64,000 bases of DNA, taken from positions 768,001 to 832,000 of the forward strand of contig CBDDDZ010000004.1 in assembly GCA_965226795.1 (NCBI GenBank). Direction: 5' to 3'. The stretch is from Candidatus Latescibacterota bacterium (GTDB lineage Bacteria; Latescibacterota; UBA2968; GCA-2709665). This document shows positions 1-64,000 of this stretch, in pieces. Every line of letters begins with the position of its first letter. Position 1 is the first letter of the stretch. The notes under the pieces are model-generated. The model ran no database searches, was not told where the DNA came from, and saw only the letters and a program-made list of their open reading frames with translations. Made by a program: the position numbers and the translations under genes.

Positions 1-226
1 ACCGGCCCGTGGCGTCCCCTGAAGGCGTATTATGGAGAGAGGAAGCCCTGGCAGGCACAACGGGTTCGCGCCAGGGAGAAAGACGGAGCCTCATAAATCA
101 GCCAATTCCGCCGGTGGTTCACGTGGGCCGGCGAAGCGATACGGTTAACGCCTGCCCCCTATCAATCGGCCACGTGACCTGGGCGGGCAAACACCACGCC
201 TACGGCCGTCTCAAACGAATCAGCAT

Positions 227-268
227 CCCCTTCGGCAACGCAATAAGATTGTTGCGTTGCCGAAGGGG
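227..268. other. Perfect 17-bp inverted repeat (hairpin) upstream of the Mg-transport cluster
   Basis: ccccttcggcaacgcaa (227-243) / ttgcgttgccgaagggg (252-268); no U-tract follows. Confidence 0.6.
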
Positions 269-386
269 TGAATCTCTAAGCCATAAGCGTTGAACAGTCA
301 GGCCCTTCCACCGTGCCTCCGGCTGGCTGTGTGATGGGTGCGCTGAAAGCTGACGGCTTATTTTCAGGCCAGAAAGGTAAAAGGAA

Positions 387-1199
387 TTGTCTTACCAGGA
401 ACTGATAGCTCAACTCAAGGCGCAGGTCCAGCATATCGCCCATCAACTCATCGATGCCGCGCCCCGGATCGCCGGCGCCCTGGCCCTGGCGTTACTGGGT
501 CTCGCGCTGGCTTACCTGGTCTGCGCCCTGAGCCGCAGGTTGATCGCCGGGCTGGACCGGTTGGTTCCGCGTCTCAGGCTGCACAGAGGGCGGGCGGCGG
601 AATTCCGGACCGCCGCGGGTTGGGCCGTCGGTCGCGTGCTCTTCTGGCTGGTTCTGCTCTTTTTTCTCACGGTGGCCACCGAAATACTGGGGCTGCCCGT
701 GGTGTCCGTATGGCTCAACGGCATTGTCGTCTATCTGCCCCGGTTCCTCGCGGCCGTCCTGATCCTGTTCGCCGGCCTGGTGGGCGGTCAGTTTCTAAGG
801 GATGTCATCGTGTCGACGGGGATTTCCTACGCGACGGCCCTTGCGCGCCTGGGTCAGATGTCGGTGGTGGTCGCGAGTTCCCTGATCGCCGTGAACCAGG
901 CGGGTCTGAACGTCGACCTGCTGACCAGCGGACTGCTTCTCGTCTTCGGAATCGGCCTTCTGGGCAGCGCCCTGACCTTTGCGCTCGGGGCCCGTACCAC
1001 CGTGGCCAATATACTGGCCTCGTACTACCTGCAAAAAACCTACAGGGTGGGCCACCGGGTCCGCGTCGGGAACTACCAGGGAGAGATCGTCCAGATCACC
1101 GCCACCGTTGTGGTGCTGGATGCCGAGGAGGGGCGTATCTCGGTGCCCGCGTCGGTCTTTGCCGAACAGGCGTCTATCCTGCTCGTAGAGAGGAATTGA
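387..1199 (+). CDS. Small-conductance mechanosensitive channel (MscS-like) with TM-helix repeats
   Basis: Hydrophobic helices with PRIAGAL/LPRFLAA repeats; C-terminal YRVGHRVRVGNYQGEIVQI MscS beta domain; TTG start. Confidence 0.75.
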   Translation: MSYQELIAQLKAQVQHIAHQLIDAAPRIAGALALALLGLALAYLVCALSRRLIAGLDRLVPRLRLHRGRAAEFRTAAGWAVGRVLFWLVLLFFLTVATEILGLPVVSVWLNGIVVYLPRFLAAVLILFAGLVGGQFLRDVIVSTGISYATALARLGQMSVVVASSLIAVNQAGLNVDLLTSGLLLVFGIGLLGSALTFALGARTTVANILASYYLQKTYRVGHRVRVGNYQGEIVQITATVVVLDAEEGRISVPASVFAEQASILLVERN

Positions 1200-1203
1200 A
1201 ACG

Positions 1204-2052
1204 ATGGACAGGGCATCGAATCTGATTGATCACTTTATCCGCGGCCACGCCCCGGAAGCCGCCCGTGTATTGGAAAATTGCTCGCTGGACGAACTCGTGC
1301 CCTTCTTCTCCCGGACCCCGCCCGAACTGGCTACCGCCCTTTTCAACACCATGGAATCGAGCACTGCCGTGGCCTGTCTGGAGCGTATGCCGGCCACGAA
1401 TGCCGCAGGCGCCCTGGAGGGGGTGTCGGCGGATCGCGCCGCCCACCTCGTTCGCCGACTGAAGCCGGAGACGAGAGCGGCGATCCTGGAAGCGTTGCCC
1501 GACGATCTCACAAGGCACCTGAATCGCCTGTTGCGTTACCGCGAGGAGACCGCCGGAGCATTGATGGAGTCGCTGGTCTTCACCGTCCCGCCCGAAATTT
1601 CCGCCGGGGAGGCGCTGGCCAGATTACGGGCCAATCAGGCCCGCGTCCTGTATTATGTGTACGTCGTGAAGCGCGATCAGACACTGGCCGGCGTTCTCAG
1701 TCTCCGGGAACTGCTGGCTGCCGATGAAGGGTTATCCGTGGCCTCCCTTATGCGAAAGGACGTGATGTTTGTGCGAACGGACGATTCGCTGGCTTCGGTG
1801 CTCGTCCATCCATCGTGGATGGATTTCCACATCCTGCCCGTACTCGACGAACAGGATCTGTTCGCCGGGGCGCTACGCCACAAGACCCTCCGTCAACTGG
1901 CCGGGCTCACCGACCGCCTCGTACAGCCCGGCCAGGCAGGGACGGCACTGGGAGAATTATATCGCATCGGGCTGTCTTCCCTGGTAAAAAGCGTCCTTGG
2001 GGCGGAAAATCTCCAACCGCCCAATGCCGATCATCCCGGTCGCCAGCTTTGA
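1204..2052 (+). CDS. Soluble MgtE N-domain + CBS-pair protein (no TM domain)
   Basis: YREETAGALM, YYVYVV, GVLSLRELL, LPVLD CBS motifs of MgtE; no hydrophobic C-terminal domain. Confidence 0.75.
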   Translation: MDRASNLIDHFIRGHAPEAARVLENCSLDELVPFFSRTPPELATALFNTMESSTAVACLERMPATNAAGALEGVSADRAAHLVRRLKPETRAAILEALPDDLTRHLNRLLRYREETAGALMESLVFTVPPEISAGEALARLRANQARVLYYVYVVKRDQTLAGVLSLRELLAADEGLSVASLMRKDVMFVRTDDSLASVLVHPSWMDFHILPVLDEQDLFAGALRHKTLRQLAGLTDRLVQPGQAGTALGELYRIGLSSLVKSVLGAENLQPPNADHPGRQL

Positions 2053-2165
2053 TTGCGTATAGGTACCACACGTGCCGTCACCGGGATTCTCGTTGACCGG
2101 TCACCGGTACAGCGGGGACATGCCCTGACGTAGCAGGTGAGCACTCATCCGGCAAGGAGTCAGGT

Positions 2166-3485
2166 ATGACTGAAAACACGCAGGCCTCGCAAGCCCTGAT
2201 CCGAGCCTTTTTTCGGCTCCATCCGGGTGAGGCCGCCCGTGCGCTGGCCCAGACGCCAGTGCCCGAGGCGCTTGAGCTGCTTGAATCCCAGGCCGGCGAC
2301 AGGGGCGCGCAGGTCTTTGAGCGCTTGGATCCGGATCGGGCCATCCTGCTTGTCGAGAACATGGAGGGTTCCCTGTTCCGGACACTATGGGCGGCTATGG
2401 ACGAAGGCGTCGCGGCCTCGCTCCTGGCCCGGCTGTCGCCGAAAAGCCGGTCCGAGCGCCTGGACGCCCTGCCCGCCGGACTGGCTGCTGAAATGAAGGA
2501 ACTGATGAGCTATCCGGCCGGATCGGCCGGTCAGATCATGGATAGCTCGGTGACCGTATTCAGCGCCGAGGAGACAGCGGTGGAGGCGCTCACCCGCATC
2601 CGTTCGTTTCCGGAACGGCGCATCCTCGATCTGTGCGTCGTGGACGATAACGGGAAGCTTACCGCGGTACTTCCGTTACAGGAGGTCGCCGTGGCCCAGC
2701 CCGGAGACCGCCTTGGACAACTGGCGGACGGGCCTCCCGTGTCCGTGCAGGCCATGTCATCGACAGAAGGAGTGGTAGAACTGCTTGACGCCCACAAGTT
2801 GGCTTCGCTGCCCGTTGTCGGTGGCGTCGAGGGTCGGCTTTGCGGAATCATCCGCCATGATGCCCTGGTGGTGGCCGCCAGGCATGAGGCAAGCGAGAAA
2901 GTGCAGACCATGGTCGGCGCCGGCAGGGAGGAACGCGCCCTTTCGGGACCCGTGCTGGCCGTGCGCAATCGGCTGCCCTGGCTGCAGGTCAATCTGGCGA
3001 CGGCCTTTCTGGCCGCGGCGGCCGTCGCCCTTTTCGAGGACACAATCGCCATGTTCACCGCCCTGGCCGTGTTTCTGCCCGTGGTCGCCGGACAGGCGGG
3101 CAATACCGGCGCACAGGCCCTGGCCGTGACCTCCCGCGGCCTGGCCCTGCGCGAGTTCAGACCGCGCCGCTGGTTTTACGTTGCCCGCAAGGAACTGCTG
3201 GCCGGGTTTGTCAACGGGCTGGCCGTGGCCCTGGTGGCGTCTCTGGCGGCCTACCTGTGGTCCGGCACGGCGTGGCTTCCCCTTGTACTGGCCGTATCCA
3301 TGGTGTTTTCCATGTCCATGGCCAGTCTCACAGGGGCCCTCATTCCAATCGTTCTCACGGCTTCGGGCAAGGACCCGGCCCAGTCGGCCTCGATTTTTCT
3401 GACCACCGTCACGGACGTTATAGGATTCGTCAGTTTTCTGGGGCTGGCCACCCTGTTGGCGGGATCTTTCGGCCTGTCCTTTTAA
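2166..3485 (+). CDS. mgtE: Magnesium transporter MgtE
   Basis: N-domain, CBS pair, RLPWL, AGNTGAQ, DPAQSAS..TTVTDVIG membrane signatures. Confidence 0.9.
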   Translation: MTENTQASQALIRAFFRLHPGEAARALAQTPVPEALELLESQAGDRGAQVFERLDPDRAILLVENMEGSLFRTLWAAMDEGVAASLLARLSPKSRSERLDALPAGLAAEMKELMSYPAGSAGQIMDSSVTVFSAEETAVEALTRIRSFPERRILDLCVVDDNGKLTAVLPLQEVAVAQPGDRLGQLADGPPVSVQAMSSTEGVVELLDAHKLASLPVVGGVEGRLCGIIRHDALVVAARHEASEKVQTMVGAGREERALSGPVLAVRNRLPWLQVNLATAFLAAAAVALFEDTIAMFTALAVFLPVVAGQAGNTGAQALAVTSRGLALREFRPRRWFYVARKELLAGFVNGLAVALVASLAAYLWSGTAWLPLVLAVSMVFSMSMASLTGALIPIVLTASGKDPAQSASIFLTTVTDVIGFVSFLGLATLLAGSFGLSF

Positions 3486-3497
3486 AAGCGCGTGACG

Positions 3498-4274
3498 TTA
3501 TTTTCCCCCCGCCATGCCTGACTTTGTCGTCCTGATAAATTCGATAATATCGTCGGTAACGTCCATCACATGAACCCCCGCCGGCACGACAAATTCGAAT
3601 CGATCGTCGTCTACCTTTACGTTTGTTTTCAACGTTTCAAAATGCCGTGAAAGCAGTTCCTTACCGGCAGCACTATAGTAACTCACCGCCCTCAACAACC
3701 CATCTTCCGGGTGAATGGAAAAACGAACCCTGGCGGGCGGCTCCGAGAGGTCTGCATATAGCAGTGTAACCTCCGGCACGGCTTCGAATACGCGAAGGAT
3801 CCCGCCCTTCAGCGTGTCGGTCCCCACATATCGGATGGATTTCCATTCAAGCGCGAGGAAGGGGCGCGTGGGATTCGGCTGGTCCGCGTGCGCCTCCACC
3901 TGCGTCGCACGATAGACCCTCGCGTTGTTGATTCGGTAGACGATCTTCTCCTCGGGGTCATATCGCCACAACAGGCTGCCATCCGACACGATCGTCTGAC
4001 GGATCCGCCCGGCAAGGACGCGCGCCACGTGCATTTTGGCCGGCGCCTGTATGGTAATATCGTCCAGAATCTCGAATTGCTCGCCTTCCACCGTCAACAG
4101 GGTTCTGACCCGGGTTTCACAGGTCTTGATCGGCTTCAGCTTTTCCTGAATCGCGACCATCAGACCATCGGTCTTCGTATCGCCGGTTGACATCTTGTCC
4201 GCGCTCGCCCGCCCTCCCATCGCCATCGCACACAGCGCAAGGCAAACCGTCAGCGTTGTCCGAATCGTAAACAT
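3498..4274 (-). CDS. LolA-like outer-membrane lipoprotein carrier / sorting protein
   Basis: Signal-peptide-like N terminus; IVSDGSLLWRYDP and DDDRFEFVVPAGVHV LolA motifs; AAGGAG RBS before ATG 4274. Confidence 0.7.
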   Translation of the reverse strand: MFTIRTTLTVCLALCAMAMGGRASADKMSTGDTKTDGLMVAIQEKLKPIKTCETRVRTLLTVEGEQFEILDDITIQAPAKMHVARVLAGRIRQTIVSDGSLLWRYDPEEKIVYRINNARVYRATQVEAHADQPNPTRPFLALEWKSIRYVGTDTLKGGILRVFEAVPEVTLLYADLSEPPARVRFSIHPEDGLLRAVSYYSAAGKELLSRHFETLKTNVKVDDDRFEFVVPAGVHVMDVTDDIIEFIRTTKSGMAGGK

Positions 4275-4527
4275 ACCGGAACTCCTTTCCCGGGTGGCAG
4301 GTTGAGAACATCTGATTGAAAAAACCGGCATCCCCTCTCCACGCCGGACTTCCCGCCGGGCCATCTATCCAACCTGATTGAACCCCGAAAGTCACTCCCT
4401 CCAGGACCTAAATCATCGTCAGGGTCCGCAAGACCGTCGTTGGCTCCCGTCGAACGGGCGACTGAGCGGACCCAACGCCTTTAACGGCCTGATCACGACC
4501 GCCCCCAAGAGAATCGTCGAACGCCCA

Positions 4528-5268
4528 TTACAATTTTCGGAAGATCACTCCCACAACCAACCCCGCAGCCAGCGCCACGACAACCGAGATCAGGCCGTAG
4601 AGACCCCCATGCTGGAACGCGGCGTCGGAAAGCACACGAACGAGCCCGGCTTTTTCGACGGTAAACGTCCGAACGGTCTCCGAAACCGGACGGTCTTCTT
4701 TGAAACAGTAAAGTGTCGCGCGATAGGCTCCGGATCGAATAGCGGCGGGAATCCGGAATTCCGCTCGGAAATCAGCGATCCCGCCGTCTCCATCTGACAA
4801 CACAATCGTCCCGGGCCGCACCGCGTAAAATCCACGCTGTGTTTCCAGGCGCAGGAACTCGTCGAACACGAAGCCGTCATCGCCGGGAGGCGACTGTTCA
4901 ATGGTGACGCTCCTCCGAAGCGCTTCGAACCCCTCCCCGACGGTTTCCAGTTGCCGCGCGACGTCCGGCGAATCGCTCGAGGCGGCGACCACATAGAGGG
5001 CGGGCAGCGAGTCGAACACAACACGGCCCGTACTGATCCACAAAGGGCCGCGTCTGTCCTTTCTGCGATACGAAACGGCGCGCCGTTCCCCTTCAAGTTT
5101 CAAAACGACCCGGCAATCTTTCGGTACCCTGCCGGTTGCGACAAGCCTTGCGCCCTGGAAGAAGAGGTCGACCTCTATGTGTGAAGGAAGTAGCTGGAGC
5201 AAGGGTTCTGCCGCGCAGGGCACGGACAGAAGCGCCATCAACATCCCGGCCCAGGCCCGACTGTTCAT
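4528..5268 (-). CDS. TIGR02186-like transmembrane protein (usual TauE partner)
   Basis: RRKDRRGPLWI, C-terminal LYGLISVVVAL TM; ATGA overlap with the upstream TauE gene. Confidence 0.7.
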   Translation of the reverse strand: MNSRAWAGMLMALLSVPCAAEPLLQLLPSHIEVDLFFQGARLVATGRVPKDCRVVLKLEGERRAVSYRRKDRRGPLWISTGRVVFDSLPALYVVAASSDSPDVARQLETVGEGFEALRRSVTIEQSPPGDDGFVFDEFLRLETQRGFYAVRPGTIVLSDGDGGIADFRAEFRIPAAIRSGAYRATLYCFKEDRPVSETVRTFTVEKAGLVRVLSDAAFQHGGLYGLISVVVALAAGLVVGVIFRKL

Positions 5269-6257
5269 CCGCGCCCTCCCCAGTCGGTAAGCAGAATAGC
5301 CGGCTCCGACAGAAGATCCGCCAGCATTTTTCCCATCACCAGGAGCACAATCGCCGCCAGAAGCATCTTGAACTGCTGCATCCCCAACCGCCTGCCAATG
5401 CGTACACCCGCCTGGGTACCCAGCGTTGACCCCGCGAGCAGCGTCAACGCCAGCACGAAATCCACCGTATGGTTCGTATAGGCATGCATCAGGGTCACGT
5501 TGATACAGGTAAACATCACCTGCAACAGGCTTGTTCCCACCACCACGGGCATGGGCATCTTCAACACGTACAGCATGGTCGGCACCATAATAAAACCGCC
5601 GCCCACCCCCATAATTGCCGACAGCATACCCACTACGACGCCCAATCCCAACGGCACCAGCAACGACATGGTCCTTCCGGCCGTCTCGAACCGCATTTTC
5701 CACGGTAGCGCCCGGTTGAGCCCGACGAACCAGGACGCCACCCGGGCCATCCTGCTCACCCAGGCCAGCGGGCGTACCGCCCAGGTTATCCGCAATTCCT
5801 CCCTGGCGCGGTCTGCAGCCTTTACCATGATTCCCGCGCGCATACCCAACACGCCGTCCACGAACATAATGCCGCCTACCAGCGCCAGCATGAGCACGTA
5901 GCTGATATGTATGGCCACATCCGCGCTGCCGGCGGCCCGCAGCACCTTGATAAGCTGCACGCCGGCTGTACCACCGGCGAACCCGCCGACAACCAACAAA
6001 AAGGCCATCCGCAAATCGACGTTTTTCAGCCGCCAGTGGGCATAGACGCCGGATGCCGACGCCGCGACGATCTGATTGGCATCGGAAGCCGCGGCAATTG
6101 TGGGTTGAATCCCGATCATGATTAACAGAGGTGTCAACAGAAAGCCGCCACCCACGCCGAACAGGCCGGAAAGCACGCCCACGCCGGCACCCAACGCCAA
6201 CAGCATCCATAGGTTGACGCTAGTGCCCGCAATGGGCAAATACAGAGAAAGATCCAC
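5265..6257 (-). CDS. Sulfite exporter TauE/SafE family protein
   Basis: Two SGLFGVGGGF / SAIMGVGGGF repeats; GTG start after GGAGG. Confidence 0.85.
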   Translation of the reverse strand: MDLSLYLPIAGTSVNLWMLLALGAGVGVLSGLFGVGGGFLLTPLLIMIGIQPTIAAASDANQIVAASASGVYAHWRLKNVDLRMAFLLVVGGFAGGTAGVQLIKVLRAAGSADVAIHISYVLMLALVGGIMFVDGVLGMRAGIMVKAADRAREELRITWAVRPLAWVSRMARVASWFVGLNRALPWKMRFETAGRTMSLLVPLGLGVVVGMLSAIMGVGGGFIMVPTMLYVLKMPMPVVVGTSLLQVMFTCINVTLMHAYTNHTVDFVLALTLLAGSTLGTQAGVRIGRRLGMQQFKMLLAAIVLLVMGKMLADLLSEPAILLTDWGGRG

Positions 6258-6643
6258 GCCGTCCTCCCGAAATCCGCGCCACGATCGGCGAATACACAAC
6301 CGGTCTCATAATCTCCCACGCGGGGTGAAAAGTCAAGCGGAAATGCCGGGTTCAACGTCCACGAATGGGACCACGGGACCCCGCAGCAACCAGGCGTAAC
6401 AAATGCGCCCGGGGCTGATGTCGCCCGTTCTCATTTGTCCAGGCCGTCTCATTTTCTCTTTTAAATTAAACCTGTACAGCTTAGCTTTCGATTCACGGAC
6501 CCGTCAATCTCTGCCTGCAATATCCGGATTAAGGCGATCTGCGGCCGTTCCCGTCCGGCCACGGGAGATAAGCCCACAACGGGCTCTGGTTGTCCCGTGA
6601 TCATTGCGCGCCACCTGTCACTTCATCGTAGAGGAGCGGATTT

Positions 6644-8320
6644 ATGCCCCGCCTGACCGGCGGCCGGTTCATCGCTGAAACGTTCCACGGATACGGCATC
6701 ACCCATGTCTTTTTCATGCCCGTGATCGCGCCTCGCGCCCTGATGGAAATGGAACGGCTGGGAATCCGGCGCATCATGACCCATGGCGAAAAAAGCGCGG
6801 CCTATATGGCCGACGCCTATGCGCGCGTCCGCCGCGGCGCCGGCATCTGCATGGCCCAATCCGTGGGCGCAGCCAACCTCGCGGCCGGGCTTCAGGACGC
6901 GTACCTCGCGTGTTCTCCCGTCATCGCGATCACCGGGCGTCAGACACAGATCAACCGGCACCGGCACGCGTACCAGGAAGTGGACCACGTTGCGCCTTTC
7001 GACGCGGTCACCAAGTACAACGTCCTGGTGGACCGGCCCGAGCAACTCCCCTATTTCCTCAGGCAGGCCTTCCGGGAAGCCACCACGGCAACGCCCGGGC
7101 CGGTTCATCTCGACATGGCGGGATTCATCGGGGAAGTCGTGGCGAACGGCGAAGCCGAAATGGACGTGGTCGTTGAAGAACCCTTCGCTCGCCTGCCCCC
7201 CTTCCGGCCTGAGCCCGATCCCGAAGCCGTTCGCAAGGCGGTCGATCTACTGGCGGCGGCGGAACGACCCATCATGGTCGCCGGTGGCGGGATCGTCGCC
7301 TCCGGCGCAGGCGCCGCGCTACGAGCCTTTGCGGAAAAACTCGCCATTCCCGTAGCGACGTCGTTGAACGCCAAAGAGGCCTTCCCCTATGACCATCCCC
7401 TCGCCGTGGGTGTCTGTGGGTTGTACTCTCGCGAATGCGCCAACCGCGCCGTCTCCGAGGCGGACCTGGTCTTCTTTATCGGGAGCCACACCGGCGGACA
7501 GGTCACGAACGACTGGACCGTCCCCCCGGCCGGCACCCATGTCATACAACTCGACATCAACCCGGCCGAAATCGGACGCTCCTACCCGATCCGGCTTGGA
7601 ATCCAGGCCGACGCGAAGGTCGGCCTGAGCCGTCTGATCGAAGCTGTGTCTGCATCCGTCACACGTAGCGCCTGGACTTCGCGCGTCCGGCAACTTACCT
7701 CCGAATGGCGGGATAGCGTGACCCCGTTCGTCAACTCCGACGACGTTCCCATTCGACCCGAGCGGCTGTGCCGGGAACTGACCCGACACCTGCCCTCCGA
7801 CGCCATTCTCGTTTCCGATACCGGCCACTCCGGAATCTGGACCGGTACCATGATCGATCTCAAACATCCGGGTCAGTCCTATGTCAGATGTTCCGGCTCC
7901 CTGGGCTGGGGCATTCCCGCCGCCGTCGGCGCCCGGTGCGCCGCCCCGGATCGCCCGGTTGTGTGCTTTACGGGTGACGGCGGCATCTGGTATCACGTCA
8001 CGGAACTGGACACGGCCGCCCGAAACGACATTCCGGTTGTCATCGTGGTCAACAACAACCACTCGCTGAACCAGGAACAGGAACTCAACGAAGATATCTA
8101 CGGAGGCCCGGAACCGGGATCCGACGAACTCTGGCATATGACGGACGGCGACTTTGTGAAAATGGCGGAATCGATGGACTGCATTGGCATCACGGTTCGC
8201 CGGGCCGGGGAGTTCGGGAGCGCCCTCGACCAGGCGGTTACATCGGGAAAACCCGCCGTGATCGACGTCAAGACCCACATCGAGGGCATCGCCCCGCCGG
8301 TGTGGACTCCGCCGGCCTGA
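6644..8320 (+). CDS. Thiamine pyrophosphate-binding enzyme (acetolactate synthase large-subunit-like)
   Basis: AAYMADAYAR, GPVHLD, GDGG...NN TPP motif. Confidence 0.85.
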   Translation: MPRLTGGRFIAETFHGYGITHVFFMPVIAPRALMEMERLGIRRIMTHGEKSAAYMADAYARVRRGAGICMAQSVGAANLAAGLQDAYLACSPVIAITGRQTQINRHRHAYQEVDHVAPFDAVTKYNVLVDRPEQLPYFLRQAFREATTATPGPVHLDMAGFIGEVVANGEAEMDVVVEEPFARLPPFRPEPDPEAVRKAVDLLAAAERPIMVAGGGIVASGAGAALRAFAEKLAIPVATSLNAKEAFPYDHPLAVGVCGLYSRECANRAVSEADLVFFIGSHTGGQVTNDWTVPPAGTHVIQLDINPAEIGRSYPIRLGIQADAKVGLSRLIEAVSASVTRSAWTSRVRQLTSEWRDSVTPFVNSDDVPIRPERLCRELTRHLPSDAILVSDTGHSGIWTGTMIDLKHPGQSYVRCSGSLGWGIPAAVGARCAAPDRPVVCFTGDGGIWYHVTELDTAARNDIPVVIVVNNNHSLNQEQELNEDIYGGPEPGSDELWHMTDGDFVKMAESMDCIGITVRRAGEFGSALDQAVTSGKPAVIDVKTHIEGIAPPVWTPPA

Positions 8321-8406
8321 GACAGGTTTAGCGACGCGGCACGCCGAAGTGCTTTCAACCCGCAGAGACGGACGGACTCCGTCGGCGCCGGGAAAGGGAT
8401 AAACCC

Positions 8407-9282
8407 ATGTCGTCCCCAAACGAAGGTGGTCTCAAACTACTGGTCGTGGTCGCTCACCCGCACGATGTGTGCCACATGGGGGGCACCTGCGCGCACCACG
8501 TCGACCGCGGCGACCACGTCTCCGTGGTGGCGTTAACCGGCGGGCAGCGCACCCACAATGAAAAACTGGCCGACGAACTGCGCAAGCCGCCCGCCCGGAG
8601 AGACAGGAACGTCGTTGACGGATCCCGGGAGAGTTATGCAAAGTGCAAAACACGCGAATTCGTCAGGGCGTGCGCCGTCTTCGGCATCACCGACGTGACT
8701 GTGCTTCCGTTTTCGGATCATCCCTTCGAGGTCACCGACGACGTGGTGTCGGCGCTTGCCGAGATTCTGTACGATGTCCGTCCTCAAATGATTCTGACCC
8801 ATGCACCCTACACCTTGCCCGACCGCCGCTGTCACTACGCATGGGTCAACGACCATACCGCGGCCGGTATTGCCGTGCAAAAGGCGCTCAACCACGTGTC
8901 TATCCCCGACACCGAGCGGGGTCGCGCGCCTCACAGGGTGGCTTCCATCTACTATACGGGCGTCGACTACGGGTTCCACGAGGTCGACGTCTGTATCGAT
9001 ATCTCCGATCAGGTCGACAAGCGGATAGAGGCCGAGACAATATTCGAATCCCAGGGGCACACGGCGGAATTCGCGAGAAAGCGGATCGAGTCCAGCGCCG
9101 GATTTCAGGGGTGGAAGGCCAACATCGGCTACGCCGAGACCTTCATCCGCGGGTACAGGGAGATTTCACGGTGTCTATCCGTCACCGAGGAGAACCTCCG
9201 GCTCGCGGAGAGTTCACACGAGGAGCGCCTGCGCTGGATTACCGGCCAAGGCCCGCATGACGGTGAACAGGCTGTAAGTTAG
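8407..9282 (+). CDS. PIG-L/LmbE family deacetylase
   Basis: VVAHPHD, LTGG, NDH, VDVCIDIS, YAETF motifs. Confidence 0.8.
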   Translation: MSSPNEGGLKLLVVVAHPHDVCHMGGTCAHHVDRGDHVSVVALTGGQRTHNEKLADELRKPPARRDRNVVDGSRESYAKCKTREFVRACAVFGITDVTVLPFSDHPFEVTDDVVSALAEILYDVRPQMILTHAPYTLPDRRCHYAWVNDHTAAGIAVQKALNHVSIPDTERGRAPHRVASIYYTGVDYGFHEVDVCIDISDQVDKRIEAETIFESQGHTAEFARKRIESSAGFQGWKANIGYAETFIRGYREISRCLSVTEENLRLAESSHEERLRWITGQGPHDGEQAVS

Positions 9283-9413
9283 CAAAGACGGGCTGTATGG
9301 CGCGTTTCGCACGCGCGTGCCGGGTACCCGTGGATTGCTGTTGCCAATACGCTCGGGATTCCACATATTCACGCAACTGACGTGCGTTTATCACTTGCCT
9401 ATCCCACAACCCG

Positions 9414-11003
9414 ATGGCAAGGAAGGTCCTTATGCATAGAGTCAATCGTCGTTCCGCTGTATTATTAAGTTCCATCTGGCTCCTGACGCTCGCCTTTCCC
9501 GTCCTGGCCTTTGCGGAGGGAACGGCCCAGATGGAAACCGAAACGTTAAACAGTTGGATACAGACCAATCTTGCCGACCTGGACAGCCTCTTCGGAAACA
9601 CGGTCGAACTCATGGGGACGGTCCTCTTCGCGTCGTTCGGCACGGGAATTCCGCTCATCGTGATGATCCTTCTTCTGGGAGGTATCTATTATTCCTTTTT
9701 CTTCAGATGGTTATCCATAAAGGGGTTCCGCCACTCCATAGACATCATCCGCGGCCGCTTCGATAATCCCGATGATCCCGGAGAAATCTCACATTTCCAG
9801 GCCCTCACCAGTGCACTCTCGGCCACGGTCGGGCTCGGAAACATCGCAGGCGTGGCCATCGCCGTGAGCCTTGGCGGCCCCGGCGCGATTTTCTGGATGC
9901 TCGTCACCGCGGTCTTCGGCATGTCCTCCAAACTCGCCTCCTGCACCCTGGCCATCATGTACAGGCAGATACACCCCGACGGACATGTCTCAGGCGGCCC
10001 GATGTATTACCTGGAAAACGGCCTTAAATTAAAGGGCATGGGGCAATTCGGCCGCACCCTGGCCGTGATGTTCGCCTTTCTGACCGTGGGCGGAAGCCTC
10101 GGCGGCGGCAACATGTTTCAGGCCAATCAGACGCTGGAAATACTGGGTACCGTTTCGCCGGTCTTCAAGACCTACAACTGGTTGGTCGGCATCCTGCTCG
10201 CGGGTATGGTCGCCGTCGTGATTGTCGGCGGCATCCGGCGAATCGGCCGCGTCACGTCCCGGGTGGTGCCCACTATGTGCGTGTTATACGTGGCCACCTG
10301 CCTTCTGATTATCCTTACCAACTTTACCCGGATTCCGGAATTGCTGGTCACCATCTTAAGCCAGGCCTTTTCGCCGCAGGCGCTCTATGGCGGCTTCGTG
10401 GGTGTGATGGTAACCGGCATCAAACGCGCCGCCTTCTCGAACGAGGCCGGCCTCGGATCCGCTGCGTTCGCGCACGCCGCCGCCAAAACTAACGAACCCG
10501 CCCGGGAGGGCATGGTGGCCATGATCGGACCCTTTATTGACACTGTCGTCATCTGCCTGATGACGGGCCTTATCTGTCTGATCACGGGCGTCTACGCGGA
10601 CCCTCAATTCCTCGGTCAGGCCCAGCAGGGCCATCCGGTGGGCGCGGCCATGACGGCCGCGGCTTTCGAATCCTTCATTCCCGGCGCCCGCTATGTACTC
10701 GCAATCGCCGTGGTGCTCTTTGCCTATTCCACCATGATTTCCTGGTCCTATTACGGCGAACGCGCCTGGGAGTATCTTTTCGGAGATGGCACGATCCTCG
10801 CGTACCGCATCATCTTCGTCGTTTTTGTTTTCTTCGGCGCCGTTACCGCCCTGGACAACGTGCTCAGCTTCACGGACATGATGATCCTTGGAATGGCATT
10901 CCCCAACATCATCGGCGGCGTGATCCTGAGCCCACAGATCAAGGCCGCCCTCTACGATTACTGGGACCGGCTGAAATCCGGACGGATGACCATGTACAAG
11001 TAA
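9414..11003 (+). CDS. Sodium:alanine/glycine symporter (AGCS family)
   Basis: ATVGLGNIAGVA, GGPGAIFWM, GGPMYYL, FSNEAGLGS motifs. Confidence 0.92.
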   Translation: MARKVLMHRVNRRSAVLLSSIWLLTLAFPVLAFAEGTAQMETETLNSWIQTNLADLDSLFGNTVELMGTVLFASFGTGIPLIVMILLLGGIYYSFFFRWLSIKGFRHSIDIIRGRFDNPDDPGEISHFQALTSALSATVGLGNIAGVAIAVSLGGPGAIFWMLVTAVFGMSSKLASCTLAIMYRQIHPDGHVSGGPMYYLENGLKLKGMGQFGRTLAVMFAFLTVGGSLGGGNMFQANQTLEILGTVSPVFKTYNWLVGILLAGMVAVVIVGGIRRIGRVTSRVVPTMCVLYVATCLLIILTNFTRIPELLVTILSQAFSPQALYGGFVGVMVTGIKRAAFSNEAGLGSAAFAHAAAKTNEPAREGMVAMIGPFIDTVVICLMTGLICLITGVYADPQFLGQAQQGHPVGAAMTAAAFESFIPGARYVLAIAVVLFAYSTMISWSYYGERAWEYLFGDGTILAYRIIFVVFVFFGAVTALDNVLSFTDMMILGMAFPNIIGGVILSPQIKAALYDYWDRLKSGRMTMYK

Positions 11004-11017
11004 CCGCAAACACCCGC

Positions 11018-11058
11018 AATAAAGGGGCGCTGCAATATCGCAGCGCCCCTCTTTTATT
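11018..11058 (+). terminator. Rho-independent terminator, probably bidirectional
   Basis: aggggcgctgc-loop-gcagcgcccct with A-rich and T-rich flanks right after the symporter stop. Confidence 0.8.
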
Positions 11059-11158
11059 TAAGGGCATCACCTTTTTGCGAGTAACAACACCGGGATCTCG
11101 CGTTTCGCTACCTGCGAAATAGAATCTCCTCCACCCCCATAACGTCCCCTATTCCCTT

Positions 11159-11330
11159 GCCCTTTTTCTTTCTCGCCAAAGAAAAAGGGCCAAAAAGAAC
11201 GGCGCCGCTCGGCGCGGGGCCGGTTTTTCCACGAATCCCCTCAGTGGCATAGACGGGTGACTGTGCCCTGCGTACAAATCCGACCCCGCGATGCTTCTAT
11301 GCAGGACGGAATAACGTGGAAAAACCCCCC
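11159..11330 (+). repeat. Structured intergenic element, copy A
   Basis: 13-bp hairpin gccctttttcttt/aaagaaaaagggc, then caaaaagaac..cgccgct..cgcggggc, stem ggtttttccacg/cgtggaaaaacc; homologous to 28155-28328 and, inverted, to 11569-11723. Confidence 0.75.
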
Positions 11331-11435
11331 GCTCCTCCACCGGAAGGTCGTGAGGTAGACCTGGAAGGACGGCCGCCTGGATTTGCATTCGAACGGCCGA
11401 TCGCCGTATGATTGCGCAGCGCGTTCGTTGTATTC

Positions 11436-11459
11436 CTAGGGGCGACTCATGAGTCGCCC
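11436..11459 (+). repeat. GTAG-class REP-like palindrome
   Basis: ctag followed by the perfect 20-bp palindrome gggcgactcatgagtcgccc. Confidence 0.6.
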
Positions 11460-11568
11460 GCATGGTGGTCCGCATATCGCCGATAGATTTCGCCAAGCCA
11501 TATCGCTCGCTCTCAGATAGCCATTCGGTTATCGAACGCGACGTCTCCCGCGAGCACTCCCAGAGCAG

Positions 11569-11723
11569 AGCGCGCTATTCCGTTCCCCAGCGAACTCCGA
11601 TATCCACCTTCGCTTGCAGGGCAGTGCATTACGTGCGTCCCCTGAGGGTATTCGCGCTGTGCATTTGACAGGCCCCGCGCCCAGCGGCGACTTTTGGTTC
11701 CTTTTGGTCGCTTCAAAAGGAAC
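11569..11723 (-). repeat. Structured intergenic element, copy C (inverted relative to A)
   Basis: Reverse strand reads hairpin gttccttttg/caaaaggaac, caaaag-tcgccgctgggcgcggggc, cgaataccctcag, gccctgc, aacggaatagcgcg, with the same motif order as copy A. Confidence 0.7.
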
Positions 11724-11856
11724 ACGCCGTAGGCAGGGAATTTGGAGAAAGGTGGTTCTTGAATTTGGTTTTGATCCTTCATTGTCCTTCCCCGCCGGAG
11801 GCGTGGAGCCGGGGGGAGAGGTCCCGCCTTAAGCTGAAAGCTGATAGCTAATTCCG

Positions 11857-12831
11857 CTAAACTTCCGCAACGGATACCGGTTCGCCCGTCTCGAGCGAAC
11901 GGTTCACCGCCACAACCACCTGCTGGGTTTTCACGGCATCCGAGTACGGACATCGCAGCTTCGATCCATCACCGGTGCGCACCGCCTCAATAAACGCGTT
12001 ATCCATTTCCTGCCAGTAGTCGTTGCCGACCTCGATATACTCGGACCGATCCCCCTGCACAACTGTAATGGACTTTCTCTCCTTGTACTCAATCACCATA
12101 TCCTTCGTGTAGATATCCAGCCCGCCGCGATGCCCACACGATAGGAAACAGGCCGAAAAAATCGTCGCCAGCGTTCCGTTCTCGAAAATCAACGTGGCCG
12201 CGCTCGCGTCTTCAATATCGTAATCCTCCACATCCGCCATCAATCCAGTACGGCCCCCGGCATATACCGTTTTCACGTCGCCGAAAAGATACCTGGCCAT
12301 ATCCGTCACGTGAACCGTCTGCTCAACGGCCTGCCCCCCTGACATCTGCTTCCGCCGCCACCAGTACGTGCCAGGCAGCCCGCCCATCCAATACCCGATG
12401 GCCAGCCCGACCTGGCGGCTCGCAAGCAGGTCCTGCGTTTTTTCAATAATATCCAGGTACCGACCCTGGAAGCCCACGCAGGAAATTACACCGTGTTCCC
12501 GAATGGCCGCGTCGGCCTCCCGCGCCGTATCCATGTGAAGGGCGATCGGCTTCTCCACAAACAGCGCGATCCCCTTCTCCGCGGCCAGGATCTCCTGTGC
12601 TTCGTGCGCAAAGGGAGGGATGCAGATATATACCGCATCCAACTCCACCTCGTCCAACATGGACCTGTAGTCCGTGAATACCCTGGCATCCCACTCCGCC
12701 GCCGCCGCGGCGGCCTTCGCCCGGTCCACGTCGCAAATGGCCACCATCGCCACGTCGTCGATGCGCTTCAGATGCCGGCGATGCGCACGTGAGATATTCC
12801 CCGCACCTATAAGACCAACTTTTACCGTCAT
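11857..12831 (-). CDS. Gfo/Idh/MocA family oxidoreductase
   Basis: GLIGAGNI Rossmann motif, FVEKPIA, EQTVHVTD. Confidence 0.9.
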   Translation of the reverse strand: MTVKVGLIGAGNISRAHRRHLKRIDDVAMVAICDVDRAKAAAAAAEWDARVFTDYRSMLDEVELDAVYICIPPFAHEAQEILAAEKGIALFVEKPIALHMDTAREADAAIREHGVISCVGFQGRYLDIIEKTQDLLASRQVGLAIGYWMGGLPGTYWWRRKQMSGGQAVEQTVHVTDMARYLFGDVKTVYAGGRTGLMADVEDYDIEDASAATLIFENGTLATIFSACFLSCGHRGGLDIYTKDMVIEYKERKSITVVQGDRSEYIEVGNDYWQEMDNAFIEAVRTGDGSKLRCPYSDAVKTQQVVVAVNRSLETGEPVSVAEV

Positions 12832-12877
12832 CCGCAGATCCTTTACAGAAAACGAACCCGGCGGGGCCGTCCGGTTG

Positions 12878-15652
12878 CTATTTCAACTCTTCCTTCAGCG
12901 CCCTGATCGTCTCCTCCAGCGCTTTCATCTCCTTTCCCGCCTGCTCCCAGTCCCACTGCTGAAACGCCGAACGCACGCGGGAATACTGCGCGTCCGCTTT
13001 CGCCGCCAGTTCGGCCGCCGAACGGCCTGTCTGCAAGGCAACGGGAAACGCCGGCGTTTCCTCCTCACTTGCGGCCATGGTGATGCCGGATCCCCCGCCG
13101 AACAGGACGGTCAGCGCCTCATCGAACGTTTTCCGCATCACCACCCGTCCACCGAAAGCGACAATCACCTGCTTCAACTCCGGAATCGCCGAACTGCGTT
13201 CCTGCTGGCGCCTCGGCGGGGGCTGGCCCCCGGGTATGCCTTCCTCCTGCCCGTACCCCTGCTGTTCGGGCTCCTGCCTCGCTTGCAGATAGATGGGTTC
13301 GACATAGATGAACGACCGCTCCACCGGAATGGCCAGGAGGTTCCCCCGGATCACCTCCGACCCCCGCTGCCCCCACAACGTCAACTGGCTGGAGATCTCC
13401 GGCTGCTGGTCCACCCGGGCCTCGATCTGCATCGGGCCGTAGATCAGCTTGTCTTTGGGCAGTTTGTACACCAGCAGATGCCCGTAGTTTTCTCCGTCCG
13501 ACCGCGCGGCGAGCCACGCAATCATATTGTCTCTCTTTGCCGGGGTAAACGGCACCATCAGCAGAAATTCCTCCTGGCTCTCACCCGGTAGCTTGACGAT
13601 GATATAGTAAGGCAGCATGGGCTGCGGCTGGTCGCTGTAGATCTCGTTCGGAATCTCCCAGAGATCCTCCTGGTTGAAAAAGACGTTGACGTCTTCCATG
13701 TGATAATTCCGGTACATGGCGGCCTGCGTGAAAAACAGGTCGATCGGATACCTCACGTGCGCCTTCAAATCTTCCGGCATGGCGGACATCGGCTGGAACA
13801 GTCCCGGAAACATCTCGCCGTAGGATCGAATCAGCGGGTCTTCCATATCCACCTGGTAGAACGTGACCGTGCCGTTGTAGGCATCGACCACCACCTTCAC
13901 CGAGTTCCTGATATAGTTGATCCGCATCCGCCCCGAGCGCGTCGAGTACGGATACATATCCGAAATCGTGTACGCGTCCTGAATCCAGAAAAGCCTTCCT
14001 TCGGAAGCCACGATATAGGGATCGGTATCGTACAGGAGAAATGGAACCAGCGTCTGAACCCGCTCCCGAATCTGCCGGCGGAACATGATGCGGCTTTCGG
14101 GCGATATGTAACCGCTCAACAGAAGGTTGACGTCCCAGAATCGAATGGCAAACGCCAACCGATTGAAGAAGCTGCCCGTGGGCACGCCGCCCAGCCCCTC
14201 ATACGTCGAATACCGGTTATCGTCTCCCTTCGGGTAGTCGAATTCCTCAATCCCGGTCTTTACCACAATGTAAGCGTATGTTCTCTCCCCGTAATAAATC
14301 TCGGGCTGCTCGATCTCCAGCCCCGGATCCGCGACCGGCGGAATATCCTTTATCATAAACGCCGGCAGTCCCTCGGAGGTCACGTGGTTAACCGGGCTCA
14401 TTGTCACCCCGTAACCATGGGTATACTGCAGACGCTCGTTGACCCAGTTCCTGGCCTGAGACGGCAGCCGGTTCGTATCCAGTTCCCTCGCGGACAACAT
14501 CACCTGCCTGTAAACGCCATCCACTGTGTACCGGTCCACGTCCACGTTCGGAAATACGTAGTACGGCCGGATCTCCTGCACCTGCTGATAGGTCTGTTTC
14601 AGAGGGCGTTCATCCCAGATCCGGATATTGCGCATCGTCAGCGGGTTGGCGCGGATATCCTCCAGCGTCAGATCCTCCGAAGCCTCGAATGGCTGTTCGT
14701 CGATCCGGTCCAGCCCGTATGCCCGGTTGGTCGCCTCGATATTGTATTTTATATACGGGGCTTCCCGGCGAAGCTCGTTCGGCTCCACTACGAGCTTCTG
14801 GACCACGGTGGCGGGGACCGCCCCCACGACAATTGTGCCGACGACCAGTACACCGATACCCCGGAGCGGCAACCGGGTATTACGCGCTCTGACGTTCAGA
14901 AACAGGAAGACCGCCGCCGCCAGGAAGACAATCACCATCAACCAGTAAGCCCAGATCTGAACGTTGACATCCACGTAACCGGCCCCGAAAAACCGTCCCT
15001 GCGAATACAGCAGGCCGTAGATTTTCAGCCGGTACTTCCATGCAAGCGCCAGAAGAAATACCCCTCCCAATGCCGAAAGATGGGCCATGGGCCGTTTCGC
15101 CACCTCGAGCCCCTCCCGGATTCCAATACCGCCCGCGGCAACGTACACCACCACCACCACCAGCGCCGACAGGACCAGTGCTGCAATCATAAACCCGGAC
15201 AGGAAATCGTAAAACGGCAGCAGAAACACATAAAAACCCACCTCCCGATTGAAAATCGGATCCACCGCACCGAAGGGCTGTTCGTAGAGGTACCGCAATA
15301 GAACCGGCCACTGGCTGGCGCCTATGTTGCCCAGGATAAACACCAATGCGGCCGCGATAAGAACCTGGGTTTTCCTGGACTGCAACACGCCACCGGGTTC
15401 GCCGTCGACCCGCAGCGCCTGCCGCGTAAAGCGTCCGGCAATCCATAGGTTCACCCCCACCACGACCGCCGCAAGCCCGCCGAAAATCATGCCCGACCCG
15501 AAGCGGGCGCGAATGATCCGCCAGAACACCGAATCGTAGTCCAGACTCCTGAACCAGAGCCAATCCGTATAGTAAGACACCAGGAAACTGATTCCGAAAA
15601 ACCCGCCAACCAGCACACCAAGAACGACCCATCCCCACGAACGCCGATCCAT
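12878..15652 (-). CDS. UPF0182 family membrane protein
   Basis: YTDWLWF, DPIFNREVGFYVF, YTHGYG, NYIRNSVKVVVDAYNG; AAGGAG RBS before ATG 15652. Confidence 0.92.
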   Translation of the reverse strand: MDRRSWGWVVLGVLVGGFFGISFLVSYYTDWLWFRSLDYDSVFWRIIRARFGSGMIFGGLAAVVVGVNLWIAGRFTRQALRVDGEPGGVLQSRKTQVLIAAALVFILGNIGASQWPVLLRYLYEQPFGAVDPIFNREVGFYVFLLPFYDFLSGFMIAALVLSALVVVVVYVAAGGIGIREGLEVAKRPMAHLSALGGVFLLALAWKYRLKIYGLLYSQGRFFGAGYVDVNVQIWAYWLMVIVFLAAAVFLFLNVRARNTRLPLRGIGVLVVGTIVVGAVPATVVQKLVVEPNELRREAPYIKYNIEATNRAYGLDRIDEQPFEASEDLTLEDIRANPLTMRNIRIWDERPLKQTYQQVQEIRPYYVFPNVDVDRYTVDGVYRQVMLSARELDTNRLPSQARNWVNERLQYTHGYGVTMSPVNHVTSEGLPAFMIKDIPPVADPGLEIEQPEIYYGERTYAYIVVKTGIEEFDYPKGDDNRYSTYEGLGGVPTGSFFNRLAFAIRFWDVNLLLSGYISPESRIMFRRQIRERVQTLVPFLLYDTDPYIVASEGRLFWIQDAYTISDMYPYSTRSGRMRINYIRNSVKVVVDAYNGTVTFYQVDMEDPLIRSYGEMFPGLFQPMSAMPEDLKAHVRYPIDLFFTQAAMYRNYHMEDVNVFFNQEDLWEIPNEIYSDQPQPMLPYYIIVKLPGESQEEFLLMVPFTPAKRDNMIAWLAARSDGENYGHLLVYKLPKDKLIYGPMQIEARVDQQPEISSQLTLWGQRGSEVIRGNLLAIPVERSFIYVEPIYLQARQEPEQQGYGQEEGIPGGQPPPRRQQERSSAIPELKQVIVAFGGRVVMRKTFDEALTVLFGGGSGITMAASEEETPAFPVALQTGRSAAELAAKADAQYSRVRSAFQQWDWEQAGKEMKALEETIRALKEELK

Positions 15653-16022
15653 GATTTCTCCTTTGCCGATAACCGGTGTTCTGCCCCAGAAATATGTCAC
15701 CATTCGGCAATCTATTTCCGGGACATAACACGCGACGAAATGATGAATTCCACCACAAGTAAACAAAAAAAACATTATTTGTCAGTAAAAAAACGTGCCG
15801 GCGCCTCCGCCTCGGCCTTCGTGCTACACAGACACCCGGCAGACCAGCTGCTCCCGAACCCGTTCCTCCTGCCCTTGCGTTGGGTTGGGCGTGTCCGCGC
15901 TGGGTGTCGGGCCGGCCCGCCCATAGCAACGCGCCAAGTCGTTGACATCCGTTGCCCTCTTTATCTTATTGTCCCTGTCCGCCCGCAGGCTTCCGTGGCC
16001 TTTCTTGCACCAGGAGCGCGCC

Positions 16023-16811
16023 ATGTCGGAATTTCAGGATAAAGTGGTCGTTGTCACCGGCGGCGCCAAAGGCATCGGCAGCGGCATCTGCCTGGCTTTC
16101 GCCAGGGAGGGCGCCCGCGTGCTCTGCGCCGACGTGGACGTTAAAGCCGGTGAACGCCTTGCCGCAGAAACCGCTTCTCTTCCCGGCCATATCCGCTTCC
16201 AGGAGGCGGACGTGGCCCGAAACGACGCCTGTCGCGCACTCGCTCAGGCCGCCGTTTCCGAATGGGGCGGCGTGGACATCCTCTGTAACAACGTGGGCGT
16301 CCAGCCCACCAGCAGCTACCTGCCCGCCCATGAACTTTCGGAAGAGACGTGGGATTATATTCTGAACGTCAACCTGAAAAGCGCCTTTCTGATGACCCGA
16401 TACTGCATACCCGAAATGATCAGACGCGGTGGCGGCGTCATCATCAACACGGCCAGCGTCCAGGGCCTGCAATCCACGAAGGGCGTATGCGCCTACGCCG
16501 CCAGCAAAGGCGGCATCCTCTCGCTGACGCGGCAGCTTGCCCTGGAGTACGCCACAGACAACGTGCGCGTGCTCGCCGTCAGCCCCGGCACCATCGACAC
16601 CCCGCTGGTCGCCGAAGCCCTGCAGGCCCTCGGCGGCGATGAGACGGAACATCGGGAACGGATGAGCCGGTCCCATCCTATCGGCCGCATCGGAACACCC
16701 GACGACATCGCGCAGGCCGTGCTGTTCCTCGCCAGCGAAAAAGCCTCTTTCATGACGGGCGAAAACGTCTGCGTGGACGGTGGGATGATGGCAAAAGGCG
16801 CATGGAGCTGA
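16023..16811 (+). CDS. SDR family oxidoreductase
   Basis: TGGAKGIG, NNVG, YAASK, PGTIDT; AGGAG RBS. Confidence 0.92.
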   Translation: MSEFQDKVVVVTGGAKGIGSGICLAFAREGARVLCADVDVKAGERLAAETASLPGHIRFQEADVARNDACRALAQAAVSEWGGVDILCNNVGVQPTSSYLPAHELSEETWDYILNVNLKSAFLMTRYCIPEMIRRGGGVIINTASVQGLQSTKGVCAYAASKGGILSLTRQLALEYATDNVRVLAVSPGTIDTPLVAEALQALGGDETEHRERMSRSHPIGRIGTPDDIAQAVLFLASEKASFMTGENVCVDGGMMAKGAWS

Positions 16812-16841
16812 ACGCCCGCATCCCAGGTCACAACCGCACCT

Positions 16842-17324
16842 ATGGACTTCCATCCGTTTATCGTCCACTTTCCTGTCGCCCTGCTCACCGTCGGCTTCTT
16901 CTGCGACGCCTTCGGCATCCTGTTCCGCAGGGATCAACTCCTCCACACAGGTTACCTTCTCCTGGTCCTGGGCGCCGTCTCGGCGATTGCGGCCGCGCTG
17001 ACCGGTAACGCCGCCGAGCAAGCGGCCGCCGACATCCCCGGCATCGACGCCGCGCTCGAACGGCACGAATCCATCTCCACCGCCGCCACGTGGCTGTCCA
17101 TCGCGCTTGCCCTCGTCCGCACTCACCTCACCGTAAAGAGAAAATTCGCCGGAACGGTGCGTGTCGTCTATCTCGCCGGAGTGGCGGCAACGGCAGTTCT
17201 CGTTGCCGTGAGCGGATATACGGGGGGTCGAATGACGTACGAATACGGGCCGGGCATCCGGCCAGTGGTGGAATCCCTCGGTCCGGACCGCCCGCTTCCA
17301 GGCGAGGACACGACCACACCCTAA
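16842..17324 (+). CDS. DUF2231-like membrane protein
   Basis: HPFIVHFPVAL N terminus, GYTGGRMTY C terminus, four TM segments. Confidence 0.75.
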   Translation: MDFHPFIVHFPVALLTVGFFCDAFGILFRRDQLLHTGYLLLVLGAVSAIAAALTGNAAEQAAADIPGIDAALERHESISTAATWLSIALALVRTHLTVKRKFAGTVRVVYLAGVAATAVLVAVSGYTGGRMTYEYGPGIRPVVESLGPDRPLPGEDTTTP

Positions 17325-17453
17325 GGTCGTTCTTGATCGGGGAACCGTTGTACCATACCTTTCCTTGGGAAAGGCATGCGCGCCTGCGCCGTTCCCGGCC
17401 CCGCTTCCTCCCGCGACACTTTCACATCACGCCGTTCGGAAAGGTCAGGCAGA

Positions 17454-19807
17454 ATGCATCCGGCAGCACATCCTCCGTTCCGCACCGCCGCCGTTCTGGG
17501 CGCGGGTGTCATGGGATCGCAAATTGCCGCCCACCTGGCCAACGCCGGGCTGTCCGTGCACCTGCTGGATCTTCCGGGCAATGAAAAAAACAGAAACGCT
17601 ATTGTCGACGGGGCGCTCAAGGGACTCGAGCGTCTGAGCCCCGCTCCCCTGTTTACGGAAGGAACCGCCCGCCGCATCACTCCCGGGAACATCGAGGACG
17701 ACTTCCACCTGGCGTCCGAAGCGGACTGGATCATCGAAGCCGTCGTTGAGAAGCCCCGGGTCAAGCAGCAGATTATGGCGCGCCTGGAAGCCACCGCGAA
17801 CAGCCATGCCGTTATTTCCACAACACCAGCGGCATCCCGATTCACCTGATCGCACAGGACCGGTCTTCGGATTTCAAGCGACGCTTCCTCGGCACGCACT
17901 TCTTCAACCCGCCGCGCTACCTTAAGCTCCTGGAACTCATCCCCCTTCCGGAAACCGATCCGGCCGTTGTCGACCGTATTTCGCGGTTTGGCCGCGTACG
18001 GCTGGGCAAAGGCATTGTCGTTGCAAACGACGCACCGGGCTTCATTGGCAACCGCATCGGCGTGTACGCCATGTTGCAGTGTATTAAAGCCTTTACGGAG
18101 GGCGGCTACACCATCGAGGAAGTAGACGCCCTTACGGGCCCGCTGCTGGGACGTCCCAGGTCCGCCACGTTCAGAACGGCCGACGTTGTCGGGCTGGACA
18201 CCCTCGCGCACGTTGCCGCCTACCTCCACGACGCCCTGCCGGACGACGAAAGCCGGGAACAGTTCCGGATACCCGAACTGGTAACCCACCTGGTTGAAAA
18301 TGGGGCCACCGGCGCCAAGGCGGGCATGGGTTTTTACAAGAAAGAGGGGCGGAACATCCTCTCGTTCAACCCGGAAACCCGCGCGTACGAACCTCCGGCG
18401 GAACAGAAACTGGGGGATCTCGAACCGATACGGAAACAGAGGGACCTTTCCCTGCGACTCCGCGGCCTTTACGCGCACGAAGGGCGGGCAGGCGCCTTCT
18501 TCCGGAGACACGTCCTGGAAACGCTGGGATACAGCGCCCGCCGTATCCCCGAAATCACCGCGAATCCGGCCGACATAGATCGCGCCCTGCGCTGGGGATT
18601 CGGCTGGGAGGCAGGGCCCTTTGAAATGTGGGATATCATCGGTTTCGATACCATCCTCGAAGACCTGGCAGCCGAGAACATCCACGTGCCGGGCTGGGTC
18701 GAAACCATGTCCAGGGCAGGCGCCTCCGGATTCCGCGACCGCTCACGGGTTTATCTGCCTGACCGCGGATACGTGCGGGAATCCGTGGCGGCCGACGAAT
18801 TCTCCTCTCCCGCCATCCACACGGAAAAGCAGCACATCCGCTGGCAAAACGAGGAAGCCGTTCTGCTTGACCTCGGAGAGGATATCGCCCTCTTCGAATA
18901 CCGCTCAAAAGCAAACTCCATGGGCGAAAAACTCGTACGCGGTCTTTTCGACGTGGTCGACATCGTCGAAAAGGGGAATTACCGCGGAATGGTCATCTGC
19001 AACGAGGGCAAGAACTTCTCCGTAGGTGCGAATCTCGGGGAAATGGTCGCGCACGCGGACCAGAACCGTTTCGACCGGATGGACCGGCTCCTGGTCAATT
19101 TCCAGCAGATGATCCAGCGGGTCCACTATTCGGGCAAACCCGTCGTCGTCGCCACTCACGGCCGTGTCCTCGGCGGCGGGTGCGAGCTCACGCTGGCCTG
19201 CGCCAGCCCCGTGGCCGCGGCGGAATCCTACATCGGTCTTGTGGAACTGGCCGTGGGACTCATCCCGGGCGGGTGCGGCACCATGCGCATGGCAGCGCTT
19301 TCTCACGAGCGCGCGTCGTCCGAGCACGACAGCCACATCCAGCCCTTTCTGACAAGGGCCTTTGAAACGGTGGCCATGGCAAAGGTATCCAACAGTGCTC
19401 ATCAGGCGAGGGAATACGGGTTTCTGCCGCCTGGTGCGGCCATTGTTATGAACCAGGACCACCGGCTCCACGCCGCCAGACAGGAAGTCCTGCGCCTCTC
19501 CAACCAGGGATACGCGCCGCCGCCGGTTCGCCTTGCTATCAGAGTCCTTGGCCAACCGGCACGCGCCAGGTTCGAGGTGACAACCTACAATAGGCTCCGC
19601 TCGGGTTTCATCACCGAATACGACCGCTACCTGGCCAACCGGTTCGCCTACGTGCTTACCGGCGGAGACCTTACCGGCCCCGCGAACGTACACGAAGATT
19701 ATCTTCTCGAACTGGAACGCGAAGTCTTCGTCGCCCTTACGGGCGAAGAGAAAACCCGGGAACGGATCTACAGCATCCTGCGGACCAACAGACCCCTTCG
19801 AAATTAA
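17454..19807 (+). pseudogene. fadN: 3-hydroxyacyl-CoA dehydrogenase/enoyl-CoA hydratase (FadN-like), split by a 1-nt deletion near 17820 (real or sequencing error)
   Basis: VLGAGVMGSQIA and IIEAVVE in one frame; NTSGIPI..GTHFFNPPRY continues in another; att tcc ac aac lacks one base of STNTS. Confidence 0.8.
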
Positions 19808-19862
19808 CCCGGACGGAATCCGGTCCGTCGGACGGTACAAGAGAGAAAAGGGCGAAACCGCC

Positions 19863-21047
19863 ATGATCAACGAAACCTGCATCGTCAGCAGCGTCCGCAC
19901 GGCTGTCGCCAAAGCCGGGAGAGGAGCCCTGCGCAATGTCCGGCCCGAAACCATGGGCGCCGCCGCCGTCAACGGCGCCATTGCACGGGTGGAGGGCCTT
20001 CCGCCCGCTCGTATCGACGACGTCATCATGGGCTGCGCATTTCCGGAAGCGCAGCAGGGGATGGTTCTCGGACGCGTAATTGCCCGGAAAGCGGGCCTGC
20101 CCGATACGGTTCCCGGCGTAACCATCAACCGCTTCTGCGCCTCCGGGCTGCAATCCATCGCGATGGCCCACCAGGCGATCTCCGCGGGCCAGGCCGACGT
20201 GATCGTCGCCGGCGGCGCCGAATCCATGAGTCTCGTGCCCATGGGCGGAAACCATTTCATGCCCGACCCCGACATCACGCGGGAAGACCCGGACCTCTAC
20301 ATCGACATGGGCAACACCGCCGAAAACCTGGCCGAAAGCCAGAACATCTCGCGGAAGGAACAGGACGACTTCGCCCTGCGTTCCCATCAGCGCGCGCTGA
20401 CCGCCGCCGCCGATGGCCGCTTCAACGACGAGATCGTACCCCTGCACGTGGCGGACACCGTGTACGACAATGGCCGGACAACATCCACCGAAACGACGTT
20501 CAGGGCGGACGAAGGGCCTCGCGCCGACACCAGCGCCGACGCCCTCGCCCGGCTCAGGCCGGCCTTTCGCGTTGGCGGCACGGTCACCGCGGGGAATGCC
20601 TCCCAGGTGTCGGACGGAGCGGCCGCAACGGTGGTCATGAGCGGACAGACGGCCAGAGAACTCCAGGTGGAGCCCATGGCGCGGCTCGTGGGTTATGCCG
20701 TGGCCGGCGTCGCGCCGGAAATCATGGGCATCGGACCCGCCGAAGCCGTTCCGAAAGCGCTGCACCAGGCGGGCCTCACCCTGGAAGATATCGGCCTGAT
20801 CGAACTGAACGAAGCGTTCGCGGCCCAGGCCCTCGCCGTAATCTGCAAACTGGGCCTGAACCCCGACATCGTCAACGTTAACGGCGGCGCCATCGCGCTC
20901 GGCCATCCCCTGGGCTGCACCGGCGCCAAACTCACCGCCACCCTCCTGCACGAGATGATCCGCCGTAACATCCGCTACGGCATCTGTACCATGTGCATCG
21001 GCAGCGGTATGGGCGCGGCGGGAATTTTCGAGAATCTAAAGGTGTAA
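19863..21047 (+). CDS. fadA: Acetyl-CoA C-acyltransferase (thiolase)
   Basis: [27 protein letters not shown]. Confidence 0.93.
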
Positions 21048-21052
21048 AATGC

Positions 21053-23500
21053 ATGGACGTTCTGACTTCCACCTACGGCGTCCTGTCCTTTTCTTACGTC
21101 GAAGCCTTCGGGATCGTGGTTCTCGTATGCGGTCTGGGTTTCAACGGCGCGCCGTTGTGGCTGTGGACCGCCCTCTCGGCCGCGGTTCTCTGGGCATTCG
21201 GTGCGACCGGCGGCCCCTGGTTGGGCTTCGGCGCCCTCGCGCTGCTCTTCAACCTCCGGCCGTTGCGGCGCATACTGATATCCTCCTGGATCCTCAGAGT
21301 CCTCAAGGCCCTCCGCCTCCTTCCAACCCTATCTCCGACAGAACAGGCCGCCATCGAGGCCGGAAGCGTATGGATTGACGCCGACCTTTTCTCCGGAAAA
21401 CCCGATTTCCGACGCCTTAACAGCGAACCCTATCCGGAACTGAGCGAAACGGAACGGGCATTCCTCGGCGGCCCCGTAGAAGCCGCGTGCCGCCTGGCCG
21501 ATGACTGGCAGATTCACCGGAACCGGGATCTGCCCCAGGATCTCTGGGATTATCTCAAGCAGCACCGGTTCTACGGTATCATCATCCCGGAGGAATTCGG
21601 CGGGCTCGGATTCTCCACCTCCGCTCACAGCGCGATTGTGGGCAAGCTGGCCTCCCGATCCATGCCTCTCGCCGTGACCGTAATGGTGCCCAACTCGCTC
21701 GGGCCCGCGGAACTCCTGATCCACTACGGCACCCGGGACCAGAAGGAACACTACCTGCCGCGGCTGGCGCGGGGGGAGGAGATTCCGTGCTTTGCCCTCA
21801 CCGAGCCGAACGCCGGCTCCGACGCCGGCAGTATCCGATCCAGCGGGGTTGTCTTCAGAGACGAGGATGGGCGGCTGTGCCTGCGGTTGAACTGGAACAA
21901 GCGATATATCACCCTCGCTTCAATATCCACGCTCATCGGCCTGGCATTCAAACTCGAGGATCCGGACAATCTGCTCGGTAGAGGCGAAAATCCGGGCATC
22001 ACCTGCGCCCTCGTTCCCCGCGACACGCCCGGCGTCGTCGTGGACAGACGGCACGACCCGATGGGCGTACCCTTTCACAACGCCCCCACCGGGGGCCGGG
22101 ACGTAATCGTCCCGGCCGACGCCATCATCGGCGGGCCCGAAGGCGCTGGCCGGGGGTGGCGCATGCTCATGGAATCCCTGGCCGCGGGACGCGGCATCTC
22201 CCTTCCCGCAACAGCAGCCTTCGGCGCCAAGCTGACCGCGAGAGTGGCGGGCGCCCACGCCACCGTACGCAAACAGTTCGGCCTGTCCATCGGCCGATTC
22301 CAGGGCGTTGAGGAGCCGCTCGCGCGGATCGGCGCCTTTGCCTACCTGATGGAAGCCGCGAGGCGTTTTACCTGCGGCGGCCTGGACGGGGGCGCAAAAT
22401 CGGCCGTTGTTTCCGCCATCGTCAAATTCAATCTCACGGAACTTCATCGGAAGGCCATTCTGGACGGCATGGACATCCTGGCCGGCAACGCCATCGCCCA
22501 GGGACCGAGAAACCTGCTCGCCCGGTCGTATCTCTGGGCGCCCATCGCCATCACCGTGGAAGGCGCCAATATCCTCACGCGAACCTTCATCACGTTCGGG
22601 CAGGGGGCCATCCGGTGCCATCCGTACATATACGCGGAAATACAGGCGCTCAAATCGGACGACCTGCGCGCCTTCGACCGCGCTTTCTGGGCGCATGCGG
22701 GCCACTTTATCCGCAACGCCTTCCGCGCCTCGCTCCTGAGCCTGTCGCGCGGATACCTGGCCACATCGCCCGTGGGAAGGCCCGCGTCCCGGTACATCCG
22801 CAAACTGGCCTGGGCATCCGCTTCGTTCGCCTTCCTGGCCGACGTCGCCGTGGTTACGATGGGCGGCGCCCTGAAAAAAGAAGAAAAGCTGGCCGGTCGC
22901 TTCGCGGACATTCTCTCCTGGATGTATCTGGGCTCGGCCGTCCTGCGCCGCTTTGAAGCGGAGGGCCGCAGACCCGGCCATCTGCCCTATCTGCACTGGG
23001 CGATGCAATACGCGCTTGCGCAGATTCAGCTCGGTTTCTCCGGCCTGTTCCAGAATCTGCGCGTCTTGCCCGGCCTCGATCTGATATTCCGCTATCCCGG
23101 CGCGTTGTGGTCGCGCCTCAATCCCATCGGCCGGATGCCGTCAGACGCCCTCGGCGGCGAGGTCGCCCGCGCCGTCCGGACGCCCGGCCCCGACAGGGAC
23201 GCGCTTACCGCGGGCATATACCTGCCGGACTCGACCAGCGAAGCCCTGGGCCGCCTGGAAGCCGCGTTTGCACTCTCCTGCGAGGCCGAACCCATTTCCC
23301 TAAAAATCAGAGAGGCCGCCCGCGCGGGCCTGCTCTCGGGCCGGGACCCCAACCGTCTGGTCTTACAGGCCCTGGAAAAAAAGCTGATCACACAGGAAGA
23401 CGCACAACTGTTCCGGCGCGCCGAGGCCGCCCGGGATCAGGCGATCAGGGTGGACGCCTTCACCCCGGAAGAGTACCTCCAGCTACCGAATAAGGGATAG
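21053..23500 (+). CDS. fadE: Acyl-CoA dehydrogenase, long FadE type
   Basis: N-terminal [37 protein letters not shown]1974-like C terminus. Confidence 0.9.
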
Positions 23501-23564
23501 AGGACCGCGGCGGCGGCACACCTCGAATCAGACACAAGCCCCCAACTCCCGAGGAGCGCAATCG

Positions 23565-25190
23565 ATGCAAGGTCTCATGATGGACTATCCCCTCACCATG
23601 GACCGGATCCTTGAGCACGCGAATCGTCTGTACCCTCACAAACGTATTACCACCGGATTGCCTGACGGAACGATGCACCGATACACCTATGCGGAAATGT
23701 ACCGACGGTCAAAGCGGCTCGCCAGCGCACTGGGCGGCCTGGGCATTGAACCAGGGGACCGGGTGGGCACCTTCGCGTGGAACAACTACCAGCACCTGGA
23801 ACTGTATTTCGCCGTCCCTTGCAACGGCGCCGTCTGTCATACGCTCAACATCCGGCTCTCTCCCGAACAGCTGGCTTATATTATCAACCACGCGGAAGAC
23901 AAAGCCATCTTTGTGGACGCGACCCTGCTGCCCCTCTTTGAAGCCGTGGCGTCCAGACTCGACCGCCCCCCGCGTACCGTCCTGTTCAACGCCGATCCGG
24001 GTATCCGGACCGGCCTATCCGACATTTACTTCTATGAAGACCTCATAGCCAGCGGAAGCGACGCGTTTGAGTGGCCTGTAACCGACGAGACCGCGGCCAT
24101 GGGCCTCTGCTATACCAGCGGCACGACCGGCGAGCCAAGGGGCGCGCTCTACTCGCACCGGTCGATGTTTCTGCACACCCTCGGCGTTAACCAGTCCAAC
24201 GCCTTGGGAATTGTGGAATCGGACATCGTTATGCCCGTCGTTCCTCAGTTTCACGCCATGGCATGGGGTTTGCCCTATGCCTGCGCCATGGCCGGCGCGG
24301 AGTTGGTCCTGCCCGGACCCCACCTGAAACCCCGTGCCCTGGCCGGGATGATCGAGAACGAAAGCGTGACGGTTCCCGCCGGCGTACCCACCATCTGGAC
24401 CGGGCTCTATGAAGAACTGAAAGTCAATCCACGCGACATCTCCTGTATCCGGTCGCTGATCGTCGGCGGTTCGGCCATGCCGCGCGGCCTGATCGAAGCC
24501 TTCGAGACGGAACTGAACGTCCCGGTCGTCCACGCCTGGGGGATGACCGAACTCTCCCCTCTGGGCACCGTCTCCAGGCTGCAACGCCATCATCGCACCC
24601 TTTCGGACGCGGACAGGTGGGACGTCAAAGCCCGACAGGGCTATCCCATTTCCGGTGTTGAAATGCGGATCGTGGACGATTCCGGCAACCAGGCGCCGTG
24701 GGACGGCAGCACCATGGGCGAAATACAGGTCAGGGGCCCCTGGGTGATCGGTAGCTATTACAAACAGGAACCCGGACCCGATCACTTCACCGCCGACGGG
24801 TGGTTCCGAACCGGCGACGTCGGCTCGATGAGCCCGGACGGCTTCCTCACCATCACGGACCGGACCAGAGACCTCATCAAGAGCGGCGGCGAGTGGATCT
24901 CAAGCGTCGAGTTGGAGAACACGCTGATGGGCCACCCGGCCGTCACAGAGGCCGCCGTAATCGCCATACCCGACGCGAAATGGACGGAGCGCCCCGTCGC
25001 CATCGCGGTTCTGTCGCCCAGCGCCGACCCGGCCACGGGCGCAGAACTCCGGGCGTACCTCGCGTCCCAATATCCGAAATACTGGGTGCCCGACAGAATC
25101 GTCTTCGTGGAGCAAATACCCAAAACCAGTGTGGGAAAACTGAATAAGAAAGTCATCCGCCGGCAATATGCGGAGGGACTGTTCGGATAG
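23565..25190 (+). CDS. Long-chain fatty-acid--CoA ligase
   Basis: [38 protein letters not shown]. Confidence 0.92.
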
Positions 25191-25221
25191 CCGGCCACGT
25201 ACCGGGACACAAGGAACCGCC

Positions 25222-25953
25222 ATGCCTCTTCACCTCAAGAACCCTCACAGCATCCTGGCCGTCCTCCAAACCCGACCCCAGGACGTCTACGAAATACATC
25301 TTCCGGACCCTGTCGCCGGCCTGTGGAGACAGATCAGGGCGTCCGCCGCGGAAATCGGCGTTAAAATTACCCGCGAAACCCGGACTTCCCAGAGGCAAAA
25401 CCGGGCCGGCCGCGCGGGCGGCGCCGAAGCCGCCGTCAAGGAACGACCCCCGGTCACCATCCAGGAACTCTTCGCGCACGCCCCCGCCACCGGATTGTGG
25501 CTTGCGCTTGACCAGGTACAGGATCCGCACAACGTCGGCGCGATCTTTCGAACCGCCGCTTTCTTCGGTGTTCACGGCATCCTGCTTACGCGGGACCGTT
25601 CCGCCCCGCTCACGGGAACCGTGTATGACGTCGCCTCCGGCGGCGTTGAACACGTGCCTTTTGCCTTTCTGCCCAATCTCAGCCGTGCTCTCGACCTGGC
25701 ACGGACGTCAAACCTCTGGATCCTTGGCGCGTCCGAACACGCCGATGCCGGCCTCGGCCAAATCGCCGCCGATCGACCCTGGCTGCTCGTTCTGGGCAAC
25801 GAGGAACGCGGGCTCCGCCGTCTCACCCTGGACAAGTGCGACGCCACCTGCAGCATTCCTTCCCTCGGTAACGTCCCCTCCCTCAACGTCTCCGTCGCCG
25901 CGGGTATCTTCATCCAGAAACTCGCAATCCCGCCGCAACAGACCTCCCCATAG
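25222..25953 (+). CDS. TrmH/SpoU family RNA methyltransferase (RlmB-like)
   Basis: QDPHNVGAIFR, LGNEERG, SLNVSVAAG. Confidence 0.88.
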   Translation: MPLHLKNPHSILAVLQTRPQDVYEIHLPDPVAGLWRQIRASAAEIGVKITRETRTSQRQNRAGRAGGAEAAVKERPPVTIQELFAHAPATGLWLALDQVQDPHNVGAIFRTAAFFGVHGILLTRDRSAPLTGTVYDVASGGVEHVPFAFLPNLSRALDLARTSNLWILGASEHADAGLGQIAADRPWLLVLGNEERGLRRLTLDKCDATCSIPSLGNVPSLNVSVAAGIFIQKLAIPPQQTSP

Positions 25954-26067
25954 AGGGCCGGTATCGCCCGTCACTACCGCCGGCAGGCATCATGGGACAA
26001 GAGCGCCGCCCTTGTCGCAGTCTCAGTTCTGCCGTATTTTTTTTGAAAAAATTCAGGAGAAGCGCCG

Positions 26068-26694
26068 ATGCGCGAAACCATCTTCTGGGACGTGGATACC
26101 CAGTACGACTTTATCATGCCCGATGGCAAACTCTACATCCGGGAGGCGGAAAAAATCCTTCCCAACCTCAAGCGGCTCACCGCCTGCGCCCGGCAGCGAA
26201 AAATCCCCGTCTTCGGCTCGGTAGACTACCACAACCCCGAAGATCCCGAGATTTCGGATTCGCCCGACTTCAGGAACACCTTTCCGCCGCACTGCCTCAA
26301 GGGCACCCCGGGCCAGCGAAAGGTCCCGGAAACACGACCCGGAAATCCGATGTGGATCGACGGCGACCCGGAGGATCCCATTGCCCTCAGCCAGCGGATC
26401 CGCAGCCACACCGGTGAGATCATCTTCCGCAAACAGCGCTTCGACGTTTTCACCAACCGGAACGTGGACCCCGTACTGGACATCGTCAGACCCGGGCACA
26501 TCGTACTGTACGGCGTTGCCCTGGACGTCTGCAATGCCCACGCCATCAACGGCTTCCTGGCGAGAAACACCGCCCCCATCCAGCTTGTCCTGGACGCCAC
26601 GCAGGCTATCTTCCCCGAACGCGGAGAAACGCTCGTGGAAGGCTGGAAGGCACGGGGCGTCACCGTCGTATCTACCGACGAAGTCACACGATAG
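26068..26694 (+). CDS. Isochorismatase-family cysteine hydrolase (nicotinamidase-like)
   Basis: DVDTQYDF, DYH, FPPHC, K, GVALDVC. Confidence 0.85.
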   Translation: MRETIFWDVDTQYDFIMPDGKLYIREAEKILPNLKRLTACARQRKIPVFGSVDYHNPEDPEISDSPDFRNTFPPHCLKGTPGQRKVPETRPGNPMWIDGDPEDPIALSQRIRSHTGEIIFRKQRFDVFTNRNVDPVLDIVRPGHIVLYGVALDVCNAHAINGFLARNTAPIQLVLDATQAIFPERGETLVEGWKARGVTVVSTDEVTR

Positions 26695-26792
26695 AGAGAG
26701 TCGCGATCGGGAGTACGCGAGGGGAAAGGGATGGGCGAATTCGGGCGGGGGACCTGCCAGAGGCCAATCCTGCAGCCGCAGTTGTAAACGAA

Positions 26793-26833
26793 AACACCAT
26801 CGCCCGCAAATTGCGGGCGATGGTGTTATTTTT
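26793..26833. terminator. Bidirectional terminator between convergent genes
   Basis: 17-bp inverted repeat aacaccatcgcccgcaa/ttgcgggcgatggtgtt with T-tract. Confidence 0.75.
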
Positions 26834-26847
26834 TGTGCGCGTCGCGC

Positions 26848-27945
26848 CTATTTTCCCGCGGACACATTGAGGTCTTTTAACAAATCGAGGTACTGGCCGT
26901 ACCCGGCGGTCTTCAATTCGTTCATGGGAATAAACCTCAGCGAAGCCGAATTGATACAATACCGCAGACCGGTGGGGGGAGGCCCGTCGGGGAACACATG
27001 GCCGAGGTGGGAGTCCCCGAACTTGCTCCGAATCTCGGTACGGGTCGTGAAGAGGCTGCTGTCGACGTGCTTCACGATGTGTTCCCGGACCATCGGCTGG
27101 GTGAAGCTCGGCCATCCGGTACCCGACCGGTATTTGTGCGTTGAACTGAAAAGCGGTTCGCCCGAGACGATATCCACGTAGATTCCCGGCTTCTTGTTAT
27201 CCCAGTACTCGTTGCGGAACGGCCGCTCGGTGCCGTCTTCCTGGGTCACGTTCCACTGCAGCGGCGTCAGCTTCCGGCGCAACGCCGACGCGGGGGGTTT
27301 TACCCAGGTCCCTTCGGAGGATTTAGCGGGCTTGTCCCGGCCCCAGACCCCCTCGATAAACCGGTCGCGACCCGAGCCCTTCCGGTAGCGGTTGTATTGG
27401 GCCGGCTTTTTCTTGTAGTAATCCTGGTGGTATTTCTCAGCCGGGTAAAACGTTTGCGCAGGGCGGATGGGCGTGACGATGGGAGCGTTGAAGCGACCCG
27501 ACTCGCCCAGCGCTTTTTTTGAAGCTTCGGCCAGCTGCTTCTGCTTCTCGTCGTGGCAGAAAATGGCCGACGTGTACTGGTGGCCCCGGTCGTAGAACGA
27601 CCCGCCGGCATCGGTGGGGTCGAACTGCCGCCAGAAAACGTCGAGCAATTCAGCGTAGGTGACGACGGAGGGGTCGTATGTGACAAGCACCGACTCGATG
27701 TGCCGGGTGCTGCCTGAACTGACCTGGCTGTAGGTCGGATTCAGGCGTTCCCCGCCGGTATAGCCGGATACCGCGGAGACGACCCCCTCGAGTTTATCGA
27801 AGGGAGCTTCGATGCACCAGAAGCAGCCGCCGGCGAACGTGGCCTGTTCCACGTTTTTGGTTTCGGACCGGCTGTCCCGCGCGCCGAAGGCCAGGGCGAC
27901 AATCAGCGTGGCAGCGGTCAACAACAGCACAAGTGGCGTTTTCAT
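26848..27945 (-). CDS. msrAB: Bifunctional peptide-methionine sulfoxide reductase MsrA/MsrB with signal peptide
   Basis: [14 protein letters not shown] (MsrA); GWPSF, HLGHVF, RYCINS (MsrB); AGGAGG RBS. Confidence 0.93.
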
Positions 27946-28154
27946 TTGGTATCCTCCTGAGATTCCCGGCAATCGGGCTGGATGTTGCACGTTGGATCAA
28001 ATCGACTAAAAAATAGCAAATTTGGGGTGCCGATGGTATCCCTAAACCTGAAAATGGCGAAGATTAAGCGATCATGGTCCCATCGGTCGGCATTCTGGAA
28101 CTGCGTTCCGGGCGGACACAGGCTCTTCCGCTCCATTCATTTTTTTTCCTCTTC

Positions 28155-28328
28155 GTCCTTTTTCTTGTTCGCGCAAGAAAAAGGACCAAAAAGAACCGCG
28201 CCGCTCAAACGCCGCGGGGCTGCTTTTCCGCGAACTGCTCCGGCAACGGAGACCAGGGTTTGCGCCCTGCGAAGTCTTCAGCACTTCTCAAGCGACGTTG
28301 ATGAACGGAATTACGCGGAAAAGCCCCC
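28155..28328 (+). repeat. Structured intergenic element, copy B
   Basis: Hairpin gtcctttttcttg/caagaaaaaggac, caaaaagaac, cgcggggc, stem gcttttccgcg/cgcggaaaagc. Confidence 0.75.
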
Positions 28329-28405
28329 TCCCGATCGGACCGGGCGCACGAGAGGTTCACCGGATAGGACTGCTGTATGTCTTGGGCTGTTGCTGCACGA
28401 AAGAC

Positions 28406-28429
28406 GGGCGGTTCCCGAACCGCCCCTGC
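28406..28429 (-). repeat. GTAG-class REP-like palindrome (GCAG variant)
   Basis: Reverse strand gcaggggcggttcgggaaccgccc. Confidence 0.5.
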
Positions 28430-28586
28430 CAAAACCAGACATCCGGGCATTGATATCGCCACGCCGTATCGCATTCCCCTTTTTGCTTTCTGTTTTAAGC
28501 TGACTGCTGATTCCTATTCACTGCCTTTTCCTTTGTGTCGTCGTGTCTCAGTGTGAGCTGATGTTTCGTCGACACTTTTTTCAGAC

Positions 28587-28615
28587 TTGATATATGAACA
28601 TTTGTTCAGTATATT
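28587..28615 (+). promoter_or_regulatory. Sigma70-type promoter TTGATA-17-TATATT with a LexA-type box TGAACATTTGTTCA (28595-28608) in the spacer
   Basis: Exact 17-bp spacing; palindromic GAAC-N4-GTTC; precedes a DNA-repair-type radical SAM gene. Confidence 0.7.
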
Positions 28616-28621
28616 CAGGAT

Positions 28622-29419
28622 ATGGCCCACTCCCATCTCGAAATCGAAGAGACCGGGGCGCGTTCGGTCCTGATGCCACAGGACGGTCCTCCGGTCACCC
28701 GATACACCCTAAATCCGTATGTCGGATGCGGAATGGGGTGCGCCTATTGCTACGTAATGAAATACCACTACGCCGTGGAACACCCTTTGCCGTGGGGCGC
28801 ATGGGTCCAGCCCAAAATGAACGCGCCGTTTCTTCTGGGCAAGGCCCGCGACAAAATCTGGGGGAGGCGGATTTTCGTGGGTTCCGCCACCGACCCGTAC
28901 CAATACGTGGAACGGCAGTACCGGCTGACCCGCCGCTGCCTGGGCGTCCTGCTGGACAGCAACCCGAAAGACGTTGTGGTGCACACGCGCAGCCACCTGG
29001 TTCTGGACGACGTGGAACTGCTGCGGACGTTCAAGAACCCCCTGCGCGTGTGTTTTTCCGTGCCCACCGACGACGACCGCGTACGGCGAAAGCTGGAGCC
29101 GCACGCCCCTCGCATCGACGCCAGGCTGAAGACCATGCGGCGCCTCAGGTCCGCCGGCATTCACGTTACCGCGGCGGTGGCGCCTCTTCTACACTGTGAG
29201 CCGGCCCGCTTTACCGGGCTGCTGAAAGACGCCGCTGACGACGTTTACACCGGGACAATGCGCTACACCGACAAAACGGGCCTGCAGTGGAAGGACCGGG
29301 CGCAGGCCTATTTCCGGAGCGCCCGTTACACGAACCTGGCCGCCGAGATGGACCGCTGCCTCGACGCTGCGGGTCTGAAGACAAACCGGGACGACGAAAG
29401 AGATTTCGCGTCACGATGA
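28622..29419 (+). CDS. Spore-photoproduct-lyase-like radical SAM protein
   Basis: LNPYVGCGMGCAYCY CxxxCxxC, GSATDPYQ, LEPHAP. Confidence 0.85.
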   Translation: MAHSHLEIEETGARSVLMPQDGPPVTRYTLNPYVGCGMGCAYCYVMKYHYAVEHPLPWGAWVQPKMNAPFLLGKARDKIWGRRIFVGSATDPYQYVERQYRLTRRCLGVLLDSNPKDVVVHTRSHLVLDDVELLRTFKNPLRVCFSVPTDDDRVRRKLEPHAPRIDARLKTMRRLRSAGIHVTAAVAPLLHCEPARFTGLLKDAADDVYTGTMRYTDKTGLQWKDRAQAYFRSARYTNLAAEMDRCLDAAGLKTNRDDERDFASR

Positions 29420-29468
29420 ATGCTGCATGGCCACGCCGACGGAAGATCACCAGAACGACCATGACATC

Positions 29469-29493
29469 GTAGGGGCAACCCTTGTGGTTGCCC
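29469..29493 (+). repeat. GTAG-class REP
   Basis: gtaggggcaacccttgtggttgccc. Confidence 0.7.
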
Positions 29494-29518
29494 GCGTTTC
29501 CAGGGTGGTAACACGGTG

Positions 29519-29561
29519 CCACAAATTTTCTTGTGGTGCCATAAGAATTCTTATGGTCATT
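29519..29561. other. Tandem Xer/dif-like sites, left island edge
   Basis: cacaa-attttc-ttgtg then, 20 bp on, tggtgccataa-gaattc-ttatggtcatt (11-6-11 layout). Confidence 0.5.
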
Positions 29562-29750
29562 ACTGTGGCCCGGAGGTTCCAAAATGCATTCGAAAAGTCA
29601 CAGTCGAACTGCCGAGAATGCTCCGCGAGTCGCGTAATCCGGGTCGTCTTGCCAGCGTGTGTCGCCCAGGTTGTGACCTGAATGAGGCGACGGGCCTAAG
29701 GCAAACGGCGCGGCAGTTCCGTGGCATTTGGACGCAAATTCAACGAATTA

Positions 29751-29786
29751 CTCAACGCAATGAGTAAAAATACTCATTGTATTGAG
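29751..29786. other. AT-rich 16-bp imperfect inverted repeat
   Basis: ctcaacgcaatgagta-aaaa-tactcattgtattgag (14/16 complementary). Confidence 0.55.
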
Positions 29787-29891
29787 CAAATTGTCGTGAT
29801 GCTTTCGGTGCGCCACGTACACCTGATGGACCGGATTGAAGGTTGTCGAACGTCCTGACGGTGTTTGCGAAGGTGGTCGCAGCCATTATCT

Positions 29892-30872
29892 CTATGGTGC
29901 AGGTTCCAAATTTCGGATTCTCTCCGCGAAGACGCGACGCAAACTCTCGAGTTGCTCCAGAAGCCAAGTGTACTGCTCATTGCGGGCATCCGGATCGTAA
30001 AGGTCCACGTCTTTCCGAGAGTAGATTCTGCAGGCATTGGCATCCTCGGGATTGTACCAGTTCAACTCTCCGCCCATCTCACGTTCGATCTCGGACTGTT
30101 GGGACTGAAGAAAGTCGTGAAATCTGCCCGAGAGTTCTCCCCGGTTGATGCTTAGTTCTGCCCTTAGTTCCTGACCTTTCCACCCCCTGGTCTCGGAATG
30201 CGTCGAGGCTACCGCGGAGAGGAGGAAGCCCGTACGCCCCAAGCCCCCGGCGGCCATACTGGATTTCGCTTTGGGACTCGCAGTAAGTTTGACCTGCTGT
30301 CCATGCCGCGAAACGTGGTCATCGAATCCATTCCAGAATGCAAGCTGAACTCTCTGCGTCTCCGTCAAACTGGCGACAGTTGATCTCCCTCCCCTCGTCC
30401 AGTTGTTCGGTTTGGCCACGATATTGAATTTCGGCGCGAACGCGGACTCACCGATTCGCCAGACCTCAATTTCCAACGCAAAGAACTGAGTCCCCTCGGC
30501 CGAGTTCTCGTTCAGCCAGTCTACAGCCGCTCGGTGTTGGTCGGTAAAGGCTTTCGCGACCCAAACCACGGTTGACGCCTTGAAATGCGCCGCATACGTC
30601 AGAAGCTTCCCCAGGTGGTCGTGGTCCGTTTCCTCAAGCTGGTTTTCGATAACGACGTAACTATCGTCGTCGATATCTCTACACAATATGTCCGCGGAGT
30701 ATGGACCAACGGCTTCCTCGCGCGCCTGAAACTCTATCTGCATACCGAGTGTATCACCGAGATCGTCGAGGATTTTCTGCATCGCCAACCATGGCGTAAA
30801 ATCGTCAGCTTCGTTCCGCCATACTTCACGAAGGTCAACTCGCTCCAGTCTTCCCAGGTTTTCCGGTATCAT
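29892..30872 (-). CDS. DUF4268-domain protein with N-terminal NucS-like PD-(D/E)XK nuclease fold
   Basis: DFTPWL, ADILC, VIENQLEETDHDHLGKLLTYAA, FW..F C-terminal domain. Confidence 0.75.
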   Translation of the reverse strand: MIPENLGRLERVDLREVWRNEADDFTPWLAMQKILDDLGDTLGMQIEFQAREEAVGPYSADILCRDIDDDSYVVIENQLEETDHDHLGKLLTYAAHFKASTVVWVAKAFTDQHRAAVDWLNENSAEGTQFFALEIEVWRIGESAFAPKFNIVAKPNNWTRGGRSTVASLTETQRVQLAFWNGFDDHVSRHGQQVKLTASPKAKSSMAAGGLGRTGFLLSAVASTHSETRGWKGQELRAELSINRGELSGRFHDFLQSQQSEIEREMGGELNWYNPEDANACRIYSRKDVDLYDPDARNEQYTWLLEQLESLRRVFAERIRNLEPAP

Positions 30873-31020
30873 TAAAATAGCTCCTTCGTTCAGTGGTCAG
30901 ACGCCGAGATCAATAAAGATTCCGCATTGGGGCGAGATCGCAAACCAAAGGGGCCTGCAATCGCACCGACCAGGCGATCATCCAACCGATGCTCACAAAT
31001 CTCCAATTGCAGCCTAGACA

Positions 31021-31260
31021 TCAAAGGAGATCAGAGTATGACGCCTCTGTCCCGAATTTCTCCAAATACCAGCGTTCCGGTTCGGGACCGCATTCCTCCC
31101 CGTGGACTGCCGCCAACTTGCGAATCAAATCCAGAATAATCTCCCAGCCCGTGGGAATCTTCGCGGTTCGCGATACGCCTGATCCCACAAGAACGGCATA
31201 CACGCCAGGATTCGCCTGAATCGAGAACGCCAGAGAATGGACGGGGTCGATTGACCTCAT
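31021..31260 (-). pseudogene. Truncated duplicate of the SIR2 gene (first 79 aa)
   Basis: Near-identical to the N terminus of 34653-36404, then a stop. Confidence 0.85.
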
Positions 31261-32396
31261 TCTCCCTCTTCCTGCATATCCTCTTGCGGAATGACGGCAA
31301 CAACGCGCGGATTCAACAAGCGCCGCCGTTGACCAATGCGGTCAAGGTCGCCGGCCATAATGACCGGTGCCTTTTGTTGATGAGCTTCAATGGCTCTCTC
31401 GTAATCGGACTGAGTAAGGGCGGCTACAACTGACTGAATTTGCCCGTCAACGTATACTCGCAAAGTGATTGTTCCGTACGTCTCCTCATGGCGCCCCTTG
31501 AGCCTTTGTATATAGCCGAATAGTAGCACATCCGGTTTGGGTCCGCGATCACGGAACAGCCGCGCGGCCGCGCGGAGGATCGGGGCATCACCCTTGCCAA
31601 AATGAACGACCTCCCGCGGCGTATTCATCGGTCGGGTGCGGGCCCAGGTCAAACTGACGTCCAGTGCTTCGAAGGGCTCGATCAACTTCACGAGCGCTTC
31701 GCACAGATTGGCGCTTACACCGTTGTCCACGGCCTGCAAGAAAGCGTCGACTTTTCCTCCCATTGTTTGTTCCGTTGCATTACGGGCGGCTCGCAGCGCG
31801 GAAACCAGACGCCTTGTCATCTTGCGCTCAATCGGGTCTTCGTTATGCTCCGAATCCTGAATGAAGGACTGTTGTATGGGTGGCGACACGACAGGGGTCA
31901 GCAGGGTTACAACAAGGCTTTCTTGCTCGGATTGCCCCATTCGTAACTTGCGGACAAAGTTCATAGCCTCCTTGCCAGCGGCAGCGCTATAGACCGACCG
32001 CGGATCATGCAGCGAACAGGCGGCTGCCAGGACCATATCACGTGCGCTGCCTACAAGATTAATCCTATCATTTGCGGATACGGCGCCATCGCCGGCTTCG
32101 GCTGCACGCACGCGAATGACGTCACGGTCGGCCGTAACCAGGTCTCGGTAGAGTGAAAGTTCGTCGGTATCTGCCACGTCGGCGAAGATATCGATGAGTT
32201 GTGATACCACGTTAGCGTAATCGCCCAATTGTTGGGTGCGCGGCACGATGATCTCCGGCAATCCGTCCGATACATAAACGTCTGAAGAGTCGCCGTAGCT
32301 GTCCGTCCGTGTCCAGCCCGCTGCACGTGCATAGGCCGACAGGGCGGCAGGCGAAATCTCCCTCAAGGGCCCCTTGTCCCGAATGCTGACCCTCAT
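31257..32396 (-). CDS. Hypothetical protein, paralogue of 36401-37537
   Basis: Intact 379-aa ORF colinear with the 378-aa copy. Confidence 0.85.
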   Translation of the reverse strand: MRVSIRDKGPLREISPAALSAYARAAGWTRTDSYGDSSDVYVSDGLPEIIVPRTQQLGDYANVVSQLIDIFADVADTDELSLYRDLVTADRDVIRVRAAEAGDGAVSANDRINLVGSARDMVLAAACSLHDPRSVYSAAAGKEAMNFVRKLRMGQSEQESLVVTLLTPVVSPPIQQSFIQDSEHNEDPIERKMTRRLVSALRAARNATEQTMGGKVDAFLQAVDNGVSANLCEALVKLIEPFEALDVSLTWARTRPMNTPREVVHFGKGDAPILRAAARLFRDRGPKPDVLLFGYIQRLKGRHEETYGTITLRVYVDGQIQSVVAALTQSDYERAIEAHQQKAPVIMAGDLDRIGQRRRLLNPRVVAVIPQEDMQEEGE

Positions 32397-32476
32397 TGGA
32401 TTCTCCCTTGTTGTGCCTGTTCCATGAGCGAATGCAAATTCTCGACGTCAAAAACGTTTTTCGTCGGTATTCGGAT
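32393..32476 (-). pseudogene. 3' remnant of a DUF4365 gene duplicate
   Basis: Encodes IRIPTKNVFDVENLHSLMEQAQQGRIQ*, versus VRIPTKNVFDVENLHSLMEQSREGRIQ* in 37534-38034. Confidence 0.8.
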
Positions 32477-32690
32477 CTAATTCAACCAAACGCACCACAT
32501 CGCTTGCGTAGTGCAGACAGGCCCTGATGTCCTGAGTGCTCAAGCCAGGATAGTTCGCGAGGATATCGGCTTCGCTCCATCCCTGTGCCAACAGGTCGAT
32601 GATGAACTCTACCGCCTGCCGGGTTCCACGTACCACCGGCTTGCCGGCCAGCACGTCCGCATCAGCGACGATTCGATCTTGCCAATTCAT
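32448..32690 (-). CDS. DUF433 family antitoxin-like protein; 3' end runs into the DUF4365 remnant, no toxin partner
   Basis: GKPVVRGTR, ILANYPGLSTQDIRACLHYA. Confidence 0.75.
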   Translation of the reverse strand: MNWQDRIVADADVLAGKPVVRGTRQAVEFIIDLLAQGWSEADILANYPGLSTQDIRACLHYASDVVRLVELDPNTDEKRF

Positions 32691-32790
32691 GGTCCAATCC
32701 TCCTCTGTCTCTGGAGGCATCGAATCCGGCTGGGTCATCCTCCAAACGCCAGCCGTTGGGGGGTTTGCTTTAATCGCCTCGGGGATTCCG

Positions 32791-32876
32791 TGTACTTTCT
32801 ACATTGCCCCGCTTAAGTATCTCACAGAATCGACGGTCGTTGTAGGTCATCTATGGCCGACAAAGCACTTTGACGG
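32791..32876. repeat. Intergenic repeat shared with 45434-45590; contains ccgacaa-N6-ttgacgg
   Basis: tgtactttct..ccgctt..cagaatcga..gttgt shared; 32853-32876 matches the reverse complement of 45501-45524 at 22/24. Confidence 0.65.
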
Positions 32877-33254
32877 ACATTTTTCCTTAAAAGTGGCCGC
32901 CAAATCAACTTTCTTCTCTCTACAGCGTTCAACAGCTCGCGAATGGAAACGCATTTCAACGTTCATCTCGGCGTTCAGACGGCAAAGTTGAACAGTTTCG
33001 TCGGCGTATTCGTGGATCAGTACATTGCGGAACGCGATGATGCGTTTAAACTCGCTGATTCGCGCAATCACGGCTTCGTCAACTCTTGCGAGTTTAGTCA
33101 TAGCCTCGCCAATGATCTCAAACTCACGCTCTACTGCCGCTCGCAGCATCGCGTCGCTCTGATAGTCCGCAAACGTCTTATCACGGACGAATTCATTCAG
33201 TGAGCCCGCAGCCTTCCGGATGTCGTACAGATATTTGAGTGCTTCAAGCCGCAT
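32847..33254 (-). CDS. HepT/DUF86 HEPN RNase toxin, apparently 3'-truncated after the RX4HXY motif
   Basis: AVEREFEIIGEA, FRNVLIHEY, then a non-family tail. Confidence 0.75.
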   Translation of the reverse strand: MRLEALKYLYDIRKAAGSLNEFVRDKTFADYQSDAMLRAAVEREFEIIGEAMTKLARVDEAVIARISEFKRIIAFRNVLIHEYADETVQLCRLNAEMNVEMRFHSRAVERCREKKVDLAATFKEKCPSKCFVGHR

Positions 33255-33552
33255 AGAGCGGTGTCCTGGTCTCGTCGACGCTTTGTCGGAAGAAAGGGTT
33301 TTTGATGGCCGAGTCGACAACGAGATCCACACGGTGTCCAAAGAGACGTTCGAGGGCTTCCAGCAACCCGAAGAAGGCGTCGGCATACTCTCCGGAGGGC
33401 AACGTTTGGAATTCAACCAGGAAGTCGAGGTCGCTTTCGCCCCTACGGTCGTCGTCCGTGGCAGCCGAGCCAAATAAGTCAAGCCGAAGGACACGGTAAC
33501 GGACGCAGAGCCGCTGCAGTTCGACGACCCGCTCTTTGACAATAGGTATCAT
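33244..33552 (-). CDS. MntA-type minimal nucleotidyltransferase antitoxin
   Basis: LFGSA...SDLDFLVEF, RVDLV; overlaps the HEPN gene. Confidence 0.85.
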   Translation of the reverse strand: MIPIVKERVVELQRLCVRYRVLRLDLFGSAATDDDRRGESDLDFLVEFQTLPSGEYADAFFGLLEALERLFGHRVDLVVDSAIKNPFFRQSVDETRTPLYAA

Positions 33553-33716
33553 CGGACGTTGTCCTGTTTAATCGGACCGCCAGCAGCGACAGTCCATTGG
33601 CCTTCCTCGGCTCGCGATTGGATCCGCTATTCCCCTTACATCTCCGTGATGAATCTGCGCGCTCGGGCTGCTTCATCGGCGGAGCAAATGGCATATCGCC
33701 CGGGAAATCCGGACGC

Positions 33717-34481
33717 TCAAGCCGCCAGTTCTACTCTCGCATCTTCCCTCTGGCTCCACACTACCGGTCTGACGTCGTAGCTCCGTAGCGCGGCCATCAC
33801 GGTCTGATCTACCTTTCGTTCCGAATCATTCAGCAATGCGTACACACGCGATCCCGGCGTGCGGACCTCCTTTGTGTCGATCCACGCGAGTACAACATTC
33901 TGAGCGGTTGAACGACTCGGACGGTTGACTGTTTGTATGAGCCGCTCCGACTGCTTCCGGGACTTCGGAATCACAAAATCAAAGAGATGATCATACCCTG
34001 TCTTTCCTGTAAACTTCACCTTTGGCGTATGGCGAATATCATTTAGATCAAGCCAGGCCTCGACATCTTCATAGAAGATGTTCGCCACCGTGGGTGCCGC
34101 CATGTAAAACATATCGTTGACGGCGAGCATCGCCTGCAAGAGACTGTGTTTGCGCACCGCAAAGTTGTCGGCTGATGCAAGGACCTGTAACTCACGTCCG
34201 TCCTTTTGGACGCCGAAACCATTGAGTGTCATTTGCAGCAGATCTTGACGTTTGGGACTCTCGAGATTGCAACCACTTTGGGAAAGATCCTCAATGGTAT
34301 ATCCGTCATCCGTTAACACGAATCCTCCGTTCGAATCTTTCGCATAGATCTGTAAGTAGTCGTTGTGTCTATCCAGACACGGCGTGGTGATCTCAACCCA
34401 CTGGTCGATCTGGTGCAGGACTGTCTTGTCCTTGAGCCAGGCATAATAATCATCGATGAGAATCTGAATTTCTCTAATCAT
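33717..34481 (-). CDS. DUF1828/DUF1829-domain protein
   Basis: [40 protein letters not shown]. Confidence 0.75.
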
Positions 34482-34558
34482 GTGAAAAGCTCCCGTACGA
34501 CATTTGGCGGTCGCGTGACGTTGCAGAACTGCAGGAATTCTTCGAAGATTACTGATGA
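34478..34558 (-). pseudogene. C-terminal remnant of the usual upstream partner of DUF1828/1829 (DUF6978-like)
   Basis: [26 protein letters not shown] ending in an ATGA overlap, with no start. Confidence 0.4.
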
Positions 34559-34652
34559 GTGACGGCGCCACACGTTTCGAACAGGGGATAATCCAGATAA
34601 CACCCCAATGCGATGTCTGCACGATGGGGATTGGCGGATGCGCGTACGGATC

Positions 34653-36404
34653 CTACCGATTCCGTATTTTGTACAAAAACTCCTCCAAATCAGTCACGCC
34701 CTGCTTACACTCCTCGGCTGTCGCGCCAAAGATTCCGCTTGTTACGTACGGCGATTCATCTTGCATTGTTGCCAGCGATTCCTCAATCTCGTGAAAAACC
34801 CGGATTCGTTCTCGTCGGTATGCAAAAGCTCCAGGAGGCGCCCAGTATTCCTCCTCCAGAGGTTCTTTGTGAGCGCAGCCAAGCGCAATGAGTATTTCAA
34901 GTTTGTCGAATACTCGTGTGTACCGTTTGTCGTCGGGGATGATACGCTCTGTGTGCGTTCGCAATACGTCGTGAATCCAGTCGTTCAGCGATGGGTAGCG
35001 TTTTTCCATTCCTTCCAATTCCTGCATTACCTGTCCGCCCTCATCAAACAACAAAGACGGTGGAAGTATCCTTACGGCGGCAAGGTCCTCTTCGTGTCGC
35101 CTGTGAATCGTCGTCCCGAAGAGATTTCCAAGAAAGCGAAGGCGACCCGCCTCAACCGCGCCAAGTCCCAGTGCATAGAGCAGAAGTGTTGCCGGATATT
35201 TCTTTAAATCAATCCAAAATACAATTCCCCCGGTCACGTCAATAGAACCAAGACGCTGCAATGACTGTTGCCAAACTTGATCGTGTTCTTCCTCCGCCCA
35301 ACGGCCACCGATCGTCGCCATCGCCATTAACGTCGCACATGCGGCCTCATATTTGCGCACGCGTTTGGTAACTGACTCGCTGTCTAGATATGTGCTACCT
35401 TGCACGTCGAAACCCTCGCCCGACGTTATCTCTACAACCTGCTCAACGGTCTGTTGGATCAGATTTGACAACTGAATCCGGTATCGAGGATCCGGAAGGT
35501 AGCGTTCCAAACTCGCTGCGGCCGCTTCGATGGATAACGGATGTACCTGCGAATACTCCTCGATTGACTCTACATGCTGTTGGACGGACGTGAAGAACGA
35601 ATCCGCGTCATCAATGGGAATCAATTCGGCTCGGCGATGTTCAATCAACCTTCGGGCCTTGTCGCCGGGTTCGCCTCTTGCCGCCCAATAGGTAGTAAAC
35701 CGGTGTGACGAAGCCCGGAACATTGCCTTGCACAACGCTCCGTCCCACTCGGCGGACCAGCCACAGACGATAAGGCCGAACTCGTCGAAAATACGATCGA
35801 GGAGTTTATCGAATTCTTGCGGATACTCATCGAGTTCGTCTGGGGTATTCCTTATGCGGGTATCGAGATAATCGCCATTTACCTTGAATACGCAACACTT
35901 GGTGTGGATCAAGGGACGAGCGCCCTGAACTTGATCCGGGGAACTGAGGATTGTCGGTACGACCCCTGCGTCGTGGAGAGCGGTTTCCACCAGACGGTCG
36001 AAATTCGTGGTGATGATGACCTTGATGAATCCCTTCACGGCCAATCCCGCGATGGCCCGGTGTGCCGCAGTAGGCGCTTTCGCACCTTCCTCACGCTCCT
36101 CGTCAATTGGCTCAAAATACGCCCGTAGCAACCTTTGTCTTTCTGCCTGCGTTTTGGCAATGTCGTTGAGCAGTTCGGAGTACGACGCCTCCTTCCCGAA
36201 TTTCTCCAAATACCAGCGTTCCGGTTCGGAACCGCATTCCTCCCCGTGGACTGCCGCCAACTTGCGAATCAAATCCAGCGTTATCTCCCAACCCGTCGGA
36301 ATCTTCGCCGCCCGGGATACGCCTGATCCCAAAAGAACGGCATACACACCATGGTTGGCTTGAATCGAAAATGCCAGCGAATGGACGGGATCGATTGACC
36401 TCAT
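34653..36404 (-). CDS. SIR2-family (SIR2_2) protein with a long C-terminal region
   Basis: LLGSGVS, IITTNFD, KVNGDY, GWSAEWD; ATGA overlap with the upstream gene. Confidence 0.85.
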   Translation of the reverse strand: MRSIDPVHSLAFSIQANHGVYAVLLGSGVSRAAKIPTGWEITLDLIRKLAAVHGEECGSEPERWYLEKFGKEASYSELLNDIAKTQAERQRLLRAYFEPIDEEREEGAKAPTAAHRAIAGLAVKGFIKVIITTNFDRLVETALHDAGVVPTILSSPDQVQGARPLIHTKCCVFKVNGDYLDTRIRNTPDELDEYPQEFDKLLDRIFDEFGLIVCGWSAEWDGALCKAMFRASSHRFTTYWAARGEPGDKARRLIEHRRAELIPIDDADSFFTSVQQHVESIEEYSQVHPLSIEAAAASLERYLPDPRYRIQLSNLIQQTVEQVVEITSGEGFDVQGSTYLDSESVTKRVRKYEAACATLMAMATIGGRWAEEEHDQVWQQSLQRLGSIDVTGGIVFWIDLKKYPATLLLYALGLGAVEAGRLRFLGNLFGTTIHRRHEEDLAAVRILPPSLLFDEGGQVMQELEGMEKRYPSLNDWIHDVLRTHTERIIPDDKRYTRVFDKLEILIALGCAHKEPLEEEYWAPPGAFAYRRERIRVFHEIEESLATMQDESPYVTSGIFGATAEECKQGVTDLEEFLYKIRNR

Positions 36405-37537
36405 TCTCCCTCTTCCTGCATATCGTCTTGCGGAATGGCGGCAACAACGCGAGCATTCAACAAGTGCCAACGCTGACCAGTTCGCTCAAGGTCGCCTTCT
36501 GCGACGACTAGCGCCTTCTGTTCATGTGCCTCAATCGCACGGCTGTAATCGGATTGACTAAGAACAGATACAACTGACTGCATTCTGTCGTCAATGTATG
36601 TGCGCAATGTGATCGTTCCATCCGTTTCCTCCTCATCCCTCTTTAGCCTTTGAACAAAACCGTATAGTTGCACATCCGGTTGCGGCCAAAGATCACGGAA
36701 CAAGCGTGCGGCCTCACGCAGGATCGGTGCGTCACCCTTGCCAAAGTGAACGACCTCCCGAGCCGTATTCATCGGATGGGTGCGGGCCCAAGTCAAACTG
36801 ACGTCTAGTGCGGCGAATGGTTCGATCAGCCTTACGAGGGCTTCGCAAAGATTGGCGCTTACACCGTTGTCCACGGCCTTGAAGAATGAACCGGGATCAC
36901 CTCCTACCAAGCTTTCTGTAGCGTGTTGGGTAGCTCGCAGAGCAGTAGCCAGACGCCTCGTTATCTTCCGCTCGATTGGGTCGTTGTGTTCCAGGTCCGG
37001 AATAATGGTCTGTTGCATGGGCGGAGAGACAACAGGGGTCAGCAGGGTAACAACAAAGCTGCCCTGCTCGGTCTGCCCCATGCGAATATTGCGCACAAAA
37101 TCCGTAGCCTGTTTGTTGGCGCCGGCGCGGTAAACCGGTCTGGGATCATGCAGCGAACATGCTGCTGACAAAATCATATCGTGTGCGCCGCACACAAGGT
37201 CGATCCCATCGCTTACTGATACTGCGCCATCGTCGCCTTCGGCAGCCCGTACCCGAATGACATCTCGATCGGCCGTAATCAGGTCGCGGTAGAGAGAAAG
37301 TTCGTCGGTACCGGCAGCTTCTGCGAAGATATCGATGAGTTGTGATACGACGTTGGCATAATCACCCAAACGTTGGGTCCGAGGCAAAATGATTTCCGGC
37401 AACCCGTCCGACACATAGACGTCCGAAGAGTCGCCGTAGCTTTCCGTCCGTGTCCAGCCCGTTGCGCGGGCATAGGCTGATAGGGCCGCAGGCGAAATCT
37501 CGCTCAAGGGCCCCTTGTCCCGAATGCTGACCCTCAT
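36401..37537 (-). CDS. Hypothetical protein between DUF4365 and SIR2
   Basis: 378-aa ORF with ATGA overlaps on both sides; duplicated in the island. Confidence 0.85.
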   Translation of the reverse strand: MRVSIRDKGPLSEISPAALSAYARATGWTRTESYGDSSDVYVSDGLPEIILPRTQRLGDYANVVSQLIDIFAEAAGTDELSLYRDLITADRDVIRVRAAEGDDGAVSVSDGIDLVCGAHDMILSAACSLHDPRPVYRAGANKQATDFVRNIRMGQTEQGSFVVTLLTPVVSPPMQQTIIPDLEHNDPIERKITRRLATALRATQHATESLVGGDPGSFFKAVDNGVSANLCEALVRLIEPFAALDVSLTWARTHPMNTAREVVHFGKGDAPILREAARLFRDLWPQPDVQLYGFVQRLKRDEEETDGTITLRTYIDDRMQSVVSVLSQSDYSRAIEAHEQKALVVAEGDLERTGQRWHLLNARVVAAIPQDDMQEEGE

Positions 37538-38034
37538 TGGATTCTCCCTTCTCTTGACTGTTCCATGAGCGAATGCAGATTCTCGACGTCAAATACGTTT
37601 TTCGTAGGTATTCGTACGGTGATGATCGATAGATTTTCCGTTTCTTCGTAACCTTTCAGATTCAACCAATATGCCCGGCGCCGCAGTACAAGTTCATCTT
37701 CGGTGATCGTCACCCACTGGTCCTTTTTGCTCGGCAAATCGAGTACCACGAGCAACCTCGGAGTCTGTGTTTCAATGCGTAGCAGATCGTAATTTCTGCG
37801 CTTCAGTGGAAAACGAAAGTACCCATCCTTCGGCACGCCCAGGTTTACCGTCGCCTTCAACTGTAATTCGAGCGCAGCTCGCATCCCGCCACCGGCTTGA
37901 ATCCGAAGATCAACTCCATCACGGTCGAGATCATAGCTGGCTGTTACATAACCTGCCCGTGCCGCCACTGCGCGTGAATAAACAATAGACAGCGCTTCCT
38001 TCTGATCGGTATCTGTCATCAGCGCATCGGTCAT
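37534..38034 (-). CDS. DUF4365 family PD-(D/E)XK nuclease-like protein
   Basis: DRDGVDLRI...LELQLKAT; PRLLVVL; GGAGG RBS. Confidence 0.75.
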   Translation of the reverse strand: MTDALMTDTDQKEALSIVYSRAVAARAGYVTASYDLDRDGVDLRIQAGGGMRAALELQLKATVNLGVPKDGYFRFPLKRRNYDLLRIETQTPRLLVVLDLPSKKDQWVTITEDELVLRRRAYWLNLKGYEETENLSIITVRIPTKNVFDVENLHSLMEQSREGRIQ

Positions 38035-38047
38035 GCAATGGCCTCCA

Positions 38048-39208
38048 TTAGATGAAACCAATACCGACCAACTGAGCGATATTTTCACCTTCGAACCGCT
38101 TCACTTCACCATCAAATACCTTCACGTGTGGCAGCCGAAACAAGGCATCAGGAAATACCGTATGGGTATTCTTGGGATTGAGATAGAGACTTGCGGAAGC
38201 ATTGTAAATATTCCACATGTCGACCTTCTGAATACTCAAGAATGCATCCATTTGGCTACCACGACCGCGGGACCAGACACCATTCGGCTCACGTCCTGGC
38301 CTCGGCGTTGCGTCAAGGTTGTCTTTAGAATAGAAGAGCTGTTCATTCCCGAACAGCACTTCTAAATCGTGCTGCCGGGCGTTGTAGAACATGTCACGGG
38401 TATTCACTGCCAACACGAACGGTGCATCAAGGTTGTGATATTTTCGCTGTTTTTCTCTTAACGCGTTCCATACGGGAGTCGCACAATCAGTGAATGCACC
38501 AAAGTGATGCCCCATGACGAGTTGCCGGTTCGAATCATTCCTTTGTTTTTCAGGTGAAATCGGCCAAAGCCAGCCCTTAAGTGTCCAGTTTCCACACTCG
38601 ATTCTTTGAGAAGGGGCTGCGTTACTCCCATGCTTATCGATCTCACACTGGACGCCATTGGGGTCGTGAGACTCAAGCAATTCCTTGAAAGGACGTACCA
38701 CATTCTCACGACTCAACGTCCGCGACAACGTTCCCTCCATATCCACGGTAATTCCGAATTTCGAATGTGTCAACGAATTGAGCTTATCTATAACGTCTTC
38801 CTCATTTCGGTTACGAGTAAAAGGCCCCGATCTTTGTCCTGACACTGTAGCTTCGAGGTAGAATTGTAGATTGTCACGAGATACAAGAAAATCCGGCCGA
38901 GCCCTTGCGCCTACAATCGCCGGATGTACCTCCAATGAAAATTCCAAGCGAGTCAGAAATTCGTGCAGGAAAAGTTCGAAAAACGCTCCTTCGTGATTCT
39001 GGTCATCGTCTGACCGAAGTCTCTCTCGCAGATCTCGGCGATGTGGAAGAGGGTAATTTTCGAACCACGACTCAAGGGTATTCCGGATGTACGTTGCTCC
39101 GGGCCAATCATAATGGTTAATGTGTCGAAAGATCGATTCAGACGGGGAATCACTCTTCAACTCATTCCGTTTAATGTCATCAAAAAGCACTGTCGGTTCG
39201 GTTGTCAT
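38048..39208 (-). CDS. Hypothetical protein with a PD..ExT restriction-endonuclease-like motif
   Basis: FFELFLHEFL...RPDFLV...YLEAT...KQRKY..LDAPFVLAV. Confidence 0.55.
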   Translation of the reverse strand: MTTEPTVLFDDIKRNELKSDSPSESIFRHINHYDWPGATYIRNTLESWFENYPLPHRRDLRERLRSDDDQNHEGAFFELFLHEFLTRLEFSLEVHPAIVGARARPDFLVSRDNLQFYLEATVSGQRSGPFTRNRNEEDVIDKLNSLTHSKFGITVDMEGTLSRTLSRENVVRPFKELLESHDPNGVQCEIDKHGSNAAPSQRIECGNWTLKGWLWPISPEKQRNDSNRQLVMGHHFGAFTDCATPVWNALREKQRKYHNLDAPFVLAVNTRDMFYNARQHDLEVLFGNEQLFYSKDNLDATPRPGREPNGVWSRGRGSQMDAFLSIQKVDMWNIYNASASLYLNPKNTHTVFPDALFRLPHVKVFDGEVKRFEGENIAQLVGIGFI

Positions 39209-39398
39209 CGCATGGCTTTTCTGGACTTGACTGCAGCAAAATATGCGGAGATTGCGACGGCAGCATATTGCTTAGGTTCGGAAAAACGGCATCCGTACCC
39301 AATCGTTTTTCTCCGCACCGTAGCCGTTGCTATTTGCGTGCTTCACGGGTTCAGTCCCGATTTTAGTGCATACGTCGGCGAACGTATCCCCTGTCCGA

Positions 39399-39434
39399 TC
39401 AAAGAATCCTTGTGCAATTATAAAATATCCAGTG
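39399..39434. other. Degenerate internal copy of the tandem dif-like site
   Basis: tcaaa-gaatcc-ttgtg-caat-tataa-aatatc-cagtg, same 20-bp register as 29520. Confidence 0.35.
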
Positions 39435-39569
39435 TGCGGTATTTTCGAATGACCGCCCGAAGAATGTGCGATCAACAATCTATGATGTTCGATTTATTAT
39501 ACTCTGCATTCTAAAGCCGGTCAAGGCACGGCATTTCATTTCCGCCAGGTAATAAGTTTCACCCCAATG

Positions 39570-42380
39570 CTAGCCCTGGCCCTGCACTATTTTTTTCTTC
39601 CGCCGCCGCCGTTTCGGTTTCGCCTTAGCAGCAAGCGGCGCAACCATTTTTTCGTATAGCCCGAGCAGATGTTCCACGCGCTCGCGCTCGGAGGCGAAGC
39701 CGCTACGTCGGTACAGCCTATCGACGGCGCGGTCCAGGACCTGGTGTGCTTTGCGGAGGTCGGGTGGCATGAGGTCTGGGTCGTACAGGTCAGCAAGTGT
39801 CGCTCCAAGATGATTCGCGCGAGTGGATAGAACGGCCTCGGTATGAGGAGCGAGACGTTCGAGGCGTTCTGACGGAACCGGGGGCAACGGATAGGTGTTG
39901 TACACGAGACCAATTGAGTAGCGAAGATCGCTCTTTAGTCTCCCGCCGATATAGCGTATCCAGCTTACGTGCATCGCCGAAGTTAACAGGGCAAATAGAG
40001 ATTTGGTCGCCGCTTCTACTACCTCTACTGCATCGCTTGGAATGGTAGGTGGTTCCATCCATGCGATCGGGACGTATTCCCGTCGTTCTGAACTAACCCT
40101 CGGTACGACCAAGAATGGTGTGGTGGGAATGACATTTACGTGGTAGAGCTTTGGCGTCAATGCGAGTGACTGGGTTGGCTTACTCCTGCTCGCCAATCTA
40201 TAGGCTCGGACGGCGGCGATCCGCTCTCGAACTTTCGGCAGGGCCTTTAGCACCTGCGGCGGCGCGTCGGCTAGATGCAATATCCAACGTTCTCCACCCT
40301 GCAGGAACTCGCGGCTACCCACGAAGGGTCGCAGATAGGGCTCGGCACCCGGTTCTTCGGCCAGAAAAGTGTCGCGTTCGTCCACCTTGAATATGTAATG
40401 GCCGCCATCAATGGGCTTTGAGCCAATAATCAGTCTTGGAAGCCCATTCAAAGGAAGGCTCGACTCCCTTACCACGATTCGTGGATCGCTCAATCCTCTT
40501 GCGTCGAAGAGGTAGGGTGAAAGCGCCGTGTGTTGGCTGTGCTGCGGATCGCTCTTAGGCGTATCGTAGGATAACAACCGTTTCAGTCTCGGTGCATCAT
40601 CCCGTTTGACCAAGCCGATAATCACCACGTGAACGTGCGCCATGCCGCGTGCGTCCGATCCCCACGCGAAGGTGCGGTGCGCGAAGGCGATTTCCAGTTT
40701 GTGGCGTTCGAAAAGAATCGGCCAGAGTTGCGCGACCTGTTCGCCCTGCGTGATGGAATTGGTGGCCACAAAACCGATTCGCGCCGGGCTCTGTTGCACG
40801 TATTCGCCGGCTTTGATGAACCACGCGGTGACGTAGTCAAGCGTGCCGCCGCTCTTTCCCAGCGCGGCGATGTTGCGCACTTGTTCACGCTGCTCGGACG
40901 ATTGAAACTTCGCACCGACAAACGGCGGATTGCCGAGCACGTAGGAACATTCCTCCGGCGGCAGTAATTCGCTCCAATCAAACTCGAGCGCGTCGGCCTG
41001 CCGAATATGCGGCGACTTCTCCAACGGAATACGCGCATAAGTCTGGCCGAATTCCAGGCTCAGACGGTTATTCATGATATGGTCCATCATCCATAGCGCG
41101 ACCTCGGCGATATGCGCCGGAAACTCCCCCAACTCAATTCCATAAAACTGGTCTACGTCGACCACCGAAAGCAACTCTGCGAAGGCGTCGACCTGGCCCC
41201 TTGGGCGAATCTCCTTGAGAACTTCGATTTCCAATTCGCGCAATTCCCTGTAGGCGATGATCAGGAAATTCCCGCAGCCGCAGGCTGGATCGAAGAAAGA
41301 CAGGTCACCGAGGCGCTGCTGAAAGGAGATCAGTTCGGGAATGCGACGCGTGTCGCGGCGCGCCTTCAGGCGTTGGAACTCCTCGCGCAGATCGTCGAGG
41401 AATAGCGGCTCGATTACCTTGAGGATGTTCTGCTCGGTGGTGTAATAAGCGCCCTGTCGGCGGCGTTCGTCCTTCTCCATTACGGACTGGAATAGCGAGC
41501 CGAAAATGGCTGGAGAGATAGCGGACCAATTGAAATGACAAGCATCAATGAGCCTCTGCCGCATCCGGGAGTCAAACGACGGAATGGGGAGCATGGAACG
41601 GAACAGGTCGCCGTTGACATAGGGGAATAGGGCGAGGTCTTCGTCGAGGGTTGTGGCGCGCCGGTCTTCGGGCGTATTGAGCACCTGGAACAATTGCGCG
41701 AGCCACCCACCCAGGTCTGAGCCGTCTTCCCGCGTCCGGCTTTCCAATAGGTCGAGGAAGATGTCACGCGGTTCGAAGATGCCGGTGTCGTCGGCAAAGA
41801 AACAGAAGACGATCCGGACGAGGAATTGTTCCAGGTCGTGGCCGATATAGCCGGAATCCGCCAGCGCGTCGTGGAGAAGGCCCACCCGCTCGGCCGCCTT
41901 AATGTTTACCGGGTCCTGATCCTTGAATGTCCGCTTCTCTACCCCAAGGATGAGTCCGAACTTTTCGACGTGTTCAGGCAGGTCAGCGAGGTTGAAAGCG
42001 ACTTTCCCGTTCTCGCCTTCGTCGAGGTCGTATAGCTCAAACGTTGCGAAATCGCTTAGCAGCATGTAGCGCGGCAGATCGTCGTCCTTGAGACCAGGAA
42101 AATAGGAGAAGGCCTGGTTCTTGGCCGCGATAAGATCCCGGCCGGCGCTCTTTTGCTCGACGATCAGGACACCCTTCCAGAACAGGTCGATAAAGCCACG
42201 CTTCTCCCCGAGGAGCTTAACGGGTTCCTCAAAAGAGGCCACCCGGCGCACGGGCACGCCGAAAACATCGAAAAAATCCCGGTAGAATAGCTGGGTCTGG
42301 CCCTTCTCGTAGCCTTCGTCCTTCCAGTCCTGTACGAACTTGGCGGCGCGGACTCGAATTTCATTCCACGATAGTCGCAT
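39570..42380 (-). CDS. MmeI/YeeA-like fused restriction endonuclease-m6A methyltransferase (Type IIG/IIL)
   Basis: IDLFWKG..EQKS nuclease, YVNGDLF, FDPACGCGNF, GNPPF, LADLYDP. Confidence 0.88.
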   Translation of the reverse strand: MRLSWNEIRVRAAKFVQDWKDEGYEKGQTQLFYRDFFDVFGVPVRRVASFEEPVKLLGEKRGFIDLFWKGVLIVEQKSAGRDLIAAKNQAFSYFPGLKDDDLPRYMLLSDFATFELYDLDEGENGKVAFNLADLPEHVEKFGLILGVEKRTFKDQDPVNIKAAERVGLLHDALADSGYIGHDLEQFLVRIVFCFFADDTGIFEPRDIFLDLLESRTREDGSDLGGWLAQLFQVLNTPEDRRATTLDEDLALFPYVNGDLFRSMLPIPSFDSRMRQRLIDACHFNWSAISPAIFGSLFQSVMEKDERRRQGAYYTTEQNILKVIEPLFLDDLREEFQRLKARRDTRRIPELISFQQRLGDLSFFDPACGCGNFLIIAYRELRELEIEVLKEIRPRGQVDAFAELLSVVDVDQFYGIELGEFPAHIAEVALWMMDHIMNNRLSLEFGQTYARIPLEKSPHIRQADALEFDWSELLPPEECSYVLGNPPFVGAKFQSSEQREQVRNIAALGKSGGTLDYVTAWFIKAGEYVQQSPARIGFVATNSITQGEQVAQLWPILFERHKLEIAFAHRTFAWGSDARGMAHVHVVIIGLVKRDDAPRLKRLLSYDTPKSDPQHSQHTALSPYLFDARGLSDPRIVVRESSLPLNGLPRLIIGSKPIDGGHYIFKVDERDTFLAEEPGAEPYLRPFVGSREFLQGGERWILHLADAPPQVLKALPKVRERIAAVRAYRLASRSKPTQSLALTPKLYHVNVIPTTPFLVVPRVSSERREYVPIAWMEPPTIPSDAVEVVEAATKSLFALLTSAMHVSWIRYIGGRLKSDLRYSIGLVYNTYPLPPVPSERLERLAPHTEAVLSTRANHLGATLADLYDPDLMPPDLRKAHQVLDRAVDRLYRRSGFASERERVEHLLGLYEKMVAPLAAKAKPKRRRRKKKIVQGQG

Positions 42381-42423
42381 ATAGTGCCTTCAATTTTATC
42401 GGTTGGTGGCGATTTTTGGCATC

Positions 42424-43197
42424 TCAGTTACAGTCTTCATTTACATCAGTATCGGTCAATAAACATCGTAGATAACTGAGTGTCGAAATGGCTTTGAGAC
42501 TGTTTGTTTGTGTCCCGTAGTCGACTGACTCGCCGTGTATCACCTGATGCCGATTTAGTCCGTCGAAAGATTCGCTACGCTCACGTTGGCTTATCCAAAG
42601 AGGCGCCGAGATTGTGAGAGGCGTCCACATCGCCTCCATGAATTCTTCGGATGCCACTTTTCTTATATAATCACAAGCGACAGTTTCTCGATCCTTTTTT
42701 CTGAACAAGATCTTCGTCGATGCCTCCCAAAAGATCCCATCACATTGTGCCAGCAAAACAGGTATCGAAAGATTGTATTTGCCTTCTCGATGGGCTTCGA
42801 ACGCGTCACGAAAAAGGTGGCTTCTCTTCGGATAGGACTGAGCGAGTTCCGACTCTATAGCATCTACTCGCGCCCGGAGAAAGTCGATTGCGATTGTTTC
42901 GGCTTGAATGGGGTCTTCGTTGGCCGCCTGCATGACTGGCAGCAGGTTGTCCAGGGGCATCCCCAAATCGGGGAACCATCCGATTTCTGCAAGCTTAGTC
43001 AAAGACTCTCGATCTATTTCGGGTTGTTTTTCCAACCACTCCAAGATTAGCACGGCATGAGGTGCAATCGCCTGCAATGTCTGATTGATCGTTTCTATGT
43101 CTTTCTCTAGCCGCGGAAACCGAGTGAGGAGCAAATCCGCGAAATGCTCAACTATAGTGTGATTCCGCTTATGGTGACTATCAGTCTGGCGCGCCAT
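42424..43197 (-). CDS. HEPN-like hypothetical protein
   Basis: LNRHQVIHG (RX4H) in a helical C-terminal domain. Confidence 0.5.
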   Translation of the reverse strand: MARQTDSHHKRNHTIVEHFADLLLTRFPRLEKDIETINQTLQAIAPHAVLILEWLEKQPEIDRESLTKLAEIGWFPDLGMPLDNLLPVMQAANEDPIQAETIAIDFLRARVDAIESELAQSYPKRSHLFRDAFEAHREGKYNLSIPVLLAQCDGIFWEASTKILFRKKDRETVACDYIRKVASEEFMEAMWTPLTISAPLWISQRERSESFDGLNRHQVIHGESVDYGTQTNSLKAISTLSYLRCLLTDTDVNEDCN

Positions 43198-43474
43198 TGT
43201 CCGCGTTCCTCGGCGAAGGTTTCCTGTCAATTCAACCAGGACTCCCGCTAACGAGCCGCACTATTGATATCTTACGAACCTTAATCTGCAGATCACAGTT
43301 CGTCGGCAATTTCTTAAATCTACTTGATAAATGATCAGAGTCATTTGGAATATTCCTGTCCGATGTGGGGCTGAGATCAGAGGAACCGAATGGATGTAGA
43401 TCTCGATTCCTTCTCCACAGACTTTCGCGCCAGTGCCCCTCATCCCCGAGCCATCTAATATCGGAATCGTTATC

Positions 43475-44095
43475 CTATCTAACCCCTTTTCCTGAAAGCT
43501 TGAAGAGCGTCTCGATAAATCGTCTTGCATGGGGCGACGCATTCGCGACTTTCTCAGGGTCTATTTTAGCCAGGATCTCAAAACTGTGACGCCCTTTGTC
43601 ATAGCGGCCTTTCGAGGTACGACGCGTAGCCTGGCGAATTCTGTTGAGTACATCATTCTTGGCAACCTGCTCTATCTGTTGATTCGACGGGAGCGCGGTT
43701 TCCTGAAAGCCCTGGCCATAGTATTCATCAAGGGCCGAACGGTCCGCCAGAAACGATGATTCCATTGCTTGCACCATAAGGTGGCATTGTTCATCCGTCG
43801 TGCCGTCCGGGCGGTCCCAGTTATCAAGGTCCTTGACGTGTTCCCACGGCTCAGCTTTCCTGACCGGTGCCTCAGCGTCAACCAATAGCAGCGCAGTTTC
43901 ATTTTTTTTGGCTGCATCGCGATGTCTCGTCTTAAAGTCCTCGTACGCGTTCCTGCGACTGCCCGAGGCTACAATTTCGGGCATTGTTCCTTTCAACCCC
44001 GATTTCTCAATGAATTTCCGAAAACCCCTGCGGCACGCCCTTTTGAGCGCCCTGCTACTGCCTCCTCCTTCGACATAAAGCTTGATCTTCACCAC
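43475..44095 (-). CDS. DUF4276 family (TOPRIM-like) protein
   Basis: LYVEGGG, LLVDAE, MESSFLAD, YDKGRHS. Confidence 0.75.
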   Translation of the reverse strand: MVKIKLYVEGGGSSRALKRACRRGFRKFIEKSGLKGTMPEIVASGSRRNAYEDFKTRHRDAAKKNETALLLVDAEAPVRKAEPWEHVKDLDNWDRPDGTTDEQCHLMVQAMESSFLADRSALDEYYGQGFQETALPSNQQIEQVAKNDVLNRIRQATRRTSKGRYDKGRHSFEILAKIDPEKVANASPHARRFIETLFKLSGKGVR

Positions 44096-45282
44096 CGATT
44101 CCCTCCAATCTCCCCTTTGACCCAGAGCTCGCCAAGTCGGTATTTTTCAAGCCACGGCTTGAGTTCGTCGGCGTCAAGACGGGCAAGTTGCGTCGCACCG
44201 TCCGATTTCTCGCAAACAATCACGGCCTCCGGAGTATCTGTGAGCGCGTCAATGAGAATGTCCGAATGCGTCGTGACAAAGATCTGGCTGCGGGTTGACG
44301 CCTCGACCAGAAGCTCGGCCACCTCCGGGATTACGTCCGGGTGCAGGCCTATCTCCGGCTCCTCAATGCAAACAACCGGCGGCGGATCGGGATTGCAGAG
44401 CACGGCCAGAAGGCACAGATAACGAAGGGTCCCGTCAGAAAGCCGCGTGGCCGGCACGGGATGTTGCAAGCCTTCCTCGTGAAAAAAAATCTGGACCGTG
44501 TTACTGTGTAGTGAGCTGCGCATATCCTCAATTGACGGGTGAAAGGCTCTCAAACGGTCCATAATCTGGCGTTTTGTAGGCGGCTGATTCAGCAAGCTGC
44601 TGAGAACAAGACCAATATTCGAAGCATCCTCCAGCAGGATGTCCTGCCGCATGTCGGCTTGTTGCGGTAGGCGGGGCGGCGTGGAGCGTCCGAAGTTCCA
44701 ATCACGATAAAAGTGCATACGTTCGAAAGCGTCAGCTATATAGGTTAATTCTGGATAGGTATTGGGATCGCGACGTTGCGAAAGAATCGACTGATCATGA
44801 CGTAACTCTTCCTGCGCGAGGCGTTGATAGGATCGAGTCTGGTCTTTCGACAATACGCTGAGCATCGCCCGTCCCGCCCGGTATCGGTAGAACACAAATG
44901 GCGCCTCATTTTTTTTTATTGGCTTCTCATTCTCGATTGCTTCTTCCAAGAGTTCGAACCGTGCCCCAATCTCGGTGAAGGACAGCCGGTACCTGAGCGG
45001 CTGTTTCGTCGGATATTCGATCGTTACGTCCACAATTGCCGTGCCCAGTCGAGGGGCTCCCTTCCAAAGCCATTCGTGAACGCCTCCCCCTTCCCGAATC
45101 GGTGCCTGTAGATCCCTGGTAGGCGCTGCGAGGAGCGATAACACTTCAATCAAGTTTGATTTTCCGGAAGCGTTAGGGCCAATGAAGACGTTTAACGGCT
45201 CCAGATGAAACGCTTCTTCCCAGGATCCGTAGGATAATATGTTGTCCAGACGGATCGTTCGAATCAACCTTTTGCCATCCAT
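44089..45282 (-). CDS. ABC/AAA_21-type ATPase
   Basis: Walker A GPNASGKS, LSDGT signature, Walker B IEEPE, TTHS. Confidence 0.88.
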   Translation of the reverse strand: MDGKRLIRTIRLDNILSYGSWEEAFHLEPLNVFIGPNASGKSNLIEVLSLLAAPTRDLQAPIREGGGVHEWLWKGAPRLGTAIVDVTIEYPTKQPLRYRLSFTEIGARFELLEEAIENEKPIKKNEAPFVFYRYRAGRAMLSVLSKDQTRSYQRLAQEELRHDQSILSQRRDPNTYPELTYIADAFERMHFYRDWNFGRSTPPRLPQQADMRQDILLEDASNIGLVLSSLLNQPPTKRQIMDRLRAFHPSIEDMRSSLHSNTVQIFFHEEGLQHPVPATRLSDGTLRYLCLLAVLCNPDPPPVVCIEEPEIGLHPDVIPEVAELLVEASTRSQIFVTTHSDILIDALTDTPEAVIVCEKSDGATQLARLDADELKPWLEKYRLGELWVKGEIGGNRW

Positions 45283-45433
45283 AGAGCACTCCCCGCAGTT
45301 TCCCTTTCGGTGCCAATTACAAATGGAATCTTCGTCTTTCATCCGGATTATCACTGAATCGAAAAAATTAACTACGTTTCAATGCCAATCCCTGATTCTT
45401 GCACTGATTTATTCGATTAGCCGGAGGGTCTTG

Positions 45434-45590
45434 TGTACTTTCTGCAGAGCGCCGCTTCGGAATCCCGCAGAATCGATGGTGCGTTGTCGGACAGCAATTG
45501 CCGTCAACGTGCTTTATCGGCCATTTCCCATCGTTATTGACCGACAACTGACGTTGTGGGACATAAGTGGCCGACAAAATACTTTTTTGC
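45434..45590. repeat. Intergenic repeat with several 7-6-7 palindromic sites
   Basis: ccgtcaa-cgtgct-ttatcgg (45501), ccgacaa-ctgacg-ttgtggg (45541), ccgacaa (45571); related to 32791-32876. Confidence 0.65.
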
Positions 45591-45637
45591 CTACGGCGAC
45601 GTTTACCCGCATCCCAAATCGAGTCCACCCATCCCGC

Positions 45638-45700
45638 GTAGGGGCCTGCCTGCTGAAGCAGACGAGGCAGGCGGCAGACAGGCAACCCTTGGGGTTGCCC
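45638..45700 (+). repeat. GTAG REP interrupted by a 38-nt insertion
   Basis: gtaggggc [45646-45683] aacccttggggttgccc; the flanks equal the 29469 REP apart from one base. Confidence 0.7.
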
Positions 45701-45711
45701 TGGGTTCTCAG

Positions 45712-46131
45712 TCACTGCGGTTCCCAGGGATTGGTGACGTCAATGTCCAGGCCACTGAAATCCGCGACATTCCTCGTTGCAACCGATAAATCGTGAGCCC
45801 TGGCAGTTCCGGCAATGAGCGCATCCCCCAGGTCCAGCACCCGTCCGGCTCGATGCGCCTGTGTACGAAAGCAGGCCGCCCATTCTGCGCCCGCTCTATC
45901 GATTGGAAGAATGCGGTCCTGGTAATCCGTGATGAACCCGGACAGCACCGCGCGCAAGACGTCGCGACGTTGTCCATGAGGCAACATTTTCAAACCAAAC
46001 GCCAACTCATGCACGACCATCGCCGACACCCATAAGTCGTGCTGCTCAGCCAGGAATGCCATAACCTGCGAGTCCGGCACGCTCCCGGTCAGTTCGGAGA
46101 CCACGTTGGTGTCCAGGAGAAAGCCGCTCAC
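45712..46131 (-). CDS. vapC: PIN-domain toxin VapC
   Basis: LLDTNVVSEL, DALIAGTA, ATRNVADF. Confidence 0.9.
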   Translation of the reverse strand: MSGFLLDTNVVSELTGSVPDSQVMAFLAEQHDLWVSAMVVHELAFGLKMLPHGQRRDVLRAVLSGFITDYQDRILPIDRAGAEWAACFRTQAHRAGRVLDLGDALIAGTARAHDLSVATRNVADFSGLDIDVTNPWEPQ

Positions 46132-46412
46132 CCCGTTCCTCCGTCGTCGAACGGAATCTCCCGCCGGGACGTTCTATCGCCAGGAATTTCGAGATTCGTG
46201 CCGCGCGGCATGTTGTCGATCAGCCACTGGCCAAGCGGTTTGCGCGGTGACGACTGAGCATTCCATACGTGCTCGGGCACCACAACAAAAGCCTTCCGCG
46301 CGCCGATACGCTGCGGGCCTTCCGCTTCGGAAAGACGAAGGATTTCAGACAACCGTGCCTTGGCCTCTGCGACAGTCCAGACCCGGCGTGGTTTGGGATA
46401 TTGGGTGGTCAT
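46128..46412 (-). CDS. Phd/YefM family antitoxin
   Basis: WTVAEAKARLSEIL..GPQRI; overlaps vapC. Confidence 0.8.
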   Translation of the reverse strand: MTTQYPKPRRVWTVAEAKARLSEILRLSEAEGPQRIGARKAFVVVPEHVWNAQSSPRKPLGQWLIDNMPRGTNLEIPGDRTSRREIPFDDGGTG

Positions 46413-46497
46413 ATATTCTCCTATCGATGTCTTATAGTCCAATATAGACCACCTTAATCAGGAATTCAAGGGGTTTCATATCGGCTATCTATAAATA

Positions 46498-46528
46498 TGG
46501 CCGATCCTCGACCGACGCGGATCGGCCA
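46498..46528 (-). terminator. Possible terminator hairpin downstream of the GcvT-family gene
   Basis: tggccgatcc/ggatcggcca 10-bp stem followed on the minus strand by tatttat. Confidence 0.4.
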
Positions 46529-46557
46529 ACCATATCTACGATGCGACCCGGCCGGTA

Positions 46558-46606
46558 TCCTTGCATAAGATATCTTGTGAAAATCATAATAAATCTTATT
46601 ATCATC
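46558..46606. other. Tandem Xer/dif-like sites, right island edge
   Basis: tccttgcataa-gatatc-ttgtgaaaatc and, 21 bp on, cataa-taaatc-ttattatcatc. Confidence 0.5.
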
Positions 46607-46629
46607 GCTTCAGACGTCTGGACGGCGGT

Positions 46630-49099
46630 TCAGGATGTCGGTCTTTCGCGGCCGGGATCGTAGAGGGGTTCGCGCGAGACCGTGGCGCGATGGCAATTGC
46701 CGAAGTATTCGATTTCTACGGATGCCCCCGGCTTCGCGTACTCCAGCGGCAGGTAGCCATACGCGATGAATCCGCCAACGGTGTACCCGTGATTGGCGCT
46801 GGTAACGTACCCGAGTACGCGGCTGCCGTCCAGTATGGGTTCTTTCCCCATCACAACCGCGTATGGATCGTCCAGGGTGAGGCAGCAGAGTTTCCGGGTG
46901 ATCCCCCGGTTCCTGATTTTGATCAGGGCGTCCCGCCCCACGAAGTCGCCCTTGTCGAGTCTGACGGCCCAGCCGATGCCGGCCTCGCAGGGGTTGTACT
47001 CCGTGTGAATATCCGTGCCCCCCAGGCGGTATCCCTTTTCAAGCCGGAGCGCGTCGAACGCGCCGCCGCCGAGCGCGACGAGACCGTGAGCGCGACCGGC
47101 CTCCCAGAGCGTGTCCCACAGGCGAAGCCCGAACTCGGAAGGCGCGTAGATTTCCCATCCCAGTTCTCCCACGTAAGAAATGCGCAGCGCAAGGGCGGGA
47201 ACGGGACCGATCCGGATCTGCCGTGCGGAAAAATACGGGAAGGCCCGGTTGGTCAGATCGTCGTTACAGACCCTTTGAAGGATCCCGCGGGCTTCGGGCC
47301 CCCACAGGCCCAGGCCGCAATACGTGGAGGTCACGTCGGCAATGTGAACGGCGCGTTCATCCCGGGCGTGGAGGGAAATCCGGGCCAGGTCCCGGGCTCC
47401 GGCCGCGCCCGTGAGGACCAGGAATCGGTCGGGAGCCAGCCGGGTAATGGTCAGGTCGGAGGCGATTCCACCCCTTGAATTGAGCAGGGCAGTGTAGATA
47501 ACCGTGCCGACCGGGCGGTCGATCCTGTTGGCGGCGATGCGTTCCAGATAATTCAGGGCGCCCTCGCCGGCAATTTCGATTTTCGTGAACGGCGTGAGGT
47601 CGCACAGCCCCGCGCGGCTCCGTGTGGCCCGGTGTTCGACCCCCTGAATGGGAGACCAGTATCGCGCCTCCCAGCCGCTTCGCGATGGCAGATCTTCATC
47701 TTTCAGCAGGGCGCCGTTGGCCTCGAACCACTGCGGGCGTTCCCAGCCCGCGCCTTCGAAGAACACGGCATCCAGTTCTTTCAGGCGCGGATGAAAAGGG
47801 CTGACGCGCAGGTTGCGCGGATGAAAAGGGCTGACGCGCAGGTTGCTGATCCATCTGTTCCAGCGGATGGATGATATCATAGACTTCGCGGTATTGCTGC
47901 GTCCCACGGGCTTCGACATAGTCCCTGGTGTGGACGTGCGGACCGAAGCGGTTGACATCGGCGTCCCGGAGATCGATTTCGGGCGCGCCGGATTCCATCC
48001 ATTCTACCACGGCCTGCCCGACGCCGCCGCCGTGCGTGATCCACACCGCTTCGGCAACCCAGAGCCCGCGAACGTCGACGGACTCCCCGAGAAGGGGCAA
48101 CCCATCCGGCGTGAAGGAGAAGAGGCCGTTGATCCTGTAGTCGAGCCCCGCGTGTTTCAAGGCGGGCAGAAGCTCGTCCGCCGCCTCTCTCGCCACCCTG
48201 AAGTGTTCGGGCGTGAAATCCATTATGGAGGGCGAGACCTTTGCTTCATCCGGGCTGGCCAGGTCGTCCGGACTCACCAGTAGCGGTTCGTGTTTGTAGG
48301 AACCGATGCCATACCGGTCGGCCTGCTGCCGGAAATACATGGCGTAGTCCTGGTGGCGCAGGATGGGATGGACGACCTCCCGGGTTTCTCCCGCCAGTTC
48401 CGGAAGCGGCTCGGTGAGGGCATATAGATGCTGAACGGGCGCGAGGGGAATGGAAATCCCCGCCATTCGGCCGAGGCGCGGCCCCCAGATTCCCGCGCAG
48501 ATCAACACCTGATCCGCGGCAATACGACCCCGATCGGTGTCAACCCCCCTGATCCGGCCGTTGGCGACCTCGATGCCCGTGACCGTGGTACTGCCGTGAA
48601 ACGTCGCGCCGGGTTCCGAGGCGCGGGCCATGGCTTCGCAGGCGCATACGGCTTTGGCAATGCCATCCGATGGCACATAGTACGCGCCATGGATTCGATC
48701 CGCATCCAGGAGGGGGAGTCTGGCTCTGGCCTCGTCGGGCGAAATGATGTAGGCTTCCAGGTTCCATGACCGGGCGGCGCCCAGTTTGCGCTTCAGGTCT
48801 TCCAGCCGTTCGGGCGTGTACGCGACTTCGAAGCTGCCGACAGGATAGAAGCACGGCTGGCCGTCCAGGTTCAGCGCGTTGTAGAGCGCAACCGCGTTTC
48901 GCGACAGATCGGTCATCATTTTCGAGAAGTTGGTCTGGAAAACCAGTCCGGGAGCATGGGAAGTCGACCCGCCGGTATCGAACAGCGGCCCCTGGTCCAG
49001 AACCACAATGTCCTTCCAGCCCAGCCGGGTGAGATGGTACACGGTGCTGCAACCGACGATGCCGGCGCCGATGACAACCAGGCGCGCGTGGGATTGCAT
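46630..49099 (-). pseudogene. GcvT-family FAD-dependent oxidoreductase (dimethylglycine oxidase-like), frameshifted near 47846
   Basis: IGAGIVG, GSTSHAPG, FTPDG in one frame; GWERPQWF, RISYVGELGWE, LRLEKGY in another. Confidence 0.82.
47785..47846. repeat. Perfect 30-bp tandem duplication at the frameshift
   Basis: gcgcggatgaaaagggctgacgcgcaggtt x2. Confidence 0.95.
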
Positions 49100-49187
49100 G
49101 GTGGCCTCTCCGGTTATGCCGGTCAACGGAATCGCCCGCGCACCAGGGCGACTGAGATGCGCCCGGATTCGAATAAATCGCTTGACA

Positions 49188-49215
49188 TTGATATAACAGT
49201 TGCTTTCTTTACAAT
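49188..49215 (+). promoter_or_regulatory. Possible sigma70 promoter for the peroxiredoxin gene
   Basis: TTGATA-16-TACAAT, with TTGACA just upstream. Confidence 0.4.
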
Positions 49216-49329
49216 CCTATCCGATACCTGGTTTTGGTACCCTAAAACGCGTTGGAAGGGTTTCGGTTACCGGAAAATTCCCGCTGCGCCGGAGCATCTC
49301 AACGAATCACAAGAATAAGGAGGTCTGCT

Positions 49330-49965
49330 ATGCCATTGCGATTGGGAGACGACGCGCCCGATTTCACCGCGCAGACGACAGAAGGTACGGTCCGCTTTCA
49401 CGAATGGCTGGGAGACGGCTGGGGCATCCTGTTCTCACATCCGGCCGATTTTACGCCGGTTTGTACCACCGAACTGGGCGTTGTGGCCAAGCTGAAAGCG
49501 GAGTTTGCGAAGCGAAACGTAAAGGTCATCGGGGTGAGCGTGGACCCGCTTGATTCCCATAACGGCTGGGTCAGCGACATCAACGAGACCCAGAATACCA
49601 CCGTAAACTTCCCGCTGATTGCAGATCCGGACAAAACCGTGGCCAGCATGTACGACATGATTCATCCGAACGTAGACGACAAGGCAACGGTACGGTCCGT
49701 ATTCGTAATCGGGCCGGACAAGAAGGTCAAACTGACATTGACCTATCCGGCTTCTACCGGAAGGAATTTCGCCGAAATTCTGCGGGTAATCGATTCACTG
49801 CAGCTCACGGCCTATCACCAGGTGGCAACGCCGGCCAACTGGGAAGACGGCGAGGATTGTATCATCGTTCCCGCGGTGACCGACGAAGAGGCAACCGAGA
49901 AATTCCCCAAGGGGTTTACGACTGTGAAGCCGTATTTGAGGTTTACCCCTCAGCCGAACAAATAG
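49330..49965 (+). CDS. 1-Cys peroxiredoxin (Prx6 type)
   Basis: FSHPADFTPVCTTE, YPASTGRN; AAGGAGG RBS. Confidence 0.93.
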   Translation: MPLRLGDDAPDFTAQTTEGTVRFHEWLGDGWGILFSHPADFTPVCTTELGVVAKLKAEFAKRNVKVIGVSVDPLDSHNGWVSDINETQNTTVNFPLIADPDKTVASMYDMIHPNVDDKATVRSVFVIGPDKKVKLTLTYPASTGRNFAEILRVIDSLQLTAYHQVATPANWEDGEDCIIVPAVTDEEATEKFPKGFTTVKPYLRFTPQPNK

Positions 49966-49988
49966 CCGGAATCCGAACCGATACCTGT

Positions 49989-50038
49989 CAGCCTGCGATG
50001 CTCCTCCTTGAGAGATGCGTTGCAGGCTGTTTTTTTTT
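49989..50038 (+). terminator. Rho-independent terminator
   Basis: cagcctgc...gcaggctg followed by a T9 run. Confidence 0.75.
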
Positions 50039-50157
50039 GGGTGCAGCGCATCTTCGGGTCAGCTGTCGAAGGGCGCCGCGTTTGGCGAGCCGGTTGTGGA
50101 CGCCGCCAATCCAGGGGCTTCTCCGGAAGCCGGAACATCCGTCCGGGTCGCCAGGTA

Positions 50158-50835
50158 TTATGAGACGAGTCCGCTTATGTCTTGCAGGCTGGATATTTCG
50201 TAGTGAGGCTCTGGAATGCGCGGTTTAAGTGCTTCACCGTTACGGTTCAGCCAGGCGACCTTGATGCCCGCCCGCCGCGCGCCGACAATGTCGTCGTCCT
50301 GGGAATCGCCCACGTAGAGGGTTTCCTCGGGGCGGCTGCCGATCAGGCGCAGGCCTTCGTGAAAGATTTCCGGCGCCGGCTTGTAGGAACGGGCGGACTC
50401 GGAACTGACGACCACGGGAAACGCCAGGTTGTTCCTCCTGAGTGCGCGGTTCAGATGGTCGTCATCCGCATTGGATACCACGCCCGTTCTGAACGATTCC
50501 AGTCCGGCCAGCGCGGGCTCGACGTCTTCGAAGATGGGCACATTGGCAAATGCGGCGAACAGGCCGTCGGTGTAGTGTTCGAAGGAAACTCGTCTGCCGA
50601 GGTTCTCGAACGTCTGTCCAAGGCTGATGAGATGCGCCTGCCGCATGGTGTAAAATGTATCGCCCTGAATGAGCGGGAAAAACGACCGGTCCCAGGTTTC
50701 AAAAAAGTCCTGTCCGGACATGCCGACGTCCTGTTCATCGACGATGCGGTCACACAGGGCATGGAGTTTTTCCATGGCGCCCGCAAGGAGGGTTTCGTAA
50801 GCGTCAAATAATATGGTGGTGATACCGTTCGACAT
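50158..50835 (-). CDS. HAD family hydrolase
   Basis: FDAYETL, VSN, YKP, YVGDSQDDDI. Confidence 0.85.
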   Translation of the reverse strand: MSNGITTILFDAYETLLAGAMEKLHALCDRIVDEQDVGMSGQDFFETWDRSFFPLIQGDTFYTMRQAHLISLGQTFENLGRRVSFEHYTDGLFAAFANVPIFEDVEPALAGLESFRTGVVSNADDDHLNRALRRNNLAFPVVVSSESARSYKPAPEIFHEGLRLIGSRPEETLYVGDSQDDDIVGARRAGIKVAWLNRNGEALKPRIPEPHYEISSLQDISGLVS

Positions 50836-50935
50836 TAACGGAGATCCTTCCCGGCAGCGGGAATTCTACAACCGCAGATGTCCGTTCCGTGCACGCAACC
50901 GGTCACGTCGGGGACTTCAGAGTGAGGGCAGGGCG

Positions 50936-52714
50936 CTATTTCCCGTCACGCTTTGCGGAAACGTCACGGCCCTTTGAGGCGACAGGACCGGCGGGTGCTT
51001 CGTTGCTGTATAGGGCGCCGCCCCGCTCGTAGGAAACCGATACCTGCCCGTTTTCGACTTCCAGGCGGGGGACGTTTTGGTTGAAGACGTCCCGGTCCGG
51101 ACCGCGCATAACGGCCAACTGGGCGTCGGTCATGTCGTCTACGAGGTCACCCCACCGGTTCTCGGCGTGGGCCATCTCGCCGCCGCTGCGGTTGAAATTA
51201 CGGGAGGAATACTTGATGAGGATCGCGCGGCGTGCAACTTCGTTTCTCCACGCCAACGCGCCGTGCGTCTGTCCCCCGTCCATGAAGAAAAGGACGTCGC
51301 CGGCTTTCATTTCGGGCTGACTGACGAGCCCCATGTCGTCGTCGCACAATCGCACGCCGGGGGGCATGCGATACTGGGACTTGTGGCTGCCGGGCACGCA
51401 GGCGAACCCGCCCATGCCGGCGGGAACGTCGCGCAACTGCCAGGTAACCGTCATGGCTTCGCAGTAGCTGCGGCCGTTCTGATAAACATATCCGCGGCCG
51501 GGGTTGAGCGGTTCGTTTGCGTCGTGCAGGGTGTGGCCGGAACCGCCCTTGACGGAGCAGAAGGCCGTGGCGTCGCCCAACCGTCCGCCGCTGGCGCCCA
51601 TCCAGTTCAGGCGGTGCTCCACGACCGGGTGCGCGACCATTCGCCGGAAGGGATTGCAGTAGGGTTCCGGAAGTTGTAGAAGGTTGGACAGCAGCGGCCT
51701 GCCGGTTCCAGCCAGCGCTTTCGATCCTCCGGAAAGTTCCCTGCCCACTTCGATCCGGTCTTCGTATCTGTCGATGGCGTCGTTTGCCTGTTCCAGCCAC
51801 GCTTCGTCCATCACGTTCCGGAGGACGAGGTGGCCGCAGAGATCCCAGAAGTAGAACTCCTTCTCGTCGATCCCGGATTCCGGATTCCTGACGTAAACTG
51901 ACGGATGATAGACCTCACGGGATTCGTCGAGGCGCACCGACTCTCCGTCCGTGAGGATGGTGGGCGGCGGGGTGGTGCTTTCGTAGCCGGGTCGATAGAG
52001 GGAGGCCTTCTGTTCGGCGGAGATGGCGGACATCCAATCGCGTGTGGGGTCTTCTCCGGTTCTGGGGCCGCTTCCGGTGGAGCGGATGACGCCCCGGCCC
52101 GCGAACTCGTAAGAGAGAAGTCGCTGGGGACCGCTCCCCGCCCACGGTCGCATGCCCTGCAGCAGGGCGCCGGCAACCAGGAGCAGGTCGCCGGCTTTGA
52201 GCGCGGGCTGCAGCGTGAGCCCCATGTCGTCCCTGCCGGTGAGCACGTCGTGGGGGGTCTCCACGTTGGACTTGTGAGAACAGGGTACTATAACGAAACC
52301 GCCCGCGCCCGCCTCCGCATCCGCAAGGGCCCACGCGGCGCGAACCGTTTCACTGAAGCGGCGCCCGTTCTGGTAATAGTAGGCCCGGGTGGGGTCGCGC
52401 GGTTCGTTGCCGCCCTCAAGAGGCGCATCCGGTTCGCACGTGGCGTCGCAGAGCAATTCCGGTTCGGTCTCAAGACGGAAGCCCTGCCCGACAACCTGAT
52501 TGAGATACCAGACGAGTTGGGGATGGACAAGAAGGTCGCGAAAGGGTTTGCGCAGGGGGTGAGGCCAGCCCAACATGCCCTGCGATGTCCCGCCGGCATC
52601 GATCGCCGAATTCAGGCCGGCAATTTCTCCCCTTGTCAGTACACCTCTGACAATAAGGTATCCGCCGATGTCGAAGCAGTAGTTTTCTTCGTTGCTCATA
52701 GAGTCGCGGTCCAT
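50936..52714 (-). CDS. Tandem two-domain PhyH-family Fe/2OG protein
   Basis: Internal repeat: FDIGGYLIVRGVL..VPCSHKS..GDLLL and WDLCGHLVLRNVM..VPGSHKS..GDVLFF..HG. Confidence 0.8.
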   Translation of the reverse strand: MDRDSMSNEENYCFDIGGYLIVRGVLTRGEIAGLNSAIDAGGTSQGMLGWPHPLRKPFRDLLVHPQLVWYLNQVVGQGFRLETEPELLCDATCEPDAPLEGGNEPRDPTRAYYYQNGRRFSETVRAAWALADAEAGAGGFVIVPCSHKSNVETPHDVLTGRDDMGLTLQPALKAGDLLLVAGALLQGMRPWAGSGPQRLLSYEFAGRGVIRSTGSGPRTGEDPTRDWMSAISAEQKASLYRPGYESTTPPPTILTDGESVRLDESREVYHPSVYVRNPESGIDEKEFYFWDLCGHLVLRNVMDEAWLEQANDAIDRYEDRIEVGRELSGGSKALAGTGRPLLSNLLQLPEPYCNPFRRMVAHPVVEHRLNWMGASGGRLGDATAFCSVKGGSGHTLHDANEPLNPGRGYVYQNGRSYCEAMTVTWQLRDVPAGMGGFACVPGSHKSQYRMPPGVRLCDDDMGLVSQPEMKAGDVLFFMDGGQTHGALAWRNEVARRAILIKYSSRNFNRSGGEMAHAENRWGDLVDDMTDAQLAVMRGPDRDVFNQNVPRLEVENGQVSVSYERGGALYSNEAPAGPVASKGRDVSAKRDGK

Positions 52715-52745
52715 AGCTCTTTCTCCCTGAAATGGGGTTTGTTGA

Positions 52746-53657
52746 TCAGGAACTTTCCGCCCATTTTTCCCGTTCCCATTGCTTCTGTCCAATCCTTTCC
52801 ACGTAGGACTCGCCCTTGTGCTTCAGAAGCCATCCCTTGAGCGGGACATCGGCATCCGTCGGCTGCCACCATCCTTTGACATCCACCCCGTCCCCCAGGA
52901 GTTGGCGTCGGATCGGATCGCATTTTTCGAGAATTTCCTCTTGAATCAGGTTGTAGTCCAATCCTCTGAGCCAGCGATAGCTGTATCCCAGGAATAACAC
53001 TTTTCGCGTGGTATCGGACGTATTCAACCCCCGCGCATGCCATAAACGCCTGTCGAAGAGGACCGCCGTTCCTGCTTTTACCCGGACCTGCATCATGTCT
53101 TCGAAGCCTGACGCCCTGGATGACCCATTGCCGCCGGCGGGCCAGCGATCCGGCGGGATGTCGCGTTTGTGGCTGCCTGGAACAATGCGAATCCCGCCCC
53201 GTTCGGGCGCGCGGGTGTCAGATAGCCAGAATGCGACCTTCAGCGAAAGCCGGGGATGTGGACGCTCCATCTCCGGAACGGGACGGCCGCCATCCTGATG
53301 CCAGCCGCCGGTCTTCGGATCGGCTGTGGCTCGCGGCTCCGGCGGGTAACATATCAGGTGCGAAATATAGTGCTGGACATTCCAGCCCAGTATGTCCCAG
53401 ATGAGCGGGAATGTCCGAGGCAGATCCAGCAGATCCAGAAAGGCGTCGTCTTCGACAATGGTCCGGAATTTGTTCATCAATTGATCGGGCTCGAGCCCCT
53501 GTTTTTCGCGTTCACGCGCATCCACGCGGTCACAGGCGTCCAACAGCCGGCCCAGCATTCGCGAATCCAGTGCATTTTCGACGATCAGAAAGCCTTTCTG
53601 ATCGAAGTGTTCCCGCTGTTTGTCCGTCATACAATGGTCAAGACAAATGGTCTCCAT
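52746..53657 (-). CDS. Phytanoyl-CoA dioxygenase (PhyH) family protein
   Basis: WHQD, IVPGSHK, FDRRLWH facial triad. Confidence 0.88.
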   Translation of the reverse strand: METICLDHCMTDKQREHFDQKGFLIVENALDSRMLGRLLDACDRVDAREREKQGLEPDQLMNKFRTIVEDDAFLDLLDLPRTFPLIWDILGWNVQHYISHLICYPPEPRATADPKTGGWHQDGGRPVPEMERPHPRLSLKVAFWLSDTRAPERGGIRIVPGSHKRDIPPDRWPAGGNGSSRASGFEDMMQVRVKAGTAVLFDRRLWHARGLNTSDTTRKVLFLGYSYRWLRGLDYNLIQEEILEKCDPIRRQLLGDGVDVKGWWQPTDADVPLKGWLLKHKGESYVERIGQKQWEREKWAESS

Positions 53658-53938
53658 CGTGTTTCTCCCATTGTGTTATCCATGTACCTTATTTCTCCTT
53701 GCAGGAGTAGATTGTCCCGGGATGCGTTGATTGAGGGTTCAAAAACGCTTCGACAACGCACTAGAATATCGGCCAGAACCGGGGGAAGGCAAGGACAAAA
53801 AACGGGGGGCGCAGGGTATTCGCGTTGATTTTTTCAGCCGGGCACATTAGATTGCGGCACCCCTGCGCCCGTACCTATCTTCTTCACCCGGGAAACAGGG
53901 CGCACGCGGATGTACATCTTCGAGAAAGTGAGAGTATA

Positions 53939-55336
53939 TTGGCTTCCCGGAATACAAACGTCGTGTTTATTTTAACGGATGACCAGGGTGTATGGGCCGC
54001 GGGGTGTTACGGCAATGCTGAAATCCGCACGCCCAATATCGACCGGATCGCGGACACCGGCGTGCGGTTCGAGAACTTTTTCGTGGCATCGCCGGTCTGT
54101 TCGCCCAGCCGTGCGTCGTTCTTGACGGGACGCATTCCTTCACAGCACGGGGTTCACGATTGGATCAGAAATGGAAACGTGGGGCCGGATGCGGCTTCTT
54201 ACCTGGCGGGAGAGGTGACATACACGGATGTGCTGGCGGAACACGGATGGACGTGCGGGATCAGCGGCAAGTGGCATCTGGGCAATAGCCAGATTTCGCA
54301 ACATGGGTTCGAGCACTGGTTTGTGCATCAACAAGGCGGCGGAAAGTACAACGATGCGCCGATGGTGCGGGACGGCAGGCTGATTGCGGCGCCAGGATAT
54401 GTGACCAACGTGATTACGGACGACGCGCTGGCGTTCATAGACCGGCATGAGAACAACGATGATCCGTTCTACCTGAGCGTGCATTATACCGCACCGCACA
54501 GTCCGTGGACGGGGCACCCTCAGGAAGTGGTGGATTCCTACGAGGATTGCGCGTTTACGTCGTGTCCGCAGGAAGCCCGGCATCCGTGGGCCATCGGACT
54601 GACGGATCAATGCCTGGGCAACCGTGAAATGTTGAAGGGATATTTCGCCGCCGTGACGGCAATGGACGCCGACGTGGGAAGGATTCTGGACAGGCTGGAG
54701 GCGCACGGCATTCGGGAACAGACACTGGTCGTCTTCGTAAGCGATAACGGGTTCAGCTGCGGGCACCACGGATTCTGGGGCAAAGGGAACGGCACGCGTC
54801 CCCTGAACATGTACGAGAATTCCGTCAAGGTTCCGGCCGTGATGAGCCATCCGGGACGAATTCCGGAAGGGTTCGTACAGCCCGCGATGGTGAGCGCGTA
54901 TGACTTTATACCGACGCTTCTGGATTACCTGGACCTGCCGCTTCCGAAGGGACGGAATCTGCCGGGAAGGAGTTTCCTTCCCGCGTTGCTCGGCCGGGAA
55001 GACTCCGGCCGCGAATCCGTGGTGATTTACGACGAATACGGCCCCACCAGAATGGTCAGGACGGGGGAATGGAAGTTTATTCACCGCTACGCGGAGGGGC
55101 CGAACGAACTCTACGACCTGGTGAACGATCCGGATGAACGCGAGAATCTCGTGAACGATGCTGATCAGGCCTCGCGGGTAATGGCGATGCGGGCGATGCT
55201 TGAGGATTGGTTTTCGACCTATGCGGACCCGGAAAAAGACGGGCGCGAACGGGCCGTTACGGGCGGCGGACAACTGAGGCCGGTCGGAGGAGATTGGGAG
55301 GATGGCGGCGATGCTTTTCATGGAAAGATACGATAG
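53939..55336 (+). CDS. Cys-type sulfatase
   Basis: ILTDDQG, CSPSRASFLTGR, GKWHLG, SDNG, ELYDL..DPDE; start uncertain. Confidence 0.9.
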   Translation: MASRNTNVVFILTDDQGVWAAGCYGNAEIRTPNIDRIADTGVRFENFFVASPVCSPSRASFLTGRIPSQHGVHDWIRNGNVGPDAASYLAGEVTYTDVLAEHGWTCGISGKWHLGNSQISQHGFEHWFVHQQGGGKYNDAPMVRDGRLIAAPGYVTNVITDDALAFIDRHENNDDPFYLSVHYTAPHSPWTGHPQEVVDSYEDCAFTSCPQEARHPWAIGLTDQCLGNREMLKGYFAAVTAMDADVGRILDRLEAHGIREQTLVVFVSDNGFSCGHHGFWGKGNGTRPLNMYENSVKVPAVMSHPGRIPEGFVQPAMVSAYDFIPTLLDYLDLPLPKGRNLPGRSFLPALLGREDSGRESVVIYDEYGPTRMVRTGEWKFIHRYAEGPNELYDLVNDPDERENLVNDADQASRVMAMRAMLEDWFSTYADPEKDGRERAVTGGGQLRPVGGDWEDGGDAFHGKIR

Positions 55337-55436
55337 ACCGTACCCCGGTATACACGTCCGACGCGTGGGGTGGGGTCGGACCGGTCGGCGGTAAGTCGGC
55401 TCGATTGTCAAAACCCGTAAGAGCGAGGAGTAACCC

Positions 55437-57071
55437 ATGAACGTTGCAGACGTGGTGGCCCATATATTGAAGGCGGAGGGTGTGGAATATTTATTCGCCT
55501 ATCCGGTGAATCCGCTCATCGAGGCCGCTGCCAAGGTGGATATCCGGCCCATTCTCGTGCGCCAGGAACGGATTGGCCTTCATATGGCCGACGCGTTGAG
55601 CCGGATGACGTCCGGCAGGCAGATCGGCGTCTTCTGTATGCAGAGCGGTCCGGGGTCGGAGAATGCATTTGGCGGTGTCGCCCAGGCATATGGGGATTCG
55701 GCGCCGATCCTGGTGCTACCGATGGGTTATTCCAGGAAGCTGACCAATGTACAGCCGAATTTCAACTCCGCGCTGAATTACCGGCATGTAACAAAGCTTT
55801 CAGAGCAGGTTATCCTGGCGGAAACCGTACCCGAGGTGATGCGACGGGCATTTACGCAGGTTCGAAACGGACGCCCCCGTCCTGTGCTGGTGGAGTTTCC
55901 AACCGACGTTTTCGACGAGGAGGTCCCCGGAACGTTTGACTACCGTCCCGTTCCTGCATTGAGAGCCGGTCCCGATCCGGACGCGGTTACCGTGGCGGCA
56001 ACCATGTTGCTGAACGCGCAGAGGCCCGTAATTTACGCGGGGCAGGGCGTCCACTACGCCGAGGCGTGGGAGTCCCTTCGGGATCTCGCGGAACTTCTGG
56101 AAGCGCCGGTGACCACCAGCCTCGGCGGGAAGAGCGCGTTCCCGGAGAACCATCCGCTTTCTCTGGGCTCCGGCGGCAGGTCCATTCCTAAGACCGTACA
56201 CCACTTCCTGCAGGAGACGGATCTGATTTTCGGGATCGGATGCAGTTTTTCGCGCACCCATTTCGGGGTATCAATCCCCGAGGGCAAGACGGTTGTCCAT
56301 GCGACACTGGATGCGGAGGACATCAATAAGGACGTGGAGGTCGAGCACGCCCTGCTGGGGGATGCAAAGCTCATCCTGGAAGCCGTGACGGCGGAGATTC
56401 GAGAACGGCTGGGTGGCCGGCCTCGTGGACGGACGGAACAGGTGGCGCAGGAGATTGCCGCAGTCAAATGCGAGTGGCTTGAGCAATGGATGCCGAAACT
56501 GACGCTGAACGAGGCGCCGCTATCGCCTTACCGGGTAATCCGGGATCTGATGCAGACGGTGGACGTACCCAATACGATCATCACCCACGATGCCGGCAGC
56601 CCGCGGGACCAGCTTTCTCCGTTCTGGGAATCTCAAACGCCGCTTTCCTACATCGGCTGGGGAAAGACGACCCAACTCGGTTACGGGCTGGGCCTTGCGA
56701 TGGGCGCCAGGCTCGCCAGACCGGACAAGCTCTGTATAAACGTATGGGGCGACGCCGCCATCGGGTTTACAGGAATGGATTTTGAAACGGCCGTCCGTGA
56801 GCGGATACCGATTCTGTCGGTGCTCTTCAACAATTTCAGTATGGCCATCGAACTACCCGTGATGCCCGTCTCCACGGAAAAATACCGCAGCACGGATATT
56901 TCCGGGCACTATGCGGACATGGCGAAGGCATTCGGCGGTTACGGAGAACGGGTGGAATCCCCGGAAGACATCGTGCCCGCTATCAAGCGGGGAATCCGGA
57001 AGACGGAGGAAGGCGTGCCGGCGCTGCTGGAATTCATCACGGCGAAGGAAATCGAATTTTCGCTTTTCTGA
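55437..57071 (+). CDS. Thiamine pyrophosphate-requiring enzyme
   Basis: RQERIGLHMAD, PRPVLVE, WGDAAIG..FNN. Confidence 0.85.
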   Translation: MNVADVVAHILKAEGVEYLFAYPVNPLIEAAAKVDIRPILVRQERIGLHMADALSRMTSGRQIGVFCMQSGPGSENAFGGVAQAYGDSAPILVLPMGYSRKLTNVQPNFNSALNYRHVTKLSEQVILAETVPEVMRRAFTQVRNGRPRPVLVEFPTDVFDEEVPGTFDYRPVPALRAGPDPDAVTVAATMLLNAQRPVIYAGQGVHYAEAWESLRDLAELLEAPVTTSLGGKSAFPENHPLSLGSGGRSIPKTVHHFLQETDLIFGIGCSFSRTHFGVSIPEGKTVVHATLDAEDINKDVEVEHALLGDAKLILEAVTAEIRERLGGRPRGRTEQVAQEIAAVKCEWLEQWMPKLTLNEAPLSPYRVIRDLMQTVDVPNTIITHDAGSPRDQLSPFWESQTPLSYIGWGKTTQLGYGLGLAMGARLARPDKLCINVWGDAAIGFTGMDFETAVRERIPILSVLFNNFSMAIELPVMPVSTEKYRSTDISGHYADMAKAFGGYGERVESPEDIVPAIKRGIRKTEEGVPALLEFITAKEIEFSLF

Positions 57072-57164
57072 TCGCGTCAATTGAAACGGCTATTCCATCT
57101 CCGGCGAAACGCGAATCCGTTGCGCCATCCAACATCGGTTCCACAATCAGACAGGAGGATTTTA

Positions 57165-57707
57165 ATGGGCCGGCTATCGGTTTTGGGCTTGGCGGTCCTT
57201 ATTGGTTTAGTGATATCCTGTGGTGACGACAAACCCACGGAGCCCGTCCACGAACTGGTTGGATCCTGGACTTACCAGAGATCCGAATTCAGTGTCACGG
57301 CAGCGACAACCCTGCAGAATTACCTGATGGGCCAGGGCCTGGACCAGACGGCAGCGCAAACCATGGTCGCTGACTTCATGAATGAGATGAGTAGCGGCTT
57401 CCGGGAAACGGGCCTGGAGATCGTGCGATTCAACCAGGACCTAACCTACGAAGATAATTCCGGCAATTCGGGAGTCTGGTCCGTACAGGGCGACGTCCTC
57501 ACGTTGGCCGGCGAAGATGGGTTCACCATACAATGCCAGTACTCTGTGGACGGCGAAGACCTGACGCTCATCCTGAACAAGGAGCGATACCTGAACATTG
57601 TCAGGCAGACGGAGGGTACGGTTGCGACCGACCCGGAGATCGTGGTGCTTCTGGATATTTTGTTTGGCGACGGGGACTCACTACGACTCTTCTATAAGGC
57701 CAGTTAG
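57165..57707 (+). CDS. Lipoprotein, lipocalin-like, copy 1
   Basis: Lipobox LVISC, ELVGSW, repeated W/Y-SV-GD-LTL strands; AGGAGG RBS. Confidence 0.7.
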   Translation: MGRLSVLGLAVLIGLVISCGDDKPTEPVHELVGSWTYQRSEFSVTAATTLQNYLMGQGLDQTAAQTMVADFMNEMSSGFRETGLEIVRFNQDLTYEDNSGNSGVWSVQGDVLTLAGEDGFTIQCQYSVDGEDLTLILNKERYLNIVRQTEGTVATDPEIVVLLDILFGDGDSLRLFYKAS

Positions 57708-57781
57708 CGGGCGGGAATTTTCGTGCACGTGACAGGTGCGGACGCGAAGCTGAGGTTGCGACACAGAAGGAGGGCGTCCTG

Positions 57782-58324
57782 ATGGGCCGGCTATCGGTTT
57801 TGGGCTTGGCGGTCCTTATTGGTTTCGTGATATCCTGTGGTGACGACAAACCCACGGAGCCGGTTCACGAACTGGTTGGATCCTGGGTTTACCAGAGATC
57901 CGAATTCAGTGCCACGGCAGCCAGAAACCTGCAGAGTTACATGGTGAATCAGGGCCTGGACCTGACGGCTGCGGTGCGCCTGGTCGCTGAATTCAAGAAT
58001 GAGATGGATAGCGGCTTCCGGGAAACCGGATTGGAGATCGTGCGATTTAATCAGGACCGAACCTACGAAGACAATTCCGGCAATTCGGGAGTCTGGTCCG
58101 TACAGGGCAACGTCCTCACGTTGGCCGGCGAAGACGGATTTACGATTCAAAGCCAGTACTTTGTGGACGGCGAAGACCTGACGATCATCCTGAACAAGGA
58201 GCGATACCTGAACATCGTCAGGCAGGCGGAGGGTACGGTTGAGATCGACCCGGAGATCGTGGTGCTTCTGGATATTCTGTTTGGTGACGGGGACTCACTG
58301 CGACTCTTCTATAAGGCCAGTTAG
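57782..58324 (+). CDS. Lipoprotein, lipocalin-like, copy 2
   Basis: Paralogue starting 617 bp after copy 1. Confidence 0.7.
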   Translation: MGRLSVLGLAVLIGFVISCGDDKPTEPVHELVGSWVYQRSEFSATAARNLQSYMVNQGLDLTAAVRLVAEFKNEMDSGFRETGLEIVRFNQDRTYEDNSGNSGVWSVQGNVLTLAGEDGFTIQSQYFVDGEDLTIILNKERYLNIVRQAEGTVEIDPEIVVLLDILFGDGDSLRLFYKAS

Positions 58325-58398
58325 CGGGCGGAAATTTTCGTGCACCTGGCAAGTGCGGGCGCGAAACTGAGGTTGCGACACAGACGGAGGGCGTCCTG

Positions 58399-58942
58399 AT
58401 GGGCCGGCTATCGGTTTTGGGCTTGGCGGTCCTTATTGGTTTCGTGATGTCCTGTGGTGACGACAAACCCACGGATGCCGGTTCACGAACTGGTTGGATC
58501 CTGGACTTACCAGCGATCCGAATTCAGTGCCACGGCAGCGACAAACCTGCAGAATTACATGGTGGGCCAGGGCCTGGACCTGACGGCCGCGCAAACCATG
58601 GTCGCTGAATACAGGAGTGAATTGGATAGAGGCTTCCGCGATAACGGCCTGGCGATCGTGCGATTTAATCAAGACCGAACCTACGAAGACAATTCCGGCA
58701 GTTCGGGAGTCTGGTCGGTACAGGGCGACATCCTCACGATCGTCGGCGAAGATGGGTTAACCATTCAGTGGCAGTACTTTGTGGACGGCGAAGACCTGAC
58801 GATCATCCTGAACAAGGAGGGGTACCTGAACATTTACAGGCAGAGGGAGGGTACGGACGAGATCGACCCGGAGACAGCGGCGCTTCTCGACATTTTGTTT
58901 GGCGATGGGGACTTAATACGACTTTTCTATAAGGCCGGATAA
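58399..58942 (+). pseudogene. Lipoprotein copy 3, frameshifted by an extra T at 58476
   Basis: acggaTgccg versus acggagccg in copy 2; starts 617 bp after copy 2. Confidence 0.7.
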
Positions 58943-59221
58943 AGAACCTGACTCGTTTCAGCCTGGATATTCTCGAACTCCCGAACCATAGACACTCCAA
59001 CGGAATTGGAACATTGCGCCTTTGGATCCAAAGCATCCAACGGCGCAAGCTTTAGAGTCTTACAATGCGACTTCTACCAAAATGGATACAGGTTTGTTCA
59101 TGCTGCTTGTTCGGGGATTCGTGTTAATGATAAAGGATCCACGTAGGGCGTGGCGTTAATGGCCTGTCTGCCGCGCCGGGGTTCGTTGAAGGGATCTTAC
59201 CGGCCCGATGATCGGCCGCCC

Positions 59222-59243
59222 TGTCATTCTGAGCGCAGGCGAA
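59222..59243 (+). repeat. Degenerate REP-like element
   Basis: tgtcattctgagcgcaggcgaa resembles common GTCATT-CTGAGCG extragenic palindromes; single copy here. Confidence 0.3.
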
Positions 59244-59634
59244 AAGCGCCTACCGAAACGTGGAAGGGGGATTCCGTTCACCGATCTCTGATGTTCGTTG
59301 CTTGCGCTGCAATCGAATGTTCGGATTTACTTTGAAAATCGAAATGTCTATTTTAGATATTCATGTATAATCGAATATCAATTTTAGATTTGTTCGGCGT
59401 TTCTGAGTGTTTTCTATGGGACCGCGCCAGACCTCGGACGGCATTTTGATATTGCCGTGGCAGGATTTCCTTGACCGGCTCTGGAGCGGCGCGAATTTCC
59501 CGCTACCATAGTCTCCTTTCTGCCGACCTTGTACGCAGACCGCCTTCCCCCAGTCCTTCCCTCTCATCACCGCTTTTTCATTCTCCGATTGATCGGTCCC
59601 GCGTCTCTCCCCTCCCCCGCCGGTTGGATGTATT

Positions 59635-60085
59635 CTATCCCACGATCGCATTGATGTTCTGCACAATAATGTCCGTCGCGCCCAGGGTTCGGAGGCGGAT
59701 CAGAAGCCCGGCCGTTTGCGATTTAGGCACGACGGTTTCGATCGCGCTGGCGCAATCCGAAAGAGCGCTGAGCGTCGGCGCGCGACGGGCGGGCAGCGCA
59801 TCCAGGACTGCATTTCTCTGAGAGTTGTCGACGTTCAATTTAATGAGTTGTTGATTCTCAGCCTCGAGCGCGCCGGCCATCAGGTCTCCCAGGGCGATCA
59901 ATTTGGATATTCGACTTCGCGCGATAACGACAATGGGAGATACCATGATTTCATCGAATATCTCGAGGCCGTTTTCGCGCAGACTGCTGCCCGTTATCGT
60001 GACACCCGCGCCGTAGTCGAAAAGCTTCATCGCCACCTTGATTTCGGTGCTTCCGTGTGAGAAGTCGATATCCGCATCCGGGTAC
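59635..60085 (-). pseudogene. hisG: 3' half of an ATP phosphoribosyltransferase (long-form HisG), fused in frame to the surface protein
   Basis: FSHGSTEIK, TGSSLRENGLEI, LPARRAPTLSAL, LRTLGATDIIV. Confidence 0.75.
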
Positions 60086-63000
60086 CGGTTGCTGGTGATC
60101 GCCGGATTCTCGAAGTCGGGAACATCCACGAAGGAAAGCTCTCCCCGTCCGCCCCGGGTGGTGATCTCGAACAGCGCCCGATCGCGGCCTCCGGTAAGCT
60201 CGTACCCGGTGATGTAGTCCCTGTCGTCCGGATCCGTCCCCACTATGGAAATGGTCCCGGTGAAGTTCTCATCCACGGTCCGGGAATTGTGGAAGATGGA
60301 CGGCGGGCTGTTGGCGGTGACCGTGGTCTCGGTGACGTTCACCGTCACGTCATCGGCGGTTACCCCCGTATAGCCGCCGCTGACGGTGTGGGTGAGGGTG
60401 ACCTCATCGTCATCGGTGTCGGTGTCGGCGGTGGAGCTCACCGTCACGGTTTGCGGCGTATCCCAGTTCTGGTCGGTGAAGGTCAGCGGCGACCGGTTCA
60501 CCGTGACATCGGCGTCCGACGGCACGGTCACCGTCACCGTCACGTCGGCAGTGGGTTGCATGGTCAGCACCACCGTGTAGGTGTCGCTGTCGTCCTCCTC
60601 CATGGTCAGTTCCGTAGGATAGATCTCCACCCCGGATTCGGCGTCGATGACGACCAGCGGTAGGTCATCGGACCGCACCAGCTCGTACCCGTTATCGCTG
60701 GCCGGGAGGGAAGGCAGCGCCACGATATCGATGGTGACCGCCGCCGTGGTCCCGGCGGTGCGGGACACCGACAGGGGATTGCTCTCGACACGCCCTGGGG
60801 GATGGTGATGCTCGTCTCGCCGCTTTCGATATCGCCGTTGGAAAGCCGCAGCGGCAGGACCATATCAAAGGGCGCGCCGGTATGGGCCCTGGCAACGAAC
60901 TGGTCCGTTCCTGCCGAATCCAGTGACACGGTAATCGGCAAGGGGTCAACCGGGTTCCACTGAAGTTGGAGCGTGGAAAGCGCCGTCAGCCCCTCGAAAG
61001 CGCTGTCCGGCAGTGACGACAGGTCCCATTGTCTCAGGTCCAGCGATCTCAGTTCCGTCAGTGCGGAAAAGACGGTTGACGGTAATGTGGCAAGGGCGTT
61101 GTTGTAGCCCAAGTCGAGAAACTCGAGCGCGGTCAGCCCGGAGAAGAGGTTGGCGGGCACGGAGGTGAGATCCATGCTACCCAGGTCGAGATGGGTCAGC
61201 GCCGTCAGGCCGGAGAACAGGTCGGCTTCGAGGCTGCCGCTGCCCATCTGGTTGCGGCTCATGTTGAGGTGTTCCAGCGACGACAACCCGGAGAACACGG
61301 TCGCCGGAAAGCTGGTGAGCCGCGCATACTCCAGGTCGAGGTGTTTTAGCCCGGGCAAGTTGGAGAAGACGTCCGCCGGAAAGCTGGTAATTCGGGTATT
61401 GCCAAGGTCGAGGTGTTCGAGCGTCGACAACCCGGTGAACTCGTCGGCCGCCAAGTCGCCCAGGAGGCTGTATTGAAGGATGAGTTCGTCCAGTGCCGTC
61501 AGATCGGAGAAACCGTTCGCCGGCAGGCTGTTGATTGTGGCACTCAGCAAATCGAGATGGGTCAGCGCGGTCAACCCGGTAAACAGGCTGTCGTCGAAGC
61601 TGCCGAGACGGCTGAAGGACAGATCGAGAGATAACAGCGCGGTCAATCCGGAAAACGTGTTCGCCCCAAGGCTGGAGAGGTTGTTCTGCCTGAGACTGAG
61701 TTTTTCCAGCGCCGACAGGTCGGAGAAGATATCCGCCAGCAGGCTGCTGATATTGTTGTCTGACAGATAGAGTTCTTCCAGTGCCGACAGTCCGGAAAAG
61801 TCATCGGCTTTCAGCGTGGAGATGCTTTCGTCAGACAGGGAGAGGCGCGTGATCGCGGCAAGATGGTCAGCGGTTACATCGCCGCACGCGCTGACCCCTG
61901 CAGCATCCACGATTGCGTTGCGCACCTTCACGGTGCGGTTGCAGACGTTCCTGAGGTTCGTCACCGACAGGTTGCTAAGGGCGCCGGCGGGATTGAGCGC
62001 CCGGTCACGGATCGGGTTGGTCCCCGGCGTGTACGCCAGCGCCACCGTCTCGCCCGTGTTCACGGCCGAGGCCAGGGTGAGCGTCACCACGGTGCTGCTC
62101 ACCCCCACCGCCGTAACGTTTCGCGCCTCGCTGTCTACGGTGACGGTAAAGTCGCCGTTCGCAGGTCTCGAACCGCTGTCGAGCACCTCTTCGTAGGTCA
62201 GCGTCAGCCGGGTGCCATTGACGCCCGCTTCAGAGGGCGGGGGCTTTTCCATCGACCTTGTGGCTGGACTGGTTGGCGCGTGCAGCGTGCGCCAGGTCGG
62301 CATTTATTGTGGAATTGCTCCTGACGATGCGCCCGCTGTTGAGCTTGAGGCCGTTGGCATTGATGGTCGCGCCATTGGTGTCTTCGTCGGTGTCCGCCAC
62401 CGTGTACTGGAACAGTAGCCGGGCCGTTGTCGTGCCGCTCTTGTAGTCCGCCTTCCGCTCGGTGGAACCGAAGGTCAGGTCCATCTGCGGCGTGCCGGTA
62501 ACGGTCACCGCTTCGCTGAAGGTGACGTCGATGACGTCGTCTTTCTTGTAGGTATTGTTCTGTCCCGACGGCGGAGTGGAGGTAAAGGCAACGCTGGAGA
62601 CCGTGGGGGCGGTGTGCGTGGTCCCGCTGCCCGTATTGGACCAGGGTCCCTTGCCTTCATCGTTCTTCGCCTGCACCTGGAACTGGTACGTCCTGCCCGC
62701 GCGGAGGCTGCTGAGAACCCGGGTACGCGTCACGCTGCTGTCCGGAGAGGCGGTGTATGACCCGCTGTCGCGGTATTGCAGGAAGTAGTTCGTGATATCC
62801 GGACCGGTATTTGTCGGCGCGTCCCACCGCACCGTCAGGCTGCTCTCCGTCGTGTCGCTCACCACCGGAGGGTTGGGCTTGCCCGGTGGCTCGACGGCGT
62901 CCTCGATGGTGACGGTGATGGTCTGCGCCGCCGTCAGCGCCCGGGTGTCCGCCCCGCCCGTCACCTCCACCTGGACGGTGTATTCGTTGTCGCTGCCCGC

Positions 63001-64000
63001 ATCCGCCGGCCGTTCGAAGTCAGGGTCATCCTTGAAGTGCAACTCCCTGGTATTCGCAATCTCGAAGTCGTCCCGGTCCGCACCGCCCGTGACCGCGTAT
63101 CCCGGATGCTGTCGTCCCTGTCCACGTCCTGCGCGGCCAGCCGCCCTGCCCTCAGGACGTTTTCCACAACCATGAACGTATCCACGCTGGTGAAGTGGGG
63201 GGGTTCGTTCTCGTCCGTGACATTGACGGTAACCGTCTGCTCGGCGGTGAGCGCCCTGCCTCCCGTACCCCCCGGTAGCCGTGACCTCCACGACGTAGCT
63301 GTTGTTGCTGCCAGCATCCGTGGGACTCTCAAAGTCCGGGTCATCCTTGAACGTCAACACGCCCGAGTTGCTGATTTCGAGCCTGCCGCGGTCGCTGCCG
63401 CCGGTCAGGGTGTAGTCCGTGATGGCATCGCCCTGGTCCAGGTCGTCGGCACTGACACTGCCGGCGAAGGACTGGTTCTCCGCCGCCTCCAGCGTCTCCT
63501 CGCCGGTGAACACGGGCACCTCGTTCAGATCCGTCAGGTCGATGGACACCGGGATGGTGCTCTGTCCGTCGTGGCCGTCGGTGGCCTTCACGTTCACCGA
63601 ATAGCGGGAGAGGGCCTCGAAGTCGTAGGTCCTGCCCGATCGGGTCTTGAGCTGCCCGCTACGCGTGTCGATCGAGAAGGAGTCCGCGTGCGTGCCTTCC
63701 AGCGCGTAGGTCAACGTGGTCTTCTCGGCGTCGGTCGCACTGACTGGATCGCCGATGTCCTTCACGCCCGTCGTGTTCTCCGCCAGGGTGCGTGTCGCGC
63801 CGGACCCGTCAGTGAATGTTGGCAACTGATTGGGATCGGTGCTTCCCGTGCCCGATTCCGACCAGTCGCTCGCGCCTTCGTCGTTGCGCGCCAGCACCTG
63901 CACCTGGTGGGTGGTGTCCGGCGTCAGGCCCGTGATTGCGGTCGTACGTTCCGCGCTGTTGAACCGCCAGGATGTGAATCCGCCGGTGTCTCCTTCCCGG
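60086..64000 (-). pseudogene. Large surface protein (FN3, cadherin-like, SwmB-like, ~13 LRRs, Ig/Calx-like); 5' end outside window; at least five indels
   Basis: YQFQVQAKNDEGKGPWS FN3; PDFE.P.D..N.Y cadherin repeats; 24-aa LxxLxLxxNxLxxLPxxxFxGL repeats; frame changes near 63270, 63105, 62235 and 60775-60795. Confidence 0.8.

What the first reader, a model, noticed from the sequence alone, without database searches (positions are those of the whole stretch)
34653..38034. Candidate undescribed three-gene anti-phage system: DUF4365 nuclease - 378-aa unknown - SIR2
Seen: three genes joined by two ATGA stop/start overlaps (37534-37537, 36401-36404), inside a defence island and duplicated as a unit. 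Established: SIR2 domains are NAD-depleting effectors in Thoeris, DSR, SIR2-HerA and short-pAgo systems, and DUF4365 has a PD-(D/E)XK fold. None of the known partners (TIR, HerA, Ago, STAND) is visible here. Inference: the middle protein, with a possible HicA-like N terminus (AYARATGW) and OB-like C terminus, is a sensor or antitoxin linking two effectors.
Basis: partly seen in the sequence, partly recalled or inferred. Interest (0 to 1): 0.82.

Follow-up and report, generated by a model that had tools for sequence, protein, structure and literature searches.

The report
Two stacked candidate anti-phage cassettes
The three genes are real but are two already catalogued, untested anti-phage candidates (a nuclease-plus-partner pair and a separate sirtuin gene) that sit together only in one bacterial family and likely work independently; the odd point is that this sirtuin carries asparagine where defence sirtuins use a catalytic histidine.

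Summary
Genes and both ATGA overlaps are confirmed, but this is not an undescribed trio. Genes 1-2 match PADLOC PDC-M02A/B (E 5e-56, 6e-124); the SIR2 gene matches PDC-S65 (1e-213). Both are catalogued, untested candidates. DUF4365 precedes the middle gene in 68 of 80 related loci; SIR2 follows it in 3 of 80, and 0 of 80 SIR2 loci carry either partner. The full three-gene order occurs only in this genome's own family (5 of 22 genomes), where the parts are lost separately and SIR2 does not co-diverge with the pair. Both modules independently fill the hsdS-hsdR slot of type I restriction operons. The 'duplicate' is a remnant: whole middle gene, 27 codons of DUF4365, 79 of SIR2. Likely mechanism: the middle protein restrains and triggers the nuclease; the sirtuin senses phage alone. 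New detail: this sirtuin has Asn at the catalytic His, a state that switches at least 17 times in the family and is under purifying selection here. The scan reported the same stacking before on other DNA (e1-4835588).

The parts
37534..38034 (-). PDC-M02A: DUF4365 PD-(D/E)XK-type predicted nuclease, 166 aa; E13, D37, D42, Q58 and K60 invariant in 40 aligned copies
   Evidence: Pfam PF14280 E 1.7e-23; PADLOC PDLC04278 E 5.4e-56; alignment A4
36401..37537 (-). PDC-M02B, 378 aa: HicA-like fold (about residues 7-89), central alpha/beta domain without a listed structural match (about 90-283), OB fold (about 284-374)
   Evidence: PADLOC PDLC04298 E 6.1e-124; model pLDDT 95; VIA Z 8.1 to 1whz, 6.9 to 5yrz_D, 7-8.4 to OB folds
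34653..36404 (-). PDC-S65: SIR2 domain (about 1-285) plus predicted helical C-terminal domain, 583 aa; N134 kept, Asn176 at the catalytic His position
   Evidence: PADLOC PDLC05061 E 1.1e-213
37534..37537 (-). ATGA stop/start overlap, M02A to M02B
   Evidence: sequence
36401..36404 (-). ATGA stop/start overlap, M02B to SIR2
   Evidence: sequence; this SIR2 family overlaps an unrelated upstream gene in 15 of 71 eligible loci, 12 of them hsdS
31025..32473 (-). Remnant second allele: last 27 codons of M02A, intact M02B (31257-32396, 379 aa), first 79 codons of SIR2
   Evidence: blastn 81.4% and tblastn; SIR2 breakpoint shared with G008
29892..45354 (-). Surrounding co-directional defence island: HEC-01A/B, 268-aa unknown, MmeI-type IIG RM, 386-aa protein with weak PD-T7-5 similarity, PDC-M24B, nucleotidyltransferase, DUF433, PDC-S11
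   Evidence: GC 0.50-0.57 against about 0.6 in the flanks

Best explanation
This is two catalogued candidate defence modules, PDC-M02 (nuclease plus partner) and PDC-S65 (sirtuin), joined head to tail in one family's defence island and likely acting independently. In PDC-M02 the DUF4365 protein is predicted to be a non-specific DNase that the 378-aa partner would hold inactive, most likely through its HicA-like N-terminal domain. The partner's OB fold would sense a phage nucleic-acid cue such as single-stranded DNA and release or switch on the nuclease, causing abortive infection (inferred, about 50% given independence). PDC-S65 would work like a small DSR-type protein: its variable helical C-terminal part would recognise a phage protein and activate the SIR2 domain to consume NAD+ (inferred; about 50% for this Asn-bearing copy). 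Shown by calls: family identities, linkage counts, predicted folds, the Asn substitution and its purifying selection. Inferred: binding, trigger and activity.
For: PADLOC matches. M02A upstream of M02B in 68 of 80 GTDB loci; SIR2 directly downstream in 3 of 80, and 78 of 80 had at least 2 kb downstream. 0 of 80 metagenomic SIR2 loci hold M02A or M02B by tblastn or HMM; 58 of 80 had at least 1.2 kb upstream. In 168 genomes of the phylum, outside family f1, 13 have M02B and 9 have S65; one has both, about 222 kb apart. In 9 plasmid M02B loci fetched (9 of 15 hits), M02A is upstream in 8 (one partial at the record end) and SIR2 in 0. Both modules sit between hsdM/S and hsdR on their own: 28 of 80 and 18 of 80 loci. 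In five intact trios pairwise identities of M02A and M02B track each other (rho 0.83), those of M02B and SIR2 do not (rho -0.05) (10 non-independent pairs). Parts are lost separately inside the family. Toxin-antidote asymmetry: all 18 of 168 genomes with M02A also have M02B, and 3 others keep M02B without it. M02B dN/dS is 0.26-0.35 among partnerless copies against 0.13-0.20 among partnered ones. Intact M02A sits beside an M02B cut to its first 92 residues and fused to TPRs in G040, and beside forms lacking the OB domain in G022 and G034. QxK is the active-site motif of the DUF4365 nuclease in short-Ago systems (PMC10810196, passages). The SIR2 C-terminal part varies more (40-82% identity) than the enzyme part (77-81%).
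Against: Within family f1 the M02B-to-SIR2 junction is stable. M02B runs straight into a full SIR2 in 6 genomes (this one, G004, G005, G010, G013, G015) with M02B 58-87% identical, and into SIR2 stubs in G008, G012 and this genome's second copy. Seven of the 8 M02B/SIR2 protein pairs that share a contig length carry the Asn form, and one carries His (a crude co-location marker). All 7 family-f1 SIR2 copies have Asn, which in other defence sirtuins is the position of a required His (DSR2 H171, ThsA H152, KomC H146; PMC11263360 and PMC13454610, passages), so simple NAD+ depletion by this copy is not assured. Partnerless M02B is still under purifying selection (dN/dS below 0.4), which a pure antidote does not predict. 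No activity, binding or trigger was measured. The OB and HicA Z-scores (6.9-8.4) are middling.
Confidence: 0.78

Rival explanations
1. A family-specific three-part system has arisen: the Asn-form sirtuin is functionally coupled to M02B, as an NAD-binding partner or as a SirTM-like ADP-ribosyltransferase that modifies M02B or a phage protein.
For: M02B is followed by SIR2 or a SIR2 stub in all 8 family-f1 genomes that have M02B (one extra partial copy in G012 is cut at a contig end). All 7 f1 SIR2 copies carry Asn with SIR2-domain dN/dS 0.09-0.14. G004 keeps intact M02B-SIR2 without M02A. Precedent: SirTM replaces the His by Gln and ADP-ribosylates an operon-encoded protein (PMC4518038, passages).
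Against: No co-divergence of M02B and SIR2 (rho -0.05 to -0.38). Asn also occurs in 10 of 80 metagenomic SIR2 loci, none with M02B, and in G001 without M02B. M02B outlives SIR2 truncation in G008, G012 and copy 2. SIR2 overlaps unrelated upstream genes in 15 of 71 loci. One inherited island explains the order.
Confidence: 0.1
2. M02B, not M02A, is the active or toxic core (a HicA-like RNase or an unrecognised enzyme in its central domain), and the DUF4365 protein is its regulator or an accessory nuclease.
For: HicA-like fold. His at position 37 in 59 of 80 close loci. Conserved polar residues D92, R95, E157, S160, R190, N229 in the central domain. M02B stays intact in 79 of 80 loci while M02A is broken or missing in 32 (loci were chosen by M02B). 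Partnerless M02B is still under selection.
Against: The His is found in only 31 of 130 diverse members and is Ser in this copy. A toxic core should not survive loss of its regulator, yet M02B does so often. M02A keeps an invariant nuclease motif.
Confidence: 0.08
3. The locus is decaying cargo: the sirtuin is catalytically dead and the genes no longer defend.
For: Asn at the catalytic His; frequent truncations in relatives; the second copy is a remnant.
Against: All three frames are intact. dN/dS is 0.09-0.14 for the SIR2 domain and 0.13-0.20 for M02B. The His position takes almost only His or Asn across 201 rows while N134, D136, G177 and Y179 are invariant.
Confidence: 0.04

Closest known systems
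PADLOC phage defence candidate PDC-M02 (M02A + M02B); Payne et al., bioRxiv 10.1101/2024.01.29.577857
   Same: Both genes hit the M02A and M02B models over their full length, in the order A then B with an overlap. Relatives are often embedded in type I RM operons, the criterion by which PDCs were defined.
   Different: Nothing structural. Here the pair follows a type IIG (MmeI-like) gene and runs into a SIR2 gene. The paper calls its 145 PDCs untested; the name did not occur in the main-text passages I saw, and its supplements were closed.
PADLOC phage defence candidate PDC-S65 (single-gene SIR2 protein)
   Same: Full-length match, E 1.1e-213; usually without M02 genes and often embedded in type I RM operons.
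   Different: This copy belongs to the Asn-for-His form (52 of 201 rows, with some redundancy) and is coupled to M02B in one family.
DSR2 (defence-associated sirtuin)
   Same: N-terminal SIR2 domain plus helical C-terminal region; best Foldseek match (8wkt, E 4.8e-7).
   Different: 583 aa against about 1000; no DSR model hit at E 0.01; TM-score about 0.3; His replaced by Asn.
SPARDA / TmuRE-Ago (DUF4365-APAZ plus short Argonaute)
   Same: Same DUF4365 nuclease domain with QxK motif, activated there by a nucleic-acid-sensing partner; this is the model for how M02 may work.
   Different: No APAZ or Argonaute here; the partner is a HicA-like/OB-fold protein.
SirTM (class M sirtuins)
   Same: Natural amide residue in place of the catalytic His.
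   Different: Gln, not Asn; partners there are GcvH-L and a macrodomain, not seen next to this gene; no SirTM entry among the sequence matches to solved structures.

Membership tests
PDC-M02 | M02A model match | tested here: met
   25 M02A models hit, best E 5.4e-56, residues 6-164
PDC-M02 | M02B model match | tested here: met
   best E 6.1e-124, residues 1-371 of a 380-position model
PDC-M02 | two genes adjacent on one strand | tested here: met
   ATGA overlap at 37534-37537; PADLOC's own rule file was not run
PDC-M02 | anti-phage activity | not testable with these tools
   candidates described as untested
PDC-S65 | full-length S65 model match | tested here: met
   E 1.1e-213, residues 3-579 against model 15-588 of 592
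Defence SIR2 NADases (DSR2, ThsA, KomC) | catalytic Asn of the TTN motif | tested here: met
   N134, invariant in 201 of 201 rows; changed in the KomC mutant chain 9v12
Defence SIR2 NADases (DSR2, ThsA, KomC) | catalytic His of the HG motif | tested here: not met
   FKVNGDY, Asn176; the column aligns with the KomC His changed in 9v12
DSR2 | about 1000-aa SIR2 plus helical sensor protein matching DSR models | tested here: not met
   583 aa; no DSR model at E 0.01; partial fold likeness only
Thoeris | TIR partner and SLOG or macro domain on the SIR2 protein | tested here: not met
   no such Pfam family in the neighbours scanned; ThsA models hit only about 70 residues, E 2e-6
SPARSA / SPARDA short-pAgo systems | APAZ domain and adjacent Argonaute | tested here: not met
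   Aga/pAgo models match only within the first 290 residues; no Piwi family in the neighbours scanned
SIR2-HerA | adjacent HerA ATPase | tested here: not met
   flanking genes are M02B and DUF1828/1829
HicA toxin | alpha-beta-beta-beta-alpha fold | tested here: met
   model secondary structure; Z 8.1, rmsd 2.8 over 70 residues to 1whz; Z 6.9, rmsd 2.2 over 57 to 5yrz_D; naming these two chains HicA-type is recalled
HicA toxin | catalytic His in the first beta hairpin | tested here: inconclusive
   position 37 is Ser here, His in 59 of 80 close loci and 31 of 130 diverse members; equating it with the HicA His rests on a recalled motif
SirTM | Gln for His, with GcvH-L and macrodomain in the operon | tested here: not met
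   Asn, and neither partner among the neighbours scanned

The most novel reading that the evidence does not exclude
The His/Asn switch in PDC-S65 sirtuins marks a change of chemistry. The Asn form is a SirTM-like ADP-ribosyltransferase or NAD-binding switch rather than an NADase, and in this family it has been wired to the M02 nuclease-sensor pair, giving a three-part defence system gated by a sirtuin modification.
Probability: 0.07. Interest if true: 0.75.

Novelty: new member of a known kind. Interest (0 to 1): 0.3.

Why it matters
As a new three-gene system it does not stand. Two things remain useful. First, PDC-M02 is widespread (4304 representatives at 50% clustering hit the M02B profile at E 0.001) and has no mechanism in the searches run. 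The HicA-like/central/OB model and the nuclease-needs-partner asymmetry give a direct test. Second, a defence sirtuin family whose catalytic His switches with Asn at least 17 times while the rest of the site is fixed questions the rule that SIR2 defence effectors need that His, and a two-allele NAD+ assay would settle it.

Tried and rejected
Complex prediction of M02A with M02B never ran because the queue was full, so binding is untested and no M02B-SIR2 prediction was attempted. M02B has no Pfam, NCBIfam or solved-structure sequence match and no Foldseek PDB match at E 0.001. Its central domain was not folded alone, so its fold is not shown to be new. ESM Atlas gave only unnamed clusters; a weak DUF6575 lead (0.77; Foldseek E 1.7e-7, TM 0.35) was not followed. 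No M02B match in the phage collection by tblastn, though a Leptospira phage LE1 protein matches the model over its length and PHROG models hit M02A and M02B. RNA-library contigs cover the trio only in patches at low depth: no evidence on expression or co-transcription. The promoter/terminator scan found no more sites than shuffles. Three M02A-M02B fusion proteins (P0306, P0344, P0347) are single-member clusters on short contigs and were set aside as possible deletions or errors. Fusions of the M02B N-terminal domain to TPR, HATPase or DUF4268 domains may be deletion chimeras; the nuclease neighbour was checked only for G040. M02B and SIR2 profiles show no similarity. The SIR2 model is middling (pLDDT 70), so its C-terminal fold matches were not relied on. 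A single His-to-Asn decay event in this genome was rejected. Literature: 0 papers for 'PDC-M02' and 'PDC-S65'; spelling variants gave no relevant paper among the 20 of 23 listed; DUF4365 searches listed only short-Ago papers and Divona.
Full report
1. Observation. The minus strand holds three intact ORFs: 38034-37534 (166 aa), 37537-36401 (378 aa) and 36404-34653 (583 aa), joined by ATGA overlaps at the stated places. Pfam gives DUF4365 for the first, nothing for the second and SIR2_2 for the third. They lie in a co-directional, lower-GC island with an MmeI-type IIG enzyme, HEC-01, PDC-M24B and PDC-S11. The claimed duplication is a 1.45-kb segment at 31025-32473, 81.4% identical, with 27 codons of the nuclease, the whole middle gene and 79 codons of SIR2. 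It shares its SIR2 breakpoint with relative G008 and is closer to G008 (dS 0.18) than to the intact copy here (dS 0.70). It is therefore a decayed sister allele. The remnant also recurs inside a 13.3-kb, 99.1% identical inverted repeat at the contig end.

2. Identity. PADLOC-DB lists all three genes: PDC-M02A (E 5.4e-56), PDC-M02B (6.1e-124) and the single-gene PDC-S65 (1.1e-213). Payne et al. (bioRxiv 10.1101/2024.01.29.577857; seven passages seen, supplements closed) defined 145 such candidates from genes embedded in BREX, DISARM and type I RM systems and call them untested. Searches for the two names found 0 papers. Main-text look-ups in four later papers found no mention of the terms asked: DUF4365 in PMC13069673 and 10.1101/2025.09.30.679545, M02 or S65 in 10.1101/2024.09.26.614923 and PMC12988326 (their supplements were not searched). 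Either module could still have been named in a paper outside the library or in supplements.

3. Linkage. Among the best 80 of 519 M02B loci from GTDB genomes (scan covered 55 of 64 parts), M02A lies upstream in 68 and SIR2 directly downstream in 3; SIR2 sequence is anywhere in the locus in 5. The three are Latescibacterota genomes and the same sequences as three of the family-f1 cases below, so they are not independent. Among the best 80 of 553 SIR2 loci from metagenomes (25 of 64 parts), none holds M02A or M02B; 58 had at least 1.2 kb upstream. In 168 genomes of the window's phylum, 21 have M02B, 18 M02A and 16 S65. Outside family f1 only G139 has both modules, about 222 kb apart. In 9 of 15 plasmid M02B hits fetched, spanning several phyla, M02A is upstream in 8 and SIR2 in none. 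Each module fills the slot between hsdM/S and hsdR on its own: 28 of 80 and 18 of 80 loci. The SIR2 gene overlaps an unrelated upstream gene in 15 of 71 eligible loci, 12 of them hsdS, so an ATGA overlap does not mark a dedicated partner.

4. Against this reading. Inside family f1 (22 genomes with this one) the order is stable. The full trio is in 5 genomes (this one, G005, G010, G013, G015), M02B-SIR2 without nuclease in G004, M02B plus a SIR2 stub in G008 and G012, and SIR2 alone in G001. Shared island neighbours such as MmeI and DUF1828 in most of these point to one inherited, eroding island. In the five trios, M02A and M02B identities track each other (rho 0.83) but M02B and SIR2 do not (-0.05; -0.38 with G004) (few, non-independent pairs).

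5. The middle protein. The model from 130 sequences has pLDDT 95. Residues 7-89 match 1whz (Z 8.1, rmsd 2.8, 70 residues) and 5yrz_D (Z 6.9); that these are HicA-type chains is recalled. Residues 284-374 match many OB folds of SSB, RPA and PriB (Z 7-8.4). These scores are middling and show fold, not function. The central domain has no listed match and was not tested alone. The His that would make a HicA RNase (recalled motif) is Ser37 here and His in only 31 of 130 diverse members. All 18 genomes with M02A also have M02B, while M02B persists without M02A in G004, G008, G012 and copy 2. Those four form one clade (100/100) with dN/dS 0.26-0.35 against 0.13-0.20. Intact M02A also sits beside M02B forms lacking the OB domain (G022, G034) or reduced to the first 92 residues fused to TPRs (G040). 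I infer that the N-terminal domain restrains the nuclease and the OB fold senses. M02A keeps E13, D37, D42, Q58 and K60 in 40 of 40 aligned intact copies. The QxK pair is the mutated active site of the DUF4365 nuclease that degrades DNA non-specifically in TmuRE-Ago (PMC10810196, passages). Binding was not tested.

6. The sirtuin. It has an N-terminal SIR2 domain closest in sequence to the SPARSA and KomC sirtuins and a predicted helical C-terminal part, which varies more among relatives. It reads FKVNGDY where relatives read FKVHGDY. That column and N134 are the two positions changed in the KomC mutant chain 9v12. His mutants lose most or all activity in DSR2 and KomC (PMC11263360, PMC13454610; passages). 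Asn is in 36 of the 120 closest proteins, 7 of 7 family-f1 copies and 10 of 80 metagenomic loci without M02 genes. On a 201-row approximate tree (some rows redundant) the position changes at least 17 times (shuffled labels: mean 46) and takes His 147, Asn 53, Ser 1, while N134, D136, G177 and Y179 are nearly or fully invariant. The Asn-form domain has dN/dS 0.09-0.14. So Asn is a tolerated natural state, neither decay nor specific to the trio. Either this family hydrolyses NAD+ without the His, or the Asn form does something else; SirTM, with Gln there, is an ADP-ribosyltransferase (PMC4518038, passages).

7. Verdict. Two catalogued, untested modules are stacked in a lineage-specific island (confidence 0.78). 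Rivals: a family-specific coupled trio (0.10), M02B as the active core (0.08), decayed cargo (0.04). My reading was on record before I saw earlier scan notes; e1-4835588 reached the same view on another genome and is not counted as evidence. New member of a known kind; interest 0.3, carried by the testable M02 model and the His/Asn switch.

Noticed in passing
window 35877-35879 (-), SIR2 codon 176; proteins P0121-P0240, loci L081-L170: Catalytic His of PDC-S65 sirtuins switches with Asn at least 17 times while the rest of the site is fixed.
   Followed up: partly
L183:43-1779 (-) (G040); P0391-P0406, P0410, P0411: The M02B N-terminal domain occurs fused to TPR arrays, HATPase_c_4 or DUF4268; in G040 directly behind an intact DUF4365 gene.
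   Followed up: partly
G000:C4:918528-931853 versus 789255-802549: 13.3-kb inverted repeat, 99.1% identical, at the contig end; holds the remnant copy but not the intact trio. Real duplication or strain mixture not resolved.
   Followed up: no
window 38048-39208 (-): 386-aa gene just upstream with no Pfam family and weak PD-T7-5/PD-T7-1 similarity (E 1.6e-7); also upstream of the trio in G005 and partly in G013.
   Followed up: no
window 42424-43230 (-): 268-aa protein without Pfam or PADLOC match, upstream of the MmeI-type gene here and in G013; PHROG 28904 match (E 1.9e-25).
   Followed up: no
window 32847-33552 (-): Nucleotidyltransferase gene followed by a frame with an RxxxxH motif, probably an MNT-HEPN toxin-antitoxin pair (label recalled, second gene not scanned), then DUF433.
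   Followed up: no
window 33717-34481 (-): PDC-M24B (DUF1828/DUF1829); the short gene that precedes it in the contig-end copy is cut off here by the SIR2 end.
   Followed up: no
L018:3375-7134: In a Gammaproteobacteria genome a SIR2 gene lies upstream of an M02A fragment and M02B, the reverse order.
   Followed up: no
window 57165-58936: Tandem repeat of about 617 bp units, 88-89% identical.
   Followed up: no
window 60606-63903 (-): Leucine-rich-repeat and cadherin/fibronectin-III frames, perhaps parts of one large surface protein.
   Followed up: no
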